Shown in pieces: positions 1 to 64,000 of a DNA stretch of 64,000 bases. Position numbers and translations under genes: made by a program. Below the pieces are notes generated by a model. The model made no database searches. It saw only the letters and a program-made list of their open reading frames with translations, and had not been told where the DNA came from. The stretch comes from Phaeosaccion multiseriatum. Its lineage: Eukaryota; Protista; Ochrophyta, other classes. Where the stretch lies: NCBI GenBank assembly GCA_965112735.1, contig OZ218951.1, forward strand, positions 5,828,001-5,892,000, in the 5' to 3' direction. The number at the start of each line of letters is the position of its first letter. Positions within the stretch are counted from its first letter, which is position 1.

Positions 1-1289
1 TCGTGTGGAGCCTAGCGGAGCACACCGGCAAGAGGGGACGGACGGACGGACGGACGGACAGCGCAAAGAAGATACACAAGAGGAGGAGGAGCTTCTCTCC
101 TTTGCCCTCCTGCCCTCCCTCCGGCGCCGCAGTGTGACCGCCTTTGATGCATTGGGCATCACTTGTCGGTTACAAATAGACCCAACTCCTGGCTCTCGTA
201 TTCTTGCACATGGCCTTGCCGGGCCATTTGTGTAAGAGGGAGGAGTGGGCGTCGCCCCCTTCCCCCCTCGCCGATCGGGGGTGGGGCGAATTGGGCCTCT
301 GGACCCAAGCTGTACCACATGACCATGTAGATAGGCAGAGGGGTGCCCTCCCATCGGGGTCGGAGGGGCTCTCCTCCGCCCACACGGGACTCCCTCCCAT
401 GGGAGGAGACAAAAGCGACAAAAGCTTTTTAATATTACAATACGTAACCACCGAAATACTAAGCATGCGCAAGACAAACATGCCGTACATGTGCAGAGAG
501 GGCAGCGCATCGCGACAATCCTTTCCCCTTTTTCCTTGTGTAAGCCTCGCTGACCATCGTGAAACAAGAGATTACTATCATTTCATCAATTCATAATAAT
601 GAGGGCGTTCACGTGTGCCCCCTTGCCACACCCCTGCGGCCCTGCTGCCCTGCTGCCTTCCACTGCCTTCCCCTGCCGTCCCCTGTATACAAAGCGCTGA
701 CCATCCTCTAGTCCTTTAGCTCCTCCTTGCCCTTCTGACCATCCTTTAGTCCTTTAGCTCCTCCTTGTGCCCTTCAAGTCGGGCCACTGGTGGTGTACTC
801 TGTGGCCTGTTGTCTTGTCGCCCAGCCCCCCCCCCCCTTCCTCGACCGGCCTTCTCGACAAGAGATGCGATCATGCAAGACCCAGCAGCAGAGCAGCGGC
901 AGAAGGGGGGGAGGGCGAAGGGCGTTACACCACCCTCACCCCAACCCTTTCCTCCTTCTGCTGCTGCCGCTACCGCTGACGCTGGGCCATGCGTGTTTGA
1001 AAGATCAGAGGGCCTCGGAGAGGGAACAGTCTGCACTTCAAGTGCACGGACGCTGCTTTGCTTGTCCTGCTTGGGCATTCGTGCCCACCCACTTGTTTGC
1101 TTGCTTGAGAAGGAAACAAGCGGTGCTTGCCAAGAGAGGACAGGCCGTTACACTGGTCCCCCATGGGGTGTCCTCCCTTCCCATCCCTTCCCGCTGCTCC
1201 GACGGCAGGTATCACCAACTGCCGTGTCGCCAACTGCGGTGCAGCATCACCAACTGCTGTATCGCACCACCAAATTGCTGCATCACCAA

Positions 1290-2482
1290 CTAGGACTGCT
1301 GGAAGTAGATGCCCTGGTCCGCCACCCACGTGAGCAGAGCCTTATCCTGCCCCTGTGTCTTTGTGAAGCACGCCACCTCCTGCTGACCCACAATGGGGCA
1401 GCGAGGGCAGTTCTGATTGTTGAACATGTGCTTGGCGTCAGTGCCGAGTGCCCTTTGCGTGTCCTTGCTGGTGAGGTGCACGGGTGTGTCAATGACCCAC
1501 TCGTCGCCCTCTTCCTCCGCCCCTGCGCAGAGAGAGAGAGAGGAGAGGTGGTGAGGAAAGAGAAAGGGATAGAGGAAGAGGCGGATGACAGTACACCTCA
1601 CACCTCACATATTGCCCACCTTGCCCACCTTACCTTCGCAGCCGACGATCCAATCGTCCCCCCCGTCCCCGTCTCCCCCCTCTCCGAAGGCGGACACCTC
1701 CTGGTGCCTGGTGAGGGGGCTCTTGAAGAGGTGTGTGTGCAGGTTCTTGCCGGTGCTTGCGTGCTCAAGCCTCACTACAGACCCGCACTTCACGGGCTCG
1801 CCCTGGGAAGGGGGGGATACACGTAAATTTAGGCAGGAAGATGGGTTGGCAAGGGCCGTAGTCGGACGGGTGTGGTATACAAAGGGTGTCAAGAGGAGGG
1901 AGGAGGGAAGGGAGACTGGGATCGGCGGCCGCAAGAGGCCACATGAGCACATCCGCAATGGACGCACTCACTCACTCACCACCTCGCAGGGGAACGCTGC
2001 GTGCGCCTCCTTGACGAGCCACAGAGAGCTCTGATCGTCGGTGCCCCCGTGAGCAGTCACGCTCTGCTGCCCGCTGCCGCTACCCCACTTGATGCCATGG
2101 CTGTGCAAGTTGAAGCCAGTGGCCTTGTGTTTGAGCTTGATAACGCTTCCGCACGTCACGTGAACTGCATGGGTGGGTGGGTCAGGTGAGGGAGGGGGGC
2201 GGGGTCGAGAGCGTGGGGTTAGGTTAGCGGGGGTTAGAGCGGGCCCTCGCGTGTTTCCGTATCACTATTACCACCACCAACACCACCAGAAGCAGTAGTA
2301 GCAGCAGCAGTAGCAGCAGCAGAGCTTGTGCCACTGGGATCTCCTTCTCTCCTTCCTCCCTCCCCCTTCCTCGTTCCTCCTCCTTCCTTGCTCTTCATCC
2401 TCCCATTCTCACCTTCCCCTGAAGACCACCCTGCACAGCCCGCTAGCACAAGCGCTGCTGTTGTCAAACCAGCCGTTTTCAT
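1290..2482 (-). CDS. SDF2: Stromal cell-derived factor 2-like MIR-domain ER protein (about 4 exons)
   Basis: Exons read MKTAGLTTAALVLAGCAG (signal peptide), VTCGSVIKLKHKATGFNLHSHGIKWGSGSGQQSVT, VKCGSVVRLEHASTGKNLHTHLFKSPLTRHQEVSAFG and PIVGQQEV...WVADQGIYF*, matching SDF2 MIR repeats. Confidence 0.92.
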
Positions 2483-2754
2483 CTTTATTGATGAGCTGAT
2501 GACCTGCCTCGTGTAAAAAAAGTGGCTAAAAATTATGTCAACGGATCACACACACCCTGATGGCGCCAATTCCGTCACAACTTCCCGTCTTTCGTCCCGC
2601 TGCCCCCTTGCTCCACTCCACACTCGCATGTGATCAAATGGTCTGAGTCCTTTTCTCCTTTCCGGTCTTTAATTCTACTCAGCTGCGAACCAGAGAGAAG
2701 GATTTAAAGCCAGAGAGGGTGGCGGTCACCCTCTTCAGTTAGGAGAAGCCTACC

Positions 2755-3078
2755 ATGGTATCCCTTGCTGCTGCTGTCACATCTCGTGCCGCTGCTGCTG
2801 TGGAGAGGCAGGTGTCTAGCCACGGCGTCAAGATCGCCCTCCGGCACTGGGGTGGTGGGAGTGGGGGAGGACGTGGGGATGGGGGCAATGGCAGTGGGGC
2901 CATGACTGGCAAGCGGCGCATCCTCGCGCTGCACGGGTGGCTGGACAACGCGGCCACGTTTGAAATGCTCGGACCGGCCTTGGCAGAGGTGAGCAGCCGT
3001 CTAAGGCAGGAAGAAGAAGGGCTTGGGGGAGTGAGGCTGGGCGGGGCTGAGTTGTGTGTGTCTGTGTGTGTGTGTGTG

Positions 3079-3109
<31 letters not shown>

Positions 3110-3112
3110 GTC

Positions 3113-3146
<34 letters not shown>

Positions 3147-5761
3147 CGTGTGTGTGTGTAGATACGTAGGGTCTGAGCTAGACCCAGTACGCCGCGAAAG
3201 GCGGGCTGATTGCTGGGGCCTGACTACTTGTCGCCTCCCCTCCCCCCCCCCTCTCTCTCCCTCTCTCTCTCTTCGGATACGTGTGTGGGCCCCAAGGACG
3301 GGTACGAAGTCGTAGCCATGGACTTCCCAGGCCATGGACAGTCCGGCAGAGCCGGACCCAACTCTTGGTACGCCTTCATCGAGATGGTAAGTAAGCAAGC
3401 GAGTGGGCAGTCAATCAGGGAGCGATTCAGCGAGGGAATGAATGAAGCCGAGGTCGAGTCGGGGGGAAGTTCAATTCGCGCAGCAGCGGGGAGAACATCA
3501 AATCGAGCAGCGACAGCAGCACGAGCAGTAGCGGCAGATAGGAGATGGAGCTTGGGGTGTGTGTGTAAATGTTCCGCGCACTCGACCTCCCCCTCCTGAC
3601 CCCTAGCTCCCCCCTCTGTGCCCCCCATGTAGGCAGATGTAGTGATGGAGGTCCTGGAGCAGCTTGGTTGGAGCGAGGGCTTCTCTCTCCTCGGACACAG
3701 CATGGGCGGAGGTACGTTCGGCCCGTGGCGTCAGAGCAAGGAGAAAGAGCGAGGAGGGAGCGAGGGGGGGGGGGGGAAGAAGAGGGGAGGAGGAGCGAAG
3801 GAGCGCGAGGGACGGGGGAGCATATCTATGGACCGAAGTGGTGTTGTGTCTCTCTCCTTGAGATCTTGCACAAGACGTGGCCTTACAGGGCGTCTTGCCC
3901 AGCATGTGAGCCATTTGTAGAGGCTGCTTTGTCATCAACAGCTGTCCCACCAACCGCAGCCCTCCCTCGCTGACTCTCTCGCCTTGCCTTCAGGAGTGGC
4001 CACGCTGGTGGCGGGGACCTACCCGGATAAGGTGAGAGGAAGCCACCCATCCGCTGCCATCTTCTATCTTGCATTGCTTCCAGTTGGGCAGGCTCTCGCA
4101 TCTCACCACATGTACATCCGGGATTGAAACTCCTCCTCCTCCTCCTCCTCCTCCTCCTCCTCCCCCTCCCCCTCCCCCTCCTCCTCCTCCGCCTCCCCCC
4201 CACCCCCCTCCTCCTCTGCTCCTCCTCTTTTCTCCCCCGCAGGTGACTCGCTGCATCATGCTGGACTCCTTAGGCCCCATGACGCTTCCCTCCGAAGACG
4301 CCCCCTCCCTCCTCAAGAGGGGCATTGAGGCGCGGCGGAAGGTCCGCGAAGTGCTTGCCAGGAGCGAGGACGGGCGTATGGGTCTGGAGTGGCCGAGCTT
4401 GGACTCGTGCGTCAAGGCTCGCGTCGGCGCCGCAACCTCCATGCCAGGCTCTCAGACCCTCAGCTAGTAAGTCAGTGAGGCGACCCTCGGCCTCAGCTCG
4501 TCGTAAGTCAGTGGGTAGTGTACGTTTTTAATTGCCTCACCCCTCTTCCTCTGTATCACCAACTGCTGACCCTGACGCCGAACCTAACAACCTAACCTCA
4601 ACCCTGCCCCTGTATCACCAACTGGTGTCCCTGACCGCGCAACTCAGCGCTGCGGCGGAGAAGCTCATGTTGCGCGGCACACGCCGGGCATCCCCGGGGG
4701 GAACAGGTTTCTTCGTCACGAGCGACCCCCGGCTCAAGTGCTACAGCCTGCAGTACTTTAGCGAGGAGTCCATCCTTGCGTGGCTACGGGCAATCAAGGT
4801 GAGAGAGGGGGGGGGGGGAGGGAGGGAGGGAGGGAGGAAGGGAGGGAGGGAGGGAGGGAGGGAGGGAGGGAGGGAGGGGGGGGGGGGTGAAAGGGAAAAG
4901 GGCCAGGGAAGGTCGTCCTGCCCCAGGCCCATGCAATGCTGCTGCTGCTGCCTCCCCCCTCCCCTCCTACCCGGTGCCCGTCAGTGCTCGTCCCCTGGCG
5001 GTTCTGACCAACCCCTCCTCTTTGCTCCCTCCCCAATCACATCGCCCCATACTTGCCCTGCCTGCCCCCCTGGGATGCGCCATCCCACCCCTCCTCTCCC
5101 CTCCCCCCCACCACTGCCCAGTGTCCGTGCCTGTGCCTGATGGCAGCGGACGGATTGCCATTTGTGAGTCCTCTGAATGAAAAGCGCAAGGACGTCCTCA
5201 GAGCCAACCCCCTGTGCTCTATGGCGCTGCTGCCGGGCTCGCACCACTTCCATCTTGACGAAGACTCCGCCCCCGAGGTCATTCGAAGAGTCAAGGTATG
5301 TACGGGAGTACGGAGTACGGGCCTCTGTATACGATACGCCATCTGTGATATCCATGTGTTGCCAACTGTGCAGTGGCAGAGTTGCGTCAATCCCTCCCGT
5401 GGGTTATGCATGCGTTCTCCTCTCCGCCTGTCTGTCTGTCAGTCAGTCAGTCTGTCTGTCTGTCTTTCTGTCTGTCTTTCTGCCTGTCTGTCAGTCTGTC
5501 TGCCTGTCTGCCTGTCTGTCTGTCCGTGTCTGTCTGTCTGTCTGTCTGTCTGACTGTCTCTGCCCACTGCTGGCCGGGGGTGCTGTCTGATGCTGGCGGA
5601 TCTGAGCCACTCCGACCCTGACCGTGACCCTGACCCTGACCCTGACCCCGACAACCCCGACCCTGACTCTGACCCTGACTCTGACCCTGATCCTCCTGAT
5701 CCTGGCTCTGACCCTGACCCCGCCACTGTCGTCCTCGCAGGACTTCCTTGCGAGCAGCTGA
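2755..5761 (+). CDS. Alpha/beta hydrolase, serine hydrolase-like (SERHL type), multi-exon
   Basis: Motifs LALHGWLDNAATF, VAMDFPGHGQS, LGHSMGG (nucleophile elbow) and LPGSHHFHLD lie in successive GT-AG exons. The last exon DFLASS* at 5741-5761 is inferred. Confidence 0.85.
3053..3160. repeat. (GT)n microsatellite in intron
   Basis: Directly visible. Similar intronic tracts lie at about 5428-5560 (CTGT), 26535-26570, 32207-32283 (CA), 32500-32617 and 39880-40030 (TCAC). Confidence 0.95.
5615..5720. repeat. (CCCTGA)n degenerate hexamer repeat
   Basis: ccctgaccctga array in the last hydrolase intron. The same unit recurs at about 28250-28345. Confidence 0.85.
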
Positions 5762-6237
5762 TAAGCTGAGCTGAGCTGAGCAGCTGGCTGAAGAAAAGCC
5801 CTTGGACCAGCAGGCGAAGACGCATCACTCGACTCCTGTCACTCACCCCTTGCCGCTCACCAAGGCTTCTGAGTACTGAGAGGCCCTTTGAGCCGTCAGA
5901 GAGAGAGCAGAGAGGGGGGCTGGGCTGCTGCTCTCTTCCCCTCCAAAGGGGGCGCGTTCTCTAAACTTTTTTATACTCCTGTACAAAAGCGTGCTCCATT
6001 CCACTCAGTAAAATGAAAAAGAGAACAGCACTCCTTATCGACGAGCAAGCCTTTGCTGAGAGAGGCTCAAATGACGCCATCTGTGCTTTGGAGAACAACA
6101 CTCCAACGGAACACGACGACCGTTGGGGATGGATGGGATGGATGGCTCGCCCCGGCGAAATTCACTTCACGAATTCACGAGTCACCATAAGGAGAAGAAG
6201 GGGGAGGAATCTTACCTCCTGCCCCCTTCACCACCAC

Positions 6238-7937
6238 ATGCCTCCTGATGCTGAAGCCCAGGAGGGTGGGGAGGGTGCGGCTGACAATGAACTCCTGCAG
6301 CCAAACAAAATGGAGACTGTTCTGCTGCTTGTGGCGCACCTCTTCTCTTGCCCCGACATGTGGGCTCTGTCGAAGGTCATCGACGCCGTGGCATACCGTG
6401 GAGTGGTGAGTGCACATATGACGCACGAGTATCTCTCCTGTTTTTTCTGTTGTTTCGTTCTTTTCTTTCTTTCTCTTTTTCTTTCATAGTACTTTCTTTC
6501 TTTCGTTTCGTTCTTTCTTTCTGCACCACGCCAGCCACCTGCCTGTTCACAGCTCCTCCCCCCAAACGCACTCCTAGCCTTTCTATGCATCTTGTCTTTT
6601 GACCTCTCCCTCCTCCTCTCCTCCTCTCCTCCTCTCCTCCTGACACCTTGTCACTGGCTCCTGCAAAGACGATGCACCGGTTCATCCCCTGGGTCCCTCG
6701 CCAAGGCCTCCTGCAAGCCATCGCCAACAGCGACCCACGCGTGGGCTTCCCTGTGACCCAACTGCGGCTGGGTATGACGCAGACCGAGATGGACAATCTG
6801 CTGGAGCAGGAGCCGGACAAGGAGGTTGGAGAGACGGATGACTTCGTGCAACAAGCCCTGGAGACTTGCCAGCCCTCCGTCCGGACAGTCAAAGTCGCCT
6901 CCTACATCAATCAGGAGCTCCACTTTCCTTTGGGAGGGACGCTCCGCTCCCTCATCTTCGAGGAAGACCTCACGCCTGTGAGTAACGAGAGATTGTCTTT
7001 CGTTTATGGTGGATGGGGTGGCGCTTTAGCCAAATGCAGTGCTTCGCAAGCGTCTTCGCGCACCAGCTCTTCCTGCCCCTCCTGCTGAGGCTACTGCTCT
7101 CTCCCCCTCCCTCGAATCTCTTCCAGTCTGCCTTCTTTGAAGCTTTGCCCAGTGGCCGTCCTCTCCTTTTCTTCTCATTCATTCCACCTGCCAGCAGCAC
7201 CTTCGCAGCACCAACACGCGTCGAGCGTCCCACTCATCGCCAAGGCTAACCCCCCCCCCCCCCTTCCCTTCTGCCCGAAACAATGACCACGGCAGAGTCA
7301 GCACCGTGCGCCCATCACCCTCCCCCAGGAGGGCCTGGAGGTGCTGAAGCTCCCTTTCTTCTACGATCATCCGGTGAAGCTGCCCATGTCCCTCAGGGAG
7401 TGCCACTTTTCTGACATGTTCAATCAGCCCCTGACCTTGCCCCCCGGGAACAGCCTGCAGGTGAGGGCACGGACAGTCAGGTACTATGTCCGTAGGGTGC
7501 CATATGGTTGCCGGCCGTGTCTGCTTGCATCTACAAGCCTGTTGCTCCTTCTCCCTACTATCGCGATTCTCACAACCTTCGCGCTGCTCCTCCACCTCCT
7601 CTGTCTCCTTCTCCTCTCTCAGTCGCTATCCTTTGGATACGCTTTCAACCAGGCTTTGGACGACCTGCCGTCCTGCCATTGCCTTCGCAGCCTCTCCTTT
7701 GGCCATGCTTTCAACAAAAGCATCGCGCTGCCCAGAGGCCTGCTGAGGTTGGCATTCGGAGGCATGTTCGGCCAGCGAGTGGCCTTCCCGCCAGGCCTGG
7801 AGAGGGTCTCCTTCCCTCTGCACCCGTTATTCGACCTGCGCAGGGCTACTATTGGGGCGTGCACGCCACCGGGTGCCGTGGAAGTGGCGGTCAGCAATCG
7901 GGTCTCCAACGAGAAGATCTTGACGTTCCACTACTGA
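6238..7937 (+). CDS. FNIP-repeat protein with F-box-like N-terminus, multi-exon
   Basis: Repeats FYDHPVKLP, MFNQPLTLPPG, SLSFGYAFNQALDDLP and SLSFGHAFNKSIALP. N-terminal VLLLVAHLFSCPDMWALSKV is weakly F-box-like. Confidence 0.75.
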
Positions 7938-8431
7938 GTTCGATACTTCGATACTTCAGGATCTTACTGTATGTATTGCATCTGTGTGTGCGTGCGGTTT
8001 GTTTTGAACGAGTGTGAAGGAGTGCCACCCCTGAAAGGCACTCCCACCCCATAACACACTCGCCTCACTTGGCAGCGACGGGGCTGAATGTGCCCTTCCC
8101 CCTCCCCCCCCCCCCCAACACACACATGCACATCCAAACCCACACCCACACCCGAACCCGCACACACACCCAACCACAAACATGCACACACACACACACA
8201 CACACACTTACGTGGCAAAAACAAGATGGACCACGGCCAAACCTTGAATACATAAATTCTACACGTTAATTTGGATTCCAGTACTCTGCTGGAGCCAACA
8301 TAGCGTCCCCTCCTCTCCCCCCCCCCCCCCGCTGCTGTATCACCAACTGCTACTGCTGCACCCTCCACCCACCAACCGCTTTGCACTGTATGTACGTAGC
8401 CCTCTCCCCTCTCGCTCACACCGCTTCCTTC

Positions 8432-10720
8432 CTACCTCCACCAAGGAGCCCCGGCATCGATGCGCACATCCTCCCCCTCCTCCCCGTCCTCTCCCCAAGG
8501 GAAGGCCAGGCTCGAGCAGTGCAGCCCCAAAGTCAGTGACATATCCCCGTACAGCGCCACGCACGAGTCGTCTGTTTCCGGGTTGCCATCATGCACCATC
8601 CCCACCACGCCCTCGTAGCGCGTGTCCCCCACCACGCCGTGCCCCAGCGCCGCCATTTGTAAGCGGATCTGATGTGTGCGCCCCGTCACCAGCCGGACTT
8701 CACTCTCCCACCGCTGCTTCTTTACACGTTGGTCCTTTCCCTCCTCCCCCTCCTCCTCTTCCTCCTCCTCCTCCTTCTTGTCCTTCTTCTTCTTGTTCAC
8801 CTTCTCCCCCTCCTCTTCTCCGTTCTTCTCCTGTTCCTCCTGCTCAAGCTTGGTCACGCTCAGGACCTCCATCTCCGCGAGCTGCCATCCCTCCTCACAC
8901 TCGCCCTCTCCGGCCGGAAAGTAAATGCGAGGGGGGCCTGCAAGCTTCTTCTTGGGGCGGCACCAGTGCTTGACCGTCCCCAGGGGGGGCGGCTCGTCTC
9001 CCTCTGTGTAGACATGGTAAGTCTTGTGGACCTTGTTGGCCATAATGAGCTTGCCCAGCTTCCCGGCTGCCCAGGAGGAGCGGGCAAGAAGCAGCACCCC
9101 GGATGTGGGCACATCGAGCCTGGCCACCGCTGCCAGCTCCTCGCCCAGAGCGAGGCTCGCCTGAGTGGAGGCATATGGGGACGGGGAGGGGGGATGCGGT
9201 TGTCAGCGGCAGATCAATGCAGAGAAGAGAGGAGAGAGAGAGAGACATACTCACACAGAGAGATGGGGAGAGGGACAGAGGGGGAGAGAGACAGAGGGTG
9301 GGACTCTCCCTTGTTTATGTCGTTTTGTTATAAAGAGACCCCCTTGAGGAATGAGAAACAGCATGGCCAGGGGGTGGAACTGAATGGAATGATCTTTAAT
9401 GCTTCCACACACCCCACCCAGCACCGCACACGCGCCCACGCGCCCCACCTGGGTCATCGCGCACTCCAGACCGTTATCCACACTCGGGGTGGAGGGGACC
9501 CCGGCGGGCTTGTTGACCGCCACGAAGCCTTTGTCACCCCCGCCCTCCAACAGGATGCGCTTACGCCACTCCTCCAGAGGCCCCACTTCGTATCTAAAGC
9601 GACGGGAGACCAACGGATAGGAGCAGGAGAGAGGCGCAAGAGAGGAGAGAAGGAGAGGAGCAAGAGAGGGGTGACAGAGGAGAAGAAGAAGTGTGAGAGA
9701 GGACAAACAGGTGTGTTCTTGTGCTGGCCCGAGCGGAAGCAGGAGGGGCTCACCGAAGTCGACAACACATGGGGGATTGTTTGTGCTATTCGATTGATTG
9801 CTCTGGGCCGTGGAAAGCAAATATATAGGACCCCAGAGAGGTGCAAATCGGTCCGAGAGGAGCAATAACACGACGCTCACTGCCCGTACCACATACATGC
9901 AAGGGTCAGGGGCCGTGAGGTACTGTTCCTCCTTCCCCACTCCTGCACGCCGTAGCATTTCCCCCTCCCTCTTTCCCCTCCCATGTGCTCTCCCTTCCTC
10001 TTTTCGTCCTTCGCTCCCTCCGTCCCTCCTGACCCACCTGGAGGGCTGCGAGTGCAGTCTAAAGTAGGTGCCTTTGACTATGGCCAGCATGCCCTCCTCC
10101 AGCTCGTCCAGCCGCGCCCCGGTCACGCGCTGCACCTTGCTCAGAGAGAACGGAAGGTTCGCAGTGCTCTTGTCGGCAGGGTGAGGGGCGGAGGAGGAGG
10201 GGGAGGAGGGGGGCGAGGCCGGCCGTGGTCGCTTCTTGGCCTTCCTTTTGTTGCCGGCCAAGGCCCCCGGACTGGCCTCCGGCTGGATGGAGGCCGTAAA
10301 TACAGAGCCGAGGGCCAGGAGCTCCTTCACCCGCTCATTCGGCAACTGGCACTCTTCTGTGAGCAGCTGCGAGACCGGCACGTGCGCGTCCTTGTGCAGA
10401 GCCACGTGAAAAACCCCGTCCAAGAGCTGCGTGGTGCAGGCCTGGCCCTCCGCGCGGGGCCCGTCCATCATGGCCGCCATGAGGGACACATGCGACGCCT
10501 TCTTCTCGCTCTTCCACTTGTGGAGAATGCCTGCATTGTTGGAAGCCCCGGCGGTATCCCTGCTGCTGCCACTGGAGGATCCTCGGCCAGCCATGGGCCT
10601 GCCCCTCCTGGGCAAGTGTGATAAAACGAAGCCCGCTGAAGAGACCCTAAGTCCAGAGGAGCGACAGAGGGGAAGGAACACTGCTGCAGCGGAGGGAAGC
10701 AGCAGTACCGGGACGTGCAT
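8432..10720 (-). CDS. RluA/RluD-family RNA pseudouridine synthase (about 3 exons)
   Basis: Motifs VAVNKPAGVPS, ARLDVPTSGVLLLA (catalytic Asp), VTGRTHQIRLQMAALGHGVVGDTRY and LHC. The start at MHVPVLLL (10720) is tentative. Confidence 0.88.
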
Positions 10721-11360
10721 ACCACATTCACGGTCTCGGGAGGGGCTTGTTGGTGTGGTGTGTGATGTGCGGGTGTTAAAAGCCCCCGTTTCGTCATTCA
10801 TTCCTTATTTTTTTTTTTTTTCCATCCCTGATGCACTACAACTGTATCCGCTACCCGCTATCGCCGGCGCCAGCCGATCCGCTATCCGCTATCGAGAATG
10901 TGGGCGATAGTGCATCAGGGGTTGATTATTTATAAGGCTCACCGCCACGCCTGTATAAACGTCTCGCGGAGGTGGCCCTTCCGTATCGCGGGCGGCTCCA
11001 CCCCTACGGACGTGAACACGTCGACGCCGTCTGATGCCATCCAGGGACGAAAAGGGTGGTGGAGAATGATCAGGGTGCATGGCGCTGGTGTAAAGAGTCA
11101 TGTTGCTGTCCACCTAGGATAGGACTAGATGCATGGACGAGGTAATAGCAACCAGCAACCCCAAAGCCAGCCTGGCAGCCGGCCTTGTCTCTATCAGCTT
11201 TTTCCCTGAGCCATCCTAAACGAGCGACCAACCTGCTGGGAGGTGAGTGAAAGCCACCCTTTCTCACCGTATCTGCCTGGGCCTGGGCCATTGACATAAT
11301 ACTGACTTGCAACACTCGGGCCGAGGTGGGCTAGGTTCGCCTGGCCGTCGGCACGTACGT

Positions 11361-11698
11361 TGTCCATGTACAAGGAGAACACGTGCGAAATGAACGAGAA
11401 GGACTTCCGCGCCAAGGTCATCGGAGCCCACGTGCATGGAGGAGTCAAGAGGCGGAGCGGCAAGACGATGAAGAAAGGAAAGGGAAGGAACAGGGACAGC
11501 TGGAGGAAGCCCGGGCGGGGCGTCTTTCTCCCGCTGCCCCTCTTCTTGCTTACCGTGCCTCTCTCTTCATCGTCTTGCCGCTCCGCTTCTTGACTCCTCC
11601 ATGCACATGCCCCCCCCCCGATGACCGATGACCTTGGCGTGGCGCGGAAGTCCGTCTCGTTCATTTCGCACGTGTTCTACTTTACTTGTACATGGACA
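11361..11698. repeat. Long imperfect inverted repeat (hairpin, about 340 nt)
   Basis: 11361-11473 is the reverse complement of 11564-11698 with small indels. The inner purine and pyrimidine tracts also pair loosely. Confidence 0.9.
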
Positions 11699-11722
11699 GA
11701 CAGCGCTTGTAGCTCCAGCGGG

Positions 11723-12232
11723 CAGTCCCCCCTCGACTGCCACCCCCCGCCCACTGTTGCCGCCACCGCCGCCGCCGCCGCCACCACTGGTGCTGCTGGC
11801 ATACTGTTGTTGCCCATATGACTGCCGCTGGTGGCGGTAGCAGGGGCGAACAAGCCTTTGACTTGCCCAACTCGTTCGGGCACCTATTCACAGCCCCCCT
11901 CACCCCGGGGGAAAGTCGAGGATGGGGTCAACGTGGACATCGATATCGATATCGACACCGCCGCCTCCTCCCCCCTCGGGATGGCCATGGCCGTTTCCGA
12001 GCTGCCGCTTCAAGCGATGCCCAAACAACCTCCATTGCCGCGCCAAGAAGCCCTGTTCCCCCTCCTCTTCCTCTTCCTCTTCCTCTTCCTCTTCCTCTCC
12101 CCCCTCCCTTCCTCCTTCTCTTGACCCCCCTCCTGGACATGGAAGCTCCACTCGTCCCCCTCGTCCTCCTCTGCTCCCTTCTACGCTGCTGCTCTGTCTC
12201 ACCGCCGACGCCGCCGCTGTCGCACCCTCCCC
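11723..12232. repeat. Chimeric direct duplication of two exonic segments of the adjacent BEACH gene
   Basis: About 11723-11884 matches about 12624-12776, and about 11884-12232 matches about 14577-14932. Confidence 0.9.
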
Positions 12233-12279
12233 TACCCCTGTTAAAGGCCACCGGGCGTAAAAGTCACGTCTATGTAAGG

Positions 12280-13910
12280 TCAAGTGCTCACCCTGACAAA
12301 GCCGTCAGCGCAGCCCAGCAGCAGCAGCCCGTGTGTGGGCAGCAGCAAGTGGCTCGTCACTTCAAGCCCAAGCCCCGCCCCCGCCCCCCTGCTCACAGAC
12401 CCACCCAAGGGGGCCATCGAGGGGTGCCGGAAGGGGTGCAAGTTGGGCTTACTCTCTCCCCTCAACGAAGCAGACGCCACGGCGAGTTTGCTGCCCGTGG
12501 GAGCGAGCAGCAGCGGCCCCAGGGGATTGGAATGGCCTCTGGGAGCTCCGCCACTTGCCACAGGGTATGTGAAGAAGCCTCGCCCTGGGACTACAGACAC
12601 AGGCTCAAGCGGCGGCCGCACACTGTCCCACTCGACTGCCACCCCCCGCCCACTGTTGCCGCCGCCGCCGCCGCCGCCGCTGCTGCTGCTGGCACTGTTG
12701 TTACCCATATGACTGCCGCTGGTGGCGGTAGCAGGGGCGAACAAGCCTTTGACTTGCCCAATTCGTTCAGGCACCCCCCCGCTACAGCTGCTCACATCCC
12801 ACCTCACCGCCGCCCCGTCCACGCCAACTGTGAGCAGCCCCGTCCCCCCCAGGGGCAGCACCTGCAGCACTTGGCCCGAGTGCGCCCACCAGTGCATAAG
12901 AGGCCTCCCCGCCATGCGCCTGTCGAGCATGACCAAACCCCCTCCTCCCGTGCCCGCTGCCAGCCAGGACCCGGCCCCCTCTCCCCCGCTGCACACGCAC
13001 GTGACGCTACCCGCCTCTCCTCCTCCTCCTCCTTCTCGGTCTCCAGCCCCCCCCCAGGAGGAGGAACTGCCGCCCTCAGCCATGCCGCTGCTGCCCGTAT
13101 GACTGCCGCTGCCCCCCCCCCCCCGGGAATGTGTCTTGGCCAGCCCCTTGAGCAGCGGCCCCAGCCTCCAGCGCGCATACGGCCGAACTGCTTGTGCTTC
13201 TGCCGACGACCTCGAAATCGAAGACCTCGACATTGACGAGTCTCGAAAGTCGAAGTGGCAGATTGAGTCCGCCGAGGCCGCTGTGAGCAACACGCTTCCT
13301 CCGCCGACGGCCCCCCTCGCCCCTAGATTCGCTGTATGACCAACTGCTGTAGTTGTATCACCAACTGCTGTGGCTGCGGATAGGCACCGTCTCCAGTCGC
13401 GCCCCAGCGCTTCACAGTCCTCCCCCGGGGGCGGCTCCAGGCAGAAAGCCACGAGGGGCGATGCCGGCCCGTATGCCTCCGTCACGACTCCTCTCGCCAG
13501 CTGTGAGCCGGATTCGACGTCCCACAGCAGCGCCTGTCCCTCGCACAGAGCCAAGGCGCGACGCTCGTCTGCGAGGCAAGGCAGCGGACGAAGTAGGCAG
13601 GAGGGGCGGAGGAGAGAAGCATGAGATCAGAGGCGTATGGGAAGGGCGAGATCCAAGGCGTATGGGCAGGACGAGATCAGAGGTGTATGAACACGAACAC
13701 CAACCCCTCCACCCACCTTCGCTCAAAGCCAGATTGCTGACGCCGCACGAGTGATTGCAGCCCTTTTCCTCCCCCTTCCCCGACAGGGGCAAAGACAGGT
13801 TGCCTACTTGCTCCGGCGGGGCCCCTCCTGCCGTGGACCACATCTGCACACAGGCAGTGCTACTACTGCTGCTGCTCCTACCGCCGCTACCACTACTCGT
13901 TCTACTACTA

Positions 13911-13948
<38 letters not shown>

Positions 13949-16900
13949 ACCGCTGGGCCCCGCGGCGGCGGCTGTGATAACGATCCTCTCGCTCTCCCCG
14001 GTGCACATGGCCACGATGGCACCGCCCCCGCCATCCCTGCATTCCCCCCGGGGGGTGCTTCCCCTCTGGGGCGTCCCTCCTGCGGCGAAGAACGAGGCCT
14101 GCAAGCAGAGTTCCAAACTCCACTCCGGCCCCTCCTCCCCCTCCCTCCCTCTCCTCCCTGTCCTCCCTCTGCTCCCTCTCCAGTTGCGCTGGCCCAAGAG
14201 CCAGGCACTGTCCTCCAGCCGCGCTCGGGTGCCCTCTTCAAAGGCGCCCCTCGGGAAAGACCAACCTGAACAATCTGAAACGGCCAAGCCACCGCTGACA
14301 CTGACACTGGGCAGCTCGCCCGGCCCCGCCGGCAGCCTCAGCGGCCGTCTGTCCTGCTCCCGACTGTTGCTGTTGCTGTTGCTATCGGTGCTGCCTCCTC
14401 CTCCTCCGCTGAAGAGCCTCCCAAGCGGACTGCGGCTCCTGGGCTCTCTGCCTCGTGGAGCGCTGCTGCCACGGGAGCTCAAACTGGAGCTCAAACTGCC
14501 GCCCAAACTCGATCTCGACTCCGCTGCTGCAGAGTCTGCTACCCCATCCCTCGCCCCCGCCCCCCAACCTCCTCCTCTATTCACAGCCCCCCTCACCCCG
14601 GGGGGAAAGTCGAGGATGGGGTCAACGTGGACATCAACATCAACATCGACACCGATATCGATATCGACACCGCCGCCTCCTCCCCCCTCGGGATGGCCAT
14701 GGCCGTTTCCGAGCTGCCGCTTCAAGCGATGCCCAAACAACCTCCATTGCCGCGCCAAGAAGCCCTGTTCCCCCTCCTCTTCCTCTTCCTCTTCCTCTTC
14801 CTCTTCCTCTCCCCCCTCCCTTCCTCCTTCTCTTGACCCCCCTCCTCGACATGGAAGCTCCACTCGTCCCCCTCGTCCTCCTCTGCTCCCCTCTACGCTG
14901 CTGCTCTGTCTCACCGCTGTCGCACCCTCCCCACCCCCCTCCATAGCCCTCCCCCCCCCCGCCCCAGTCCCTTCTGCCGTGCCGCTGGGCGTGATGTGGA
15001 TCGAACCCGTCCTTGCCAACCCCGGGGGGCCTCTGGGGATGAGCCAGGCCGCCATCCTTGCAGAGGCCGTGGGCGCGTGCGTGTCCATCGCCCTGAAGCC
15101 GAGCAGAGCCGCGAGAGGGGCGAACACACTCAAAGCCACTTCCTCCGACGCCCCCAAGGCCCAGGGGGGGTGCGTGCCACCATCATCGTCGATATCATCA
15201 TCTCGGCTCGGAAACACGCCCATGTAAGGGTCCAGTGTAGGCAGAAGCAGCTGGGGATGGGGGAGGAGAGAGAGACCGCGGAAACGGCAGCAAAAGGTGT
15301 GGGTGAGTCGAGGGCTGCCCGCGTGGTTCAGGGAACGGACTGGGGAGGGGACGGCTATATATCACCAACCGCTGCGTCGCTGGACTTGACCCACCTCGAT
15401 AACGTCGGCCTCATCGAGGTGCAGGGCCGCCAGGGCGAGTCGCTTGGCCACCTCCACGCTCAGCAGTTGGTGATACAGCGACAGCCGAGAGAGACGCAGG
15501 GGCGGTGCTTGCTTGGGGCGAGGCGACCCCGCCGCATCAGCAGTTGGTGATACAGCTCCAGGCGCCGCAGTAGCAGTGGGGCAATGATTCATCATCATCG
15601 AGGGCAATGAGTGAGTCAGCGTCCGCAGAAAGACCGCCAGAGACATGCAGCGGTCGGAGCAGCAGTAGAAGCCGCCCACCGGGGGAGACAGCGATGGCAG
15701 CAGACGGGAGATGATGGCCACGCTCTCCAGCCCCGCTCGCAGGGCCCTCTGCTGCTGCCCCTCTGATGCCTCTGCGGCTAAGAGCGCACCCCCGGGGGGA
15801 GAGGCAAGCGCCCTCCTCCTCCTTCCTCGGGCCTCTCGAGGGGTGTCGTTGCCGCTGCCGAGGCGAGGAGGAGGAGGAGGTGAAGAACAAGAAGGAGAAC
15901 GAGTACAAGAAGAAGAAGAGTGGGCAGGGGCACGGGAGAGAGGAGGAGAAGGAGAAGGAGAAGGAGGACGAGGTGGAGAGTTTCCGAGTCGAGAGGGAGA
16001 GGTAAGCCCCAGCCCCAGTCCCAGGCTGTGCGCCGCCCGCTCGAGCACGCCCCCTCCCCCTGCGAGGCGGGCAAGCACCATTGGCACGGTCACCTCCTCG
16101 CTGCCTACACGCTCACAGATGGAGACGACTGCCTTCGACACGACGCAGAAGCGCTCCCAACCCTCGACACCGCTCCAGGAGGAGGAGGAGGAGGAGGAAG
16201 AAGACTGCCTCTCGCTATTTGAGGCTGTCCACATGGTAGCCAGATGCGCACTCGCGGGGTCCGCTGCCTCCCTACTGGTGACCGTATGACTGCTGTTGCT
16301 GCTGAGTAGGGCCTCTAGGCAGTCAAGGAGGGCGGGCAGCAGGTACCGACAGGCTAGGGCCTGCCCCACGGCCTCAAAGATGCTCGAGCCCAGAGCATCC
16401 GCCGCCGCCATTTGTATCTCCAGACCACCACACTGCCCACCAGCCTTCAGACCCTTCCCCGACCGGTCCTGCGTGTCGTCATCTTGGCCAGCCGTCGTCC
16501 CTGCTGCTGCTGTAGCACCAACTGCTGCTGCTGATTCTTCTCCTCTTCCTGCTTCCCCCATGAGCCCGCCAGTCCGCAGCCAGCGCAGCACAAGGGGAAG
16601 ACAGAGCGAGAGGAAGGCTCTCTGCCCCACCCCCCGCAGCAGCACACCCCACAACTCAGAGCAGCGCAGCAAGGCGAGGATCAGGCGCGGCTCCCGGACC
16701 CCCTCGAGGAGAGAGAGTACAGAGGGCAGCACGAGCAATCGACTGTAGGCAGGGCCCAGCGCGGTCAGCAGAGCACGGAGCACCACAGTCACGTACGCCG
16801 CCGCCTGCGTGGCTGCCTCTACTCGGAAACCGTCCTCCTCGTCCACTTCCCCTTCCTCTTGTTCTTCGTCCTCCTCATCATCACCATCATCGTCGCCTGA

Positions 16901-17997
16901 GCGGTGTGTGAGGTGCGAGGCCTTCTGCGGAGGAGGAGGAGGAGGAGGAGGGGTGCTGCCACTGCTGGCAGTGCTGCCGGGGCCCTGACCCATGCCATGC
17001 TCAACTCCGGCACTGAGCTCGGTGAGGAGCGCGAGCAGGTGGGGCGCCGCGAGGATGGCAGCAGACAGTGGCGCGTCCGAAAGCACAACAGGGCACTCCT
17101 CCGCCGCCACGCGAAGCCGCCGCAGCCCCAGAGCGACCCCCGGGGGGCACTTGCACTTGTATATGGCGGAGCAGAGACCGTGCACTTGGGCGAAGAAGGC
17201 AGGGAACAGGCGCTCTGCAGGCTCCTCCACGCCCCCCTGGCCCTGAGCCTGGCCCTGACCCCCGGGTAGGTGGTCCTCCGCTGTGCTTCCCAGCAGCAGC
17301 TCCACCGCCGTGACGTTCCCTCCCAGCAGCCCCTCCACGGCTCTCTTCACAACCGCCGGCACTTCTCTGTCTCTCACGCCACCTGCGGGGCACCACAGCT
17401 CTTCGCCACCCATACGACTGCCCCCGCCGCTGCTGCCCATATGCCTCCTACTTGTCCTTACTCCTCGTGCCCCTGCTCTTGCCAGGAGCGGCGCCCCTCG
17501 ATAAAGCTCGGCCATGGCGCAGCCCACCTGGAACAGGTCTGTCGCTCGTCCCAGAGAGCCGCTGCTGGTGGAGGCACTGGAGCTCATACTCTTTCTCTCC
17601 TTCTCGTCTCCCTCGTCCTCCTCCTTCTCCACATGAGAACGGCCACCACCCAGATCATCATCGCCTGAAGCTCCACCGCAGCCGTCGTCGTTGGACAGCA
17701 GGGGCGTATACCTCGGCTCAAGCAAAGGAGCTGTTAGCGCCGCAAACTGCTCCACCACCTGCCCCCCTCCATCCACTGCCATCTCACCTCTATCCGCTAC
17801 CACGCCCCTGCCCGCCCCTCCCACGTAGTCCTCCAGCACCCCCCCCACCGCTCCCCCCGAGGCCTCTCGCCGGGGGTGAGGCCTCCGGAACAGCGTGACA
17901 TACCCCGGGCCGCGCGCTCGAGCAGGCAAGGCGAGGAGTCCCTTTGTGGAGTACAGCTTGTCGCCTCCTCCCCCCCCCCCTCCTCCTCCTCCTCCTC

Positions 17998-18032
<35 letters not shown>

Positions 18033-19736
18033 CACCGCAGGGGGACGTTCTTGTGCTGCACGGCGTCTCTCCCCTCGAGGCAGCAGCCAAACAAGAGGTC
18101 AATCCAGCGGTGCAGCTGGGCCGACACCTCTTCGCTCTCCAGCAGCCGCCGATGGTAGGCGATGAAGGCCTCCGCATCCGGGCACCAGGTGGGCAGCTCC
18201 AAGTCGGGCAGGGTTTCCGGGTTGTGTATGGAGCGCAGCACATCTGGCTGTAGGTAGAACTCCGGAATGCACTCCTCAGGCGTCCAGGCGTAGAGACGCG
18301 CCATACTCACAGGATAGTGCTCCGCCACCACCGAGGCCCTTACAACTTGCCGTAGTTGCCCCAGGGGGGTGCGCCTTGCGAGGTAGATGCAGAGCGTCAG
18401 CTCGGAAAGGCTTTCGGGAACGTGGTGGGGGGGCGTGCTGTCCCCCAGGGAGGAGGAGGAGGAGGAGGAGGAGGAGAGGTTTCGCAGCAGCGCTTGGTAC
18501 GTGAGGTCGAGCTGCGCGTCTCCCTTGGCGAGGCGGTACTTGGTCTTGCTCAAGTCCGTCCAGTGCCCAGTGCCCTCCTGGGAGGACAGATCGCTCACCC
18601 AGGGCACCACGGGATGGTGGGCGCTATCTCCTCCGCCCCTGCCCGCAGCTCTGTTGATGGCGAGGAGGTAGGTGAGGTTATCGACCTGTCCGTGCACCCA
18701 CCTCCACGTTAGGGGCGCGTCTTCTCCAGGGGGCAGGCGGGGGGGAGGCAGTAGCAGCCCCGATTCGGGGGAGAGGGGCGGGCGCAGCTGCAGCCATAGC
18801 AGCGGCGACATGTGCACCTGTGCCAGCAGCAGTTGGTGATACGGCCATGGGGACGGAACAGCGGGAAGGGAGCGGGGGGCGAGGGGAGGGGAGAAAGAGA
18901 GGTGTTTACGATAGGAGCAAAGAAACAGACTGTCAGACGATGCATGTGTCTCGGTAGTCGGATGGATGGAGGTGTAGGGGGGGGACGAGAGGCAAAAAAA
19001 ACGCTCGAAGGTTCCACAGGTTCGTTCGTTCTGTTGGGGTGTACGTACTCACGTGTCGAGGATCGAAGGTGGCGACGCCCTCCACTCCGGCTGCGTGAAG
19101 ATCTGCGGCTGCCTGCACGAGCTGGTAGCAAAGCCACCGGAGCACCAAGTCCGTGCCGTCCGCATCCAGGGTCCGCCCGGGCAAAGCCAGCAGGTGCTGC
19201 ACCCCACCGCCTACCAAGCCGATGCCGTGGGTGAGGGCGCTGAGGCGGAGGGGCTGGGGTGAGAAGAGGACGGCTCTGCAACCAGGACGCTTGCTGCTGC
19301 CCATGGGACGGTATATGTCCAGCACGTGTGCCTGGGAGGAGAGCAGAACCTCAAGTTGGCAGAGGGATCCGTCTGAGAGCTTGACGGAGGAAGCAGCGTG
19401 TGAGGTGGCTCTAGCAGCTGGTGCTTCATAGACCCAACGGACCAAGTCGTCTGCTTCCTTCTCCTGCACCACCTGAGCTGTACAGTCGAGGATGTTGCCG
19501 AGGTCTCGAGCCTGGCCCGAGAGCATCGGCTCCTCATGCTGCTCCTGCTGCTCCTGCTGCCGCTTCCCAGGGAGGAGCACATCGACCACCACTCGACTTC
19601 CCCAGAAGCAGGACTTTGTGGAAACTATCTCATCCACGGCGCAAAGCATTGAGGCACATGCCTCTTTCTTTTGGAGGCGTTCCGGCGTTGGTAGAGTTTC
19701 GTGCTCGTGTTGGCTCTCCAATCGTCGCCATTTCAC
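12280..19736 (-). CDS. WDR81/GFS12-type BEACH-domain and WD40 protein (about 4 exons)
   Basis: BEACH signature WVHGQVDNLTYLLAINRAAGR..HPVVPWVSD..DLSKTKYRLAKGDAQLDLTY..HHVPE.LSEL..LARRTP..YPVSMARLYAWTPEECIPEFY..LHRWIDLLFG. The C-terminus is WD40-like (WWAHSGQV, LLGCADGFVRV). Confidence 0.88.
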
Positions 19737-19891
19737 ACAACCCTCGATCTTCTCATCATCTCGATCTTCTCTTTTATTCTTTCCTCTCCCTCATCCAACG
19801 CGTGAAGGCTGCCTCGCGAACATTAACTAGGGCGCAGCGGCTTTCAGACACCACCCAGACCTCCAGTGACGTGCTAGCGCCAGGAGTTAGC

Positions 19892-22253
19892 ATGGACAAA
19901 GGAGGAGAAGGAACAGAAGGAGCAGCAAGGGAAGCGGACTCCTCAGTGCAGAGGCAGGAGCTCCCTCCTTTCGTGCATGATCTCCACAAAGCCTATATAA
20001 GCAAGGCGAGTCATGCATTGGGATCCAGTCATTGCATCTGCCTCCTCAATCAACTCTGTTTGTAGTCCTTTTCTCTCTGCTCTGTTCGACCCCGCCCCGC
20101 CCCCTTTCTTCTAACCCCCTCTCTCTCTTGCTTCCCGAAGGTGGCCGCGGACACGAGTAGCTTTGAGTTCTCCATGACGGAGCACCTGCGCATGAGCGGC
20201 GTGTACTGGGGCGTGATGGGCATGGCGCTGCTCGGGGCGGACCTGCAGCAGGAGATGAACAAAGGGTGTGTGCGTGTGTGCGTGAGTGCGTGACAGGTCG
20301 GACGGGGGCGAGACGATTTAGGGTGCATTAGAGCAGGGAGAAGACGGGAAAGAGGGGGGGGGGCAGATCAAGGTTAAGCGGGACTGGCGGGTTAAGCGGG
20401 ACTGGGGCTTTAGGAGCCAGATACAGGGTGGCACGAAAGTTGTCGTCGAATCAGCACAGCATCTGTCTGGTCCTTGGCTCATAAGCCTCTGCTGATGCTA
20501 CTGCTACTCCCCTCCTGCCGCTCTCGACCCATGCAATGCTGCACCAGGGGCGAGCTGGTGGCGTGGGTAATGCAGTGCTACGACCCCGAGGGGGGAGGCT
20601 TCTCACCCAACCTAGGCCACGACCCGCACATGCTCTCCACGCTGTCAGCGCTGCAGGTAAGGGGGGGGGATGGCATTGGAAGAAAGGTGGAAATAGACAC
20701 CGCTCAATCTCTCCTCCTCCCTCCTCAGGTGCTCGCCCTCCTCGGGGAGCTTGACCGCGTGGATGCCTCACGTGTGGCGGGCTTCATCGCAGGGCTACAG
20801 CAGGCAGACGGCTCCTTCACGGGGGACAAGTGGGGGGAGGTGGACACACGCTTTTCGTACTGCGCTTTGTCAGCGCTGGCCCTGCTGGGGAGGCTCAGAG
20901 AGCCGGTGAGAGAGAGCGGAGGGGAGGGAGGGAGGGACGACAGATGCACAAATACATGGGGAGAGAGAGGGCGACAGGGGCGGCGTTGCTCTCTTGCCTG
21001 TGGGACAGAGCCTCGGACCGGGGAAGGGGTGGGCTGGACGGGCCGTTTTATCCTTTGCATGTTCCCTCGGTGTGCGTGCCTTCTTTCTCTCCTCCCAGCA
21101 CGTCCACCCGCGCTTCATCGTCCCTCACCCCTTCCCTCCCCTCCCCTCATGCTCCTCCCCCTCCTCCTCCTTCTCCCCCTCCCTTCCCTCCCTTTCACCT
21201 CCCCCTCCCCATGCTCTGCGTAGGGGCTGATCGACGTGGACGCTGCCGCAGAGTTTGTGGGGCGATGCCGGAACTTTGACGGGGGTTTCGGATGCGTGCC
21301 AGGGGCGGAGTCTCACGCGGGGCAGATCTTCACATGCGTGGGGGCCCTCTCCATTGCACAGAGACTCGACCTCGTAGACGAGAAGCTGCTGGGCTGGTGA
21401 GCGAGGAAGGGAGGGAGGGAGGGATGGAGGGAGGAGGGAGGGAGAAAGGAAGGGGTGGGAGGGTGAGGCTGAACTGACCAGGTACCGCCCTCTGGCTTCT
21501 GTCACGCCAACCAGGTGGCTGTGCGAGCGCCAGTGCGACTCCGGCGGTCTGAATGGGCGGCCCGAGAAGCAGGCCGACGTGTGCTACTCGTGGTGGATCC
21601 TCAGCTCTCTGCAGATCCTGGGCAAGGTGGTGAGTGAGTGAGTGAGTGAGTGAGTGAGGTACTACTCTTGGTGGTACCTCCCGTCATTTCGCGCTTCTCG
21701 CTTCTCGCTTCTCGCTTCTACTGTTATACGCAAGTCCTCTCCCATACACACACACCGACCTGCCCACCCCACCCCCTTCCTTTCACTGCCCATAGGACTG
21801 GATCGACACGGCCAAGCTTGTGGAGTTCATCCTGAGGTGTCAGGACTCCGACGACGGGGGTATCGCAGAGCGCCCCGGAAACCTCGCGGACATCTTCCAC
21901 ACCTTCTTCGGTATCGCGGGCCTGTCGCTGCTCGGCCACTTCCAGGGCAAGGAAGAGTGCAGGAGGTACGCACGGATGGTACCCGAAGGACGGCACCCAA
22001 AGGAAGGAGAGGAGCGAGTGGGGTTGTGTTGGGTGGGTGCAGGGCAGCGAGCCCAAGAACCCAAGCATTACCACAGCTTGTCCGTTGATTCGTTCCTCCC
22101 TCCACCTCTGTGACGCCCCTCCATCCCTCCCTCCCTCCCTTCCCCCCTTGCAGCTACCTGGAGGTGGACCCTGCCTACGCGCTGCCCGTGTCTTTGGTGC
22201 AGCAGATGGGCCTCGCCAGTCAGAGCCTGCCCCACGTCCCGCCCTCCCTGTGA
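19892..22253 (+). CDS. RABGGTB: Rab geranylgeranyltransferase type II beta subunit, multi-exon
   Basis: Motifs [75 protein letters not shown] and [14 protein letters not shown]. Confidence 0.95.
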
Positions 22254-23387
22254 TGTCATGTTTGAGACAGCGGTCACAAGACAGCATTGAGAAGACAGCA
22301 GCCAGGATCAGGTTTCAAGCAGCAGGCAGCAAGCCACGCCAGGGAGGAGGAGAAGGAAGACCAGCCTGCAGTTTGTGGGGCACGAGGATTGGCGCATCAT
22401 GGTGGCGCTGCCGTCTGTCCTCCATGAGCTCGACCCTCCGCTACGGAATGCCGTTGGGCGCTCGTCTCGCAGAGGGCGGCCCCATCATGACCATCAACGA
22501 ACGGCCCAACAGGGCAACAACCAAAGCCTGTCGCTACGGTAGTGACTGTCTCGAGTCACCGTAGCAGATGGTGCTGAGCATAGGAGCGCAGGCACTGCGG
22601 GAGCATGGGAGGGACCGCCGTGTCGCAGTGAGCGTCACCGGGACAGACGGGCTCCAGTGTGTGAACAGCACGCCTCAGGCTGGGAAGGAGGTGCTGACGA
22701 AGGCATACCATGCGGACAGGTGGTTGGCCAGCAGCTTCGGCATGGACTACTCTTAAGTGACGCGTGGGCCCTTCCTGCCCTTCCCGCCTGCTGGAGCCGA
22801 CCCTGGAAGCCTGCCTCAGGTTTGGGGTGGTGAGGGAGGCACCACGAATGCTCTGACGGGAGAACGACAGGGCTCATGAAGCAACCTTCAACCTTCGAGT
22901 GGTGCCGGGCAGACAGACTCAACTTGGGCATCCGATGGGAGCATCTCTTGTCGGCCGAGTTACATAAGTTACATATATTCCGCTCACTACAGCGAAGAGG
23001 TGTCCCGAGCCTCCAGAATGCGCTGTCCTTTGTCAGAGCATGTCCCACCGCCCGCCGTCCTTGGCGGTCCGTCCCACTTGGGCAATGGTCAATCAAGAGG
23101 GAGGGGTTATGTGAGCAGAGAGAGAACAAGAGCAGCTAGGGGATCAGGACGAGATTTCGCTGCTCCTAACCACACCCCCTTCTCATCCTTTCGCTCTGTC
23201 TCCCTCCCCTCTCTGCACCCTCATCCCTCCACTATGAAACCACAAGCAGACAGAGGCGCGATCAGTGTGAGCGACAAGGGGAGCAGGCAGGCAGAAAAAG
23301 AGCGGGTGTGGGACAATCGAGAGACAGGGAGGGGCAGGCAGAGGAAGTTGCAGCGTTGGATAACAGTTTGTGTCTCAATGTGAGGGT

Positions 23388-23403
23388 GGTGTTAAGAAAC
23401 ACC
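23388..23403 (-). promoter_or_regulatory. Histone 3' stem-loop of H2A (GGTGTT-TCTT-AACACC)
   Basis: 6-bp stem with 4-nt loop and AC-rich flanks (CAAACT...ACCC), 100 nt after the H2A stop. Confidence 0.88.
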
Positions 23404-23503
23404 AGTTTGGTTGTGTTGTGTCGTCGACGCGAGAAGAAGCAGGCTCCCCCGGTGCTCTCTCGAGCAGTGGACGAGGGCCGTGCTGCAAAGAGCAAAGGCT
23501 GCT

Positions 23504-23884
23504 TTACTTCTTGGCAGACTTGGTCTTCTTGGGCAGAAGCACAGCGTGGATGTTGGGCAGCACACCGCCGGAGGCGATGGTGACCTGGCCCAACAGCTTG
23601 TTGAGCTCCTCATCGTTCCTCACGGCCAGCTGGATGTGGCGGGGAATGATGCGGCTCTTCTTGTTGTCCCTGGCGGCGTTGCCGGCCAGCTCCAGGATCT
23701 CGGCGCACAGGTACTCGAGCACGGCGGCCATGTACACGGGTGCTCCGGCTCCGGTGCGCTGGGCGTAGCGCCCGACCTTGAGGTACCGGCCCATACGCGC
23801 CACGGGGAACTGCAGGCCCGCCTTGGCACTGCTGCTCGTAGACTTCTTCCCATCTCCTCGACCTCCCTTTCCCTTTCCAGACAT
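23504..23884 (-). CDS. H2A: Histone H2A (intronless)
   Basis: Sequence [12 protein letters not shown]...[53 protein letters not shown]. Confidence 0.99.
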
Positions 23885-24163
23885 GGTGGCAGTACTCTTG
23901 CTTTAAGCGAAGCAAAGGTGTTTGTGTGAGGGCCCCTGCAGCCGAGCGCGAAAATCCCATTCCCCCTTCGCCCGTCCCCCCCTGGGGCCATTTCCGCGAG
24001 CCGCGCGCCGCCGTTACTTTCGGCCTGTGAATTCGCGCGTATTACGACCCGGAAGTGTTTTTGGCGCGTGTCTCGACATTCCTGTGATGGGGCTGTGAGA
24101 TGCTCGACTGCTGTCACAACACCACCCCCTCTCCTTCCCTCCAGAAGAAGCACTCTCTCCACC

Positions 24164-24776
24164 ATGGCTAAGACTCCCGCAAAGAAGAGCGCCAAGACCC
24201 CCAAGAAGGCTGGGGACGGCAAGAAGAAGAGGTCCAAGAGGACTGAGAGCTACAGGTGCGGGAAGGAGAGCAGGCGGGAAAGCGGGGCTGCTTGAGAGCC
24301 GGAGGGACGGGGGGGAGAGGAAGGGGGGGCGGCTACTGCCTATACCTAGACAGGCTCCCCCTCTGAGGAGGAGAAAGGGGGGGCGGGGCGGCTACTGCCT
24401 ACCTAGACGGGCTCCCTCTCTGAGGAGGGAGAAGCACTTGCTCGAACAGCACCACACCAACGCCCTCCCCTCTCCCCCCCCTCCCCCACCCCACCCCCAC
24501 ACAACACCTGACAGCTCCTACATCTACAAGGTGCTCAAGCAGGTGCACCCCGACACCGGAATCTCCAAGAGGGGCATGTCCATCATGAACTCCTTCATCA
24601 ACGACGTGTTCGAGCGCATCGCCTCCGAGGCCGGCAAGCTCACCCGCTACAACAAGAAGTCCACCCTTTCCTCTAGGGAGATCCAGACCGCCGTCCGCCT
24701 CATGCTCCCCGGTGAGCTGGCCAAGCACGCCGTGTCGGAGGGCACCAAGGCCGTCACCAAGTTCACCAGCACTTAA
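24164..24776 (+). CDS. H2B: Histone H2B, one intron (24256-24514)
   Basis: MAKTPAKK...KRTESYS|[17 protein letters not shown]...[16 protein letters not shown]. The GT-AG intron restores the frame. Confidence 0.98.
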
Positions 24777-24844
24777 GGAGCCTGGCATTTTTGGTCTCGT
24801 CGGCGGCCCACTGCCGCACGCACGACGACAACAACCAACACACT

Positions 24845-24860
24845 GGTGTTTTTAAACACC
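24845..24860 (+). promoter_or_regulatory. Histone 3' stem-loop of H2B (GGTGTT-TTTA-AACACC)
   Basis: Same stem as the H2A element, followed by ACCC, about 70 nt after the stop. Confidence 0.88.
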
Positions 24861-25703
24861 ACCCTTGATCACTGAGACAGTATGCAATGCACCAGCTTCC
24901 TGTGTCTGCCACCCCTTCTCATCTGCGCCCCTCCCCGCAGTCTGCTTGTGGCTCTCCCGCTAACCCACGCCCCTTCTCCGCACGCACGGATGGCAGCCCT
25001 TCGCTCCTTACCCACACCCCCTCTCGCCACTCTGTGCCGTGTCGCCTCCTTCACGTACACACACCCTCGCCGCTGTGCCTGTCCTGTCCCTGTCGATCGG
25101 TAGACAGACAGACAAGGCACAGGACAGGGCGGGAGTGGGCCTTTTGCTCGCTCGCTGATGGGAAGGCGAAGCTGGTGGGGCAAGGAGAAGGGGAGGAGTT
25201 GCGAAGCTCACAGAGAGACAGCGACCGATCGACAGACTTCAGCCAGGGTGTGTATCAGCATCGTGGGACATGGCTGTTTCTTTAGAAGGTTAAAGCAAGG
25301 AGGGGTTATCTTTTTTGGCTGCAGCAGCATGCTTTCTGGTATTATGCGTGGTGAAATGCCTCGTCACGAGTGGTGTTTGCCTGTCTTGCAGGCTCTCAGG
25401 CGCAGGGCTTCTCTCTCCTTCATCTCGTTCCTCAGAAGATGCCTGCGGGGCAATTGGGGGCGCGTGAAGCAAAGGGTAGGCGGATAGGGATCAGAGCCAT
25501 TATCAACGCACACCCTCCCCTCGCATGTCCCACTGCCCTACTCGCCTGTGGTACGGGGCCTCGACCTTGCGTGCCGTGTCCCTGAGCAGACGGCCCCTCT
25601 CCGCCTCCACGAGCACGCCTTTGCCGCGGATGCTCCGACCCAGACCTGTGGTATCGAGCATAGAGCATAGAGGCGTATGGGCATGAGCAGACAGACAGCA
25701 AGG

Positions 25704-26531
25704 CTATAAAGGCACACGACAAGGTGCCTTGGACTCTACGGTACAGGAGTACAGGGATAGCCAACCGGTTAGGAGGGAGATAAAAGGGGCCTTCGCTCCG
25801 TGGGGACGAATCCCTCTCTCTCTCTCTCTCTCTCTCCCCCTCTCTCTCTCTGTGTGTTTGTCTCTCCCTCTCCTCTCACCGCGAAGGTATTGACGGTCGA
25901 GCACCAGCACCTTGCGTCTGTTTCGAGCAAGCTCCGTGGGGGCCATGGGTATCGCATGGGTCAGGGCCAGTCCGCCCAGGAGCAGTTCCATCACCTCGCG
26001 ATGCATGAAGGGCCGGAGGTGGTCACGCTTGTTCTGCTCTCAGTAAGCGGCAGGCCGGCAGGATTGGAGGCAGGTAGGCAGGCAGGCAGGCAGGCATGCA
26101 GAGGGGGGAGTGGGGGAGTGGGCGGGGTGAGGTGGGCCAGAGGGAAGAATGAATAATCCCCGCTTCTCTTCTCTGGCTGGCTTCCCGTGGCTTCCACTGC
26201 TGCATGCCCCTGGCTGGCCCGCTGGCCCTCACCTGATTGCGACTGTTGTACTCCTTCATGGCCTCGAGCGCCTCGCTCTCGTACACGTATCCCTCGTACT
26301 TTTGACAGGCGCGAGGGTCGGCCCCCACGAACTTGAAGCTCAGCCCGCAGCGCTTACAGGTCATCATCAGAGCCACCTGGGGGGGGGAGGGGAGCGATGG
26401 CAGTGGATGCCAGCGGATGGAGGGCGAGGCAGACGAAGAAACGTCAGCGCCACCTTTGCCTTTGCCCCGACCATGGCGCCCCCGCCAGAGGGCCAGAGGG
26501 GCGAGCGAGACAAGAGGAGCGTTGGTTCTCG

Positions 26532-26571
<40 letters not shown>

Positions 26572-27861
26572 GGTCATGTACTGAGCGTCTTGCTCCTCCC
26601 TCGCGAGGCGTGCGAGCGCTCCTCCCGGCGGCATGCACACTACCCTGCCCATTGACCACCATCCCCTCCCTGCCCATTGACCACCATCCTCTGCCATCCA
26701 TCCCCTCCCTGCCATCCCCTGCCATCCATCCCCCCACTCACCCCAGACACCACCATCCCCTCTCTGCGCATTGTAACGACCCTGGGTCCATGCAGCCGTG
26801 TCCTCTCCGCCTCCTCCCTGGCCTTCCTCGCCTTCCAGAGCAGGAACCCCCTCTGCACCACTCGGGATGCCACCATGAGCTGCCGCAGACGCTTGCGCCA
26901 GATCCAGCCCTTCACCCAGCCCTACACAAGTAAGTCAAGAAGGAAAGGAAGAAGGAAGGAAGGAAGGAAGGAAGGAAGAAGGGAGGGAGGGAGGAAGGAA
27001 GGAAGGAAGGGAGGGAGGGAAGAACGGAATGAAGCAAACAAGTAAGAATGCAAGCAAAGAAAGAGGTGACGAAGCAAGTCAATCGATGGTATCCGTGAGT
27101 CAGTGACGGGAGTGTCAAGGCCCGCGGCAGAGGGCAGGAGGGCAGCGGACCGGCGCAGCACAGGACGCCTTACCACGCGCACCGCACCGCACCGCATCGA
27201 ACCGAACAGTACCGAACCGCACCCATCGCCCTCCTCCCTCCTCCCTCCTTGCCCTCCTCCCTCCTTCCTCCTCCCTCCTCCCTCCTCCCTCCTCCCTCCT
27301 CCCTCCTCCCTCCTCCCTCCTCCCTCCTTCCTCTCCCTCTTTCCTCCTGCCTCCTTGCTCCTTGGTCCTTCCTCCTTCCTCCTTGCTCCTTGCTCCTTCC
27401 TCCTCACTCCTTAGTCTCTACTCCGTACCTGTATTCGCATGGCAGCCCCCCCCTCCCTGTCCCTGCGCTCCTGCAGCCTCCCCCTGGTGCGCTCGAGCTT
27501 TTTCTTCTGAGCCGCGAAGCAGCGTATCTGGTGCCTGAGGCGCTTCCATCGGGTAGACGCGTCGAAGCTATTGTACGCCCTTTGGAGCCGCCGAGCCGCC
27601 TTCGGAGAGAGCAGAAGGAGTAGGAGGAGCAGGGGAGGAGAAGAAGGGCCCAGCCGAAGAGGAGGAGGATTAGGGGAGGGGGAGGGGGAAGGGGGGTGGG
27701 GGTCAGCAGGCATATACGAGAGCAGGATGGCGACAATCAACGATGACGGACGGGGAGAGAAGAGCGGCGGCGAAAGACGGGCCACGCCACACTCGGGGCG
27801 GAGAAGAGATGCACGTAATATCACGTAAGGGGATGGAAAACGCTCGCGCACACACACACGC

Positions 27862-27897
<36 letters not shown>

Positions 27898-30160
27898 CTC
27901 GTCTCGCTCCTGATATCTCGCTTTCTCCGTCCGAAGGCGCTGCAACGACGGACACGCCACCGCGTAGACCCGGGGGGGCGGCTGCCAATCCTCTTCCTGT
28001 TCGGGGTCGTGCTGCTGCTCCTGCTGCTGATGCTCTTGCTGCTGCTGCTGCTGCTCTGGCTCATCAGAGGGAGAAGAGGAGAGGATGGCAGAGGGGCGAT
28101 CCAAGGAGGAGGAAGCCAGAGAGGACGACAGAGTCTCCAGAGACGACAACTCTCCGCCTCCCTCCCCTCCTCCTCCTCCTCCTCCTCCTCCTCCCCCACC
28201 ACCTCGTATTCCTCCCCCTCCCCCTGCTACTGCTGATGCTACTACTGCCGACCCTGACCCTGACCCTGACCCTGAGCCAGAGCCCCAGCTTGAGTCTGAG
28301 CCTGGGCCCGGGCCTGCCCTTGGTCTTGACCCTGACCCTGAGCCTGAGCCCGAGGGCCTTGGGGCGGTGGGCAGGGGCAGCACGGTGAGCAGGGGCAGCA
28401 GGAACTCGGCAGCGAGGTCGAGGGGCGTCAGGGCCTCCACGAGCTGCTGGGGCCGCCCCTCTCTCAGCAGGGCCGCAGCCGCCTGGACAGACAGTTCTGG
28501 GCAGATAGGGACGGAGGGAGGGGAGGTAAGATGGGCGGTGTGTTCGTGCGCGTGTTTGTGTTTGTGTGTGTGTGTGGGTGTGAGAAATAGCGTCACAAGA
28601 GAATTGGAGGGGGGCGAGTCCGAAGAGCAAAAAGACCCGAGCGAGAGAGAAGGGCGGTCCTTCTGACATATGAGAGAGGAGAGAGAGCAAGGTGAGAGAG
28701 CGAGGAAGAGAGGAGGCGAGATACTCGACACCTCGACATTGGCTGTCGATGTATACAGAGCACCTCGACATTGGCTGTCGATCTATACAGAGCGCCGCTG
28801 TGCCTTCCTTACCATCTACTTCGTCCTCGTGCACGATGAGAGTGACGTCAGAGGCGAACAGAGCGGCGTCAGAGGGGTCAGGACCTCCCCCCGGGGTGGA
28901 GGTGTCGTTCGCCGGGGTGGAGATGGTCACCACGTGGCCCCTGAGCAGCAGCTTACCACCCTGCGCGCACACCTCAAGGCGCACATTAAGGCACACCTTC
29001 ACTGCCTTACTGAGGCTGCCGCTGCCGCCGGCAGGATTGCCGTGCTCTGCTCCCTCCCTGCTCGCGCTGCTGTCGTGCTGCTGTATCACCAACTGCTGCT
29101 GCTGCGAGGGTTGGCGTCCGCGGCCGCCACCACCCAGTGAGGAGGAGGAGGGTTTACCAGTCAAGGAGTGCCTCGGCACGAAGAACTTTCTCGTCTTGGT
29201 CTGCAGCACCCGCGGAATGTTCCGGCACAGAGCGGTGAACGAGCGCGAGCATACGGCCACGATGCCGAAGGGACCTGCTTCATCAAGCAGCCGGGCTCTG
29301 GGAAGGAGGGCACCAGATGGGGAGGGAGGGAAGGCAGCCGATGGGGTTGAGGTGGGGGGGGAAGAGGAGGTGCTTAGAGCAAGAAAAGGCCAGCCAGGGG
29401 GGGAAGACCCAGGAGCGAGCAGCACGCAAAGGAAGGAGGAAGAAACTGCTGCACACCACGACCGTAGAGGAGCAGAAGTATCCAAAGGATAGGGGAACGA
29501 GTAGAGGAGTAGGAGGAAAAAATCTCACTGACTTACTTGTTGAAGAGCGTCTCTGCCTTGCTGTAGGCCCTCCTTGTGTCCTTGAGGCGGAGGTCCTTGT
29601 CGAAGTTTCCGTAGGCCGTGTGGTACGCCACCGCCAGCTGTGAATATCCCCTCGGCAGCTGCGGGTACAGCCGCAGGGCGGTGCGGTAGTAGTTCAGCCA
29701 GGGCTCGTAAGCGGTCCTGTGTGTGCGCGCGCGTGTGTGTGTGTGCGCGCGTGCGTGTATGTGTGGGTGGGAGGAGGACGAATGTCAGAGAAGGAAAGAA
29801 TGCAGGGGGGAATAAATACAGAACAAACCGAGCAGATGGAAGACAAAAAGAGAAGGGCAGAAGCGGCACAGAAGACATAGTCCTCCACACCTGAATACAC
29901 GCACGCACACACACACGCACACACACACACAGACACACGCTAACCTTCACCCACCTTCCCGGATCCAGCCTCCACGCGAGGATAGAGAGTCTGTAGGCCT
30001 CCTCCAGTAAGCCCGGCATGCGCTGCCCCCATGTGCCCACGCTGGTCCACATGGCCTGACAGAGACGAGTCAAGAGGCAGAGTCACAAGTGTCAAGCGGA
30101 ATGGAAAGGAGAAGAAAGCTCGAGAAAGATTCGAGAAGGGGAGGACTGGTGAGAATGTAC

Positions 30161-30191
<31 letters not shown>

Positions 30192-31660
30192 CGTGCGGCG
30201 GTGTAGGTGTATCGTACATCCCTGCGTGCGTGTGTCTTGTACCCCCCCCCTCCTTCTTACCTGCAGAGTCACCGCCAGTCCCAGTGCCATGGCTGCGCTG
30301 TGCGGGTACAAGCGAAGGCCGCACAGGAAGATGCGCCTGGCGCAGGAGTGAGCGCTGAGGCCGCACAGCAGTACGTGACCGGCGTGGAGCAGGGCCCACT
30401 CTGACGGACCCCCAACACTTTCAGAGGGGCCGCCAACACCTTCGCCTTGACGGACACGCCGCCGCGGAAACTGGCACGAGGGGAAGGGTTGAACTGCGTG
30501 TTGGTCGGGAGTGGCAGCTGAGTAGTCAGCAGTCGCTATCTCTTCCTCTGCCTCTGCTGCTCCGCTGAGTCCACGCGCACCCTCGCCTCTCCTCCCCTGC
30601 TCCGAGGAAGGTACAGCAGTTGGTGACACACCAGCAGGAGGAGGAGGGGTCGGCTGCTCCTCCTGCTCTTCCTGCTGTATTACCAACTTGTGCTGATGCT
30701 CCTGCTCCTGCCGTGGCTCTCCTGCTTCGACGGATGCGTCGAGCGCTGCTTGCATCCGCTCCAGCATACCACCAATGCTGCTGCTGCTACTGCTAACTTC
30801 GCTGCTACTGCTGCTGCTGCTGCTGGCTTCGCTTCTGCTGCTGCACAAGCCCGTCTGTGCAGATGGCGACGGCCCCTCGGCTGCTGCCGCACCTCTACCT
30901 CCACCGCCCGCCCCCGCCGAGTGGCTCTCCTCCTCCCCCTCCTTGCCCTGTGCTCGTGCTCCTCGGCCTGTCTGCTGGTCCCGCCGTCCCGACACCTCGA
31001 AGGGCCTATTAGGGTTAGCGTTAGGGTTAGGCCTCTCTGAGGGCCTTGCTCCAAGTGTGACTCTGCTGCTCTCCCGGTGGGCAGGCTGGAAAGGGGGGGG
31101 CGCCGGGAAACCCCCCGCTTCCTCCTCCTCTGGAGCCTCAGGCAAAAGGCGCTGCGGTATGTCGAGCTCTCTACATGGGGTGTCGAGGTCAATGTCTCTC
31201 TCAACCCCCGGGAAGAGCTCGTTTAGTAACGACCTCTCCTTGACATGATACTCACAGAGGCGGCGCATCAGGGCCTCCTCCTGCACATTGTCAGCGCGGA
31301 GGTGCTGCGGTCGAAGCATATATGGGGCATCCAGGCAGGGGTGGTTGGAGGAATATGGGGATGAGAGTTTGATCGTGTGTCTCACCCTCACCTTAACCCA
31401 CACTCGCTGACCCTTCCCCTCACCTTGACACCCCGCCTGGCGATGGCGCCCCTCCACACTGCCTGCATCCTCGTAGCGCCTCTGTTCCGGCGCCGAATGA
31501 TCAACATGGCCATCCAGGCACGCGCCAGACGCACTGGGGAAGGAGGGAAGGCAGGCGAGAGAGAGGAGAGAGAGAGGGGGGGGAGAGGAGAGAGACGGAG
31601 AGAGGGAGAGAGAGAGGGAGGGAGAGTGGGAGAGAGAGAGAGGGAGAGAGAGAGGGAGGG

Positions 31661-31691
<31 letters not shown>

Positions 31692-32206
31692 GGGAGGGAG
31701 AGAGAAAGAGAGCGTGCGCGCGCAGAGCAGAGTAGAGCCACGCAGCCACGTTCAGTCACGGCCGCTCGGTGTGAGTGGTTGGAATCACTCGGTTCTGCGG
31801 CTGGGGTCAGGTCGCTCTCGTCCCGGATTCAGCTTGAATACACGCACGCACGCACCGCAAGCAAATTGATTATTGATTCCATACTCCCTCCCCATCCACT
31901 ACCATCCCTCACCTTTGTAGTTCCTCTGCAGACAGGTGGCTGCCCTGTTGTACCTGTCCACCCTCTCGCGCCGCGCCTTGCACCGGGCCGTGAAGCCGTG
32001 GTACAGCGCTTGCAACCTGCAGTACACAGATGGCCACAGATGGGATGGCAGGGTATAGGCATAGGCACGGTTAGCAGCTGTTGGTGATACAGGAGGGGGT
32101 GATGTTACTACTTGAGCAACTTTCTCATTCCCCTGCGCTCCACTCCACTCCACAATCTTCCATGCAAAGGGAGCGAGAAACAGTAGGAACAGGAGCTCAA
32201 CGACGC

Positions 32207-32285
<79 letters not shown>

Positions 32286-34343
32286 CGCTCAGACTCACCT
32301 CTCCGCGGCTTTGAATCTGACGTGTGCTGCCCTCCTCGCCGCCCTCCTCCTCCCCATGCCGCCCCTGCACACGCGCTGAATGTGGCCGGCGGCCATGTGA
32401 TGCCCCATCCCTCCCCATGTCCAGAAGTCCCTCCGGGCAGCGTAGCCCCGCCACGCCCTTTGCACCTCCACGGCTGCCTTCTCGGCCTCCCAGTCTGCAC
32501 GCACACACACACATACATGCACACACGCACGCACACACACACACATACATGCGCACACACACACACATACGCATACACACGCACGCAAACATGCACGCAC
32601 GCACACACACACACACAGGCGGGCGATGGGCGAAGGGGTTAGAGGAAAGGGGCTGTCTTTACTGAAGCCCTGCTTGTGTGTGCGTATGCACACCATGCAC
32701 AGGCCATGCGTTTGTGCGTGTTGATATGGCACACACTCACTCACTTTGGGCTATGCGCTGCGGGACAGCGGGGCGGTACAGCCCCTGAGTCTGAGCTGCT
32801 CTGTGAAGTGTGGCCTTGTTCCCAAGCCGGTCTGAGTCGTCATCTACTTGCGGCTCGCAGTTCGCTCCACCCCGGGGGAGAATACCTGAGAGGGGATCGA
32901 TGGAACCCAGGGGGGCAGTTTCCCGGAGAGGGGCTCCTCTGCACGCCGCGATGACGTCATCAGGTCTCCAGGGGACGACGAAGGTACGTTGTTGAGACAC
33001 TCCGAAGCGGACCTGATGATGAAGGGGGAGGCGGGAGGGAGCGGAGCACTCAGTCATATGGCGGGAGGTGGACGGTGCTGGGGAGGGGAGCACACAAAAA
33101 CACGCACACACACGCACACACACATGCACACGCGCGCGCACACACACACACACATACACACACATATACACACATACACACACCACACACACTCCCACAC
33201 ACACACACACGGACACGGACACGAACCTTTGAGGCTCCGTAGGCGAAGAGGCCCGACTTGTGCACTACATAACCGTCACGCTTGATAACCGTCCCTGAGG
33301 GGAAGAGGGAGGGACAGAGAGAGAGAGGGAGGGGGAGTGAGAGGGAATGAGAGAGAGGGAGGCACGGAGGGAGAGAGAGAGAGAGAGTACTAGCAGCATA
33401 TGCGGATGGTATTGGTTGAGGAGGGTGCGCTGGAGAAGAAGGGCGGCACCAGCGAAAGGCCTGAGGAGGCAGCGCTGTTCAGCTTGCGTTCCTTCCAAGC
33501 GCGCAGCGAACCGAATGAAGGAAGGCAACCCACAGACGAGGAATTCAGCTCAACCTTACATACCCGTTTTGGTGAATGTGTCTGTACCCGTCACACCAAG
33601 CCGGACCATGTCCTCGGGGCCTCCCCCCTTGGCCACCTTCATAGGGATGTCCTCCTCTCTCCTCGTCCTCTTGAGCGTCGCAGCCAAGCTCTTGGTCCGA
33701 TTGAGAGGGCTCAGCGGACTGGTCTTGAAGAGCCTGAGCTCAGAGGACGAGCCCCCGTGGATTCTCTCTACCTTGATGCCAGTTCCTGCCTGCATGTGTG
33801 TGCGCTGTCCTGCTGCGAGGGCCCTGTGGGTCTCCCCATCGGGGTCGTCGAAGAACGGGACGGTTGCGGCGAGGGCATCACTGCTGCTGCTGCTGCTGCT
33901 GGTGGTGTTGATCGAGCTATGGCTACTCCCCAAGTAGTGTAGATGACACGTGTGCATAGGGTACATTGTGCAAGGGCGTGTGATTACGTGAGGAGGAGGC
34001 TGTGTTGGGCAAGAATAAATTAAACCGACCTTCGTGTTACGGTGAGGGGAAGCAGGCCACCCCGCCCTTCTTCGAGCGGCCGCTTGCGTGATCTTTCGCT
34101 CCTTGAAACTCCCCTGCCAATGCTGCTACTGCTGATGCCGGCGCCGTATCCCTTCTTGTCGCCCATACTTGTACCACCCTGCACAGCCTTAGTCCTCTCA
34201 AGGCGCTCCCTCTGCCCTATGACCAGGCCTCCGGCTACGGTACAACTCAGGTGTGGTGGGAAGGAGAAAGAGGGTGTTCCTCCGGTTGCTGTGGCTGTTG
34301 CCGTTGCTACTGGCTCCTCTACATCCCGTCCAGGAAAGAACAT
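25704..34343 (-). CDS. Large multi-exon protein with several IQ calmodulin-binding-like motifs; boundaries approximate
   Basis: Minus-strand exons bounded by GT-AG encode [55 protein letters not shown] and [15 protein letters not shown]. It could be more than one gene. Confidence 0.62.
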
Positions 34344-34483
34344 CGTGAGTGCGTTTCTCCGACGGCGCTTCTCGTCGTCGCCATTTGACCCGTAACGTCT
34401 CCCTTGGCGACAACTGTATCATCAACCCTTTAACTTCACTTCGCAGTCCAATCCAGTCCTATCCAAAAACCCCTCCCCTCTCC

Positions 34484-36891
34484 ATGATGCAGGTATTAAT
34501 ACTCGTCGCTCAATGGTTTCCCGTGCGAGAGCTGTGGGGCGTGTGTAAGGAGCTGGAGCAAGTCACTCCCAGAGGTGTGGTGCTGCCCCTAATCGTGTCT
34601 GTCGCGGGTTGGAGAGTGCAGGCGATGCGCTTCCCTGTCCACCGCGTTCGGGTTGAGACGCGTCGGCTAAGGCTCCTCTTGGCTTTGAAGCCAAAGGCTC
34701 TTGGAGGAAAAGGAAAATGTCCAGGCAAAGGTCAGCAGGAGGGGAAGCCGCCGCATCCAGAAGGCCATCAGGAGGAGGAGCAGCAGCAGGAACGACGTCC
34801 TGGCGTTCTGCGCTCTCCCCCATTGCCGCTGATGCTGGAGACCGTCTTTGCGCACCTCCCCGACCTCCCACAGCTCGAGCTCGGCAGCGCCTTCAACTTG
34901 CCCTTGCCGCACCTTCCGCCGGGGCTGCAGAAGCTCACCTTTGACCCGGTTAGTACTAAGTTGTACGCGTCGCGTCCGTCGTTACCTCCCCTACTGCAAA
35001 GTCTCACACGAGACTAGTGAGTAGTGACGGCATGGTCTATGGTTTAGCTTCGACGCATACCCTCACAGACTGCCTGTACTTCAGCAGTATCGCACTTCCT
35101 CCTAGGCACTAGGCGAAATTGTCTTCTTGAGGAGGTGTTCCTTGTCCCTACTGCTCCGTGTACATCCGCTCCCTCGGACTCGCATGCCACGCGCGTATGC
35201 CTCTCACATGTGTCTCACATGCCCCCCTCTCTTTCCCCCCTCCTCCTTCCCCTTCCTTGCTGCCGCGGGCTCTTGGTTGCCTGCAGACGGCTGCAGGGGT
35301 GTTTAATCATCGCTTGCGCCTGCCACGATCCCTGAGGGCAGTCACTTTCGCGGGTCATTTCGACCAGCCGATTCAGCAGCAGCAGCTGCAGCAGCAGCAG
35401 CAGCAGCCGGAGGAGGAGGAGGAGGAGGAGGGACTCCTGCCTCAGAGCCTCACCAGAGTTGTTTTTGGCTCTGCCTTCGACCAAGCACTGCGCTCTCCTC
35501 TGCCCCCTCTGTTGCAGGAGCTTGTGCTGGGCTTCTCCTTCAACTCACCCCTGCCCGTCCTGCCACACACCCTCAAGAGACTCATCTTCGGCAACAAGTA
35601 CGTGTCTGTCTCTAAGTGTGAGTGCTAGTGTGGTGGCCTTGACCCACATACCCTGATGAGCCCCTCTCCTCCCCTCCCCTGCAGCTTCAACCAACCCAAC
35701 GTGGTGCTCCCTCCCCTTCTGGAGGACGTCAAGTGGGGCTACGACTTCTCGCACCCCGTCCTCCTCCCCCCCAGTCTCAAGCGGTGCGTGTTCGGAGCAC
35801 TTTTCAACGAGCCTTTGGTGCTGCCGGACGGCCTCGAGACCTTGGCCCTGGGGCGGTGCTTCAACCAAGCCCTCCTTGTTGAAGTGCCTGCTGGCCTTGA
35901 GCCAACGCGCGTTGAACCGATTGACCCGAAGCACGCCCCCGGCCGTGGGCTCGTCAAGGCTGGCAGTGAAGCGACCCCCAGGCCTTCATCCTGCAGCACC
36001 CCTCAGAAGGACCCAATCTTGTCAGATGCAAGCAGCAGCACCGTCAGCGCCGCCGCCACTGCCAAGGAGGAGGGGGAGGAGGAGGAGGAAGAGGAGGAGG
36101 AAGAGGAGGAGGGGGAGGGGGAGGAGAGTTGCCAGGGCTGGCAGCAGGCTCGCTCGAGCAGGCAAGGACGGCGCCCCCTCGTGCCCGGGGGGGGGGCGGG
36201 ATCAGGCTCTGCACGCAGCTCCCTCGTGGCCGGGATGCCTCGCTCCCTGCGGAAACTTGTCTGTGGCCACCGCATGGATGGGGAGCAGCTGCATCTACAC
36301 CACCCTACGCCCAGCGGCACCACCATCACCAGTTGGTCGTCCAGGAGCATTAGTAGCAACAGAAGTGTGAGTGGGGCAATAATGAGTAGCAGCACGGGAA
36401 GAGGCGAGAAGAACGGCGATAGTGGTACCCCCCCGCAGCAGTTGGTGGTACAGCAGCCGGAGGGGCTGGAGGAGCTCGTGCTGGGGTATGGGTTCTCGCG
36501 GAGCCGCCCTCTCCTGTTGCCGCCCAGCTTGAAATGGATCACCGTCGTGGTGAGGCCCCAGGAGGACGAACCCCCCCCCCCTCCTCCTCCTCCTCCTTCT
36601 GTTGCTGCTGCTCATGCCGCTGGGGACATGCATGACGGCGCTGGTGGGCAAGGCGGAGGGGGGGGCGAAGGTGTGCATTTGGATGGTGGTGTTGGCGGGG
36701 GGGGCGGCGGCTTTCCCATGGAGAGGCTCTGGGGTTTGGTGCGGCAGGGAGCGCTCGACGGCGAAATTGTTGCCCGCGGTCCGCCCCTGGGGAGCAATGC
36801 GGGGGGCAAGTGGAGGCTGCCCTTGCTGCCCCTGGCTCAGAGGAAGGCACTGAGTGGACAGAGTGGACAGAGTGGGGCGGTGCTCCTGTGA
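34484..36891 (+). CDS. Second FNIP-repeat protein (3 exons)
   Basis: Repeats LELGSAFNLPLPHLPPGLQKLTF, VVFGSAFDQAL, LVLGFSFNSPLPVLPHTLKRLIFG and FGALFNEPLVLPDGLETLALGRCFNQAL. Confidence 0.8.
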
Positions 36892-38259
36892 AGTGGTGCG
36901 ACAGAGCGGAGCGCATGGCGGTACAGTATAGTAGGAGGGAGAGCCAAGCTGGGGGAGAGGTGTGGGGGGGGAGAGGGGGCATGAGGCGGGCCGACGCACA
37001 CCAGGCGGAGGGCAGCGAGGGGAGGCAGGAGGGGGCGATCAAGAGGCCAGACCAACCCCCCACCCCTCATGGAGGGTTTCGGACCTTTGTGGTGCGGTTG
37101 GCTGAGTACCCGCTAGCTCAACCGCCCGCCCCTCTGCTTTGGATCGTCGCTCCTCCATACCGCAATGTCGGCAGCTGCGAGGCCCGGGCGAGAGGGTGGG
37201 CATTATTCCCTGCTTTAGACCGTCGCTCATCTTACATGTACACATGTCATCACGATGTTGCCCGAAAGGGTCCGGGCGAGGCGTTGGGCAGTAATTTTGG
37301 ATAGAAATAAAGAAATTAGCCAATAATTGGCTTATTCGACCGAGGGTGAAAGCGAGTTTCGTTTGCCTTTTTTTCAACAACAACAAACACACGAGAGAAA
37401 ACCAAGAGCTTACCTGCAGAGAAACTGTCCACAGCAACAGAAGAGGCAGCAGTAGCGACAGAGGGGGAGTGTCACTGGAGCGGAGTTTGCAGCACCAGGC
37501 TAACACAAGGTGGGGTTAGAAGCGCAATTGCAACAGTCACTTGGTTGGGCGAGGAAGGGGGCCGAGTGCAGCGGTACTGCGTAGAAGACGGCCGGGAAGT
37601 TCGAAGTAGTGGCAGTAGGGATGTTGCTGATCAAAGCATGAGGTTCTTGTGCCGACGCAGGTCGATAGGGAGGAGGTGTTCGCTACAATGAACTGGAAGC
37701 CCCACAACCCTCCCCCCCCCTTTAGCTGTGTCAATCCGTCATAGCGGACAAATGGGTCTCAGGGAAGGGGAGCATGCGTATTAGGAGAAGGTTGACGCCA
37801 GAAGGAGAGAGAGGGTGGAAGGTGGTGTCTCTGCCCGGGCGCGCGGCAATGTAGGCCGCATGTTCGAGGCAACAGTCAACATCTCTGGAGTTGGTTAGGA
37901 CGGACTTTGTTGTTTCGATTCAAGCGGTGCAAAGGCCCCTTTTTGAAGGGATTGGCCGATACAGCCTCGAGATGCTCGAGTGTCTGTATATCAGTGGCGA
38001 CGACTTGCAGGCTCGTTTGGTTTGGCATGTAACGTCAGTCAGCCATGTGGTTGTTATTCTCCCCCCCCTCTCAGTTCTCTTACACATCTTCCTCTTGCTT
38101 GCCTCTCATGGGCACTGCCCGCAACAGGAAGGCAAAGGAATCAGTGCAGCAGCTGATTGGAGAAAAGAGAGGGAAGAGGGGGAGAGAGTAGGCCTGAGTG
38201 CTAGGCGAAGAGAGAGACACACACGGAGAGACAACAGACTGAGAGAGAGAGAGGGCACG

Positions 38260-41200
38260 ATGGTGAAGAAGGTGGGCAAGTATGAGATCGGCAAGACCAT
38301 CGGGGAGGGTACCTTCGGCAAGGTGAAGATGGCAGTCAATACGGAGACGGGGGAGCGCGTGGCCATCAAGGTGCTGGACAAGAGCATCATTCAGAAGCAG
38401 AACATGGGCGCACAGGTGCGGTAGGAAGGGAAGAGAAGAGGTATATGGGCGTAAAAGCAAATGGAATAGGCAGGGAGGAGGGCTGGCAGTGGATGGCAGT
38501 GCATGGCAGTGGATTGGGGGGCTTGCGTGGTGCCACTCAGGGTCGGCTCTGCTCTGCGCTCCATGCAAGGAAGGGCCCAGTTGGAAGGGCCAAAATGGCG
38601 AGAGGGGACCAGGCTAGGCGGGCAGCCCCTGAGGCCTTGAACTCATCTCTCCCCCTTTCAGGCCTCACGCACTTGTCCGCCCGCCCCGTTGCCATACGCC
38701 TTCTGCCTTCTCTCATCTCTCCCCCTTTCCCCTGCCCCTGCCCCTGTCTGCCTCCCCCCTCAGGTCAAGCGCGAGATTTCCATCATGAAACTCGTGCGGC
38801 ACAAGTACGTTGTTCAATTGAAGGAGGTGCTGGCCAGCAGCAGCAAGATCTTCCTCGTGTGCCAGCTCATCACAGGGGGGGAGCTCTTCGACAAGATTGT
38901 GGAGAAGCAGGTGGGTGGGGAGGGGGGGAAGTGTGGAGCTGCGCGCAGGGTAGAGGTGTCTGGGTGGGGCAGGGTAGAGGTATACGGTAGGGCCGTGGGT
39001 GGACAGCCGTGCGTGTTTGCGTCTCTGTCCTCTCTGTTCTCTGCCGTATGCGCTGGCTCTGTGCTGGCCTTTTCTTGTCCCCTACTCCTCCCTTCCTCTT
39101 GTCACTCACCATGCTGTGCGGTGTCGTATCACCAATCGTTGTCCTGTCCTGTGCTGTGCTCTGCTATGCTGCAGCGCTTTACGGAGGACGAGGCCCGCTT
39201 CTACTTCCGCCAGATCGTGTGCGGCGTGCAGTACTGCCACATGAAGGGCGTCTGCCACAGAGACCTCAAGGTGCAGGGGTGGCAGTCTATGAGGAGGGGG
39301 GGGTGGCACTGGACGGGGAGGGGTGAGGTGGAGGAGGATGGCACTGGACGAGACCGAGGAGGAGGGGAGCAGGGGAGCAGGGGGAGGAGAGTACTATGTT
39401 CCATCTGATACCAACTCACCCCTGCCCTCTGCCTTTGTGCCTGCTCTGCATCCCTCTGTCTGTATGCCGCTCTACATCCCTGTCCATGTACCTCTGCCCC
39501 GCCTACCTGCCCAGCCCGAGAACATCCTTTTGGACGGCGGCGGCAACGTGAAGATCAGCGACTTTGGGCTGTCCAACCTCTACTCGGGGGGAGACGACGA
39601 GGCCCTCAAGCTGCTGCACACCACCTGCGGTGAGTCAGTCAGCCCATAGGCCGGACAGGCGTATGGGCAGGCAGGAGGGCAAGTAGGGAGGGGGGGAGGG
39701 AGGGAGGAGAGAGAAGAGAGGGAGGGAGGCCAGGAAGAAGTCAGGCAGGTAGGCAGACAGACAGACAGACAGACAGACAGACAGGCAGGCAGACAGTCTC
39801 ATGACTTGGGCTTCTCTCGTTCGCTCATTCCAGCCTCACGCACGCACGCACTCTCTCTCTCCTCCCCCACCCTCCATGACCCACTCACTCACTACCACCA
39901 CCCGCTCACTCGCTCACTCACTCACTCACTCACTCACTACCACCACCCGCTCACTCACTCACTCACTCACTCACTACCACCACCCGCTCACTCACTCACT
40001 CACTCACTCACTATCACCACCCGCTCACTCACGTGTGCCCACCCACTCAGGCACACCCAACTACGTTGCCCCTGAGGTGCTTGCGGACAAGGGCTACGAG
40101 GGCACTTTGGCCGACGTGTGGAGCATGGGGGTGATCTTGTACGTGCTGCTGGCAGGCTTCCTCCCCTTCGACGAACCCTCCATGTCCACCCTCTTTCGGA
40201 AGATCCAGGCCGCCGAGTTCTCCTACCCGCGTTGGTTCTCCGACGATGTGCGCAGCCTGATCGACGCCATCTTGGTGCCCGACCCCAAGCTTCGCATGAA
40301 CATCGATCAGGTCAAGAGCCACGCCTGGTACCTTGTGGGGGATCCCCCTGAGGACCCGCAGGACGGAGCGGATACGGGAACGGCGGGGGGAGAGAAGGGG
40401 GCGGAGGGCGCAGAGGGAGCAGAGGGAGCGGTGCAGGGGGAGCCCACGGCCATGCAGATGGAGAACGCCGTGCAGGTGAGAGTGCGGTGAGGGACAGGGG
40501 GGGGGGGGCAGTTTGAGTTTGGGTTGAGGTGGGTGGGTGGCTGATGGGTGGGTGGGAATGGCTCTCGACGTGTCTAAGAGGCCCCTTGGCTCCCAATCGT
40601 GTTGTCACATTCTCTTGTATCACTCTTGGACTTGCTTCACATTAACTTGGACTACACACACACTTTTGGTTAGTTTCGTACTCAGTTGGACTATACTTGT
40701 TTTGCGTAGTGTGGAGGCAACCAAACCTGCCTTATGCCCCGCCTTATTGCCTTATGTCAATCAAAGCCAAAGCGTACACTACTACTTCGTATCCGCACTC
40801 ACTCGCGCCAACGCTGCACACCGCACCCCAACTCCAACCACGATGGTACCCAACCACTTACAGGAGGGCGTGGAGGCGGAGAAGATGGAGGTGGACACCC
40901 CTGCGGCCCCGCCAACTGTGACCGGCATGCAGAGCATCAACGCGGCAGGCAAGCGCGGCTCCGTGCGGCTCAACACCTTCGAGACGCTGCTGCCCGCTTC
41001 GGACATCCTTACCAAGGTGGGTGGGCCGTTCATTGACTTGTGGTGCTGAGGAGGAGAACCGAAGGCAGAAGCGTTGCTTCACTCTCTGGGAAGAGCTGCT
41101 GGAGAAAAGGCACATAGGCAGGCGTGCGGGTACATGGGTAGGTTGGCATACGCAGACACTGACACTGAAACTGGACCTGCGACTGCAACAGGTGGGCGAC

Positions 41201-41692
41201 GCTTTGCAAGAGCTGGGGTGCGAGCTGCGCGTGTTCGAGGAGAGCAACAAGATCAAGAGCTGCCTGATGACGGATAGAGGCATGATCGGGGTGGTGATTC
41301 AGATCTTCATCAGTGAGCAGGAAGGAGGCGCCAACGTGGTGGAGGTGCGCAGGGGCAAGGGGGACAACCTCGAGTTCAGCAAGGTGAGTTTGAGTTGCAA
41401 CTTGCTGCAGTTGCAGTTTGAGTTTCAGGCTAGATGTAAGTTGTGGTGCCCCAGGTCCCCTCGCCCTCGCGCCACTCCTGCGCTGTGATGCAAAGGCCCC
41501 CTCTCAGGCTCTCACCGTGTGCCCCGTAAGTAACCCCCCCCCCCCCCCAACCCTCCTGCCATGCGCTGCCATCTCTCTCTCTCTCTCTCTCTTGTCCTCA
41601 AGTTCTACAAGAAGCTGATGGAGGAGAAGCTTCACGGCATGGTCCACAAGACGCCCCTGGAGAGCGAGGACATCGGGGCACAGCCCGTGTGA
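38260..41692 (+). CDS. CIPK/SnRK-like Ser/Thr kinase with C-terminal KA1-like domain, multi-exon
   Basis: Motifs [52 protein letters not shown] and [20 protein letters not shown]. The C-terminal [19 protein letters not shown] is typical of CIPKs. Confidence 0.92.
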
Positions 41693-43336
41693 GAGAATGG
41701 ATGGTAGTGGATGGATGGGGGGAGAGCGAGGACCAAGGGGAACAGCCTGTCTGAGCGAAGGAGTGAGTCGAAGGAAGGGAAAAGAGCGAAGGAGTGAGTC
41801 GAAGGAAGGGAAAAGAGTACCGCAATCTCTGCCTGCTCCGCGGAGGGGAGGGAGAGGGGAGAGGGAGTTTTTTTAGTGTTGTGTGTGGGTGCGTGCATGC
41901 GTGTGTGGATTTTGTGGATTTGGAAGGGCAGAGGAGAGGGGGGCGCTAAGCGCTGGGCAGCAGCAGCAGCAGAGGCAGCAGAGTGAGAGGGGAGTGAGCG
42001 CCATGTGGCAGCATATGGGAGATGGGGCAAGAGAGAAGAAAGAGGGAGGCCAAGTTTTGGTAGAGGCAGGGTACACCCCAGCAGAGGAGAGGGCTGGCTG
42101 GCGGGATGTGTGGCATGCCGTGTGTGTGTGTGTGCGTGCGTGTGTGCGTGCGTGCGTTGTAGGGATACTCGTGTTCCGAGAGGCGAGTATTTGCTAATTG
42201 GGGGGAGGGAAAGGAGGGGGAGGCGGAGGCAGGGGAGGCCCTGACACGACTGACACCGACCGCTCCCGATAGGGTATAGGGCCCCGTCATCGGTTGCCAT
42301 CGCTGCTTCCTTTCGGAGCGGTGAATGGCCTCGAGCCGGCATACAGTATGCAAGGAAGGAGGGGAGGGGGGGAAGGGTGGGTGGACATCACAGGGCCCAG
42401 GCTGGTGCAACGACGGTACCGAACTGAGACAGGCAGAGACTCGATACACCTGCTGGCAGATACACCTGCTGGCAGACCCGATAGGGGGGGGGGGGGAGAA
42501 GCGACGAGAGAGGAGACCAGCAGACCATTGATTGGACCATTTCGTTTTCCCTTTGGAAAGCAAAAGGCGCCCCTTCGCACCTCCGTCCCTCCGAAGTACA
42601 GCAAACAGCAAATATTATCACATTCGATTTCTCACCGCGAGGGCTCCTCTCCTTGCTCAACAAGCGCTCACTCACTCAGCCCACTATCACTCTCTATTGC
42701 AGTGGACCCCCCCCCGGCCTGTCGTGCCTCCCTCCCTCTGAAGTCAACAAATACCCCTCCCTCCCTCCCGCGTGGTGGCTGGTGCACTCCCTCACTGGGG
42801 AGAGGCGAGCGTTGCAGAGCCGCTGCCGTGCAGAAGGCGAAGGCCATAGACAGGCCATCGACAGGCCATCGACAGGTTGAAGACAGGCCGTCTTTGTGAC
42901 ATCCTGTGTCCTCCCACACCTCTCTGTTAGCTAAGCCTCTACAAGAAAGTATTCTATGCCAAGGCTCTGCAGCCTGCGCTTTCACTCAAGCAAACGCCTC
43001 CATAAGCATCAACTGAGCTGTGCTGAGGCCGCGGGTTTCCTTTCTTTTATGTCCCCTCTGTACTTGTGTAAACCAAAGCGGTGCGTCTCTGTTGCCGCGA
43101 TGAGCCCCGCCGCCCTCTCCTCTCCTCCCCTCTGTTAGGAAGGAAGGAAGAAGGCCCACCCGGGGGGTTAAAAGGCTAAAAGTAAAAAATAGTGTTCCTA
43201 TTCCATTTCTATCAACTTGTAACTTAAATTACCCCCCCCCCCCCCACTCTGCCTGCCAGTGCCTGACCCTGTCGGTCGTTGCCGATGGCAGTCGACGATC
43301 TATCGGGATTGAGAGAGCGCTGCTGGCCTATACTAT

Positions 43337-44945
43337 TTACTTCTTGACCGCCCCCCTCCTGTTCTCATATATGCTCATGAAAGTTCCTGGGGGATGGGGG
43401 GGGGTGGCAGTAAGGCAATGAATGGGTGAGGTTCGACTCCTCAGCAAGCAAGTCAACAAGTGAGCATGTGAATTAACACGTGGACGAGTAAGTCAACAAC
43501 TCACCTCCGCCCAGGATGAGCATGACGATGCTGAGGGAGAGGGCGATGTCTATCTCGTAATGGAAGTACTCGAAGGCCATCTTGGTGCCCACGAAGCCGA
43601 GCACCAGCGCCACGGCGGGCTTGAGATAAGGAAGGTCGGTGATGGCGTGGGCCACCAGGGTGTACAGCGACCGGAGGGCCGCGATGGCGAACACATTGCT
43701 CGCGAAGATGATCATGGGGTCCTTTGGGGGGGGGGGGGTGACCCAAATTTAGGTAGGAGGAGGGGGTGGGGGTGAGGGGGGAGAAGGGGAATGAGGGGGT
43801 GGGGGTGAGGGGGGAGAAGGGGAAGGAGGAGGAGGAGGAGGAGGAGGAGGAGGAGGAGGAGGAGGGGTTGAGGTTAGGTAATATTAGGAAAGAGAGGGAA
43901 GGGCGCAGAGGGTTGACGCGATGGCACTTCAGGCAGGCTACTTGACGAGTAACCGCAGCGAACAAGCCACAACTCTTGAGCGTGCGATGAAGCTTCATAC
44001 CTTGCTGACCCCCATGACGGCGGGGATGGAGTCCACCGCGAACACAAAGTCGGTGAGCTCGATGCACACGAGGCAAAGCAGCAGCGGGGTGGCTCTCTTG
44101 GCCCCGTCCTTGAAGGTGAAGAACTTCTCCTCGTCGTAATAGTCCACAGACTTGACGAAGTAGCGGCTCACCTAAGGAGGGGGGGGGGTTGAGTGCTAGT
44201 GTTGTGTGCAGCCTTGACTGGCCCATATGCCCATCATTCACACATGTGAGTGCTAGTGTCGTGGCCATGACCCACACGCCATGTACAGGATGGGAACAGA
44301 CTTCTCGAGAATGTGAGTGCTAGTGCTGTACGTAAGCAGTGTGAGTGCTAGTACTGTGTGAGCTATGCGTCACACCCGTGCCCCTCTGAGCCTCTCGCCT
44401 GCCTTGAAGGTCATGTTGTCCCTCAGCCACACCACAGCCTCTAACAAGTTGTGTCTACAAGTGCCTCTATTGCCTACCTTGAGAATCATATTGTCCCCGA
44501 GCTCGTCCTCGTGACTTTCCTTCTCCGTCAGAAGCTTCACTGACGACACAATCAGGATGGCTGGAAGCATACGGGCGGTGATGGGGAGGAGCATATGGGG
44601 TGGGTGGGTGGTGATGAGGGTGTTGATGGGTGTGTTGATGTCGGTTGGTGCTATTGCTCGGCGGTCGCATGAGGGGGAGAGACCCCGCCTTCCTTCTACA
44701 GCACCTCTCGGGCCTTGTGTACTCACCTGCAAAGAGCAGAATGACGGATCGGAAGCGCTGAATGGCCGCCACCCCCACCCCAATCATGACTGCGCGCATC
44801 CCCACAGCGCCAATGATGCCCCACGACAGCACGCGGCTCTGTCAGCACAGTAAGGCAGTGAGGGGTCAGCACAGTAAGGCAGTGAGGGGGAGGGTGTAGG
44901 AAGGGAGAGAGAGGAGGGAAAACAGGGAGAGGGGCAGAAACCCAT

Positions 44946-44976
<31 letters not shown>

Positions 44977-46094
44977 AGAAGGGAAGAAAGAAGATGGGAA
45001 ATACAGAGAGGATGTCAGAGAAGGTGAGAGAATGTGAGTCCCGAAGCAGCACTGCCATACAGCAACCCTCGTCCTCGGGCTGACTTTGCAACAAGCAGGT
45101 GTGCAGGCCCCTCCCCCACCTGCAGCTTGGCGGGAACTTTGAAGTACTCGAAGAGCAGGATGAACACGAAGAGGTTATCCACAGACAAAGACTGCTCCAC
45201 CAGGTACCCAGCGAAGAACTCGAGGGCAGACTGGCGACCGTTCACCACCAACACGCCGATGCCGAACGCCACGGCTGAGGGACGAGGGGTGGGGGGGAGT
45301 CGGGTGGGAACAATGTGGTTGGGTAGTAGTGTCGTGAGATGCGCCTGAGCCTATGCGTCGCGCCCCGGTCACACGCCTTCCCGCAGTCTCTGTCCATTTG
45401 TCTCAAACACACGTCCTGATTCGCTCTTTGTCGCTCACTCTCTGCTCTCTCCCTCCTTCACACACACATTCTCACCTGAGAGCACAACGACGACAGTCTT
45501 GAGTACCGCCGTCCTGTACTCCTTGTCCGTTGGCGGTGCCACCACCCCGTCCGGCGCTGCATTTCCACCGCCCCTCGCCATTGCCGTGCCCTGCTCCCCT
45601 GCCCCCGTCGGAATGACCCCGTCGGCCCCTGCGATTCCCCCTGCTGCCAGAGCTTCGGACTGCGACTGCAAGTCCGCCATAATATCATTCCCCATCTCCT
45701 CATCCACCCGTCCCTCCATCTGTCCTCCCTCCATCAGCCAGTTCTGCGCCTGCCCCTGCTCCTGCTCCTGCCCCTGCTCCTGCGCTGGCTCCTCTGGTGC
45801 GCCAAAGCCTCCTCCTCGCAGAGAGAGCAGCGTCCTGGATCCTCTGCTGCGTCCCAACCATGCCTCCCCCCCGATCCTCCGCTTGCCACTACCCTTGCAA
45901 AACAATGGCGAGCACGAGTGCCCCCCTGCTGCTCCTCCTCGTCCCCCTCCTCGCCCCCCTCCTCCTCCCCCTCCTGCTGCTACTGCTCCTGCCCATGTCG
46001 CTGCCTCTGCGCACGAGGAGCCGCCGTCGTTGCTAAGCAAGGACAGCCCTCCCACCGCCGCCATGCCCGCCGTCGCCTTCCATTGTCCTCGCAT
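43337..46094 (-). CDS. TERC: TerC-family integral membrane protein (thylakoid TerC-like), multi-exon
   Basis: Motifs [69 protein letters not shown] and [13 protein letters not shown], plus a long N-terminal extension. Confidence 0.92.
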
Positions 46095-46186
46095 TGCACC
46101 TACTGCCTGCGCTCTACACAGGGACGTTGGTTTGGGTGCGCAAACGTGAAGTTCTCTGTAGTCCGTATGTCTAATAGTACCGTGAA

Positions 46187-49100
46187 GTGGGGCACCTGCC
46201 CCACGAAATAATTGTTTTGGATATTTTATGGGCCATAAATGCTCGTTTTTCAAGTTTTTTATCCAATATTTTTTGGTTGTGGGGCATTCTCCCCCCCCTC
46301 CCCACGTGGAGTTTATTTCATTCACAGCATCAGCATATTTGCACAGTGCAGCTATGTAAGAGGAGCAGCGGCTGCGCGGACGATACCCGGCTGTAACAGC
46401 TGATGCCAGTGGTGGGAGGGGCATCTCCCACGTGAATTTGCAGGAGAACAGAGTATACCATGGCTGACGTCGCTGTTGCTACGGTTCCGGAAGCACCAGC
46501 AGCAGAGGGGGAAGAAGCACCGCTTACTGCAGAGCAGCAGCAGATTCAGAACCCCCGAAACAACACCATCGCCCCACGCTCGAGAAGTGGATATGCATGC
46601 GCCTCCACGATGCTGATCCGATACCTCTTCCGCAAGCACCCGGAGCTTCTGGACCCTGACTTCAGGACAGCATTTGCTCCACCGGAGGGGGAAGAGGAGG
46701 AAGACGGGGAAGATGGGGAAGAGGAGGAAGCACAGAGGAGAGCAGCAGCAGCCGCAGCAGCCGCCGCACCTGGCGGAGCGGGTGGTGCCACTGCAGCGGC
46801 ACAGCAGACGCCGGCTGAGGTGTCGAGAGCAGCGAAAGCCCAAGCAAAGGCCAAGAAGAAGGCTGAGGCGCAGTGGACGAAGCGGGTGAAGGCACACTTG
46901 ATCCAAGCACCTCGGGCGCCGCACCCTTTGCTGTTCCATCTGCTGACAGCCGACGCGTTCTTCGGGTGGCTGCTTGAAGTCAAGAAGGGGCCGAAGGGCT
47001 TATCCAAGGCCGGTGCACAGTCGAAACGCTCTGCACTCTTCAATCTGTACAGAGACTACCATCAGGAGGAGCAGCACCGCAAATTGCAAAGCGACCTTGC
47101 GACGCTCACCAAGGGGCTGAAGAGGACGATCGCAGGAGAGAAGCAGGAGGGAAATGTCGAAGTCAGAGAAGGGAAGGCTCCCATGCCGTTCGCTCTCTAC
47201 CGCGCTCTTGCCAAAGGTAAATTCCCAGCTGTGTGGAGTCAGTGGACAGTGGAAACTAGTGGAGTGGGTGGAGACAAGTGGCTGATGCATTGACTGCCCC
47301 CCACTCACTTCCTAGCCCTGACGCCGTCTTTGGTTGCCACTGTTTCCTTCGCTTGTGTACATCGCAGCAATGCTGAGCTCGGCAGTCTGTGAGAACGGGC
47401 ACAGACAGGGCGCCTTTGGCCACCCCTTCCTCGTTCTCTCCTGGAATCTGATGTGCCGCGCCACCAACTGTGTGGAGATTTGTCTCGATCATCTCGAGTG
47501 GAAGGGGGACGCGCTCTGCGTCTATTTTGGGAAGCAAAAGGGCGACCAGCTGGGAGAGAAGGCCCGACATCCTCGCCACGTCTACGCGAATCCAATCATG
47601 CCGGAGATCTGCCCCGTCCTCGCGCTTGGTGTTTACCTCCTGAGCTTTGGTTTTGAGAAGAACGCGCTGTTCGCTGGCAACAATCAGTACGATAGGTATT
47701 GCGGCTTCCTCAGACGTACGGCGGCGGCGAACTCGTCCATTTTGGAAGGCATGGGGCTGACTCCAGAGGACCTCGGCACTCATTCTGGGCGCAAGGGCGC
47801 TGCCTCGCACGTCACAAGCGGCTCGTCCGCTGCTCCCAACCCAATTGCTGTGCAACTTCGAATGGGATGGTCTCTTCCCGGCGTCCAGGGCATCTACTTC
47901 AACCCCATCAATGCAGCAGATCAGTATGTGGGCCGGGCTGCCTCCGGGGCGAACATCTCAGCGAAGGAGTTTGCATTGCTTCCTCCCTTTTTTCAGCGCC
48001 TCAAGGTGGACGGCACAGCGAAGGAGGGCATTGAAGACGTGCTCGCGGGAGCCATTGTGAGCTGCTTCAGGGACGTGCCGCTGAGATTGAGGAAGGTGGC
48101 TGAATTCTGTCTTGCCAGTGTGGTGTACCACGCCGGCTTTCTGCGCAGCACTCTTCAGGAGAATCACCCTCTTTTCACGACACAGCTCTTCCGAGATCAA
48201 AGGTTGCTGGCGGACCTTTCAGAGCATGTCGTGCTGAAGTATCCGGACGAGACGGACGAGATTTCTGCAACCGGGATTCCTCCCCACGTCGTGCAGCTGA
48301 GGCAATTCCAAGTCGTGGCGGACAGCGTGGCCTCTCTAGGCGGCAAGCTTGAGGTGTTGGGCCAGACGATCAAGGTCGACTTGGAGACGCTGATCCGTGA
48401 CGTTCTGGAGGAGAATGCACAGGCCTCTGGCACTGTCACCAGTCTGGGTGTGAGCAGGGCCCTGCAGACGACCCTCGACGCAGCCTTTTCTAAGAGTGGG
48501 CTCAGCGACCTTCTCGCGGCTCACCAGGCAGGCACTCTGGGCCTTGGTGAGGGTTCGAGCAGCGCCCCGCCCTCTTCTTCTTCTTGTGCAGGTGCAGATC
48601 AGCCACCTCTGTATCTCTACAACGGCCGGTGGCATACCCTTCCCGAGCACTTTGAGGTCCCTAGCTTCACTGTGCGCGCTGCTTGGGATGCTTGGATGAC
48701 AGGCACTCCTCGCCTTCGAGAATTCACGACAGCAGACGTGCAGGGGAGGGCGGAGAAGCGAAGGATGTCAAAATTTTGCTGTTTGATGGGTGCGATTGAA
48801 TCCGCGGCGAAAGAAAAGGGGCTCTGGAAGGACAAGCCGACGCTTGAAGAAGCGCGAAGCATGTTTGACGCAGTCAAAGACGCCTTTGACATCAAGTCTC
48901 GTTCTGATTCTCACAAGCGCCGCTTCAATCAGCTGGTGTGGACCACCGTGTATATTTTATGGAGCGCGCAGCAGGCGGACGCGAAAAAACGGGCGAAGCG
49001 GGCGAGGGCGAAGGAAAGTGGCACTGGTGCAGACGAGTCGAAGGAGGGGGATGGAGGTGATAGCGGTGCAGAGGACGACGAGGAGGGAGGTGGCAGCAGC

Positions 49101-49742
49101 AATGCTGCTGCTGCTGCTGCTGCTGCAACAGGAGGAGGCGGAGCCGGAGGAGGACGAGGAGGAAGGGGTGGGGGAAGGGGGGCCCAAAAAAAACAGCGTA
49201 CTGGTACTGGTACTGCTTCTGATGCTGCTTCTGCTGCTGCCTCTGATGCGGCCGCTGCGGCCGCTACTGCCGCTGCTGCCGCGTCAGCAGCGCCGTCGTT
49301 GGGCGGCTTGAGAGAGGGAGACATGGCCTTCACATGCTCGTATGGCTGTACTAAGCCCTCGCAAGTCAAGCTGTTCCTCTGCCCATCCGAAAGAGCGTGT
49401 GGAAACCTCGTGCACCACATGTGCACCGTCGAGTTTTGCGACAGCAAGGGTTTTGTGGAAGGCGATTTTGACTACTACTGTAAGCCATGCATGATTGAGG
49501 ACGGACACTAAGTGTGTCTGTAAATATGAATACCATTGTTATCGTGGTAATACCATTATATCGTCATATCATAGCGTAGTATATTTTCCCCTGTAGCAGG
49601 GGCAGACACACACACAAAAAAAGGAGGGGGGGGGGAAGGGGCGCTACTGGTCCATATTGGGTACTGTACTAAAAATACCCACTTTTAAAAAAATTGGGTA
49701 CTAAAAATACCCACTTTCACCGAGTGGGGCATCTCGCCCCAC
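46187..49742 (+). mobile_element. Crypton-type tyrosine-recombinase DNA transposon (ends approximate)
   Basis: Single YR gene with AT-rich flanks, bracketed by related palindromes GTGGGGCACCTGCCCCAC (46187-46204) and GTGGGGCATCTCGCCCCAC (49724-49742). Confidence 0.7.
46460..49511 (+). CDS. Tyrosine recombinase with GCR1_C-like domain and C-terminal Cys/His finger (about 966 aa; intron 47217-47367)
   Basis: Candidate catalytic residues lie in WNLMCRATN (R), GTHSGRKG (HxxR), RMGWS (W) and QGIYF (Y). RHVYANP..PEICPVLAL and LPEHFEVPSFTVRAAWDAW resemble Crypton proteins. The spliced length of 2901 nt is open. Confidence 0.88.
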
Positions 49743-49947
49743 CAAAACCGGTCATCAATAGATTATTTTTTTGCGTTCGTTGTGAAATCGATCATGTCGA
49801 TATTCAATCCCGAGGGGCGAAAATATCGAGGTCAGGGCGAAAGCAGCCGCGATTGAGTTAGAGAGAGACCACCCAACACACAGGAGCTGAACTGGGAGCA
49901 TTGGATACGTTGGGGGTGCATAGAAGAAGGGAGGAAGCGCGTCAAGC

Positions 49948-52285
<2,338 letters not shown>

Positions 52286-53200
52286 ATGATTAGCACCACA
52301 CATCTCACACTCCCCCTGTTTCCTCATCTTTGCTTGAGATGGCGCGAGGGGCTCCTGTGACGGACGGCCGTACCCTGCAAAGGACATGCAGAATGAAGAG
52401 GAGGGCAGAGGCCGCTTCCACTTCCCTTTATAAATAGAGCTCGATATTGGAATTATTGGAATATTAAATTTGAATTTTTGAATTCTCTCAATTTTTTTTT
52501 TCTTCCCTTTTCCTCCACATCATGCCTCACTTCTGTGAATTTCGCGACGACTCTCAACTTAAGGACTGGAAAAATGTATGGAAACGAAGGGGAACCCCGC
52601 TCCGCAGCGTATACCCACTCAAAAGCGGAGAGATCACTAGTTCTATACAAATTTCAAGTCAAAATCGAAAAGTTTTCCGGGGTCACCGTTCTCGACGACT
52701 CGGGCCCAAAAAATCTGGAAACTGTACGAAACGTCCACCCCTTATGTATGGAAACTTGCCAGATGGCCCCAAAAACCCAATTTTTTCGAAACGGTTACAT
52801 GATTCACACCGGGGATAAAGAATGCGTGATCGACTTAAGCAAGTTGGGTATATATATTTCTGTCCTTATTTTCCAAGTGATGGGGGTGTAGTATACCTTG
52901 CGCCGACAGAAAAAAGGTACCCAACTATGGCCACTTGAAAGCGAAACAGTTTCATTTCAGAAACGAAAATCTCTGCGTGTGCACAACGAACCCATGGAAA
53001 ACGGCCATAACATCCACATCGCTACTTCGAGCGAAGCAAAGAAGAATGATCATCGCATATGTACCGAAGAGGGGTGTTCAAAGGGGGGAAGGAAGAAAGA
53101 AGGAGAGTTACAGTACCGGAACAATCGAAAGTCCCCAAAATCCATACCTTTTTCCGTCCTCACCCCCCCCCTTCTTCCTGTATTTCCTCACCTTCCCAGA

Positions 53201-53647
53201 GTAACCTGGGACCAGTGCATGGTCATGCTTAGGCTGAATGATCTCGAATAGGTTTCTCCTTCTGAAAGAAGGAGACGCGTGGAGAAGAGACATCATGCAA
53301 GTGGGGCAACACCATTAGCGATGACGGTAGAGATAGGCTGTGTGTCCGGTGTGACCCACTTACTTGATAATGATGCGGACATCGATGCTGCTGACTACCA
53401 AGGAGTAACTCCACTCATGCAAGCAGTTGATGAGAAGGATGTGGGACTTGTCCGCGTCCTTCCCAAGAGGCGTGCGAATACGGGGTTGGTCGCCAACGAC
53501 GGACGTCAAGTCATTCACATGATATGTGAGAGCAAGCACGTCAACGTGTTTCCTATTCTCAAGGCGCTTTTCGTCTTTGGTGCCGATGTCTACGCGGTGG
53601 GGAGATGGTGGGGTGGTTGGCAGTGTCTGCTTCGTGCTGGGTCTTGA
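53201..53647 (+). pseudogene. Ankyrin-repeat fragment
   Basis: Motifs GATPLAM..G, GVTPLMQAV and GRQVIHM...GADVYA. An in-frame TAG (53249-53251) lies just upstream and there is no convincing start. Confidence 0.6.
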
Positions 53648-54870
53648 GTACGGGGTGGATGGCTGCCGCGAACATTAGGGGCCCTTCCGGTGCTCCTTGG
53701 TTGACTCCCGAGCTCTGGTAGATGGTGCGGGTGCCTTCTGGGGGTGAGGGCGTTCTGGGCTGCCGCGTGGGTCATGTTGGCTATGGCGTAGTTGATGCCT
53801 CCCGGGTCGATGGTGGAAAATGCTCCTGGTGCGAGGACGCCTCTGGCACGCGATACCTTGGTGTATGCCTTGGAGATGTCCTGCAGCACGACGGTTCTGC
53901 CGGCGTCGTGTGCCAGCTGGGCTGCTGCTGCGTGGATTTCACCTCCTCCCCTGACTGCGACCACCAGCTGCCCCGCGGCTCTGAGCTGTGGTGGCAGTGG
54001 GGTGCTCCCCGTGTGCATGAGCTCGTAGGTGTCGGTCAATGCCTCCACGCGGCTCAAGCGTCGCGCCGGACCAGTGCTCCCCCTCCTCGGCCGAGAGGGA
54101 GAGAAAAGGGCCCCTGGTTCACCTGGTGGGCCCCCAGAGACACACGCACACGGTCGTACATACATACACACCCACACACACCCTTTACAGTTCTTTTATG
54201 CCTCCTAGAAGTCAGTGAAGCCCCCCCACTGTGGGGTAGGCCACTCGTTCATGCCATATCGGAAACCCGAGGCAGACGTTAATTAATTCACTCTCGTTCT
54301 ATCCATAAAGCTTTGGCGTCTATCTCTCCCGCCAGGTGGTGGGGAGTACACAGACAAAGAGTGTGAGTCACAGTTAGCGAAGGTTCACTGACGCTACAGA
54401 TCACTCACTGGTGGAGTACAAAAAGAAACCTGGTTTATGCAGCGTCCGAACTACTAAACCGTATCAAGTCTGATCGGACAAACTCTTGATACTCGCCGAG
54501 CTTACGACACTCTTTACGAAGATCCAACTATACTTTGCAACCGTACACCCTCCTGATCGAGCACCCAAAACTCTGCCTGAGTGATTCGTAGCTCCTGGCC
54601 ATAGAATCCCCTCGTAACACCACTTGCTTGTTTATTAATCTAGGCGCTAGCTACTCACGCAACAGCGGGCCGCATGTATTGCCCGGCGACGCCTGGCTCC
54701 TCTCCCCCTTGCTTCGCTAAACGGATTCGAGCACCCACCAGCCACACTATCGCTGCCAGTCCGCACGAGAACTGCCAACGTCTAGAAAGTACAGCACTTT
54801 GAATCGAGAAGAACACCCCTGCCTTTCCCCTTTGATTGGCAGCACCTGCCACTCTGCTTCACCTGTCCTC

Positions 54871-55058
54871 GCGAGCACTCACCTACTACTACTACATTTT
54901 GAATGAAAAACAACCCCCCCCCTCAATTGGCAGCACCCACTACCCATGACCACCCCTCAATTGGCACCACCCACTACTCAGTGTTCGCGAGCACTCCCGA
55001 CCTACTACTACTACATTTTGAATGGAAAACACCCCCCCCCCCTCAATTGGTAGCACCC
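54871..55058. repeat. Degenerate tandem duplication (about 116-bp period)
   Basis: gcgagcactc..cctactactactacattttgaatg.aaaac..ccccctcaattgg.agcaccc occurs twice. Confidence 0.8.
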
Positions 55059-55175
55059 ATCCCTCTGCTTCACCAGTCCTCGCCGAGCACTCCCAACTCT
55101 ACAGCAAAACGAATCGAGAAAACACACCCGCCCTCTCCCCTCCCACCCCACCTTTCCACTCCAAGGCTTCTCTAC

Positions 55176-58100
55176 TCAAGAGCGGCGCGCGGGGAAGGCA
55201 GTCCCCCAAGGCCCATCCACGATGTAATCCTCGTCGTGCACAGACTTCAGGATGGCGTCGCGCCCCTTGAGGGCCTGGCCAGTAGCGGGGTCGAACTTGA
55301 GGGTCTGCGTCTCGCCAAGCACCCCGCTCCACTCCTCCACGCCTTCGTCGTTGGGGGACAGCATCATCACGGCGTCGACGACGTGGGCGTGGCAGCGCTC
55401 CACCTCCTGACGATAATCGATCTGGAACGCGTAGGTGGCCGTCGTGATGTAAACGGACGCCCAGCTGCCGGGCGAGTCGAAGAGGTCACGGTAAATACGC
55501 TTTTCCGCGATCCAGGCCGAGCACGCTTCGCGGTCCTCCATCCTGTGGAGACGAGCCTCCAGGACATCCAGAACACGGAGGTCGGCGGTGATGGCAAATT
55601 CTTCTTCGCTGAGCCGACGAGCACGAGGCTGGACTGTCGCACGCAGCTCCTCCTCCTCCTCCTTCAGCCGGTGCATCATGTGGACATCTCGCTTGGTCTG
55701 GCAGGTTCCAACGATATTGAAAGCCGTGACCGAGTCGCCGTTCTCGAACATGTACTCCCCAGGGGTGGTGATGGTCTCGCCGTTGATGCTCATCTCGAGG
55801 GAGCCCTCGCCGAGGCACACGCCGCCCTCTCCCGCGGGGCACCCGGGGTTGTAGTTGCCCACGTCCTTCACGCCGACTTCAATCTCATAATCGGCGAAGG
55901 TGAAGGCATGCTTCGTGACGTAAGTCTGTAGAGAGGCCGCGAGCAGAGCAGATGCAGCCGGCAGAGCGAGGCGGTGCACAACGTCGACAAGAGAAAGCAT
56001 CGTCAGTGAGATGAATCGGAACCGTCCCACGTGACAAGGAGAACATGGAAGAGACTTGACCTCCTCGCCGTCACTCACCGGCATGAGGCCATCCTCGCAC
56101 TCCTCGAAGACATGGAGGAGCCAGTTCCACTGCAGGTGGTCTTCGGCAAGGGCGGCGAACCACTTGGCGTTGAGGCCCTTGAACAGAAAGCTTTGGCCCT
56201 TGAGGCCCGTCACCACGGGATCGCTGTTGACGCCGACGGTAGCACATACGAGCACACCGCTCGACACGCTGAGGAAAGGCGGGAGAGCGACGTGGATCGA
56301 CCGGGGAAGGAAGAGATTGCAATTGGGAATGAGCTTCCATCTCAGCACGGAATGCCCGTGGATGGATAGGCGTGGCCCGGCGGGCGGCGTGTGTCACTCG
56401 ACAGAGAAAGGGGCGCCAAAAGGCTCAACTGTGGCCTGGCTGCGGAGGGTGTTAATACACGTACACTTACCACCCATCACCGGAGCAGCAGGCGGCCTCA
56501 AGCCCATCAGCAGCTTGGGCAAACTGTGCACCCTGTTGTGCACGCGAGAGGAGGGGCCAGTGCCATAGGGAAAGGAGGACGGGGCATTGCGTGCGTCAGC
56601 AGTCGACAGCCGGGGAAGACACACACCACCGAAAGGGGGGGGGCGGGGATCTGCCTGCGGCAGTGCAGCCCATGTAAAGTGTGTCAGCGCTCCGCTACTA
56701 GCTGCTACCACCTACCACACAGGAGTTGGGTCCAGTGCACAGTGCCGCGGTTCCAGGGCCAAAATCCGCGTCCTGCAAGAGGTGGGACGTGAAGGGAGGA
56801 GGATATGGGGTCTCAGTCAGAGAAGTAGAGCAACCTTAGATAGTGAAAGCAGAACCAGGCCATTGCGGGGTGAGCAGTAGCAGCTGCGAAAGGCATACAG
56901 GTGTGGGATCATCATGGTTGCCAGTGGGAAGCAGTGCACCAGGCCCGCCCCTGCTGATAGAGCGGGCGGGGAGAGCCAAACGGGGTGGCTGCAACGCGTG
57001 GATGCATCATTGTCTCAGCGCTCAAGCCTGTGTGCTGCCACCACGTACCTCACATGAGCCGTCTCCAGTGCACTCTATGGTGGTCGGGGAGTCACCAGTG
57101 ACACCTTGAAGTTTCTGTAAGGCAGAGGCAGGTGGTGGGACGGGAATAAAGGGAGGGATTGTGGTGTTTAGAGAAGCAGCCAGAGCATTCTATGAGAGTA
57201 AAAGCAAGCAGCACCGACGCGATCGAAAGTAGCGCAGAAGAAGTCAGAGTGAGGTGTGTAGCTAGCCAGTCTATCATGGCCTGCCTCTCAAGGCGAGCCG
57301 CCACACAAGAGCGCGGCCGGCCAGCGGTAGCGATACTCGAGTGCAAGGAGATGCCTGGTAGAAGAAATATACTTGCGTCCATCTTCCTTACGGCGCAGGC
57401 GGAAACACCTTCGCACTTACCCTCGTGCCTTCGGGTACTATTGCGGCTGAATCTCTCGAAACTGTGATGCCCTGTTCAAGAGCAGAGAGAGAACAGAGCA
57501 AGCAAAAGACGATGGAGCAAGGAAAGAGAAGGGAGAGCATCATATGCTTGCGAAAGCGGTAGTACATACGATCTGAAGCGAAGCCAAGACGTTGGCAGGG
57601 AGATGCGTTGGCTGGCCAGCCCGTCTATCATGTTGTGCCTCTCAATGACACGAGACCGGCCATGCAATTTGCAAGTCCAGCCATGCAACTTGCAAGGACA
57701 CGGTGGCAGACTGACTCAAGTGCTTAGCTATAGGAAAAGTACACATGCTGTCCATAATCATTCTGCATTTTGCTTACCAGGCAGGATCGCAATCCAATGC
57801 AGACTATCAGTGACCCAGATTCAATCACAGCCTTCTGTTCGAATGCACGCAGGCAGGGGAAGTGTGCACCAGTGGGGCAACAAGAGGTGGCCAGTGGTGG
57901 GACGCGAAGAAAAGGAGGATGCTGGGCGTGAGTCTCCGAGAAAAGAAAGTAGAAAGAAAGAGAATGCAGTAGCTAGCTACCATGTGATTTATCACTAATC
58001 AAGTAGTAAAGCGTAAGGAGAGGTCAGAGGTGAGCGTGTGTTGGGCCAGTATATCATGATCTGCCTCTCAATACGAGCCGCCATGGCACTGCCAGCCAGA

Positions 58101-61100
58101 GCCCGGCGGCAGGCTGACTCAAGGGGAAGCAGATGCCTAGTAGAAGAAGTACACTGGAAGAAGTACTTACCTGGCAGGTTAATTCACCTGCGCATATCCC
58201 ACTTGAGCCGCTGAAAACAGCAAACTGTTCGAATGCACGCAGGCAGGAGTGCACCAGTAGAGCATCAAGAGGTGGCCAGTCGGACGTGAAGAAAAGGAGG
58301 ATACTGGGCGTGAGTCTCCGAGAAAAAGCAGCAGAAAACGTCAGGGACGAAAGCCGTATCACATAATCTACTAAGGTAGACGAAGAGAGGTCAGAACCAG
58401 GCCATTGCGGGGTGAGCAGTAGCAGCTGCGAAAGGTATACAGGTGTGGGATCATCATGGTTGCCAGTGGGAAGCAGTCCACCAGGCCCGCCCCTGCTGAT
58501 AGAGCGGGCGGGGAGAGCCAAACGGGGTGGCTGCAGCGCGTGGATGCATCATTGTCTCAGCGCTCAAGCCCATGTGCTGCCACCACGTACCGCACATGAG
58601 CTGTCTCCAGTGCACGCTGCGGTGGTCCGGGAGACACCAGTGACATCTTGAAGTTTCTGCAAGGCAGAGGCATGTGGTGGGATGGGGGAGGGATTGTGGG
58701 GTTTAGAGAAGCAGCCAGAGCATTCTATGAGAGTAAAAGCAAGCAGCACCGACGCGATCGAAAGTAGCGCAGAAGAGGTCAGAGTGAGGTGTGTAGCTAG
58801 CCAGTTTATCATGGCCTGCCTCTCAAGGCGAGCCGCCACACACGCAAGAGCGTGGCCGGCCAGCGGTAGCGTTACTCGAGTGCAAGGAGATGCCTGGTGG
58901 AAGAAATATACTTGCGTCCATCTTCCTTACGGCGCAGGCGGAAACACCTTCGCACGTACCCTCGTTCCTTCGAGTACTATTGCTGAATCTCTCGAAACTT
59001 TGATGCCCTGTTCAAATGTGCCACAGGAGTGCAGAGAGAGAACAGAGCAAGCAAAAGACGACGGAGCAAGGAAAGAGAAGGGAGAGCATCATATGCTTGA
59101 GAAAGCGGTAGTACCATACGATCTGAAGCGAAGCCAAGACGTTAGGAGGGAGATGCGTTGGCTGGCCAGCCCGTCGATCATGTTGTGCCTCTCAATGACA
59201 TGAGACCCGCCATGCAATTTGCAAGCCCAGCCATGCAACTTGATTGCAAGGACCCAGTGGCAGACTGACTCAAGTGCATAGCTATAGAAAAAGTACCCAT
59301 GCTGTCCACAATCATTCTGTATCTTACAATGCAGGCAAGATGACCCTCGCAGACTATCAGTGACCCAGATTCAATCACAGCGTCCTGTTCGAATGCACGC
59401 AGGCAGGGGAAGTGTACACCAGTGGGGCGACAAGAGGAGGCCAGTGGTGGGACGTGAAGGAGGATGCTGGGCGTGAGTCTCCGAGAAAATAAAAGTAGAA
59501 AGAAAGAGAAAGTAGTAGGGACCATGTGATCTATCACTAATCAAGTAGTAAGGCGTAAGGAGAGGTCAGAGGTGAGTGTGTGTTGGGCCAGTACATCATG
59601 ATCTGCCTCTCAAAACGACCCGCCATGCAAGCAAGAGCCCGACGGCAGGCTCACTCAAGGGGAGGCAGATGCCTAGTAGAAGAAGTACATGATGTGATAA
59701 ATCGATGTCGACATTAGATATCGATGTCATATCGCTGGTACAAGTCCGTTCACTCCTCTAATAGCGGTATGTAGCTAATAAGACGCTTTCCCACAAACCC
59801 GAGCAAGTGCTCCACTGGTCTCTAGAAGAGAGATATCCCAACAGTACATTGGAAGAAGTACTTACCCCGCAGGAAGATTCACCGCATGTCCCCGTTGAGC
59901 CACTGAAAACAGCAAACTGTGTGCACACACGCAGGCAGGAGTGCACCAGTGGAGCATCAAGAGGTGGCCAGTCGGACGTGAAGAAAAGGAGGATACTGGG
60001 CGTGAGTCGTCGAGAAAAAGCAGCAGAAAACGTCGGTGACGAAAGCCGTATCACGTCATCTACTAAGAAGGTACTAGACGAAGAGGTCAGAGGTGAGTGT
60101 GTGTTAGGCCAGTCTATCATGATCTGCCTCTCGATACGAGCCGCCACGCCAGAGCCCGGCGGCAGGCTGACTCAAGGGGAAGCAGATGCCTAGCAGAAGA
60201 AGTACATTGGAAGAAGCACTTACGTCGCAGGAATTTTCACCTGTGCATGTCCCCGTTGAGCCGCCGCTGAAACCCGCCTCCTGTGTGCACACACGCAGGC
60301 AGGAGTGCACCAGCGGAGCATCAAGAGGCGGCCAGTCGGACGTGAAGAAAAGGAGGATGCTGGGCGTGAGCCTTCGAGAAAAAGCAGCAGAAAACGTCAG
60401 TGACGAAAGCCGTATCACGTCTTCTACTAAGAAGGTAGCTAGACGAAGAGGCCAGAGGTGACGTGTGTGTTGGGCCAGTATATCATGATCTGCCTCTCAA
60501 TACGACCCGCCATGCAAGCAAGAGCCCGACGGCAGGCTGACTCAAGGGGAAGCAGATGCCTAGTAGAAGTACATTGGAAGAAGTACTTACCTGGCAGGAA
60601 TTTTCACCTGTGCATGTCCCCGTTGAGCCGCCGCTGAAACCGGCCTCCTGTGTGCACACACGCAGGCAGGAGTGCACCAGTGGAGCATCAAGAGGCGGCC
60701 AGTCGGACGTGAAGAAAAGGAGGATGCTGGGCGTGAGCCTTCGAGAAAAAGCAGCAGAAAACGTCAGTGACGAAAGCCGTATCACGTCTTCTACTAAGAA
60801 GGTAGCTAGACGAAGAGGCCAGAGGTGACGTGTGTGTTGGGCCAGTATATCATGATCTGCCTCTCAATACGACCCGCCATGCAAGCAAGAGCCCGACGGC
60901 AGGCTGACTCAAGGGGAAGCAGATGCCTAGTAGAAGGACATTGGAAGAAGTACTTACCAGGCAGGAAAATTCACCAGTGCATGTCCCCGTTGAGCCACTG
61001 AAACCGGCCTCCTGTGTGCACACATGCAGGCAGGAGTGCACCAGTGGAGCATCAAGAGGCGGCCAGTCGGACGTGAAGAAAAGGAGGATGCTGGGCGTGA

Positions 61101-63826
61101 GTCTTCGAGAAAAAGCAGCAGAAAACGTCAGTGACGAAAGCGTATCACGTCATCTACTAAGAAGGTAGCTAGACGAAGAGGTCAGAGGTGACGTGTGTGT
61201 TGGGCCAGTATATCATGATCTGCCTCTCAATACGACCCGCCATGCAAGCAAGAGCCCGACGGCAGGCTGACTCAAGGGGAAGAGGATGCCTAGCAGAAGA
61301 AGTACATTGGAAAAGTACTTACGTCGCAGGTTAATTCACCTGCGCATATCCCACTTGAGCCGCCGCTGAAACCGGCCTCCTGTGTGCACACACGCAGGCA
61401 GGAGTGCGCCAGTGGAGCATCAAGAGGCGGCCGGTCGGACGTGAAGAAAAGGAGGATGCTGGAGCGTGCGTCTTCGAGAAAGCGCAGCAGAAAACGTCAG
61501 TGACGAAAGCCGTCTCACTTCATCTAGCTACTAAGAAGGTAGACGAAGAGAGGTCAGAGGTGAGGTGTGTGTTGGGCCAATATATCATGATCTGCCTCTC
61601 AATACGACCCGCCATGCAAGCAAGAGCCCGACGGCAGGCTGACTCAAGGGGAAGCAGATGCCTAGTAGAAGGACATTGGAAGAAGTACTTACCTTGCAGG
61701 ACAATACACCTGTGCATGTCCCCGTTGAGCCGCCGCTGAAAATGGCCCCCTGTGTGCACACACGCAGGCAGGTGTGCACCAGTGGAGCATCAAGAGGCGG
61801 CCAGTCGGGCGTGAAGAAAAGGAGGATGCTGGGCGTGAGTCTTCGAGAAAAAGCAGCAGAAAACGTCGGTGACGAAGCCGTATCACGTCATCTAGCTACT
61901 AAGAAGGTAGACGAAGAGAGCTCAGAGGTGAGCGTGTGTTGGGCCAGACTATCATGATTTGCCTCTCAATACGAGCCACCATGCAAGAACCCGGCGGCAG
62001 GCTGACGAGAGGCAGATCCTTGCGTAGATGGTAGAAGAAGTATATCACGTGAAGTATATGGTGCTCATCTTCCTCTATCTTACCGAGCAGGTACGGTCGT
62101 TACCATCGCAGTCCACCTGTGAGCCTTCGAACTTGGATGGGTTTCCCGGTTCAGACTGTGGCAGGGTTAGCACGCAGGCAGGCAGGAGTGCACCAGCGGA
62201 GCAACAAGAGGTGGTCAGCGGGACGTGAAGAAAGGGAGGATGCAGGGCGTGAGTCTCCAAGCACTACTACAAAGTCAGTGAAAGCCGTTCCACCCATCCA
62301 CGAAGGCCGAAGAGAGGTCAGAGATGGGGAGTCTTAGAAGAAGTACATGCATCTCCGTCTTCCTTACCTGGCAGGACCCTACACCAATGCAACCAACCAC
62401 TGAATCGAGAGACATGATGCCCTGTTCAAATGCAAGCAGCAGGAGTGCAAGTGGAGCAAGAGGTGGCCAGAGGGACGTGAAGAAAGTGACGATGCAGGGC
62501 GTGAGTCTCCAAGCACTATAAAGTAAGTGAAAGCCGTTCCACCCATCCACGAAGGCCGAAGAGACGTCAGAGGTGGGGTAGTCTTAGTAGAAGAAGTACA
62601 TGCATGTCCGCCTTCCTTACCAGGCAGGATTGTGGACCAGTGCAAGCGCTGACACCGGCTGTCTGTGTGTTGGAGACACTGGCTCTCTGTGCGCACGCAG
62701 GCAGGCAGGAGTGCACCAGTGGAGCAACAAGAGGTGACCAGAGGGACGTGAAGAAGGGGAGGATGCAGGGCGTGAGTCTCCAAGCACTACTACAAAGTCA
62801 GTCAAAGCCGTTCCACCCACCCACAAAGGCCGAAGAGAGGTCAGAGGTGGGGTAGTCTTAGTAGAAGAAGTACATGCAGCCATGTCCGTCTTCCTTACCT
62901 CGCAGGAACCTGGACCAACGCAAAGCAGATCTGAATCGTCAGACGTGATGTCCTGTTCAAATGCACGCAGCAGGAGTACAAGTGGAGCAAGAGGTGGCCA
63001 GAGGGACGAAAAGAAAGGGAGGATGCAGGGCGTGAGTCTCCAAGCACTATAAACACCCGTCGGTGAAAGCCGTTCCACCCATCCACGAAGGCCGAAGAGA
63101 GGTCAGAGGTGGGGTAGTCTTAGTAGAAGAAGTATATGCATGTCCGTCTTCCTTACCTCGCAGGAATCTGGACCACGGCAAACCACATCTGAAGCGGTAG
63201 ACGTGATGTCCTGTTCAAATGCAAGCAGCAGGAGTACAAGTGGAGCAAGAGGTGGCCAGACGCGAAGAAAAGGAGGATGTTGGGCCTGAGTCTCCGAGAG
63301 AAAGCAGCACACTATGTGAGTAAAAGCCGTACGACGCGAACTACTACTATCATGATCTGCCTCTCAAGGCGATCCGCCATGATTCACTCCCCCCCCCTCT
63401 TTTCCTTCCGTACCGAGCAGGAATCTGATGCGGAGCATTCCGCCCTTGATTGCGAGGTCAACTCAACACCCTGTGTGCAAGCAGGCAGGCAGTTGTGCAC
63501 CAGAGGAGCAACAAGAGGAGGCCAGAGGGACGTGAAGAAAAGGAGCATGCAGGGCGTGAGTCTCCGAGAAAACGAACTTTAAACACGAAGTGAAAGCCGA
63601 ACCAGAGATTGGTGTACTGTGGGGAAGAGTGTACTGTGGGGAAGAGTGGTCAGAGGTGAGGTGTGTGTTACGGTGTCTCCGGGGTGTCGCTCCCCTGACG
63701 GGGGCGAACGGCAGCTTGACTCAAGGGGAAGCAGATGCTTATAACTAGGCTGTTGTCCGCCTTTCTTACCGGGCAGGCGTCCGCAGCAGCGCAGAGCGCA
63801 GTTGCATCCGAGTCAAACGTGGAGTC
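55176..63826 (-). CDS. Cys-repeat cassette-exon protein with VWD-like C-terminal domain (5' end outside the window)
   Basis: 21 cassette exons are followed by cap exon 56471-56532 (phase 0-2), exon 56079-56268 (CVSSG..NSDPVVTGLKGQSFLFKG..WFA) and terminal exon 55176-55925 (..GVLGET). Phases join in frame, using internal donors for the two frameshifted cassettes. Confidence 0.82.
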
Positions 63827-63900
63827 CTGTTCAAAGGCACGCAGTAGGAGCGAAAGCAAGTGGAGCAACAAGTTTTTGGATGTGAACAAAAGGAGCAGGA
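56716..63900 (-). repeat. Tandem array of exon+intron units (period mostly about 255-390 bp) with a 1.54-kb higher-order duplication
   Basis: Recurrent intron blocks include gcaggagtgcaccagtggagcatcaagagg, gggcgtgagtctccgagaaaa and tatcatgatctgcctctcaa. About 56851-58150 matches about 58393-59690. Confidence 0.95.
59691..59842. mobile_element. 152-bp insertion with 7-bp target-site duplication (AGTACAT)
   Basis: Sibling introns read gaagtacattggaag. Here agtacat occurs at both 59684-59690 and 59843-59849 around unrelated sequence. Confidence 0.8.
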
Positions 63901-64000
63901 GACTCAGGGCGAGAAGCCAAGCAGTAGACTACTGGCAGCCGGTATGAGCGAGAGCGAAAGCACTACCGGGCGATCTAAAGCAGATGTGCCGCTCAGTACG

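What the first reader, a model, noticed from the sequence alone, without database searches (positions are those of the whole stretch)
55176..63826. Hidden cassette-exon array: at least 21 micro-exons encoding variable Cys repeats, spliced to a constant VWD-like domain
Seen in sequence: each satellite-like unit holds one CAG|exon|GTA segment on the - strand. In transcript order: 63770-63826 DSTFDSDATALCAAADACP; 63414-63470 GVELTSQSRAECSASDSCS; 63157-63210 DITSTASDVVCRGPDSCE; 62899-62952 DITSDDSDLLCVGPGSCE; 62621-62686 RASVSNTQTAGVSACTGPQSCL; 62368-62421 GIMSLDSVVGCIGVGSCQ; 62084-62155 SEPGNPSKFEGSQVDCDGNDRTCS; 61693-61749 GAIFSGGSTGTCTGVLSCK; 61323-61379 EAGFSGGSSGICAGELTCD; 60958-61011 EAGFSGSTGTCTGEFSCL; 60591-60647 EAGFSGGSTGTCTGENSCQ; 60224-60280 EAGFSGGSTGTCTGENSCD; 59866-59916 FAVFSGSTGTCGESSCG; 59328-59384 DAVIESGSLIVCEGHLACI; 58931-59007 (frameshifted); 58591-58656 KLQDVTGVSRTTAACTGDSSCA; 58171-58224 FAVFSGSSGICAGELTCQ; 57778-57834 KAVIESGSLIVCIGLRSCL; 57392-57471 (frameshifted); 57049-57114 KLQGVTGDSPTTIECTGDGSCE; 56716-56772 DADFGPGTAALCTGPNSCV. 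Nineteen are multiples of 3, stop-free and phase 0-0, so any subset or order stays in frame. Established knowledge: one-repeat-per-exon shuffling is known for the LRR (ROCO) and TPR (NB-ARC) genes of Ectocarpus. Inference: this is an analogous system built on a different repeat (CxGxxSC, probably a disulfide-stapled beta-solenoid) in an extracellular or wall protein, possibly for recognition or adhesion. I do not know of a description of it.
Basis: partly seen in the sequence, partly recalled or inferred. Interest (0 to 1): 0.95.

Follow-up and report, generated by a model that had tools for sequence, protein, structure and literature searches.

The report
Algal gene with one-repeat-per-exon array
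This is a real gene of an unidentified stramenopile alga in which at least 21 tiny exons each encode one two-cysteine repeat joined to a von Willebrand D-like domain, and the exons have diverged two to four times faster than the introns between them, so the repeat surface is being diversified, though whether splicing mixes the exons is untested.

Summary
All 21 CAG|exon|GTA segments are at the stated coordinates on the minus strand.

- **Frame:** the exon frame has 0 stops in 401 codons, against 13 and 15 in the other two frames.
- **Indels:** all 6 exon indels are multiples of 3, against 7 of 37 in introns.
- **Cysteines:** both are invariant in all 19 Cys-type exons.
- **The two "frameshifted" exons:** each has an internal GT donor giving a 48- or 51-nt in-frame exon. 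With these donors the whole model is 24 exons, 2205 nt and 734 codons without a stop. It runs off the window at its 5' end.
- **C-terminal domain:** it has 86 relatives, from diatoms wherever a source organism is recorded. No Pfam family matches, but the fold matches VWF and mucin D assemblies.
- **Array origin:** nested tandem duplications of 258 bp, 367 bp and about 1.55 kb.
- **Divergence:** exons differ more than their introns (pi 0.12-0.45 against 0.03-0.19), and dN and dS both exceed intron divergence.
- **Mosaic exon:** exon 17 joins the start of exon 13 to the body of exon 9.

I read this as an exon-per-repeat gene evolving by duplication, gene conversion and diversifying selection. 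It resembles the brown-algal ROCO LRR genes in design but is not a member of that family. Cassette splicing is arithmetically possible and untested. The repeat matched nothing in the limited searches I could run.

The parts
63827..64000 (-). Partial intron upstream of exon 1. Base 63999 begins GTACTGAG, a likely donor, so the gene continues beyond the window. A micro-inverted copy of the conserved intron motif lies at 63898-63918.
63770..63826 (-). micro-exon 1, 57 nt, phase 0-0, Cys repeat
63414..63470 (-). micro-exon 2, 57 nt, Cys repeat
63157..63210 (-). micro-exon 3, 54 nt, Cys repeat (258-bp unit family)
62899..62952 (-). micro-exon 4, 54 nt, Cys repeat (258-bp family)
62621..62686 (-). 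micro-exon 5, 66 nt, Cys repeat (258-bp family)
62368..62421 (-). micro-exon 6, 54 nt, Cys repeat (258-bp family)
62084..62155 (-). micro-exon 7, 72 nt, Cys repeat (258-bp family)
61693..61749 (-). micro-exon 8, 57 nt, Cys repeat (367-bp unit family)
61323..61379 (-). micro-exon 9, 57 nt, Cys repeat (367-bp family). Its body matches that of exon 17, so it is the likely donor of that sequence.
60958..61011 (-). micro-exon 10, 54 nt, Cys repeat (367-bp family)
60591..60647 (-). micro-exon 11, 57 nt, Cys repeat (367-bp family)
60224..60280 (-). micro-exon 12, 57 nt, Cys repeat (367-bp family)
59866..59916 (-). micro-exon 13, 51 nt, Cys repeat. First exon of the duplicated four-exon super-unit (13-16 matching 17-20).
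59328..59384 (-). micro-exon 14, 57 nt, Cys repeat
58960..59007 (-). micro-exon 15, 48 nt with the internal donor GTACGTGC, no Cys.
58591..58656 (-). micro-exon 16, 66 nt, Cys repeat
58171..58224 (-). micro-exon 17, 54 nt, Cys repeat. Mosaic: the first 14 nt match exon 13 and the rest is identical to exon 9.
57778..57834 (-). micro-exon 18, 57 nt, Cys repeat
57421..57471 (-). micro-exon 19, 51 nt with the internal donor GTAAGTGC, no Cys. The distal donor at 57392 gives 80 nt and a premature stop in exon 20.
57049..57114 (-). micro-exon 20, 66 nt, Cys repeat
56716..56772 (-). micro-exon 21, 57 nt, Cys repeat
56471..56532 (-). exon 22, 62 nt (phase 0 to 2). Encodes a degenerate last repeat.
56079..56268 (-). 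exon 23, 190 nt. Start of the VWD-like domain, with the invariant Asp-Pro.
55926..56078 (-). Intron of 153 nt, in frame and stop-free, but absent from all homologues. This confirms the splice.
55176..55925 (-). Last exon, 750 nt including the stop. Holds the rest of the VWD-like domain.
57272..63564 (-). Span holding the conserved intron blocks. TTGAGAGGCAGATCATGATA occurs in 13 introns and GAGACTCACGCCCWGCATCCTCC in 14. The last ~110 nt of most introns are conserved. Neither motif occurs elsewhere in the window.

Best explanation
This is one protein-coding gene of an ochrophyte (photosynthetic stramenopile) alga, cut off at its 5' end by the window.

Product. It is a modular protein, most likely secreted or on the cell surface. 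It has at least 21 repeats of 16-24 residues, with consensus xAxFSxGSxxxCxGxxSCx and two invariant Cys. A degenerate last repeat follows, then a C-terminal VWD-fold domain of a family recorded only from diatoms wherever a source organism is named. Each repeat sits on its own phase 0-0 micro-exon.

How the array evolved (shown). It grew by tandem duplication of exon-plus-intron units: about 258 bp x 4-5, 367 bp x 6, and a four-exon unit of about 1.55 kb x 2. Units still exchange sequence, as the mosaic exon 17 shows.

Inference from the divergence pattern. Recombination or gene conversion keeps the introns alike. The exons stay different because change on the repeat surface is favoured, while the Cys, Gly and Ser framework is held. 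This gives the protein a variable binding or adhesive surface and a copy number that can change without breaking the frame.

Not shown. Whether the exons are also used as splicing cassettes.
For: Coding:
- No stop in 401 codons of the exon frame, against 13 and 15 in the other frames.
- Exon indels are multiples of 3 in 6 of 6 cases, intron indels in 7 of 37, p = 2.8e-4.
- The two Cys are the only invariant columns in the 19 Cys-type exons.
- Every boundary has a canonical splice site.
- The spliced model is in frame through to a domain with 86 homologues.
- The 55926-56078 intron is confirmed by its absence from homologues.

Duplication.

Exons diverge faster than introns:
- Pairwise examples: 46% exon against 88% intron identity, and 94.7% against 99.4%.
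- dN is 2.5-11 times intron K in 16 of 20 pairs, and dS is usually higher than K as well.
- Sliding-window pi peaks on the exon: 0.135 against 0.052, 0.45 against 0.19, 0.19 against 0.09, and 0.12 against 0.03.
- Exon changes are transversion-rich, p = 0.0014, and spread evenly over the three codon positions.

Exchange between units: exon 17 has the 5' end of exon 13 and the body of exon 9, 3.2 kb away, while its introns are not specially like those of unit 9.

Extracellular setting: homologues carry subtilase, gametolysin M11, FG-GAP, CBM_4_9 and chitin-binding modules upstream of the same domain.

VWD fold.
Against: - No transcript evidence of any kind.
- The 5' end, and so any signal peptide, is outside the window.
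- Micro-exon GC3 is 0.55, equal to intron GC (0.54). The last exon of the same gene has GC3 0.81. So the micro-exons lack this genome's coding bias.
- dN/dS is near 1 rather than clearly above it. Relaxed constraint everywhere except the Cys, Gly and Ser positions, combined with intron conservation for another reason, would give the same numbers.
- No homologue carries these repeats, so no independent copy supports the repeat part.
- No related locus turned up in metagenomes.
Confidence: 0.75

Rival explanations
1. The micro-exons are cassettes, and regulated skipping or selective inclusion makes many isoforms from one gene, as reported for the LRR exons of Ectocarpus ROCO genes and, in mutually exclusive form, for Dscam. 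This can hold together with the best explanation.
For: - All exons are phase 0-0, so any subset stays in frame. Skipping exons 15 and 19 keeps the ORF.
- Exons 15 and 19 each have two competing donors 29 nt apart, one productive and one leading to a premature stop.
- Intron blocks are conserved beyond what duplication age explains.
- The first intron carries a 9-11 nt complement of a motif present in 14 downstream introns.
- There is precedent for alternative splicing of such arrays (PMC11378527).
Against: - No expression data.
- Every exon has a strong CAG acceptor, a long pyrimidine tract and a near-consensus donor, as constitutive exons do.
- The complementarity is short and seen only once. 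No covariation or stable structure was found in the introns, and no Rfam family matched.
Confidence: 0.25
2. The array is a non-coding satellite, or a decayed pseudo-array, lying upstream of a shorter VWD-domain gene. On this view the open frame is a by-product of repetition.
For: - Micro-exon GC3 equals intron GC.
- dN is about equal to dS.
- Two units carry a 20-23 nt internal duplication that breaks the original frame.
- No homologue has the repeats.
Against: - Only one frame is open: 0 stops against 13 and 15.
- Exon indels are all multiples of 3, unlike intron indels.
- Cys codons are invariant amid 15-55% divergence.
- Six different exon lengths are all divisible by 3.
- Splice sites are kept at all 42 boundaries.
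- Both broken units keep an in-frame rescue donor.
- Exons 22 and 23 contain no Met, so no start codon separates the array from the domain.
Confidence: 0.05
3. The exon-intron contrast comes from constraint on the introns rather than from selection for exon diversity. On this view the introns hold elements needed to recognise 48-72 nt exons (enhancers, branch sites, pairing segments), and the exons drift almost neutrally apart from the Cys, Gly and Ser framework.
For: - A block of 16-20 nt is invariant in 13 introns, including the most diverged ones. The last ~110 nt are conserved across repeat families whose exons share only 30-45% of residues.
- dN/dS is near 1.
- The Cys-less exon pair 15/19 shows no significant excess.
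Against: - Conservation covers whole introns (97-99% between units 10-12), not only motifs.
- Exon dS also exceeds intron K.
- The exon substitution spectrum differs from that of the introns.
- The mosaic exon 17 shows that sequence is exchanged between units.
Confidence: 0.3

Closest known systems
Exon-shuffled LRR (ROCO) and TPR (NB-ARC) genes of brown algae (Zambounis et al. 2012, PMC3341825; Teng et al. 2024, PMC11378527)
   Same: - One repeat per short symmetrical exon, in long tandem arrays.
- Fast exon turnover and signs of diversifying selection.
- Proposed to widen binding specificity.
- Found in a stramenopile alga.
   Different: - The repeat here is a two-Cys unit of about 19 residues, not LRR or TPR.
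- Exon length varies (48-72 nt) instead of a fixed 72 nt.
- The constant part is an extracellular-type VWD fold, not a ROC-COR GTPase or NB-ARC domain, so the protein is probably outside the cell rather than a cytosolic receptor.
- No orphan or inverted exons were seen in the window.
- The organism is not a brown alga.
- In Ectocarpus such shuffling was reported as essentially restricted to LRR and TPR loci.
[quoted passage not shown] 2019, as cited in bioRxiv 10.1101/2023.03.06.531300)
   Same: - The fold matches VWF, MUC2, MUC5AC, MUC5B and FCGBP D assemblies, and RGMB more weakly.
- An Asp-Pro at the start of the domain is invariant in the 44-sequence alignment.
- It occurs in secreted modular proteins.
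   Different: - No Pfam VWD or RGM_C hit for the window protein.
- The motif is GDP followed by Leu, Ile, Val or Thr (NSDPVV in the window protein), not GDPH.
- Twelve homologues carry a true GDPH motif elsewhere in the same protein, so the two modules are distinct.
- Autocleavage cannot be assumed.
Classical exon-per-repeat genes such as fibrillar collagens with 54-bp exons (own knowledge)
   Same: Arrays of short phase 0-0 exons made by unequal crossing-over, with repeat number free to change in frame.
   Different: Collagen exons are conserved structural units. Here the exons are the fastest-evolving part of the locus.
Accelerated-evolution genes with conserved introns: snake venom PLA2 genes, conotoxin genes, and MHC class I introns homogenised within loci
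   Same: Coding segments diverge faster than the neighbouring introns, and synonymous sites diverge faster too.
   Different: Those cases compare paralogous genes or alleles. Here the contrast is between tandem units inside one gene.
Disulfide-braced beta-helical antifreeze protein of Tenebrio molitor (own knowledge)
   Same: Short tandem repeats with a C-x5-C spacing in each repeat. Some exons read T-C-T.
   Different: - The repeat is 19 residues, not 12.
- The repeat profile gave no significant match to PDB sequences (best E 4.5, a dehydratase).
- The fold was not predicted here, so the resemblance is only a lead.

Membership tests
Brown-algal exon-shuffled ROCO / NB-ARC receptor genes | One repeat per symmetrical exon in a tandem array | tested here: met
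   21 micro-exons, all divisible by 3 and all phase 0-0
Brown-algal exon-shuffled ROCO / NB-ARC receptor genes | The repeat is an LRR (72-nt exon) or a TPR | tested here: not met
   Consensus is xAxFSxGSxxxCxGxxSCx and exons are 48-72 nt. The four exons long enough to scan had no Pfam match.
Brown-algal exon-shuffled ROCO / NB-ARC receptor genes | ROC-COR GTPase or NB-ARC signalling domain next to the repeats | tested here: not met
   The constant part is a VWD-fold domain. The part upstream of the window is unknown.
Brown-algal exon-shuffled ROCO / NB-ARC receptor genes | Diversifying selection on the repeat exons | tested here: inconclusive
   Exon dN and dS both exceed intron K, and pi peaks on the exons. 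But dN/dS is about 1, and no codon-site models were run.
Brown-algal exon-shuffled ROCO / NB-ARC receptor genes | Alternative splicing of the repeat exons | not testable with these tools
   No transcript data. No close relative of this gene's C-terminal exon in the protein collection (best 39% identity).
VWD domain (Pfam PF00094 / PROSITE VWFD) | Sequence match to the family profile | tested here: not met
   No Pfam hit for the window protein. One homologue is named VWFD by UniRef. Another region of that homologue hits RGM_C weakly.
VWD domain (Pfam PF00094 / PROSITE VWFD) | VWD fold | tested here: met
   Homologue model with pLDDT 85.7: the 19 best PDB matches are VWF, MUC2, MUC5AC, MUC5B and FCGBP D assemblies and Cypridina luciferase, prob 0.90-1.00, best E 8e-4. 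The window's own model (pLDDT 77.9, intron-encoded loop included) gives the same best hit but with E 0.095.
VWD domain (Pfam PF00094 / PROSITE VWFD) | GDPH autocleavage motif | tested here: not met
   Asp-Pro is invariant, but the next residue is Leu, Ile, Val or Thr. The window protein reads NSDPVV.
Diatom GDPH-domain adhesive proteins | Homology to the GDPH domain of the Amphora trail proteins | not tested
GDPH motifs occur elsewhere in 12 of the 86 homologues.

The most novel reading that the evidence does not exclude
The locus is a dedicated diversity generator for a secreted recognition or adhesion protein in an alga. On this reading the near-identical introns are not passive. They would act as substrates for frequent unequal recombination or gene conversion, and through the conserved blocks and the complementary segment in the first intron they would direct combinatorial inclusion of hypervariable repeat exons. 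One gene would then yield many surface variants between clones or even between cells.
Probability: 0.15. Interest if true: 0.85.

Novelty: new variant of a known kind. Interest (0 to 1): 0.55.

Why it matters
Exon-per-repeat arrays under diversification are the only candidates so far for variable receptors in stramenopile algae. They are known for intracellular LRR and TPR proteins of brown algae.

This locus would extend the principle in three ways:
- to a different repeat, a two-Cys unit of about 19 residues with no match in the limited family and PDB-sequence searches run here;
- to a probably extracellular protein with a VWD-fold domain;
- to a lineage outside the brown algae.

It also gives an unusually clean internal control, because each exon can be compared with its own flanking introns. 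That makes selection, gene conversion and splicing hypotheses directly testable with RNA-seq and a few resequenced strains.

Tried and rejected
1. Large-database search and structure prediction for the spliced repeat region were not done.
2. As a substitute I searched a profile of the 19 exon peptides against PDB sequences. The best E was 4.5, which is chance.
3. Pfam could be run on only the four exons of at least 20 residues. It found nothing.
4. Pfam on the C-terminal exons gave nothing above noise.
5. A sequence profile of the C-terminal family against PDB gave only chance hits to Fab chains.
6. Metagenome scans with the C-terminal exon and with the 23-nt intron motif found no related locus.
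7. Rfam on 55000-64000 at E <= 1 found nothing.
8. A consensus fold of the conserved intron block over 13 introns gave a 6-bp stem with no compensatory change, so I dropped the idea of a structured RNA or snoRNA.
9. Introner or transposon origin of the introns: the motifs occur only inside the array in this window.
10. Adenine-targeted (DGR-like) mutagenesis: exon differences involve all four bases.
11. Other CxGxx[STA]C clusters in the window: only 5 scattered single matches outside the array.
12. Organism: the best named hits are a pelagophyte (57%, BEACH) and brown algae, Tribonema, Nannochloropsis and Chrysoparadoxa (50-59%, RabGGT-beta). This places it among ochrophytes and no more precisely.
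13. Two literature searches for a described equivalent found none.

Full report
**1. The observation**

Each is followed by GTAAG (16 cases), GTACG (4) or GTAGG (1).

Tandem Repeats Finder reports a 367-bp unit x 5.9 at 91% identity and a 258-bp unit x 4.2 at 80%. A direct-repeat search adds a duplication with 1535-1692 bp spacing, which makes exons 13-16 paralogous to exons 17-20.

**2. Are the segments coding?**

Four independent tests say yes.
- The exon frame has no stop in 401 codons, while the other two frames have 13 and 15. At the intron stop frequency of 3.4% per codon, P is about 9e-7. On a non-redundant subset of 215 codons P is 6e-4.
- Every indel between related exons is a multiple of 3 (6 of 6), against 7 of 37 in the introns (p = 2.8e-4). 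Six different exon lengths occur (48, 51, 54, 57, 66, 72), all divisible by 3.
- In an alignment of the 19 Cys-type exon peptides the two Cys are the only invariant columns. The consensus is xAxFSxGSxxxCxGxxSCx.
- The array is in frame with a downstream domain that has real homologues (section 4).

One observation points the other way. The micro-exons have GC3 0.55, the same as intron GC (0.54), whereas the last exon of the same gene has GC3 0.81. I take this as a sign of fast turnover, not of non-coding status, but it is recorded as evidence against.

**3. The two 'frameshifted' exons**

With these donors the exons are 48 nt (58960-59007) and 51 nt (57421-57471). They are phase 0-0 and encode a Cys-less 16- or 17-residue unit whose first 14 residues still align with the neighbouring repeat type.

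By eye, each looks like a canonical 57-nt repeat exon with a 20- or 23-nt internal duplication that also supplied the new donor.

The consequences for the reading frame are as follows.
- With the proximal donors, the 24-exon model is 2205 nt and 734 codons, with its only stop at the end.
- With either distal donor, a premature stop appears in exon 17 or exon 20.
- Skipping both exons also keeps the frame.

**4. The constant part**

Exons 56471-56532 (62 nt), 56079-56268 (190 nt) and 55176-55925 complete the gene.

The last exon finds 86 representatives among 1.8 billion proteins, with a best identity of 39% and no closer relative. Those with a recorded source organism are diatoms: Thalassionema, Stephanopyxis and Odontella. 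UniRef names the Odontella protein 'VWFD domain-containing'.

Aligning the read-through of exon 23, the intron and exon 24 with homologues shows the 51 intron-encoded residues as an insertion that no homologue has. This confirms that splice.

Sequence searches did not place the domain. Pfam has no family for it, and a family profile finds nothing in PDB by sequence.

Fold comparison did.
- The AlphaFold model of the window protein (pLDDT 77.9, intron loop included) has VWF D1-A1 as its best PDB match, but weakly: prob 0.94, E 0.095.
- A model of the homologue P0004 (pLDDT 85.7) has VWF, MUC2, MUC5AC, MUC5B and FCGBP D assemblies and Cypridina luciferase as its 19 best matches, with prob 0.90-1.00 and a best E of 8e-4. 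RGMB follows.

So 'VWD-like' is supported at the level of fold.

An Asp-Pro at the start of the domain is invariant in the 44-sequence alignment. The motif is GDP followed by Leu, Ile, Val or Thr, and NSDPVV in the window protein, not GDPH. Twelve homologues carry a true GDPH motif 250-350 residues upstream. The diatom 'GDPH domain' of adhesive trail proteins (bioRxiv 10.1101/2023.03.06.531300; PMC8027222) is therefore probably a neighbouring but distinct module.

Upstream of this domain, homologues carry subtilase, gametolysin M11, FG-GAP, CBM_4_9 or chitin-binding modules. These are extracellular contexts. None carries the Cys repeats.

**5. Exons diverge faster than introns**

This is the most unusual result. 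The evidence is as follows.
- Pairwise identity between units is lower in exons than in introns. Units 4 and 5 show 46% against 88%, units 4 and 6 show 72% against 94.5%, and units 11 and 12 show 94.7% against 99.4%.
- By Nei-Gojobori counts, dN is 2.5-11 times the intron divergence in 16 of 20 pairs. dS is also usually higher than intron K, and dN/dS is around 1.
- Sliding-window diversity peaks on the exon in five of six unit sets:

| Unit set | pi, exon | pi, intron |
|---|---|---|
| 367-bp family (units 9-12) | 0.135 | 0.052 |
| 258-bp family (units 4-7) | 0.45 | 0.19 |
| Exons 14 / 18 | 0.19 | 0.09 |
| Exons 16 / 20 | 0.12 | 0.03 |
| Cys-less exons 15 / 19 | 0.06 | 0.03 (not significant) |

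- Exon differences are spread evenly over codon positions (22, 23, 17). They are transversion-rich (22 ts to 49 tv) compared with the introns (78 to 66), p = 0.0014.
- Exon 17 is a mosaic. Its first 14 nt match exon 13 and the rest is identical to exon 9, 3.2 kb away. Its flanking introns are not specially close to those of unit 9.

The simplest reading is that the units exchange sequence, which keeps the introns alike, while exchanges or homogenisation that would erase exon differences are not retained. Synonymous sites would then hitch-hike with the selected differences.

Constraint on the introns themselves is a serious partial alternative. A block of 16-20 nt (TTGAGAGGCA..CATGAT) is invariant in 13 introns. 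The last ~110 nt are conserved even between families whose exons share only 30-45% of residues.

**6. What could not be shown**

- *Expression.* There are no transcript data. No close relative of this gene's C-terminal exon is in the protein collection, and no related locus is in the metagenome collection. Cassette use therefore rests only on phase arithmetic.
- *Hints of regulated splicing.* There are two: the competing donors in exons 15 and 19, and a 9-11 nt complement of the intron motif GGAGACTCA in the first visible intron. The second is short and occurs only once.
- *Intron RNA.* The introns show no Rfam family and no covarying structure.
- *The repeat itself.* I could not fold the repeat region or search it against the large protein collections, because the spliced sequence has no reference. 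The solenoid and disulfide-staple idea remains an inference from the period of about 19 residues and the C-x5-C spacing.

**7. Organism and context**

The window is eukaryotic and 52-66% G+C. It also carries a BEACH-domain gene, a RabGGT-beta exon and an FNIP-repeat plus kinase gene.

The best named relatives are a pelagophyte (57%) and brown algae, Tribonema, Nannochloropsis and Chrysoparadoxa (50-59%). So it is an ochrophyte without a close sequenced relative in the collection, and not a brown alga.

**8. Comparison and verdict**

The design matches the brown-algal ROCO and NB-ARC arrays: one repeat per symmetrical exon, rapid exon turnover and proposed recognition diversity.

The locus fails two defining features of that family. 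The repeat is not LRR or TPR, and the partner domain is not ROC-COR or NB-ARC.

In Ectocarpus such shuffling was reported as essentially restricted to LRR and TPR loci. I therefore rate this a new variant of a known kind.

The gene and its architecture are well supported. Diversifying evolution is supported but not proven. Combinatorial splicing is open.

Noticed in passing
window 63898-63918 (- strand transcript, intron upstream of exon 1): The conserved intron motif GGAGACTCA appears here as a micro-inversion, reading CCCTGAGTCTCC on the transcript. It is 9-11 nt complementary to the motif in 14 downstream introns. This resembles a docking/selector arrangement, but it is short and occurs only once.
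   Followed up: partly
window 57272-63367, 13 introns: The block TTGAGAGGCA..CATGAT is invariant even in the most diverged introns. It has no Rfam match and no covarying structure. Its function is unknown.
   Followed up: partly
window approx 59690-59845 (intron 14): An insertion of about 150 nt that the paralogous intron 18 lacks. By eye it includes short palindromic ATCGAT/GATATC stretches. It may be a small mobile element.
   Followed up: no
window 56716-63826 versus 55176-55925: Micro-exon GC3 is 0.55, equal to intron GC, but the last exon of the same gene has GC3 0.81 and the neighbouring BEACH ORF has 0.70.
   Followed up: partly
window 58931-59007 and 57392-57471: Both exons carry two donors 29 nt apart. 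The proximal one keeps the frame. The distal one leads to a premature stop two exons (exon 15) or one exon (exon 19) further on. This could be an unproductive-splicing switch.
   Followed up: partly
homologues P0026, P0028, P0037, P0041, P0043, P0045, P0054-P0057, P0079, P0080: These 12 homologues carry a true GDPH motif, usually 250-350 residues upstream of the GDP[LIV]-type domain. So two VWD-like modules can sit in one protein.
   Followed up: partly
window 54870-55130: Direct repeats of about 120 bp with G-runs and (GTA)n lie just downstream of the stop codon, in the 3' flank or UTR.
   Followed up: no
window 13412-18817 (-), 20474-21223 (+), 35656-40490 (+): Neighbouring genes: a BEACH-domain protein, a RabGGT-beta (prenyltransferase) exon, and an FNIP-repeat ORF followed by protein kinase exons.
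   Followed up: partly

What the first reader, a model, noticed from the sequence alone, without database searches (positions are those of the whole stretch)
56851..59690. Exons diverge faster than introns, almost only non-synonymously, in a 1.54-kb four-exon duplication
Manual alignment: exons 57049-57114 and 58591-58656 differ at 8 of 66 nt in 7 codons, all non-synonymous, with both Cys kept. The adjacent intron segments (56851-57048 and 58393-58590) differ at only about 5 of 198 nt. Exons 57778-57834 and 59328-59384 are identical over codons 2-12, but nearly every codon around CxGxxxC is replaced (IGLRSCL vs EGHLACI). This inverts the usual exon/intron pattern and implies diversifying selection or targeted mutation/conversion on exposed residues, as in immune or self/non-self receptors.
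Basis: partly seen in the sequence, partly recalled or inferred. Interest (0 to 1): 0.88.

Follow-up and report, generated by a model that had tools for sequence, protein, structure and literature searches.

The report
Hypervariable repeat exons inside conserved introns
A gene of a stramenopile alga is built from about twenty tiny exons, each encoding one cysteine-loop repeat; in its recently duplicated blocks the introns stay about 95% identical while the loop-coding parts of the exons differ three to six times more, mostly by amino-acid changes, as expected for a surface protein selected to vary.

Summary
The region belongs to a minus-strand gene with at least 22 short phase-0 exons (48-72 nt). 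Nearly every exon encodes one repeat with the motif C-x-G-x-x-S-C.

**Duplication A/B.** Unit A (56850-58392) and unit B (58392-60085) differ at 34/222 exon sites and 66/1272 intron sites (p=6e-7).

**Same inversion elsewhere in the gene.**
- The 367-bp array.
- A two-exon duplication at 62165-63300: exon 28% against intron 6.5%.
- 122 of 135 pairs of repeats.

**Selection tests.**
- dN/dS is 1.6-2.6 for A/B and 1.9-3.1 pooled over eight exon pairs (p about 0.02).
- Silent change at conserved codons is 8%, close to the intron rate.
- Variable residues lie around the invariant Cys-Gly-Cys scaffold. The Cys-less exon b changes only at the intron rate.

**Source of the differences.** They are not all point mutations. 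The exon d differences are patches shared with other repeats, which points to short-tract conversion.

**Protein family.** The peptide is weakly related to diatom DUF7640 secreted proteins and models as a beta-solenoid.

**Best reading.** Diversifying selection acts on exposed residues, fed by point changes and patch exchange. "Almost only non-synonymous" and "immune receptor" are overstated or untested. The closest precedent is the Ectocarpus LRR/TPR exon-shuffling genes.

The parts
56850..58392 (-). Unit A of the 1.54-kb four-exon duplication (exons d, c, b, a in transcription order)
   Evidence: Self-BLAST and MAFFT alignment with unit B.
58392..60085 (-). Unit B of the duplication. It carries a B-specific 153-bp insertion at 59690-59842.
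58171..58224 (-). Exon Ad, FAVFSGSSGICAGELTCQ. Positions 58174-58211 are identical to the array exon at 61326-61363.
   Evidence: CAG acceptor, GTAAGT donor, 54 nt. Shared patch.
57778..57834 (-). Exon Ac, KAVIESGSLIVCIGLRSCL. The hypervariable patch is 57778-57798.
57421..57471 (-). Exon Ab, GITVSRDSAAIVPEGTR. This is the Cys-less rung and diverges like intron (internal control).
   Evidence: Homologues also have a Cys-less repeat at this position.
57049..57114 (-). Exon Aa, KLQGVTGDSPTTIECTGDGSCE. It differs from Ba at 8 scattered positions, all non-synonymous.
59866..59916 (-). Exon Bd, FAVFSGSTGTCGESSCG. It is also the first unit of the 367-bp array.
59328..59384 (-). Exon Bc, DAVIESGSLIVCEGHLACI. 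The hypervariable patch is 59328-59348.
58960..59007 (-). Exon Bb, GIKVSRDSAIVLEGTR.
58591..58656 (-). Exon Ba, KLQDVTGVSRTTAACTGDSSCA.
59846..62006 (-). 367-bp tandem array, one d-type exon per unit. Besides Bd (listed above), the exons are 60224-60280, 60591-60647, 60958-61011, 61323-61379 and 61693-61749. Exon diversity is 0.149 against 0.071 and 0.044 in the introns.
   Evidence: TRF. Unit alignment and diversity.
62165..63300 (-). Two-exon duplication X/Y. Exons are 63157-63210, 62899-62952, 62621-62686 and 62368-62421. Introns differ at 6.5% and exon 2 at 28%. The 5' half of exon 1 cannot be aligned.
62084..62155 (-). Further repeat exon, SEPGNPSKFEGSQVDCDGNDRTCS.
63414..63470 (-). Further repeat exon, GVELTSQSRAECSASDSCS.
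63770..63826 (-). Most upstream repeat exon in the window, DSTFDSDATALCAAADACP. The gene continues beyond position 64000.
56716..56772 (-). Repeat exon, DADFGPGTAALCTGPNSCV.
56471..56532 (-). Last, degenerate repeat exon (62 nt, GAQFAQAADGLEAACCSGDG). It changes the phase into the C-terminal part.
   Evidence: reading of the sequence.
56079..56268 (-). First exon of the C-terminal non-repeat part (..VSSGVLVCATVGVNSDPVVTGLKGQSFLFKG..).
   Evidence: Splice sites and frame read. No family match.
55176..55925 (-). Last exon (249 codons plus the stop codon at 55176-55178). Domain unidentified.

Best explanation
**What it is.** The finding is part of one minus-strand gene of an ochrophyte (stramenopile) alga. 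The gene encodes a long run of repeats of 16-24 residues (typically 18-19), one repeat per phase-0 exon. The consensus is x-a-x-F-S-G-S-x-x-x-C-x-G-x-x-S-C-x.

**Inferred protein.** It is probably a secreted or surface beta-solenoid. Each repeat would form one rung, fixed by a Cys-Cys bridge and a Gly.

**How the array grows (shown).** Every intron descends from one ancestral intron. Unequal crossing-over in these look-alike introns duplicates blocks of one, two or four exons. Blocks of all three sizes are present in the window.

**What happens after duplication (shown).**
- Introns, the 5' halves of the exons and silent sites drift at about 5-8%.
- Codons just before, between and just after the two cysteines are replaced several times faster, and mostly with a change of amino acid.

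**Where the variation comes from.**
- Ordinary point substitutions: exon a.
- Exchange of 10-40-nt patches among repeat exons, i.e. short-tract gene conversion: exon d (shown).
- At least one multi-nucleotide replacement of unknown origin: exon c.

**Why it persists (inferred).** Selection keeps or favours differences at residues that point outwards from one face of the solenoid. That fits a protein which binds, or must escape binding by, a changing partner: a virus, a parasite, a grazer or a mating partner. Which partner it is was not tested.
For: **Gene model.**
- 22 exons, all with a CAG acceptor. All donors are GTAAG or GTACG except one GTAGG. All lengths are multiples of 3 except the last repeat exon.
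- The spliced 95-aa peptide finds diatom and metagenome proteins with the same repeat, at E=1.8e-5 to 8.6e-4 in 1.84 billion sequences.
- One hit, from Proboscia alata, is a bona fide DUF7640 protein at 36.6 bits.
- Homologues share the Cys-less repeat at the position of exon b.

**Exon against intron.**
- A/B: 34/222 against 66/1272, p=6e-7.
- 367-bp array: segregating sites 18/57 against 41/316, p=0.001.
- X/Y: 15/54 against 26/397, p=1e-5.
- In 122 of 135 repeat pairs the exon differs more than the intron. Where introns differ by less than 5%, the loop-coding 30 nt already differ by 18%.

**Selection.**
- Pooled pN is 0.191 against pS 0.109; one-sided p=0.024.
- dN/dS is 1.9-3.1 depending on the method.
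- Only 6 codons differ synonymously alone, against 12.7-14.3 expected; P=0.005-0.025.
- Silent change at conserved codons is 6/73=0.08, about the intron rate.
- Exon b serves as a control: 3/48.

**Position pattern.**
- C1, G and C2 are never changed.
- Position +1 changes in 8/8 pairs, positions -2 and -7 in 5/8, position -9 in 4/8 and position -5 in 4/7.
- The AF2 model (pLDDT 72.6) places one 5-residue strand per repeat, ending just after C1. Positions -9, -7 and -5 therefore alternate on that strand.
- The weak Foldseek hits are mostly beta-solenoids.

**Patch exchange.**
- Ad shares 38 identical nt with the exon at 61326-61363, although the flanks differ. The run test gives p=0.004.
- 72 of 190 site pairs fail the four-gamete test.
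Against: - There is no transcript, read-level, population or outgroup evidence, so the direction and timing of the changes are unknown.
- dN/dS>1 is only borderline. It rests on about 105 synonymous sites and is inflated by multi-nucleotide patches, which are single events.
- The exon differences have a transition:transversion ratio of 23:48, against 55:42 in introns (p=0.003). That ratio looks like replaced or saturated sequence rather than accumulated point mutations.
- No donor for the exon c patch, or for the X/Y variants, exists in the window.
- The fold is a medium-confidence model from a shallow alignment, and no coordinates were available to measure exposure.
- The family link is weak: each typed piece scores 11.5-15.5 bits against a cut-off of 28.1.
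- The N-terminus lies outside the window, so a signal peptide is not shown for this protein.
Confidence: 0.6

Rival explanations
1. Old exons, young introns. The repeats are ancient and each rung has its own required residues. Ongoing gene conversion and unequal crossing-over homogenise the introns and the conserved exon halves. Conversions that would overwrite a loop are removed by purifying selection or blocked by heterology. Under this reading the exons did not diverge fast; the introns were repeatedly reset.
For: - The array is clearly mosaic: 72/190 site pairs are incompatible, and patches are shared between non-adjacent units.
- Acceptor-proximal intron patches (GAACAG against CACACAG types) also assort independently of their flanks.
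- The exon differences show a saturated-looking ts:tv ratio of 0.48 and many 2-3-nt codon changes.
- All introns descend from one ancestral intron and stay 75-95% alike.
Against: - Conversion tracts would have to stop at the first Cys codon in exon after exon.
- The a- and b-type introns have no copy in the window other than their A/B partner, yet they are as similar as the others.
- Exon a differs at eight scattered single sites with clean flanks, not as a block.
- There is no gradient of intron divergence towards the exons.
- This model still needs selection that preserves loop diversity, so it differs from the best explanation in timing rather than in kind.
Confidence: 0.22
2. Constrained introns. 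The introns carry functional elements needed to splice 50-nt exons, such as a hairpin, a pyrimidine block or enhancers, and so evolve slowly. The loop codons are simply unconstrained and evolve at the neutral rate.
For: - Conserved blocks recur in nearly all introns. One is an imperfect hairpin with 5 of 23 pairs showing compensatory change.
- Another is a block of about 110 nt upstream of each acceptor, found 14 times in the window against 0 expected.
Against: - Similarity extends over whole introns at about 95%, not only over the blocks.
- Silent sites at conserved codons (0.08) are close to the intron rate (0.05-0.065), so the introns are not markedly slow.
- Non-synonymous change exceeds synonymous change, which neutrality does not give.
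- Indels in the intron blocks are not multiples of three, and the region has no Rfam match.
Confidence: 0.08
3. A dedicated diversifying mechanism is at work: targeted hypermutation, templated mutagenesis or programmed (possibly somatic) cassette exchange aimed at the loop codons.
For: - Changes are sharply confined to about 20-30 nt per exon.
- Patch exchange is shown for exon d.
- Somatic cassette recombination has been proposed, not shown, for the analogous Ectocarpus genes (PMC3341825).
Against: - The changes show no base-specific spectrum: all six change classes occur.
- The window contains no reverse transcriptase, template repeat or inverted cassette. No repeat-like exons lie on the opposite strand.
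- One genome sequence cannot show somatic change.
Confidence: 0.05
4. Artefact. Either the 'exons' are not coding, or the differences are assembly or consensus errors in a tandem repeat.
For: - There is no transcript evidence.
- Tandem arrays of 258-367 bp are hard to assemble.
- The Pfam support is below the cut-off.
Against: - The differences keep the reading frame, both Cys codons, the Gly codon and every splice site in all 22 exons.
- Assembly errors would not avoid the introns.
- The spliced peptide finds proteins with the same repeat from other stramenopiles.
Confidence: 0.04

Closest known systems
Ectocarpus ROCO (LRR) and NB-ARC-TPR genes with one repeat per exon and exon shuffling (Zambounis et al. 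2012, PMC3341825; brown-algal ROCOs, PMC11378527)
   Same: - Stramenopile alga.
- Each repeat is encoded by its own phase-0 exon of constant size.
- Repeat number and order change by recombination in the repeat domain.
- Positive selection falls on exposed residues of a solenoid.
- Recently duplicated copies are near-identical except in the repeat exons.
   Different: - The repeat here is a Cys-rich unit of 16-24 residues (DUF7640-like), not an LRR or TPR.
- The window contains no ROC-COR or NB-ARC domain.
- The protein is probably extracellular, because it is rich in disulfide-forming Cys.
- No relic exons lie on the opposite strand.
- Here the contrast is quantified against intron divergence, and part of the variation is sub-exon patch exchange.
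Pfam DUF7640 (PF24646) proteins, e.g. Proboscia alata CAMPEP_0194391300 (P0026)
   Same: - Same C-x-G-x-x-S-C repeat of about 19-20 residues.
- Occasional Cys-less repeats.
- Found in stramenopiles.
- The homologues begin with hydrophobic, signal-peptide-like N-termini (read by eye).
   Different: - Only remote similarity: 31-42% identity, E=1e-5 to 1e-3.
- Pieces of the window protein score 11.5-15.5 bits, below the cut-off of 28.1.
- No function or gene structure is known for the family, and no paper mentions it.
Accelerated evolution of toxin and reproductive genes in which introns are more conserved than exons: crotaline snake venom PLA2 isozymes, conopeptides (own knowledge of the literature, not checked here)
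   Same: - Introns and untranslated parts are more conserved than the protein-coding parts of recent duplicates.
- There is an excess of non-synonymous change.
- The Cys framework stays invariant.
   Different: - Those are separate paralogous genes, not repeats within one gene.
- There is no one-repeat-per-exon array and no patch exchange among repeats.
Hypervariable solvent-exposed strand residues of LRR receptors: plant R genes, lamprey VLRs (own knowledge; summarised in PMC3341825)
   Same: - Variable residues alternate with conserved core residues on a stacked parallel strand of a solenoid.
- Diversity arises by duplication, conversion and point change.
   Different: - Different fold family and different organism.
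- Binding function and immune role are unknown here.

Membership tests
Pfam DUF7640 (PF24646) | Whole-protein score at or above the gathering cut-off of 28.1 bits | tested here: inconclusive
   - Three non-overlapping typed pieces each have DUF7640 as their only hit, at 11.5, 15.5 and 13.7 bits.
- The whole spliced protein has no reference and was not submitted.
- The simple sum of about 41 bits would pass, but that is not a valid score.
Pfam DUF7640 (PF24646) | Significant sequence similarity to an accepted member | tested here: met
   phmmer of the 95-aa spliced peptide against 1.84 billion proteins finds P0026 at E=1.8e-5. P0026 itself scores 36.6 bits on DUF7640.
Ectocarpus-type shuffled repeat-exon receptors (ROCO LRR / NB-ARC-TPR) | One repeat per phase-0 exon of near-constant length | tested here: met
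   In 21 of 22 exons the length is a multiple of 3 (48-72 nt) and each encodes one repeat.
Ectocarpus-type shuffled repeat-exon receptors (ROCO LRR / NB-ARC-TPR) | Repeats are LRR or TPR motifs | tested here: not met
   No LRR or TPR Pfam hit. The motif is C-x-G-x-x-S-C.
Ectocarpus-type shuffled repeat-exon receptors (ROCO LRR / NB-ARC-TPR) | Attached ROC-COR GTPase, kinase or NB-ARC signalling domain | tested here: not met
   The C-terminal 300 residues have no family hit. The N-terminal part lies outside the window, so absence from the whole protein is not shown.
Ectocarpus-type shuffled repeat-exon receptors (ROCO LRR / NB-ARC-TPR) | Evidence of recombination or shuffling among repeat exons, and positive selection at exposed residues | tested here: met
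   Shared patches and four-gamete failures. Pooled dN/dS is 1.9-3.1 with p about 0.02.
Ectocarpus-type shuffled repeat-exon receptors (ROCO LRR / NB-ARC-TPR) | Relic or inverted repeat exons inside introns | tested here: inconclusive
   None lies on the opposite strand. One out-of-frame fossil Cys loop sits in the intron after exon b, in both units.
Beta-solenoid (beta-helix) repeat proteins | One coil per repeat with stacked parallel strands | tested here: inconclusive
   - The AF2 model has pLDDT 72.6 and pTM 0.55, with one strand per repeat.
- Foldseek against the PDB gives no match with E<1. Most of the top weak hits are solenoids, such as pentapeptide-repeat proteins, the SV2 luminal domain and polygalacturonase.
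Diversity-generating retroelement or other templated mutagenesis | Reverse transcriptase plus a template repeat, with adenine-specific differences | tested here: not met
   All substitution classes occur. No second copy of the variable patches and no related sequence exist elsewhere in the window.

The most novel reading that the evidence does not exclude
DUF7640-like solenoid proteins may be a previously unrecognised class of hypervariable surface recognition molecules in ochrophyte algae. Their one-repeat exons would act as cassettes, reshuffled and patch-converted quickly enough (perhaps within populations or clonal lineages) to track viruses, parasites or mating partners. This would be a second, structurally unrelated counterpart of the exon-shuffled LRR/TPR candidate receptors of brown algae.
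Probability: 0.15. Interest if true: 0.8.

Novelty: new variant of a known kind. Interest (0 to 1): 0.6.

Why it matters
Very little is known about how microalgae recognise viruses, parasites or mates. Candidate receptors have been proposed mainly from brown algae.

This gene shows the classic signature of a molecule under pressure to vary: an invariant scaffold, hypervariable exposed positions, and exons that diverge faster than introns. It shows it in a protein family (DUF7640) with no known function.

The gene also carries its own neutral yardstick. The introns and the Cys-less exon b are duplicated together with the variable exons. That makes the selection test unusually clean, and it makes the gene a good starting point for population and host-virus studies.

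Finally, the gene shows in miniature how repeat proteins grow, by duplication of one-, two- and four-exon blocks, and how they diversify, by point change and sub-exon patch exchange.

Tried and rejected
- **Opposite-strand coding of the conserved intron block.** Rejected. Indels between copies are not multiples of three (reading), and no long plus-strand ORF lies in the region.
- **Intronic RNA genes.** No Rfam match at E up to 1 in 55000-64000. An intron hairpin has only weak covariation.
- **Related loci elsewhere.**
  - A metagenome scan with the 21-nt intron motif gave two chance hits with no flanking similarity.
  - Word-based protein searches with the C-terminal ORF and with P0026 found nothing new.
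- **Donor for the exon c patch.** None in the window with up to 4 mismatches.
- **Frame-shift explanation for the exon c patch.** An offset of 4 nt aligns 12/17, but the sequence CCTGCCTG is self-repetitive, so this carries little weight.
- **C-terminal domain.**
  - No Pfam hit except a weak, below-cut-off coiled-coil match (Trimer_CC, 14 bits against 27), and no PDB hit.
  - The single-sequence AF2 model was unusable at pLDDT 35.
  - My recollection that its SDPVV..F.F.G start resembles GDPH-type or root-cap domains was not borne out by Pfam.
- **Targeted mutagenesis.** No biased spectrum.
- **Not attempted.** The whole spliced protein (about 400 aa) was not submitted to any tool, because it has no reference and would have had to be typed.

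Full report
**What the window is.** The window has about 60% G+C, many microsatellites and many introns. A BEACH/WDR81-like ORF at 15362-18817 (minus strand) has as its best named relative a protein of Pelagophyceae sp. CCMP2097, at 57% identity. No closer match exists in 5.8 billion proteins. The source is therefore an ochrophyte (stramenopile) alga that is not itself in the database.

**Gene structure.**
- The finding lies in a minus-strand gene that enters the window at 64000 and ends at a stop codon at 55176-55178.
- Between 63826 and 56471 I find 22 short exons of 48-72 nt.
- All have a CAG acceptor. All donors are GTAAG or GTACG except one GTAGG.
- All but the last have a length divisible by three.
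- Nineteen of them each encode one repeat anchored on C-x-G-x-x-S-C, although a few copies deviate from it. The consensus is ......GS...C.G..SC..
- Two more, the b exons, encode a Cys-less repeat. The last exon (56471-56532) is a degenerate repeat.
- Two further exons, 56079-56268 and 55179-55925, encode about 310 residues with no recognisable domain. A single-sequence structure model of this part was useless at pLDDT 35.

**Support for coding.**
- The spliced 95-residue peptide from exons Ad-Ac-Ab-Aa plus the next exon was compared with 1.84 billion representative proteins. It finds four proteins built from the same repeat, at E=1.8e-5 to 8.6e-4, plus one unrelated repeat protein.
- The best hit is a transcriptome protein of the diatom Proboscia alata. 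It scores 36.6 bits on Pfam DUF7640, above the cut-off of 28.1.
- By eye, the homologues start with hydrophobic, signal-peptide-like N-termini, and one ends in a hydrophobic stretch.
- Two homologues also carry a Cys-less repeat where exon b sits.
- Three pieces of the window protein each have DUF7640 as their only Pfam hit, but at 11.5-15.5 bits.
- I therefore call the protein DUF7640-like. No paper mentions this family.

**The observation.**
- The duplication is confirmed. Positions 56850-58153 match 58392-59689 at 90.8% with gaps counted, and 58148-58375 match 59843-60067 at 89%.
- Unit B carries a private 153-bp insertion at 59690-59842.
  - 8/66 differences in exon a, in 7 codons, all non-synonymous.
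  - 5 differences in the adjoining 198-nt intron pieces.
  - Exon c identical up to the first Cys, then 12 of 21 nt different.
- Over the whole block the exons differ at 34/222 aligned sites and the introns at 66/1272. The odds ratio is 3.3 and p=6e-7.
- The nine most divergent 30-nt windows of the alignment all overlap exons c, d or a.
- Exon b, which has no Cys loop, differs at 3/48. That is the intron rate, so exon b serves as an internal control.

**The pattern is general in this gene.**
- Among five units of the 367-bp array (59846-62006), nucleotide diversity is 0.149 in the exon, against 0.071 and 0.044 in the flanking introns. Segregating sites are 18/57 against 41/316, p=0.001.
- A two-exon duplication, 62690-63300 against 62165-62700, has introns differing at 26/397 (6.5%). 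Its second exon pair differs at 15/54 (28%). Its first exon pair can be aligned only over the last 27 nt, where 7 differ; all seven are non-synonymous.
- All introns descend from one ancestral intron.
- Over 135 pairs of Cys-containing repeats, the loop-coding 30 nt differ more than the upstream intron in 122 pairs. Where introns differ by less than 5%, the loops already differ by 18%.

**Kind of change.**
- Nei-Gojobori counting for A/B gives dN 0.189, dS 0.122 and a ratio of 1.56, which is not significant alone at p=0.29.
- Pooling eight independent exon pairs gives pN 0.191 and pS 0.109, with one-sided p=0.024.
- Other estimators give ratios of 1.6-2.6 for A/B and 1.9-3.1 pooled, with dS about 0.08-0.12.
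- If the 71 observed differences are placed at random on the 139 codons, 12.7-14.3 codons should differ only synonymously. Six do (P=0.005-0.025).
- Silent change at codons whose amino acid is conserved is 6/73=0.08, close to the intron rate.
- The excess is therefore specifically amino-acid-changing. "Almost only non-synonymous" is true only of exon a.

**Where the changes fall.**
- Across eight recent pairs, C1, the Gly and C2 never change.
- The residue after C2 changes in 8/8 pairs.
- Positions -2 and -7 relative to C2 change in 5/8 pairs, position -9 in 4/8 and position -5 in 4/7. Positions -16 to -10 change in 1-2/8.
- An AlphaFold2 model of the 95-residue peptide was built from a 15-row alignment. 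It has pLDDT 72.6 and pTM 0.55, and it shows one 5-residue strand per repeat ending just after C1.
- Positions -9, -7 and -5 therefore alternate with the conserved -8, -6 and -4 on that strand. That is what one exposed face of stacked parallel strands would look like.
- Foldseek finds no significant PDB match. Most of the best weak hits are beta-solenoids. No solved structure is related by sequence.

**Source of the variation: at least two modes.**
- *Exon a.* Eight scattered single-site changes with clean flanks, which look like point substitutions.
- *Exon d.* This exon is a mosaic.
  - Unit A shares 38 identical nucleotides (58174-58211) with the array exon at 61326-61363, while its flanks differ.
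  - Unit B's version is shared with other array units.
  - A run test on polymorphic sites gives p=0.004 for that pair, and 72 of 190 informative site pairs fail the four-gamete test.
  - A short intron patch just before the acceptor (GAACAG type against CACACAG type) is also swapped.
  - The exon d differences are therefore imports by short-tract conversion, not new mutations.
- *Exon c and X/Y.* The exon c patch and the X/Y variants have no donor in the window.
- *Spectrum.* Exon differences show 23 transitions against 48 transversions, while introns show 55 against 42 (p=0.003). Of the 48 codons that differ, 21 differ at two or three bases. This fits replacement or repeated hits rather than a simple speed-up of the background process. 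No base-specific bias suggests a dedicated mutator.

**Interpretation.**
- The best-supported account is diversifying selection, or at least diversity-preserving selection. It acts on the outward-facing residues around the Cys loop of a probably extracellular solenoid.
- The array grows by unequal crossing-over in look-alike introns. It varies by point change and by patch exchange among repeats.
- The main rival is that the loops are old and the introns are repeatedly homogenised. That rival explains the mosaicism and the saturated-looking spectrum.
- The rival has three difficulties:
  - It needs conversion tracts to stop at the first Cys codon again and again.
  - It does not explain exon a.
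  - It still requires selection for loop diversity.
- Constrained introns, a targeted mutator and artefact are each unlikely, for the reasons given in the rival list.
- What the protein binds or evades is unknown. The immune or self/non-self reading is an analogy only.

**Comparison with what is known.**
  - Each LRR or TPR is encoded by one phase-0 exon.
  - The repeat domain is a recombination hot spot.
  - Exposed residues show positive selection (PMC3341825; see also PMC11378527).
- This gene shares that architecture and behaviour. It does not share the repeat type, and the window shows no signalling domain.
- From my own knowledge of the literature, introns being more conserved than exons is also the hallmark of snake venom PLA2 and conopeptide genes. 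Those are separate genes rather than repeats within one gene.
- I rate this a new variant of a known kind. It is a real and unusually clean case, in an uncharacterised family and a poorly studied lineage, but it is not a new principle.

**Limits.**
- One assembled sequence was available, with no reads, transcripts, outgroup or population data.
- There are few synonymous sites.
- Recombination confounds codon models.
- The family link is remote and the fold model is of medium confidence.
- The 5' end of the gene lies outside the window.

Noticed in passing
59690-59842: A 153-bp, relatively AT-rich insertion sits in the intron between exons Bd and Bc and is absent from unit A. It is flanked by GTACA on both sides. 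There is no other copy in the window and no obvious terminal inverted repeat.
   Followed up: partly
57392-57420 and 58931-58959 (minus strand): The first 29 intron bases directly after exon b would encode a complete Cys loop in another frame (G-K/T-C-E-G-V-S-A-C-A). This is followed by a second GTAAGG that aligns with the 5' ends of the 258-type introns. It looks like a fossil of an older, longer Cys-containing exon that was cut short by a newer upstream donor.
   Followed up: partly
introns of the array, e.g. 60648-60957 (minus strand): Nearly every long intron keeps an imperfect hairpin (GCCUGCCGY pairing with RUGGCGGGU, flanked by CUUGA/UUGAG), next to the conserved core UUGAGAGGCAGAUCAUGAUA. 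RNAalifold gives -13.8 kcal/mol, with 5 of 23 pairs showing compensatory change. There is no Rfam match and the function is unknown.
   Followed up: partly
57844-57944, 58225-58326 and 12 other sites up to 63562: A block of about 110 nt upstream of each acceptor is kept at 80-95% identity across all unit types. It contains GACTCACGCCCWGYATCCTCC, found 14 times in the window against 0 expected. This makes it more conserved than the exons it precedes.
   Followed up: yes
46460-47293 and 47334-49511 (+): Two adjoining intron-less ORFs of 277 and 725 aa lie in an otherwise intron-rich region. The longer one has a C-terminal Cys/His cluster. Neither has a Pfam, NCBIfam or PDB match. They may be a mobile element.
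   Followed up: partly
55176-56268 (minus strand): The C-terminal ~310 residues of the repeat gene start with ..NSDPVVTGLKGQSFLFKG.. and have no detectable family or homologue. The in-frame 153-nt stretch 55926-56078 may or may not be spliced out.
   Followed up: partly
57778-57798 vs 59328-59348: The exon c patch aligns better with a 4-nt offset (12/17) than in frame (9/21), which hints at a compensated frameshift. However, the sequence CCTGCCTG is self-repetitive, so this may be chance.
   Followed up: yes
54869-54939 vs 54985-55059: A short direct repeat (about 90% identity, ~115-bp spacing) lies just downstream of the stop codon of the repeat gene, in the probable 3' untranslated region.
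   Followed up: no
15362-18817 (minus strand): A BEACH/WDR81-like gene with long homopolymeric Gly, Ser and Glu runs. Its nearest named relative is from a pelagophyte at 57% identity, which gives the only clue to the source organism.
   Followed up: partly

Follow-up and report, generated by a model that had tools for sequence, protein, structure and literature searches.

A predicted micro-exon gene with a von Willebrand D-like end domain

The minus strand of the window (the whole stretch of 64,000 nt analysed here) carries at 58171–61749 seven predicted phase-0 exons of 51–57 nt, separated by introns of ~310 nt, each exon containing one two-cysteine repeat of 17–19 residues (u1–u7, Table 1). 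Exon and intron follow each other head to tail as a unit with a fixed spacing of 364–370 bp, and TRF describes 59917–62083 as a repeat of period 367 (5.9 copies, 91% matches). The two copies of a higher-order duplication differ by 12.4% in their exons versus 5.4% in their introns (p = 4e-4).

Table 1. Features of the array and of the predicted gene that contains it
Feature	Position	Strand	Length	Description
Micro-exon u1	58171–58224	-	54 nt	FAVFSGSSGICAGELTCQ; chimera: 5' part close to u2, loop as in u6, last codon as in u4
Micro-exon u2	59866–59916	-	51 nt	FAVFSGSTGTCGESSCG; holds the place of u1 in copy B of the 1.54-kb higher-order duplication
Micro-exon u3	60224–60280	-	57 nt	...TGENSCD; as u4 through the loop; last codon GAC and start of downstream intron close to u6
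Micro-exon u4	60591–60647	-	57 nt	EAGFSGGSTGTCTGENSCQ, ...TGENSCQ
Micro-exon u5	60958–61011	-	54 nt	EAGFSGSTGTCTGEFSCL, ...TGEFSCL; AGT-GGC (single G) in common with u2
Micro-exon u6	61323–61379	-	57 nt	EAGFSGGSSGICAGELTCD; flanks close to u4/u5; nine consecutive u1-type sites
Micro-exon u7	61693–61749	-	57 nt	GAIFSGGSTGTCTGVLSCK, ...TGVLSCK; edge unit of the 367-bp array
Six homologous introns	59917–62083 (59917–60223, 60281–60590, 60648–60957, 61012–61322, 61380–61692, 61750–62083)	-	307–334 nt	alternate with exons u3–u7
38-nt block in u1	58174–58211	-	38 nt	identical to 61326–61363; wholly within the exon
38-nt block in u6	61326–61363	-	38 nt	sole other copy in the 67-Mb genome
Higher-order duplication, copy A	56852–58355	-	~1.54 kb	four exons; contains u1
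Higher-order duplication, copy B	58392–60047	-	~1.54 kb	four exons; contains u2
Insertion	59690–59846	.	~154 nt	in the intron downstream of u2, copy B alone; dispersed repeat family; flanking duplicated ATGTA(C)
First exon of von Willebrand D (VWD)-like domain	56079–56268	-		C-terminal domain, ...NSDPVVTGLKGQSFLFKG...
Last exon	55176–55925	-	249 codons + stop	remainder of VWD-like domain

All seven exons have canonical CAG/.../GTAAGT borders and a length that is a multiple of three, and in the alignment of the units every exon indel is also a multiple of three, compared to intron indels of 1, 2, 4 or 6 nt. Between 56.7 and 63.8 kb the exons measure 51–72 nt, are all multiples of three and in phase 0, and so lie within the size of up to 81 bp used to define schistosome-type micro-exons. 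The repeats share the framework xAxFxGxSxxxCxGxxSCx (~19 residues, two cysteines, one repeat per micro-exon), with the variable positions sitting in loops between fixed cysteines. Given the canonical sites, the exon lengths and indels in multiples of three, and the recurrence of the same 19-residue framework at ≥10 loci with unrelated introns, we interpret 58171–61749 as coding micro-exons of an unannotated minus-strand gene, with splicing predicted from these signals.

The gene runs from a signal-peptide exon with the ATG, which lies ~3.6 kb past the end of the window, through dozens of phase-0 micro-exons to an end domain of the von Willebrand D fold, with its stop at 55176. The two VWD-like exons of the window have 35–40% identity to the family of such end domains. 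The fold is assigned from a structural model of one homologue (P0005, pLDDT 80.6), which matched 34 VWD entries at Z 9.6–12.9 compared to Z 3.2 for the next fold; the best matches are VWF, MUC2 and RGMB (Z 12.9, rmsd 2.6 over 150 residues). A D-P motif is present as NSDPVV in the window and as GDP[VIL] in the homologues, while the His of GDPH is absent. A search of 1.8 billion proteins listed ~100 relatives of the end domain, among which the domain is always C-terminal and none (0/100) has the repeat array. No Pfam family, including VWD (PF00094), was found for the end-domain ORF, the ORF through u1 or the end domains of eight homologues. There was likewise no match to the 390-aa ORF in a word-index protein search, nor any match in searches of the ESM Atlas and of PDB sequences, nor in scans of metagenome contigs for the exact patterns of one exon word and one intron word.

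Arrays of the 19-residue repeat occur at ≥10 loci of the 67-Mb genome (22 contigs), at least eight of which are followed on the same strand by a VWD-like domain. Introns resemble one another inside each gene but show no relationship from gene to gene (E > 2 in comparisons with the contig-13 and contig-7 arrays), and neither the unit DNA nor the FSG exon type of the present array was found anywhere else in the genome.

Mosaic structure of the exon–intron units

It had been proposed in the earlier note that u1 joins a 5' part of the u2 type to a 3' part of the u6 type. The quoted translations proved exact, and the nucleotides agree, with 20/21 sites alike between u1 and u2 in exon nt 1–24 and 28/28 between u1 and u6 in the loop, although a triplet test of this particular junction reached only nominal significance (p = 0.007–0.012). 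The block of identity between u1 and u6 is flanked by sequence that is just 86–93% alike. Its loop sites diagnostic for these two units alone (five in gap-free columns) all fall within 24 nt, and by eye from the alignment it has ~8 differences from u3/u4. No outside donor for the patch was found in the genome, which holds two copies only. The split {u1,u2}, which is incompatible with the sites joining u1 to u6, is itself backed by seven clustered sites.

Trees built from separate segments, whose congruence had been set beforehand as the outcome that would speak against recombination, were incongruent. For the upstream intron together with the 5' part of the exon, u1 pairs with u2 (99/99) and the grouping (u1,u6) is rejected by the AU test (p = 0.008). 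Over the loop segment no difference separates u1 from u6 or u3 from u4, and for the last codon plus downstream intron it is (u3,u4) that the AU test rejects (p = 0.024). In the PHI permutation test of the seven units, compatibility falls off with the distance between sites (p < 0.0002 at w = 3, 0.0014 at w = 5), 42% of pairs of informative sites are incompatible, and the four-gamete minimum is Rm ≥ 5 over 349 columns. Two triplets remained below 0.05 after Bonferroni correction for 198 triplets (u4 against u3 and u1, p = 1.3e-4; u6 against u5 and u1, p = 2e-4). A GENECONV-like run test on the aligned units gave no global significance: its best pair was again u1–u6 (pairwise p = 0.019, global p = 0.13), in a test that excludes gapped columns and thus has low power. 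All of these tests draw on a sample of only seven short units.

The last codon is hypervariable (from u1 to u7: CAG, GGG, GAC, CAG, CTG, GAC, AAG), and the combinations TCD (u6), TCQ (u1), SCD (u3) and SCQ (u4) that had suggested its independent assortment are all present; however, the codon does not assort freely: the GAC of u3 and u6 is accompanied by a common variant where the following intron begins, an association that argues for exchange. A single G codon is found in u1, u2 and u5 and GG in u3, u4, u6 and u7; this indel, for which separate assortment had been suggested, lies in a GGC/GGCGGC tandem codon and could recur by slippage.

The claim that recombination falls inside exons is borne out by two of the Rm intervals, but three of the five lie in introns, and mosaicism is not specific to exons. 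We therefore dropped an exon-targeted exchange process: breakpoint intervals show no clear enrichment in exons (2/5 here, 4/15 in the contig-13 array), while roughly half of the informative sites are exonic. Exchange would instead act over the whole unit and be most visible in exons because it is there that the units differ. Diversity among the units is about three times higher in exons than in introns (0.183 versus 0.061; Fisher p = 0.007 on polymorphic columns), and the near-identity of the ~310-nt introns pointed out previously is confirmed by 60281–60590 and 60648–60957, both 310 nt, which are identical at 308/310 positions. Summed pN/pS for the exons is 1.6, with pS taken from ~12 synonymous sites per exon. 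Selection that favours or tolerates a variety of loops is the most likely reason for the diversity of exon positions beyond the Cys/Gly/Ser framework.

An independent array of 12 units on contig 13 shows the same kind of mosaic (PHI p = 0.004–0.011; Rm = 15, with four intervals inside the 57-nt exon), with an excess of polymorphic exon columns that is not significant (p = 0.41).

We propose, with a probability of roughly 80%, that the seven FSG-type units are tandem duplicates subsequently reshaped by germline unequal crossing-over and short-tract conversion within a real, unannotated gene. Tandem duplication would have multiplied the exon+intron units, and the near-identical introns of ~310 nt would have supplied the homology for exchange. 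Unequal crossing-over may then have produced single-junction chimeras such as u3, while short-tract gene conversion or paired crossovers may have produced patches of ~24–38 nt such as the loop of u1 and u6; a patch with two breakpoints could equally reflect two separate crossovers. Concerted evolution would keep the introns uniform within the gene. The mechanism is a textbook one, in a setting that has not been described.

Alternative explanations

An extension of this reading that we regard as unlikely is a diversity-generating locus, in which cassette exons convert one another in short patches, perhaps together with combinatorial skipping of exons, and so vary the loops by which a secreted, VWD-anchored recognition protein binds, within the population or even within a clone. 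If true, the locus would be the algal counterpart of variable receptors built from cassettes. More narrowly, the cassettes might be recombined or converted within a clone by a programmed or somatic process, or skipped as exons, to vary a surface protein. The exons are all symmetric and in phase 0, so that skipping any of them, singly or in combination, would preserve the frame, the variable positions lie in loops between fixed cysteines, and the exchanged tract is short and patch-like. We nevertheless consider this quite improbable. A silent donor array is lacking: both the unit DNA and the FSG exon type are confined to this locus. The introns are mosaic too, and they yielded neither a recombinase signal nor a conserved RNA structure: Rfam gave no match over 55–64 kb, and the six introns folded as a consensus give 75 pairs with essentially no covariation, and thus make no case for an intronic RNA. 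A single static assembly is in any case unable to show somatic change.

A chimeric consensus could also arise in assembly or polishing if reads were misplaced among near-identical units, and two of the units are indeed 98–99% identical, a level at which polishing can copy variants between repeats. We give this no better a chance than somatic diversification, since u1 lies in a different context, that of the 1.54-kb higher-order duplication, where flanks only 86–93% identical to those of u6 would let reads be placed uniquely; the 67-Mb genome is assembled in just 22 contigs; and the independent array, with other introns, has a like mosaic.

It is very unlikely that the array is a non-coding satellite with a chance open segment. 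The repeat is absent from the database proteins examined, the 100 end-domain relatives listed, but frame, Cys/Gly/Ser framework and indels in multiples of three are retained despite 18% exon diversity, and the 19-residue unit recurs with unrelated introns at ≥10 loci, in association with an exon for a signal peptide and with a conserved end domain.

Serial duplication alone, with common blocks due to recurrent mutation or to convergent selection on the loops, is strongly disfavoured. Slippage in the GGC-GGC tandem codon recurs easily and some of the D or Q repeats at the hypervariable last codon could be chance; neither accounts for 38 identical nucleotides with all diagnostic sites of u1 and u6 within 24 nt, for the seven clustered sites behind the incompatible {u1,u2} split, or for the spatial clustering of compatible sites (PHI) and the rejection of a common tree (AU). 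Least probable of all is the repeated insertion of introner-type mobile introns in place of co-duplication with the exons: algal genomes do hold near-identical intron families (PMC4540971), but this reading was rejected as the unit DNA matches this locus only, the intron family being limited to one gene without similarity to the introns of sister arrays, and the units lying head to tail at a fixed spacing of 364–370 bp that includes the exon.

Relation to known systems and significance

Tandem exon+intron units within one gene are known from spider silk genes (Argiope MaSp2, flagelliform spidroins), in which the introns of any one gene are strongly homogenised whereas those of paralogues have diverged, unequal crossing-over via the repeated introns being the proposed driver; silk exons are also homogenised, with ensemble repeats 79–99% identical (PMC9779670). 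The introns of the present array resemble those of silk genes in both respects (diversity 0.061 and 308/310 identity within the gene, divergence between paralogues), but its exons, which are 51–57 nt long, algal and encode disulfide-type repeats, are not homogenised and have ~3x the diversity of the introns. Diverse exons set among homogenised introns are thus the reverse of the silk-gene pattern.

The micro-exon genes (MEGs) of schistosomes have a coding region of mostly symmetric exons of 3–81 bp, secreted products, fast evolution and documented alternative splicing (PMC10526429, PMC4350168). The array gene is similarly built mostly of very short symmetric exons, its product is predicted to be secreted and it too seems to evolve fast, whereas the introns of MEGs are long and without tandem homogenisation, and a MEG exon does not correspond to a single structural repeat. 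At MHC class I loci, patchwork short-tract conversion exchanges motifs of tens of bp, and introns vary less than the exon positions under selection. The algal array has the same combination of mosaic exons and more uniform introns, although exchange at MHC class I takes place among the alleles and loci that make up a gene family and that in the array between repeats inside one gene. The introner elements of marine algae are near-identical introns dispersed through unrelated genes (PMC4540971), while the intron family of the array is confined to one gene and duplicates along with the exon.

The end domain has the fold of the VWD domains of VWF, gel-forming mucins, FCGBP and RGM (Z 12.9) on the homologue's model, and like them starts with a D-P motif, set in a GDPx context. 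It differs from known VWD domains in having no Pfam match, SDPV or GDP[VIL] in place of GDPH, a ~50-residue helical insert, and an invariably C-terminal position after varied passenger regions.

The tests and their replication in a second array show that exon-sized protein repeats in this microalga are reshuffled by recombination at a scale of a few tens of bases, with the introns as a homogenised scaffold. Such genes are overlooked by gene predictors, as seen in the absence of the array from all 100 end-domain relatives listed. The result suggests a family of unannotated secreted proteins in which diversifying selection may be acting on the variable loops.

Architecture of the gene and its end domain

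The window (G000:C2:5828001-5892000) is GC-rich, abundant in microsatellites and non-human, and comes from a 67 Mb algal assembly of 22 contigs. The minus strand of 58171-61749 carries seven short open segments with CAG and GTAAGT flanks and lengths that are multiples of three; their translations match exactly the exon strings of the earlier note. These micro-exons (u1-u7) belong to an unannotated gene whose ATG, with a signal-peptide-like start judged by eye (MKLTVAILLSFWTSATA...), lies ~3.6 kb beyond the window end and is followed by dozens of predicted phase-0 micro-exons and then two larger exons, the second terminating at a stop. Tandem Repeats Finder describes the array as 5.9 copies of period 367 with 91% matches. 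A 1.54-kb, four-exon higher-order duplication (56852-58355 vs 58392-60047) places u1 and u2 at corresponding positions. Its sister exons 57392-57468 and 58931-59007 measure 80 and 77 nt to the distal donor, which is out of frame, while an internal GTAAGT/GTACGT donor gives in-frame 51 and 48 nt, without the cysteine loop.

Coordinates of micro-exons, terminal exons and related arrays
Feature	Location	Strand	Sequence or description
u1	58171-58224	minus	FAVFSGSSGICAGELTCQ
u2	59866-59916	minus	FAVFSGSTGTCGESSCG
u3	60224-60280	minus	EAGFSGGSTGTCTGENSCD
u4	60591-60647	minus	EAGFSGGSTGTCTGENSCQ
u5	60958-61011	minus	EAGFSGSTGTCTGEFSCL
u6	61323-61379	minus	EAGFSGGSSGICAGELTCD
u7	61693-61749	minus	GAIFSGGSTGTCTGVLSCK
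Two larger exons	56268-56079, 55925-55176	minus	
Second array (L003/L004)	G000:C13:798427-801790	minus	twelve 57-nt exons, 302-bp period; e.g. NANLHDTSSATCTADDSCW, DVRLHDTSSATCTADDSCW, NANLHDTSSAACTGVASCY
Third array (L007)	G000:C7:1534046-1538901	plus	57-nt exons, 232-bp period; e.g. YAFFQDTSTATCSGEDSCH

The C-terminal end domain had no match in Pfam or in a word-index protein search; a full HMMER scan covering 1.8 billion representatives returned 100 relatives at E<=0.001 (27 at <=1e-30). Among these the domain is always C-terminal, with varied front parts including subtilase and gametolysin-type peptidase, and the micro-exon array is absent from all 100. A structure model of one homologue (pLDDT 80.6; its alignment included the window's own exons) matches von Willebrand D (VWD) domains (VWF, mucins, FCGBP, RGMB) at Z 9.6-12.9, the best with an rmsd of 2.6 over 150 residues; any other fold scores Z 3.2 at most. 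At least 27 near-full copies of the domain are present in the genome. At G000:C5:705066-732328, three copies with 79% identity to that of the u1-u7 gene stand in tandem at ~13-kb spacing, and a quick scan covering 10 kb upstream of the middle one found no 19-residue micro-exons of u1-u7 type.

Exchange among the units

The seven units were aligned exon-centred with 150 nt each side, giving 349 usable columns with 67 gap-free polymorphic sites, 29 of them informative. Incompatible pairs make up 42% of informative-site pairs, the Hudson-Kaplan minimum is five events, and a PHI-type permutation test gives p<0.0002 (window of three informative sites) and 0.0014 (window of five), adjacent sites being far more compatible than after shuffling. 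The earlier note had proposed mosaic cassettes and suggested separate trees for exon parts; segment trees of u1-u7 indeed have conflicting topologies. In the proximal upstream intron and exon 5' part u1 pairs with u2 (99/99) and u1+u6 is rejected (AU test, p=0.008); in the loop segment u1 is identical to u6 and u3 to u4; and in the last codon and downstream intron u3+u4 is rejected (p=0.024).

Identity of u1 to three other units, by segment
Segment	u1 vs u2	u1 vs u6	u1 vs u4
Upstream intron	137/149	128/149	135/149
Exon nt 1-24	20/21	16/21	16/21
Loop	19/25	28/28	20/28
Last five bases	3/5	3/5	5/5

The identical run of u1 and u6 (38 nt, 58174-58211 = 61326-61363) lies entirely within the exon and has no further copy genome-wide with three mismatches tolerated. 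The breakpoints on either side of this patch are both contained in 54 nt, consistent with a conversion tract of ~24-38 nt in either direction, a pattern that two separate crossovers could equally have produced. A 3SEQ-style test of 198 triplets (Bonferroni-corrected) identified u4 as a child of u3 and u1 (p=1.3e-4, corrected 0.025) and u6 as a child of u5 and u1 (p=2.0e-4, corrected 0.04), u6 carrying nine consecutive u1-type sites within a u5-type background. The derivation of u1 from u2 and u6, as originally proposed, reaches nominal p of 0.007-0.012 but is not significant after correction; likewise, u1-u6 is the top pair in a GENECONV-like run test (pairwise p=0.019), but the global p of 0.13 is not significant.

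The mosaic structure does lie inside exons but is not specific to them: of the five minimal breakpoint intervals, three fall in introns. Intron variants also assort among units; the segment around GCCG[T/C]CGGG, for instance, has a type-A and a type-B form. The endings TCD, TCQ, SCD and SCQ are each present, so the last codon varies as claimed, but not independently: the GAC of u3 and u6 is linked to a common variant in the first ~45 nt of the next intron. Units u3 and u4 are the same from the upstream intron to the loop end and diverge exactly at the last codon, which has the look of a single crossover junction and thus favours exchange over recurrent mutation. The one-codon G/GG difference (single G in u1, u2 and u5) sits in a GGC-GGC tandem and could have arisen by slippage, although u2 and u5, both single-G, have the adjoining AGT in common too. 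The introns cited as a source of homology (60281-60590 and 60648-60957) are 310 nt each and differ at two positions. The exchange probably proceeded by unequal crossing-over and short-tract conversion among tandem units, a well-known mechanism. Somatic or programmed diversification of the array is very improbable.

A seven-exon profile search of the genome gave a weak match on contig 13, revealing the second array. In its ten complete units PHI p is 0.004-0.011 and at least 15 events are required, 4/15 within the exon; the mosaic is thus a property of such arrays rather than a single-locus quirk. First codons, loop and last codon clearly assort combinatorially there, and in one unit (C13:799944-800000) Gly replaces the second cysteine.

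Divergent exons and homogenised introns

The u1-u7 exons resist homogenisation. Pairwise diversity is 0.183 in exons and 0.061 in flanking introns, polymorphic columns number 18/51 vs 49/281 (Fisher p=0.007), and the 1.54-kb duplication has diverged by 12.4% in exons vs 5.4% in introns (p=4e-4), although the excess divergence of these recent duplicates is partly imported by patches such as that of u1. Pair-summed pN and pS are 0.20 and 0.125, the latter noisy at ~12 sites per exon. Indels are of 3 nt in exons and of 1, 2, 4 and 6 nt in introns. The contig-13 array points the same way (exon 0.149 vs intron 0.086), but its polymorphic-column count is not significantly different.

The u1-u7 unit DNA occurs at a single locus; its introns match others within their own gene (1e-16 to 1e-31) but are not detectably similar to contig-13 or contig-7 array introns (E>2), and are thus homogenised inside the gene with turnover between genes. 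We propose, as the simplest account, that concerted evolution would act on the whole exon-plus-intron unit, while selection may keep, or at least tolerate, differing loops.

The introns have no Rfam match and no covariation. A hairpin is predicted around GCCG[T/C]CGGG...GGCGG[G/C] in the introns of 59917-62083 (alignment A2 columns 82-114); intron 59917-60223 has a single apparent compensatory change there (U-A to C-G), variation being too scant to judge. The intron downstream of u2 contains a ~154-nt insertion (59690-59846), flanked by duplicated ATGTA(C) and missing from the sister duplication copy; the insertion is younger than the 1.54-kb duplication. Its dispersed family numbers at least 44 copies (75-87% identity), many of them paired in the same orientation 3-5.6 kb apart, so the insertion is probably a solo LTR.

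The repeat family and known systems

With a profile built from 21 micro-exons of three arrays, the 19-residue framework (A2, S8, C12, S17 and C18 nearly fixed) is detected at 10 or more loci; no fewer than eight sit a few kb upstream of a same-strand VWD-like domain. The contig-7 array lies ~4 kb upstream of such a domain (C7:1542766-1543518). At G000:C3:5093208-5101576, eight equal-scoring profile matches with spacing alternating between ~1.15 and 1.22 kb suggest a very recently homogenised higher-order array.

Introners (PMC4540971) were rejected as a source of the u1-u7 introns, which belong to one gene alone. Introns homogenised within the gene, with turnover between genes, have also been described for spider MaSp2 and flagelliform silk genes (PMC9779670); the introns of the u1-u7 gene behave alike, but the gene is not one of this group, and differs in that its exons resist homogenisation. 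It likewise resembles schistosome micro-exon genes (PMC10526429, PMC4350168) in layout, without membership. The setting is unusual in that each micro-exon encodes one structural repeat, with homogenised introns and diverse exons, in an algal family of VWD-ended secreted proteins.
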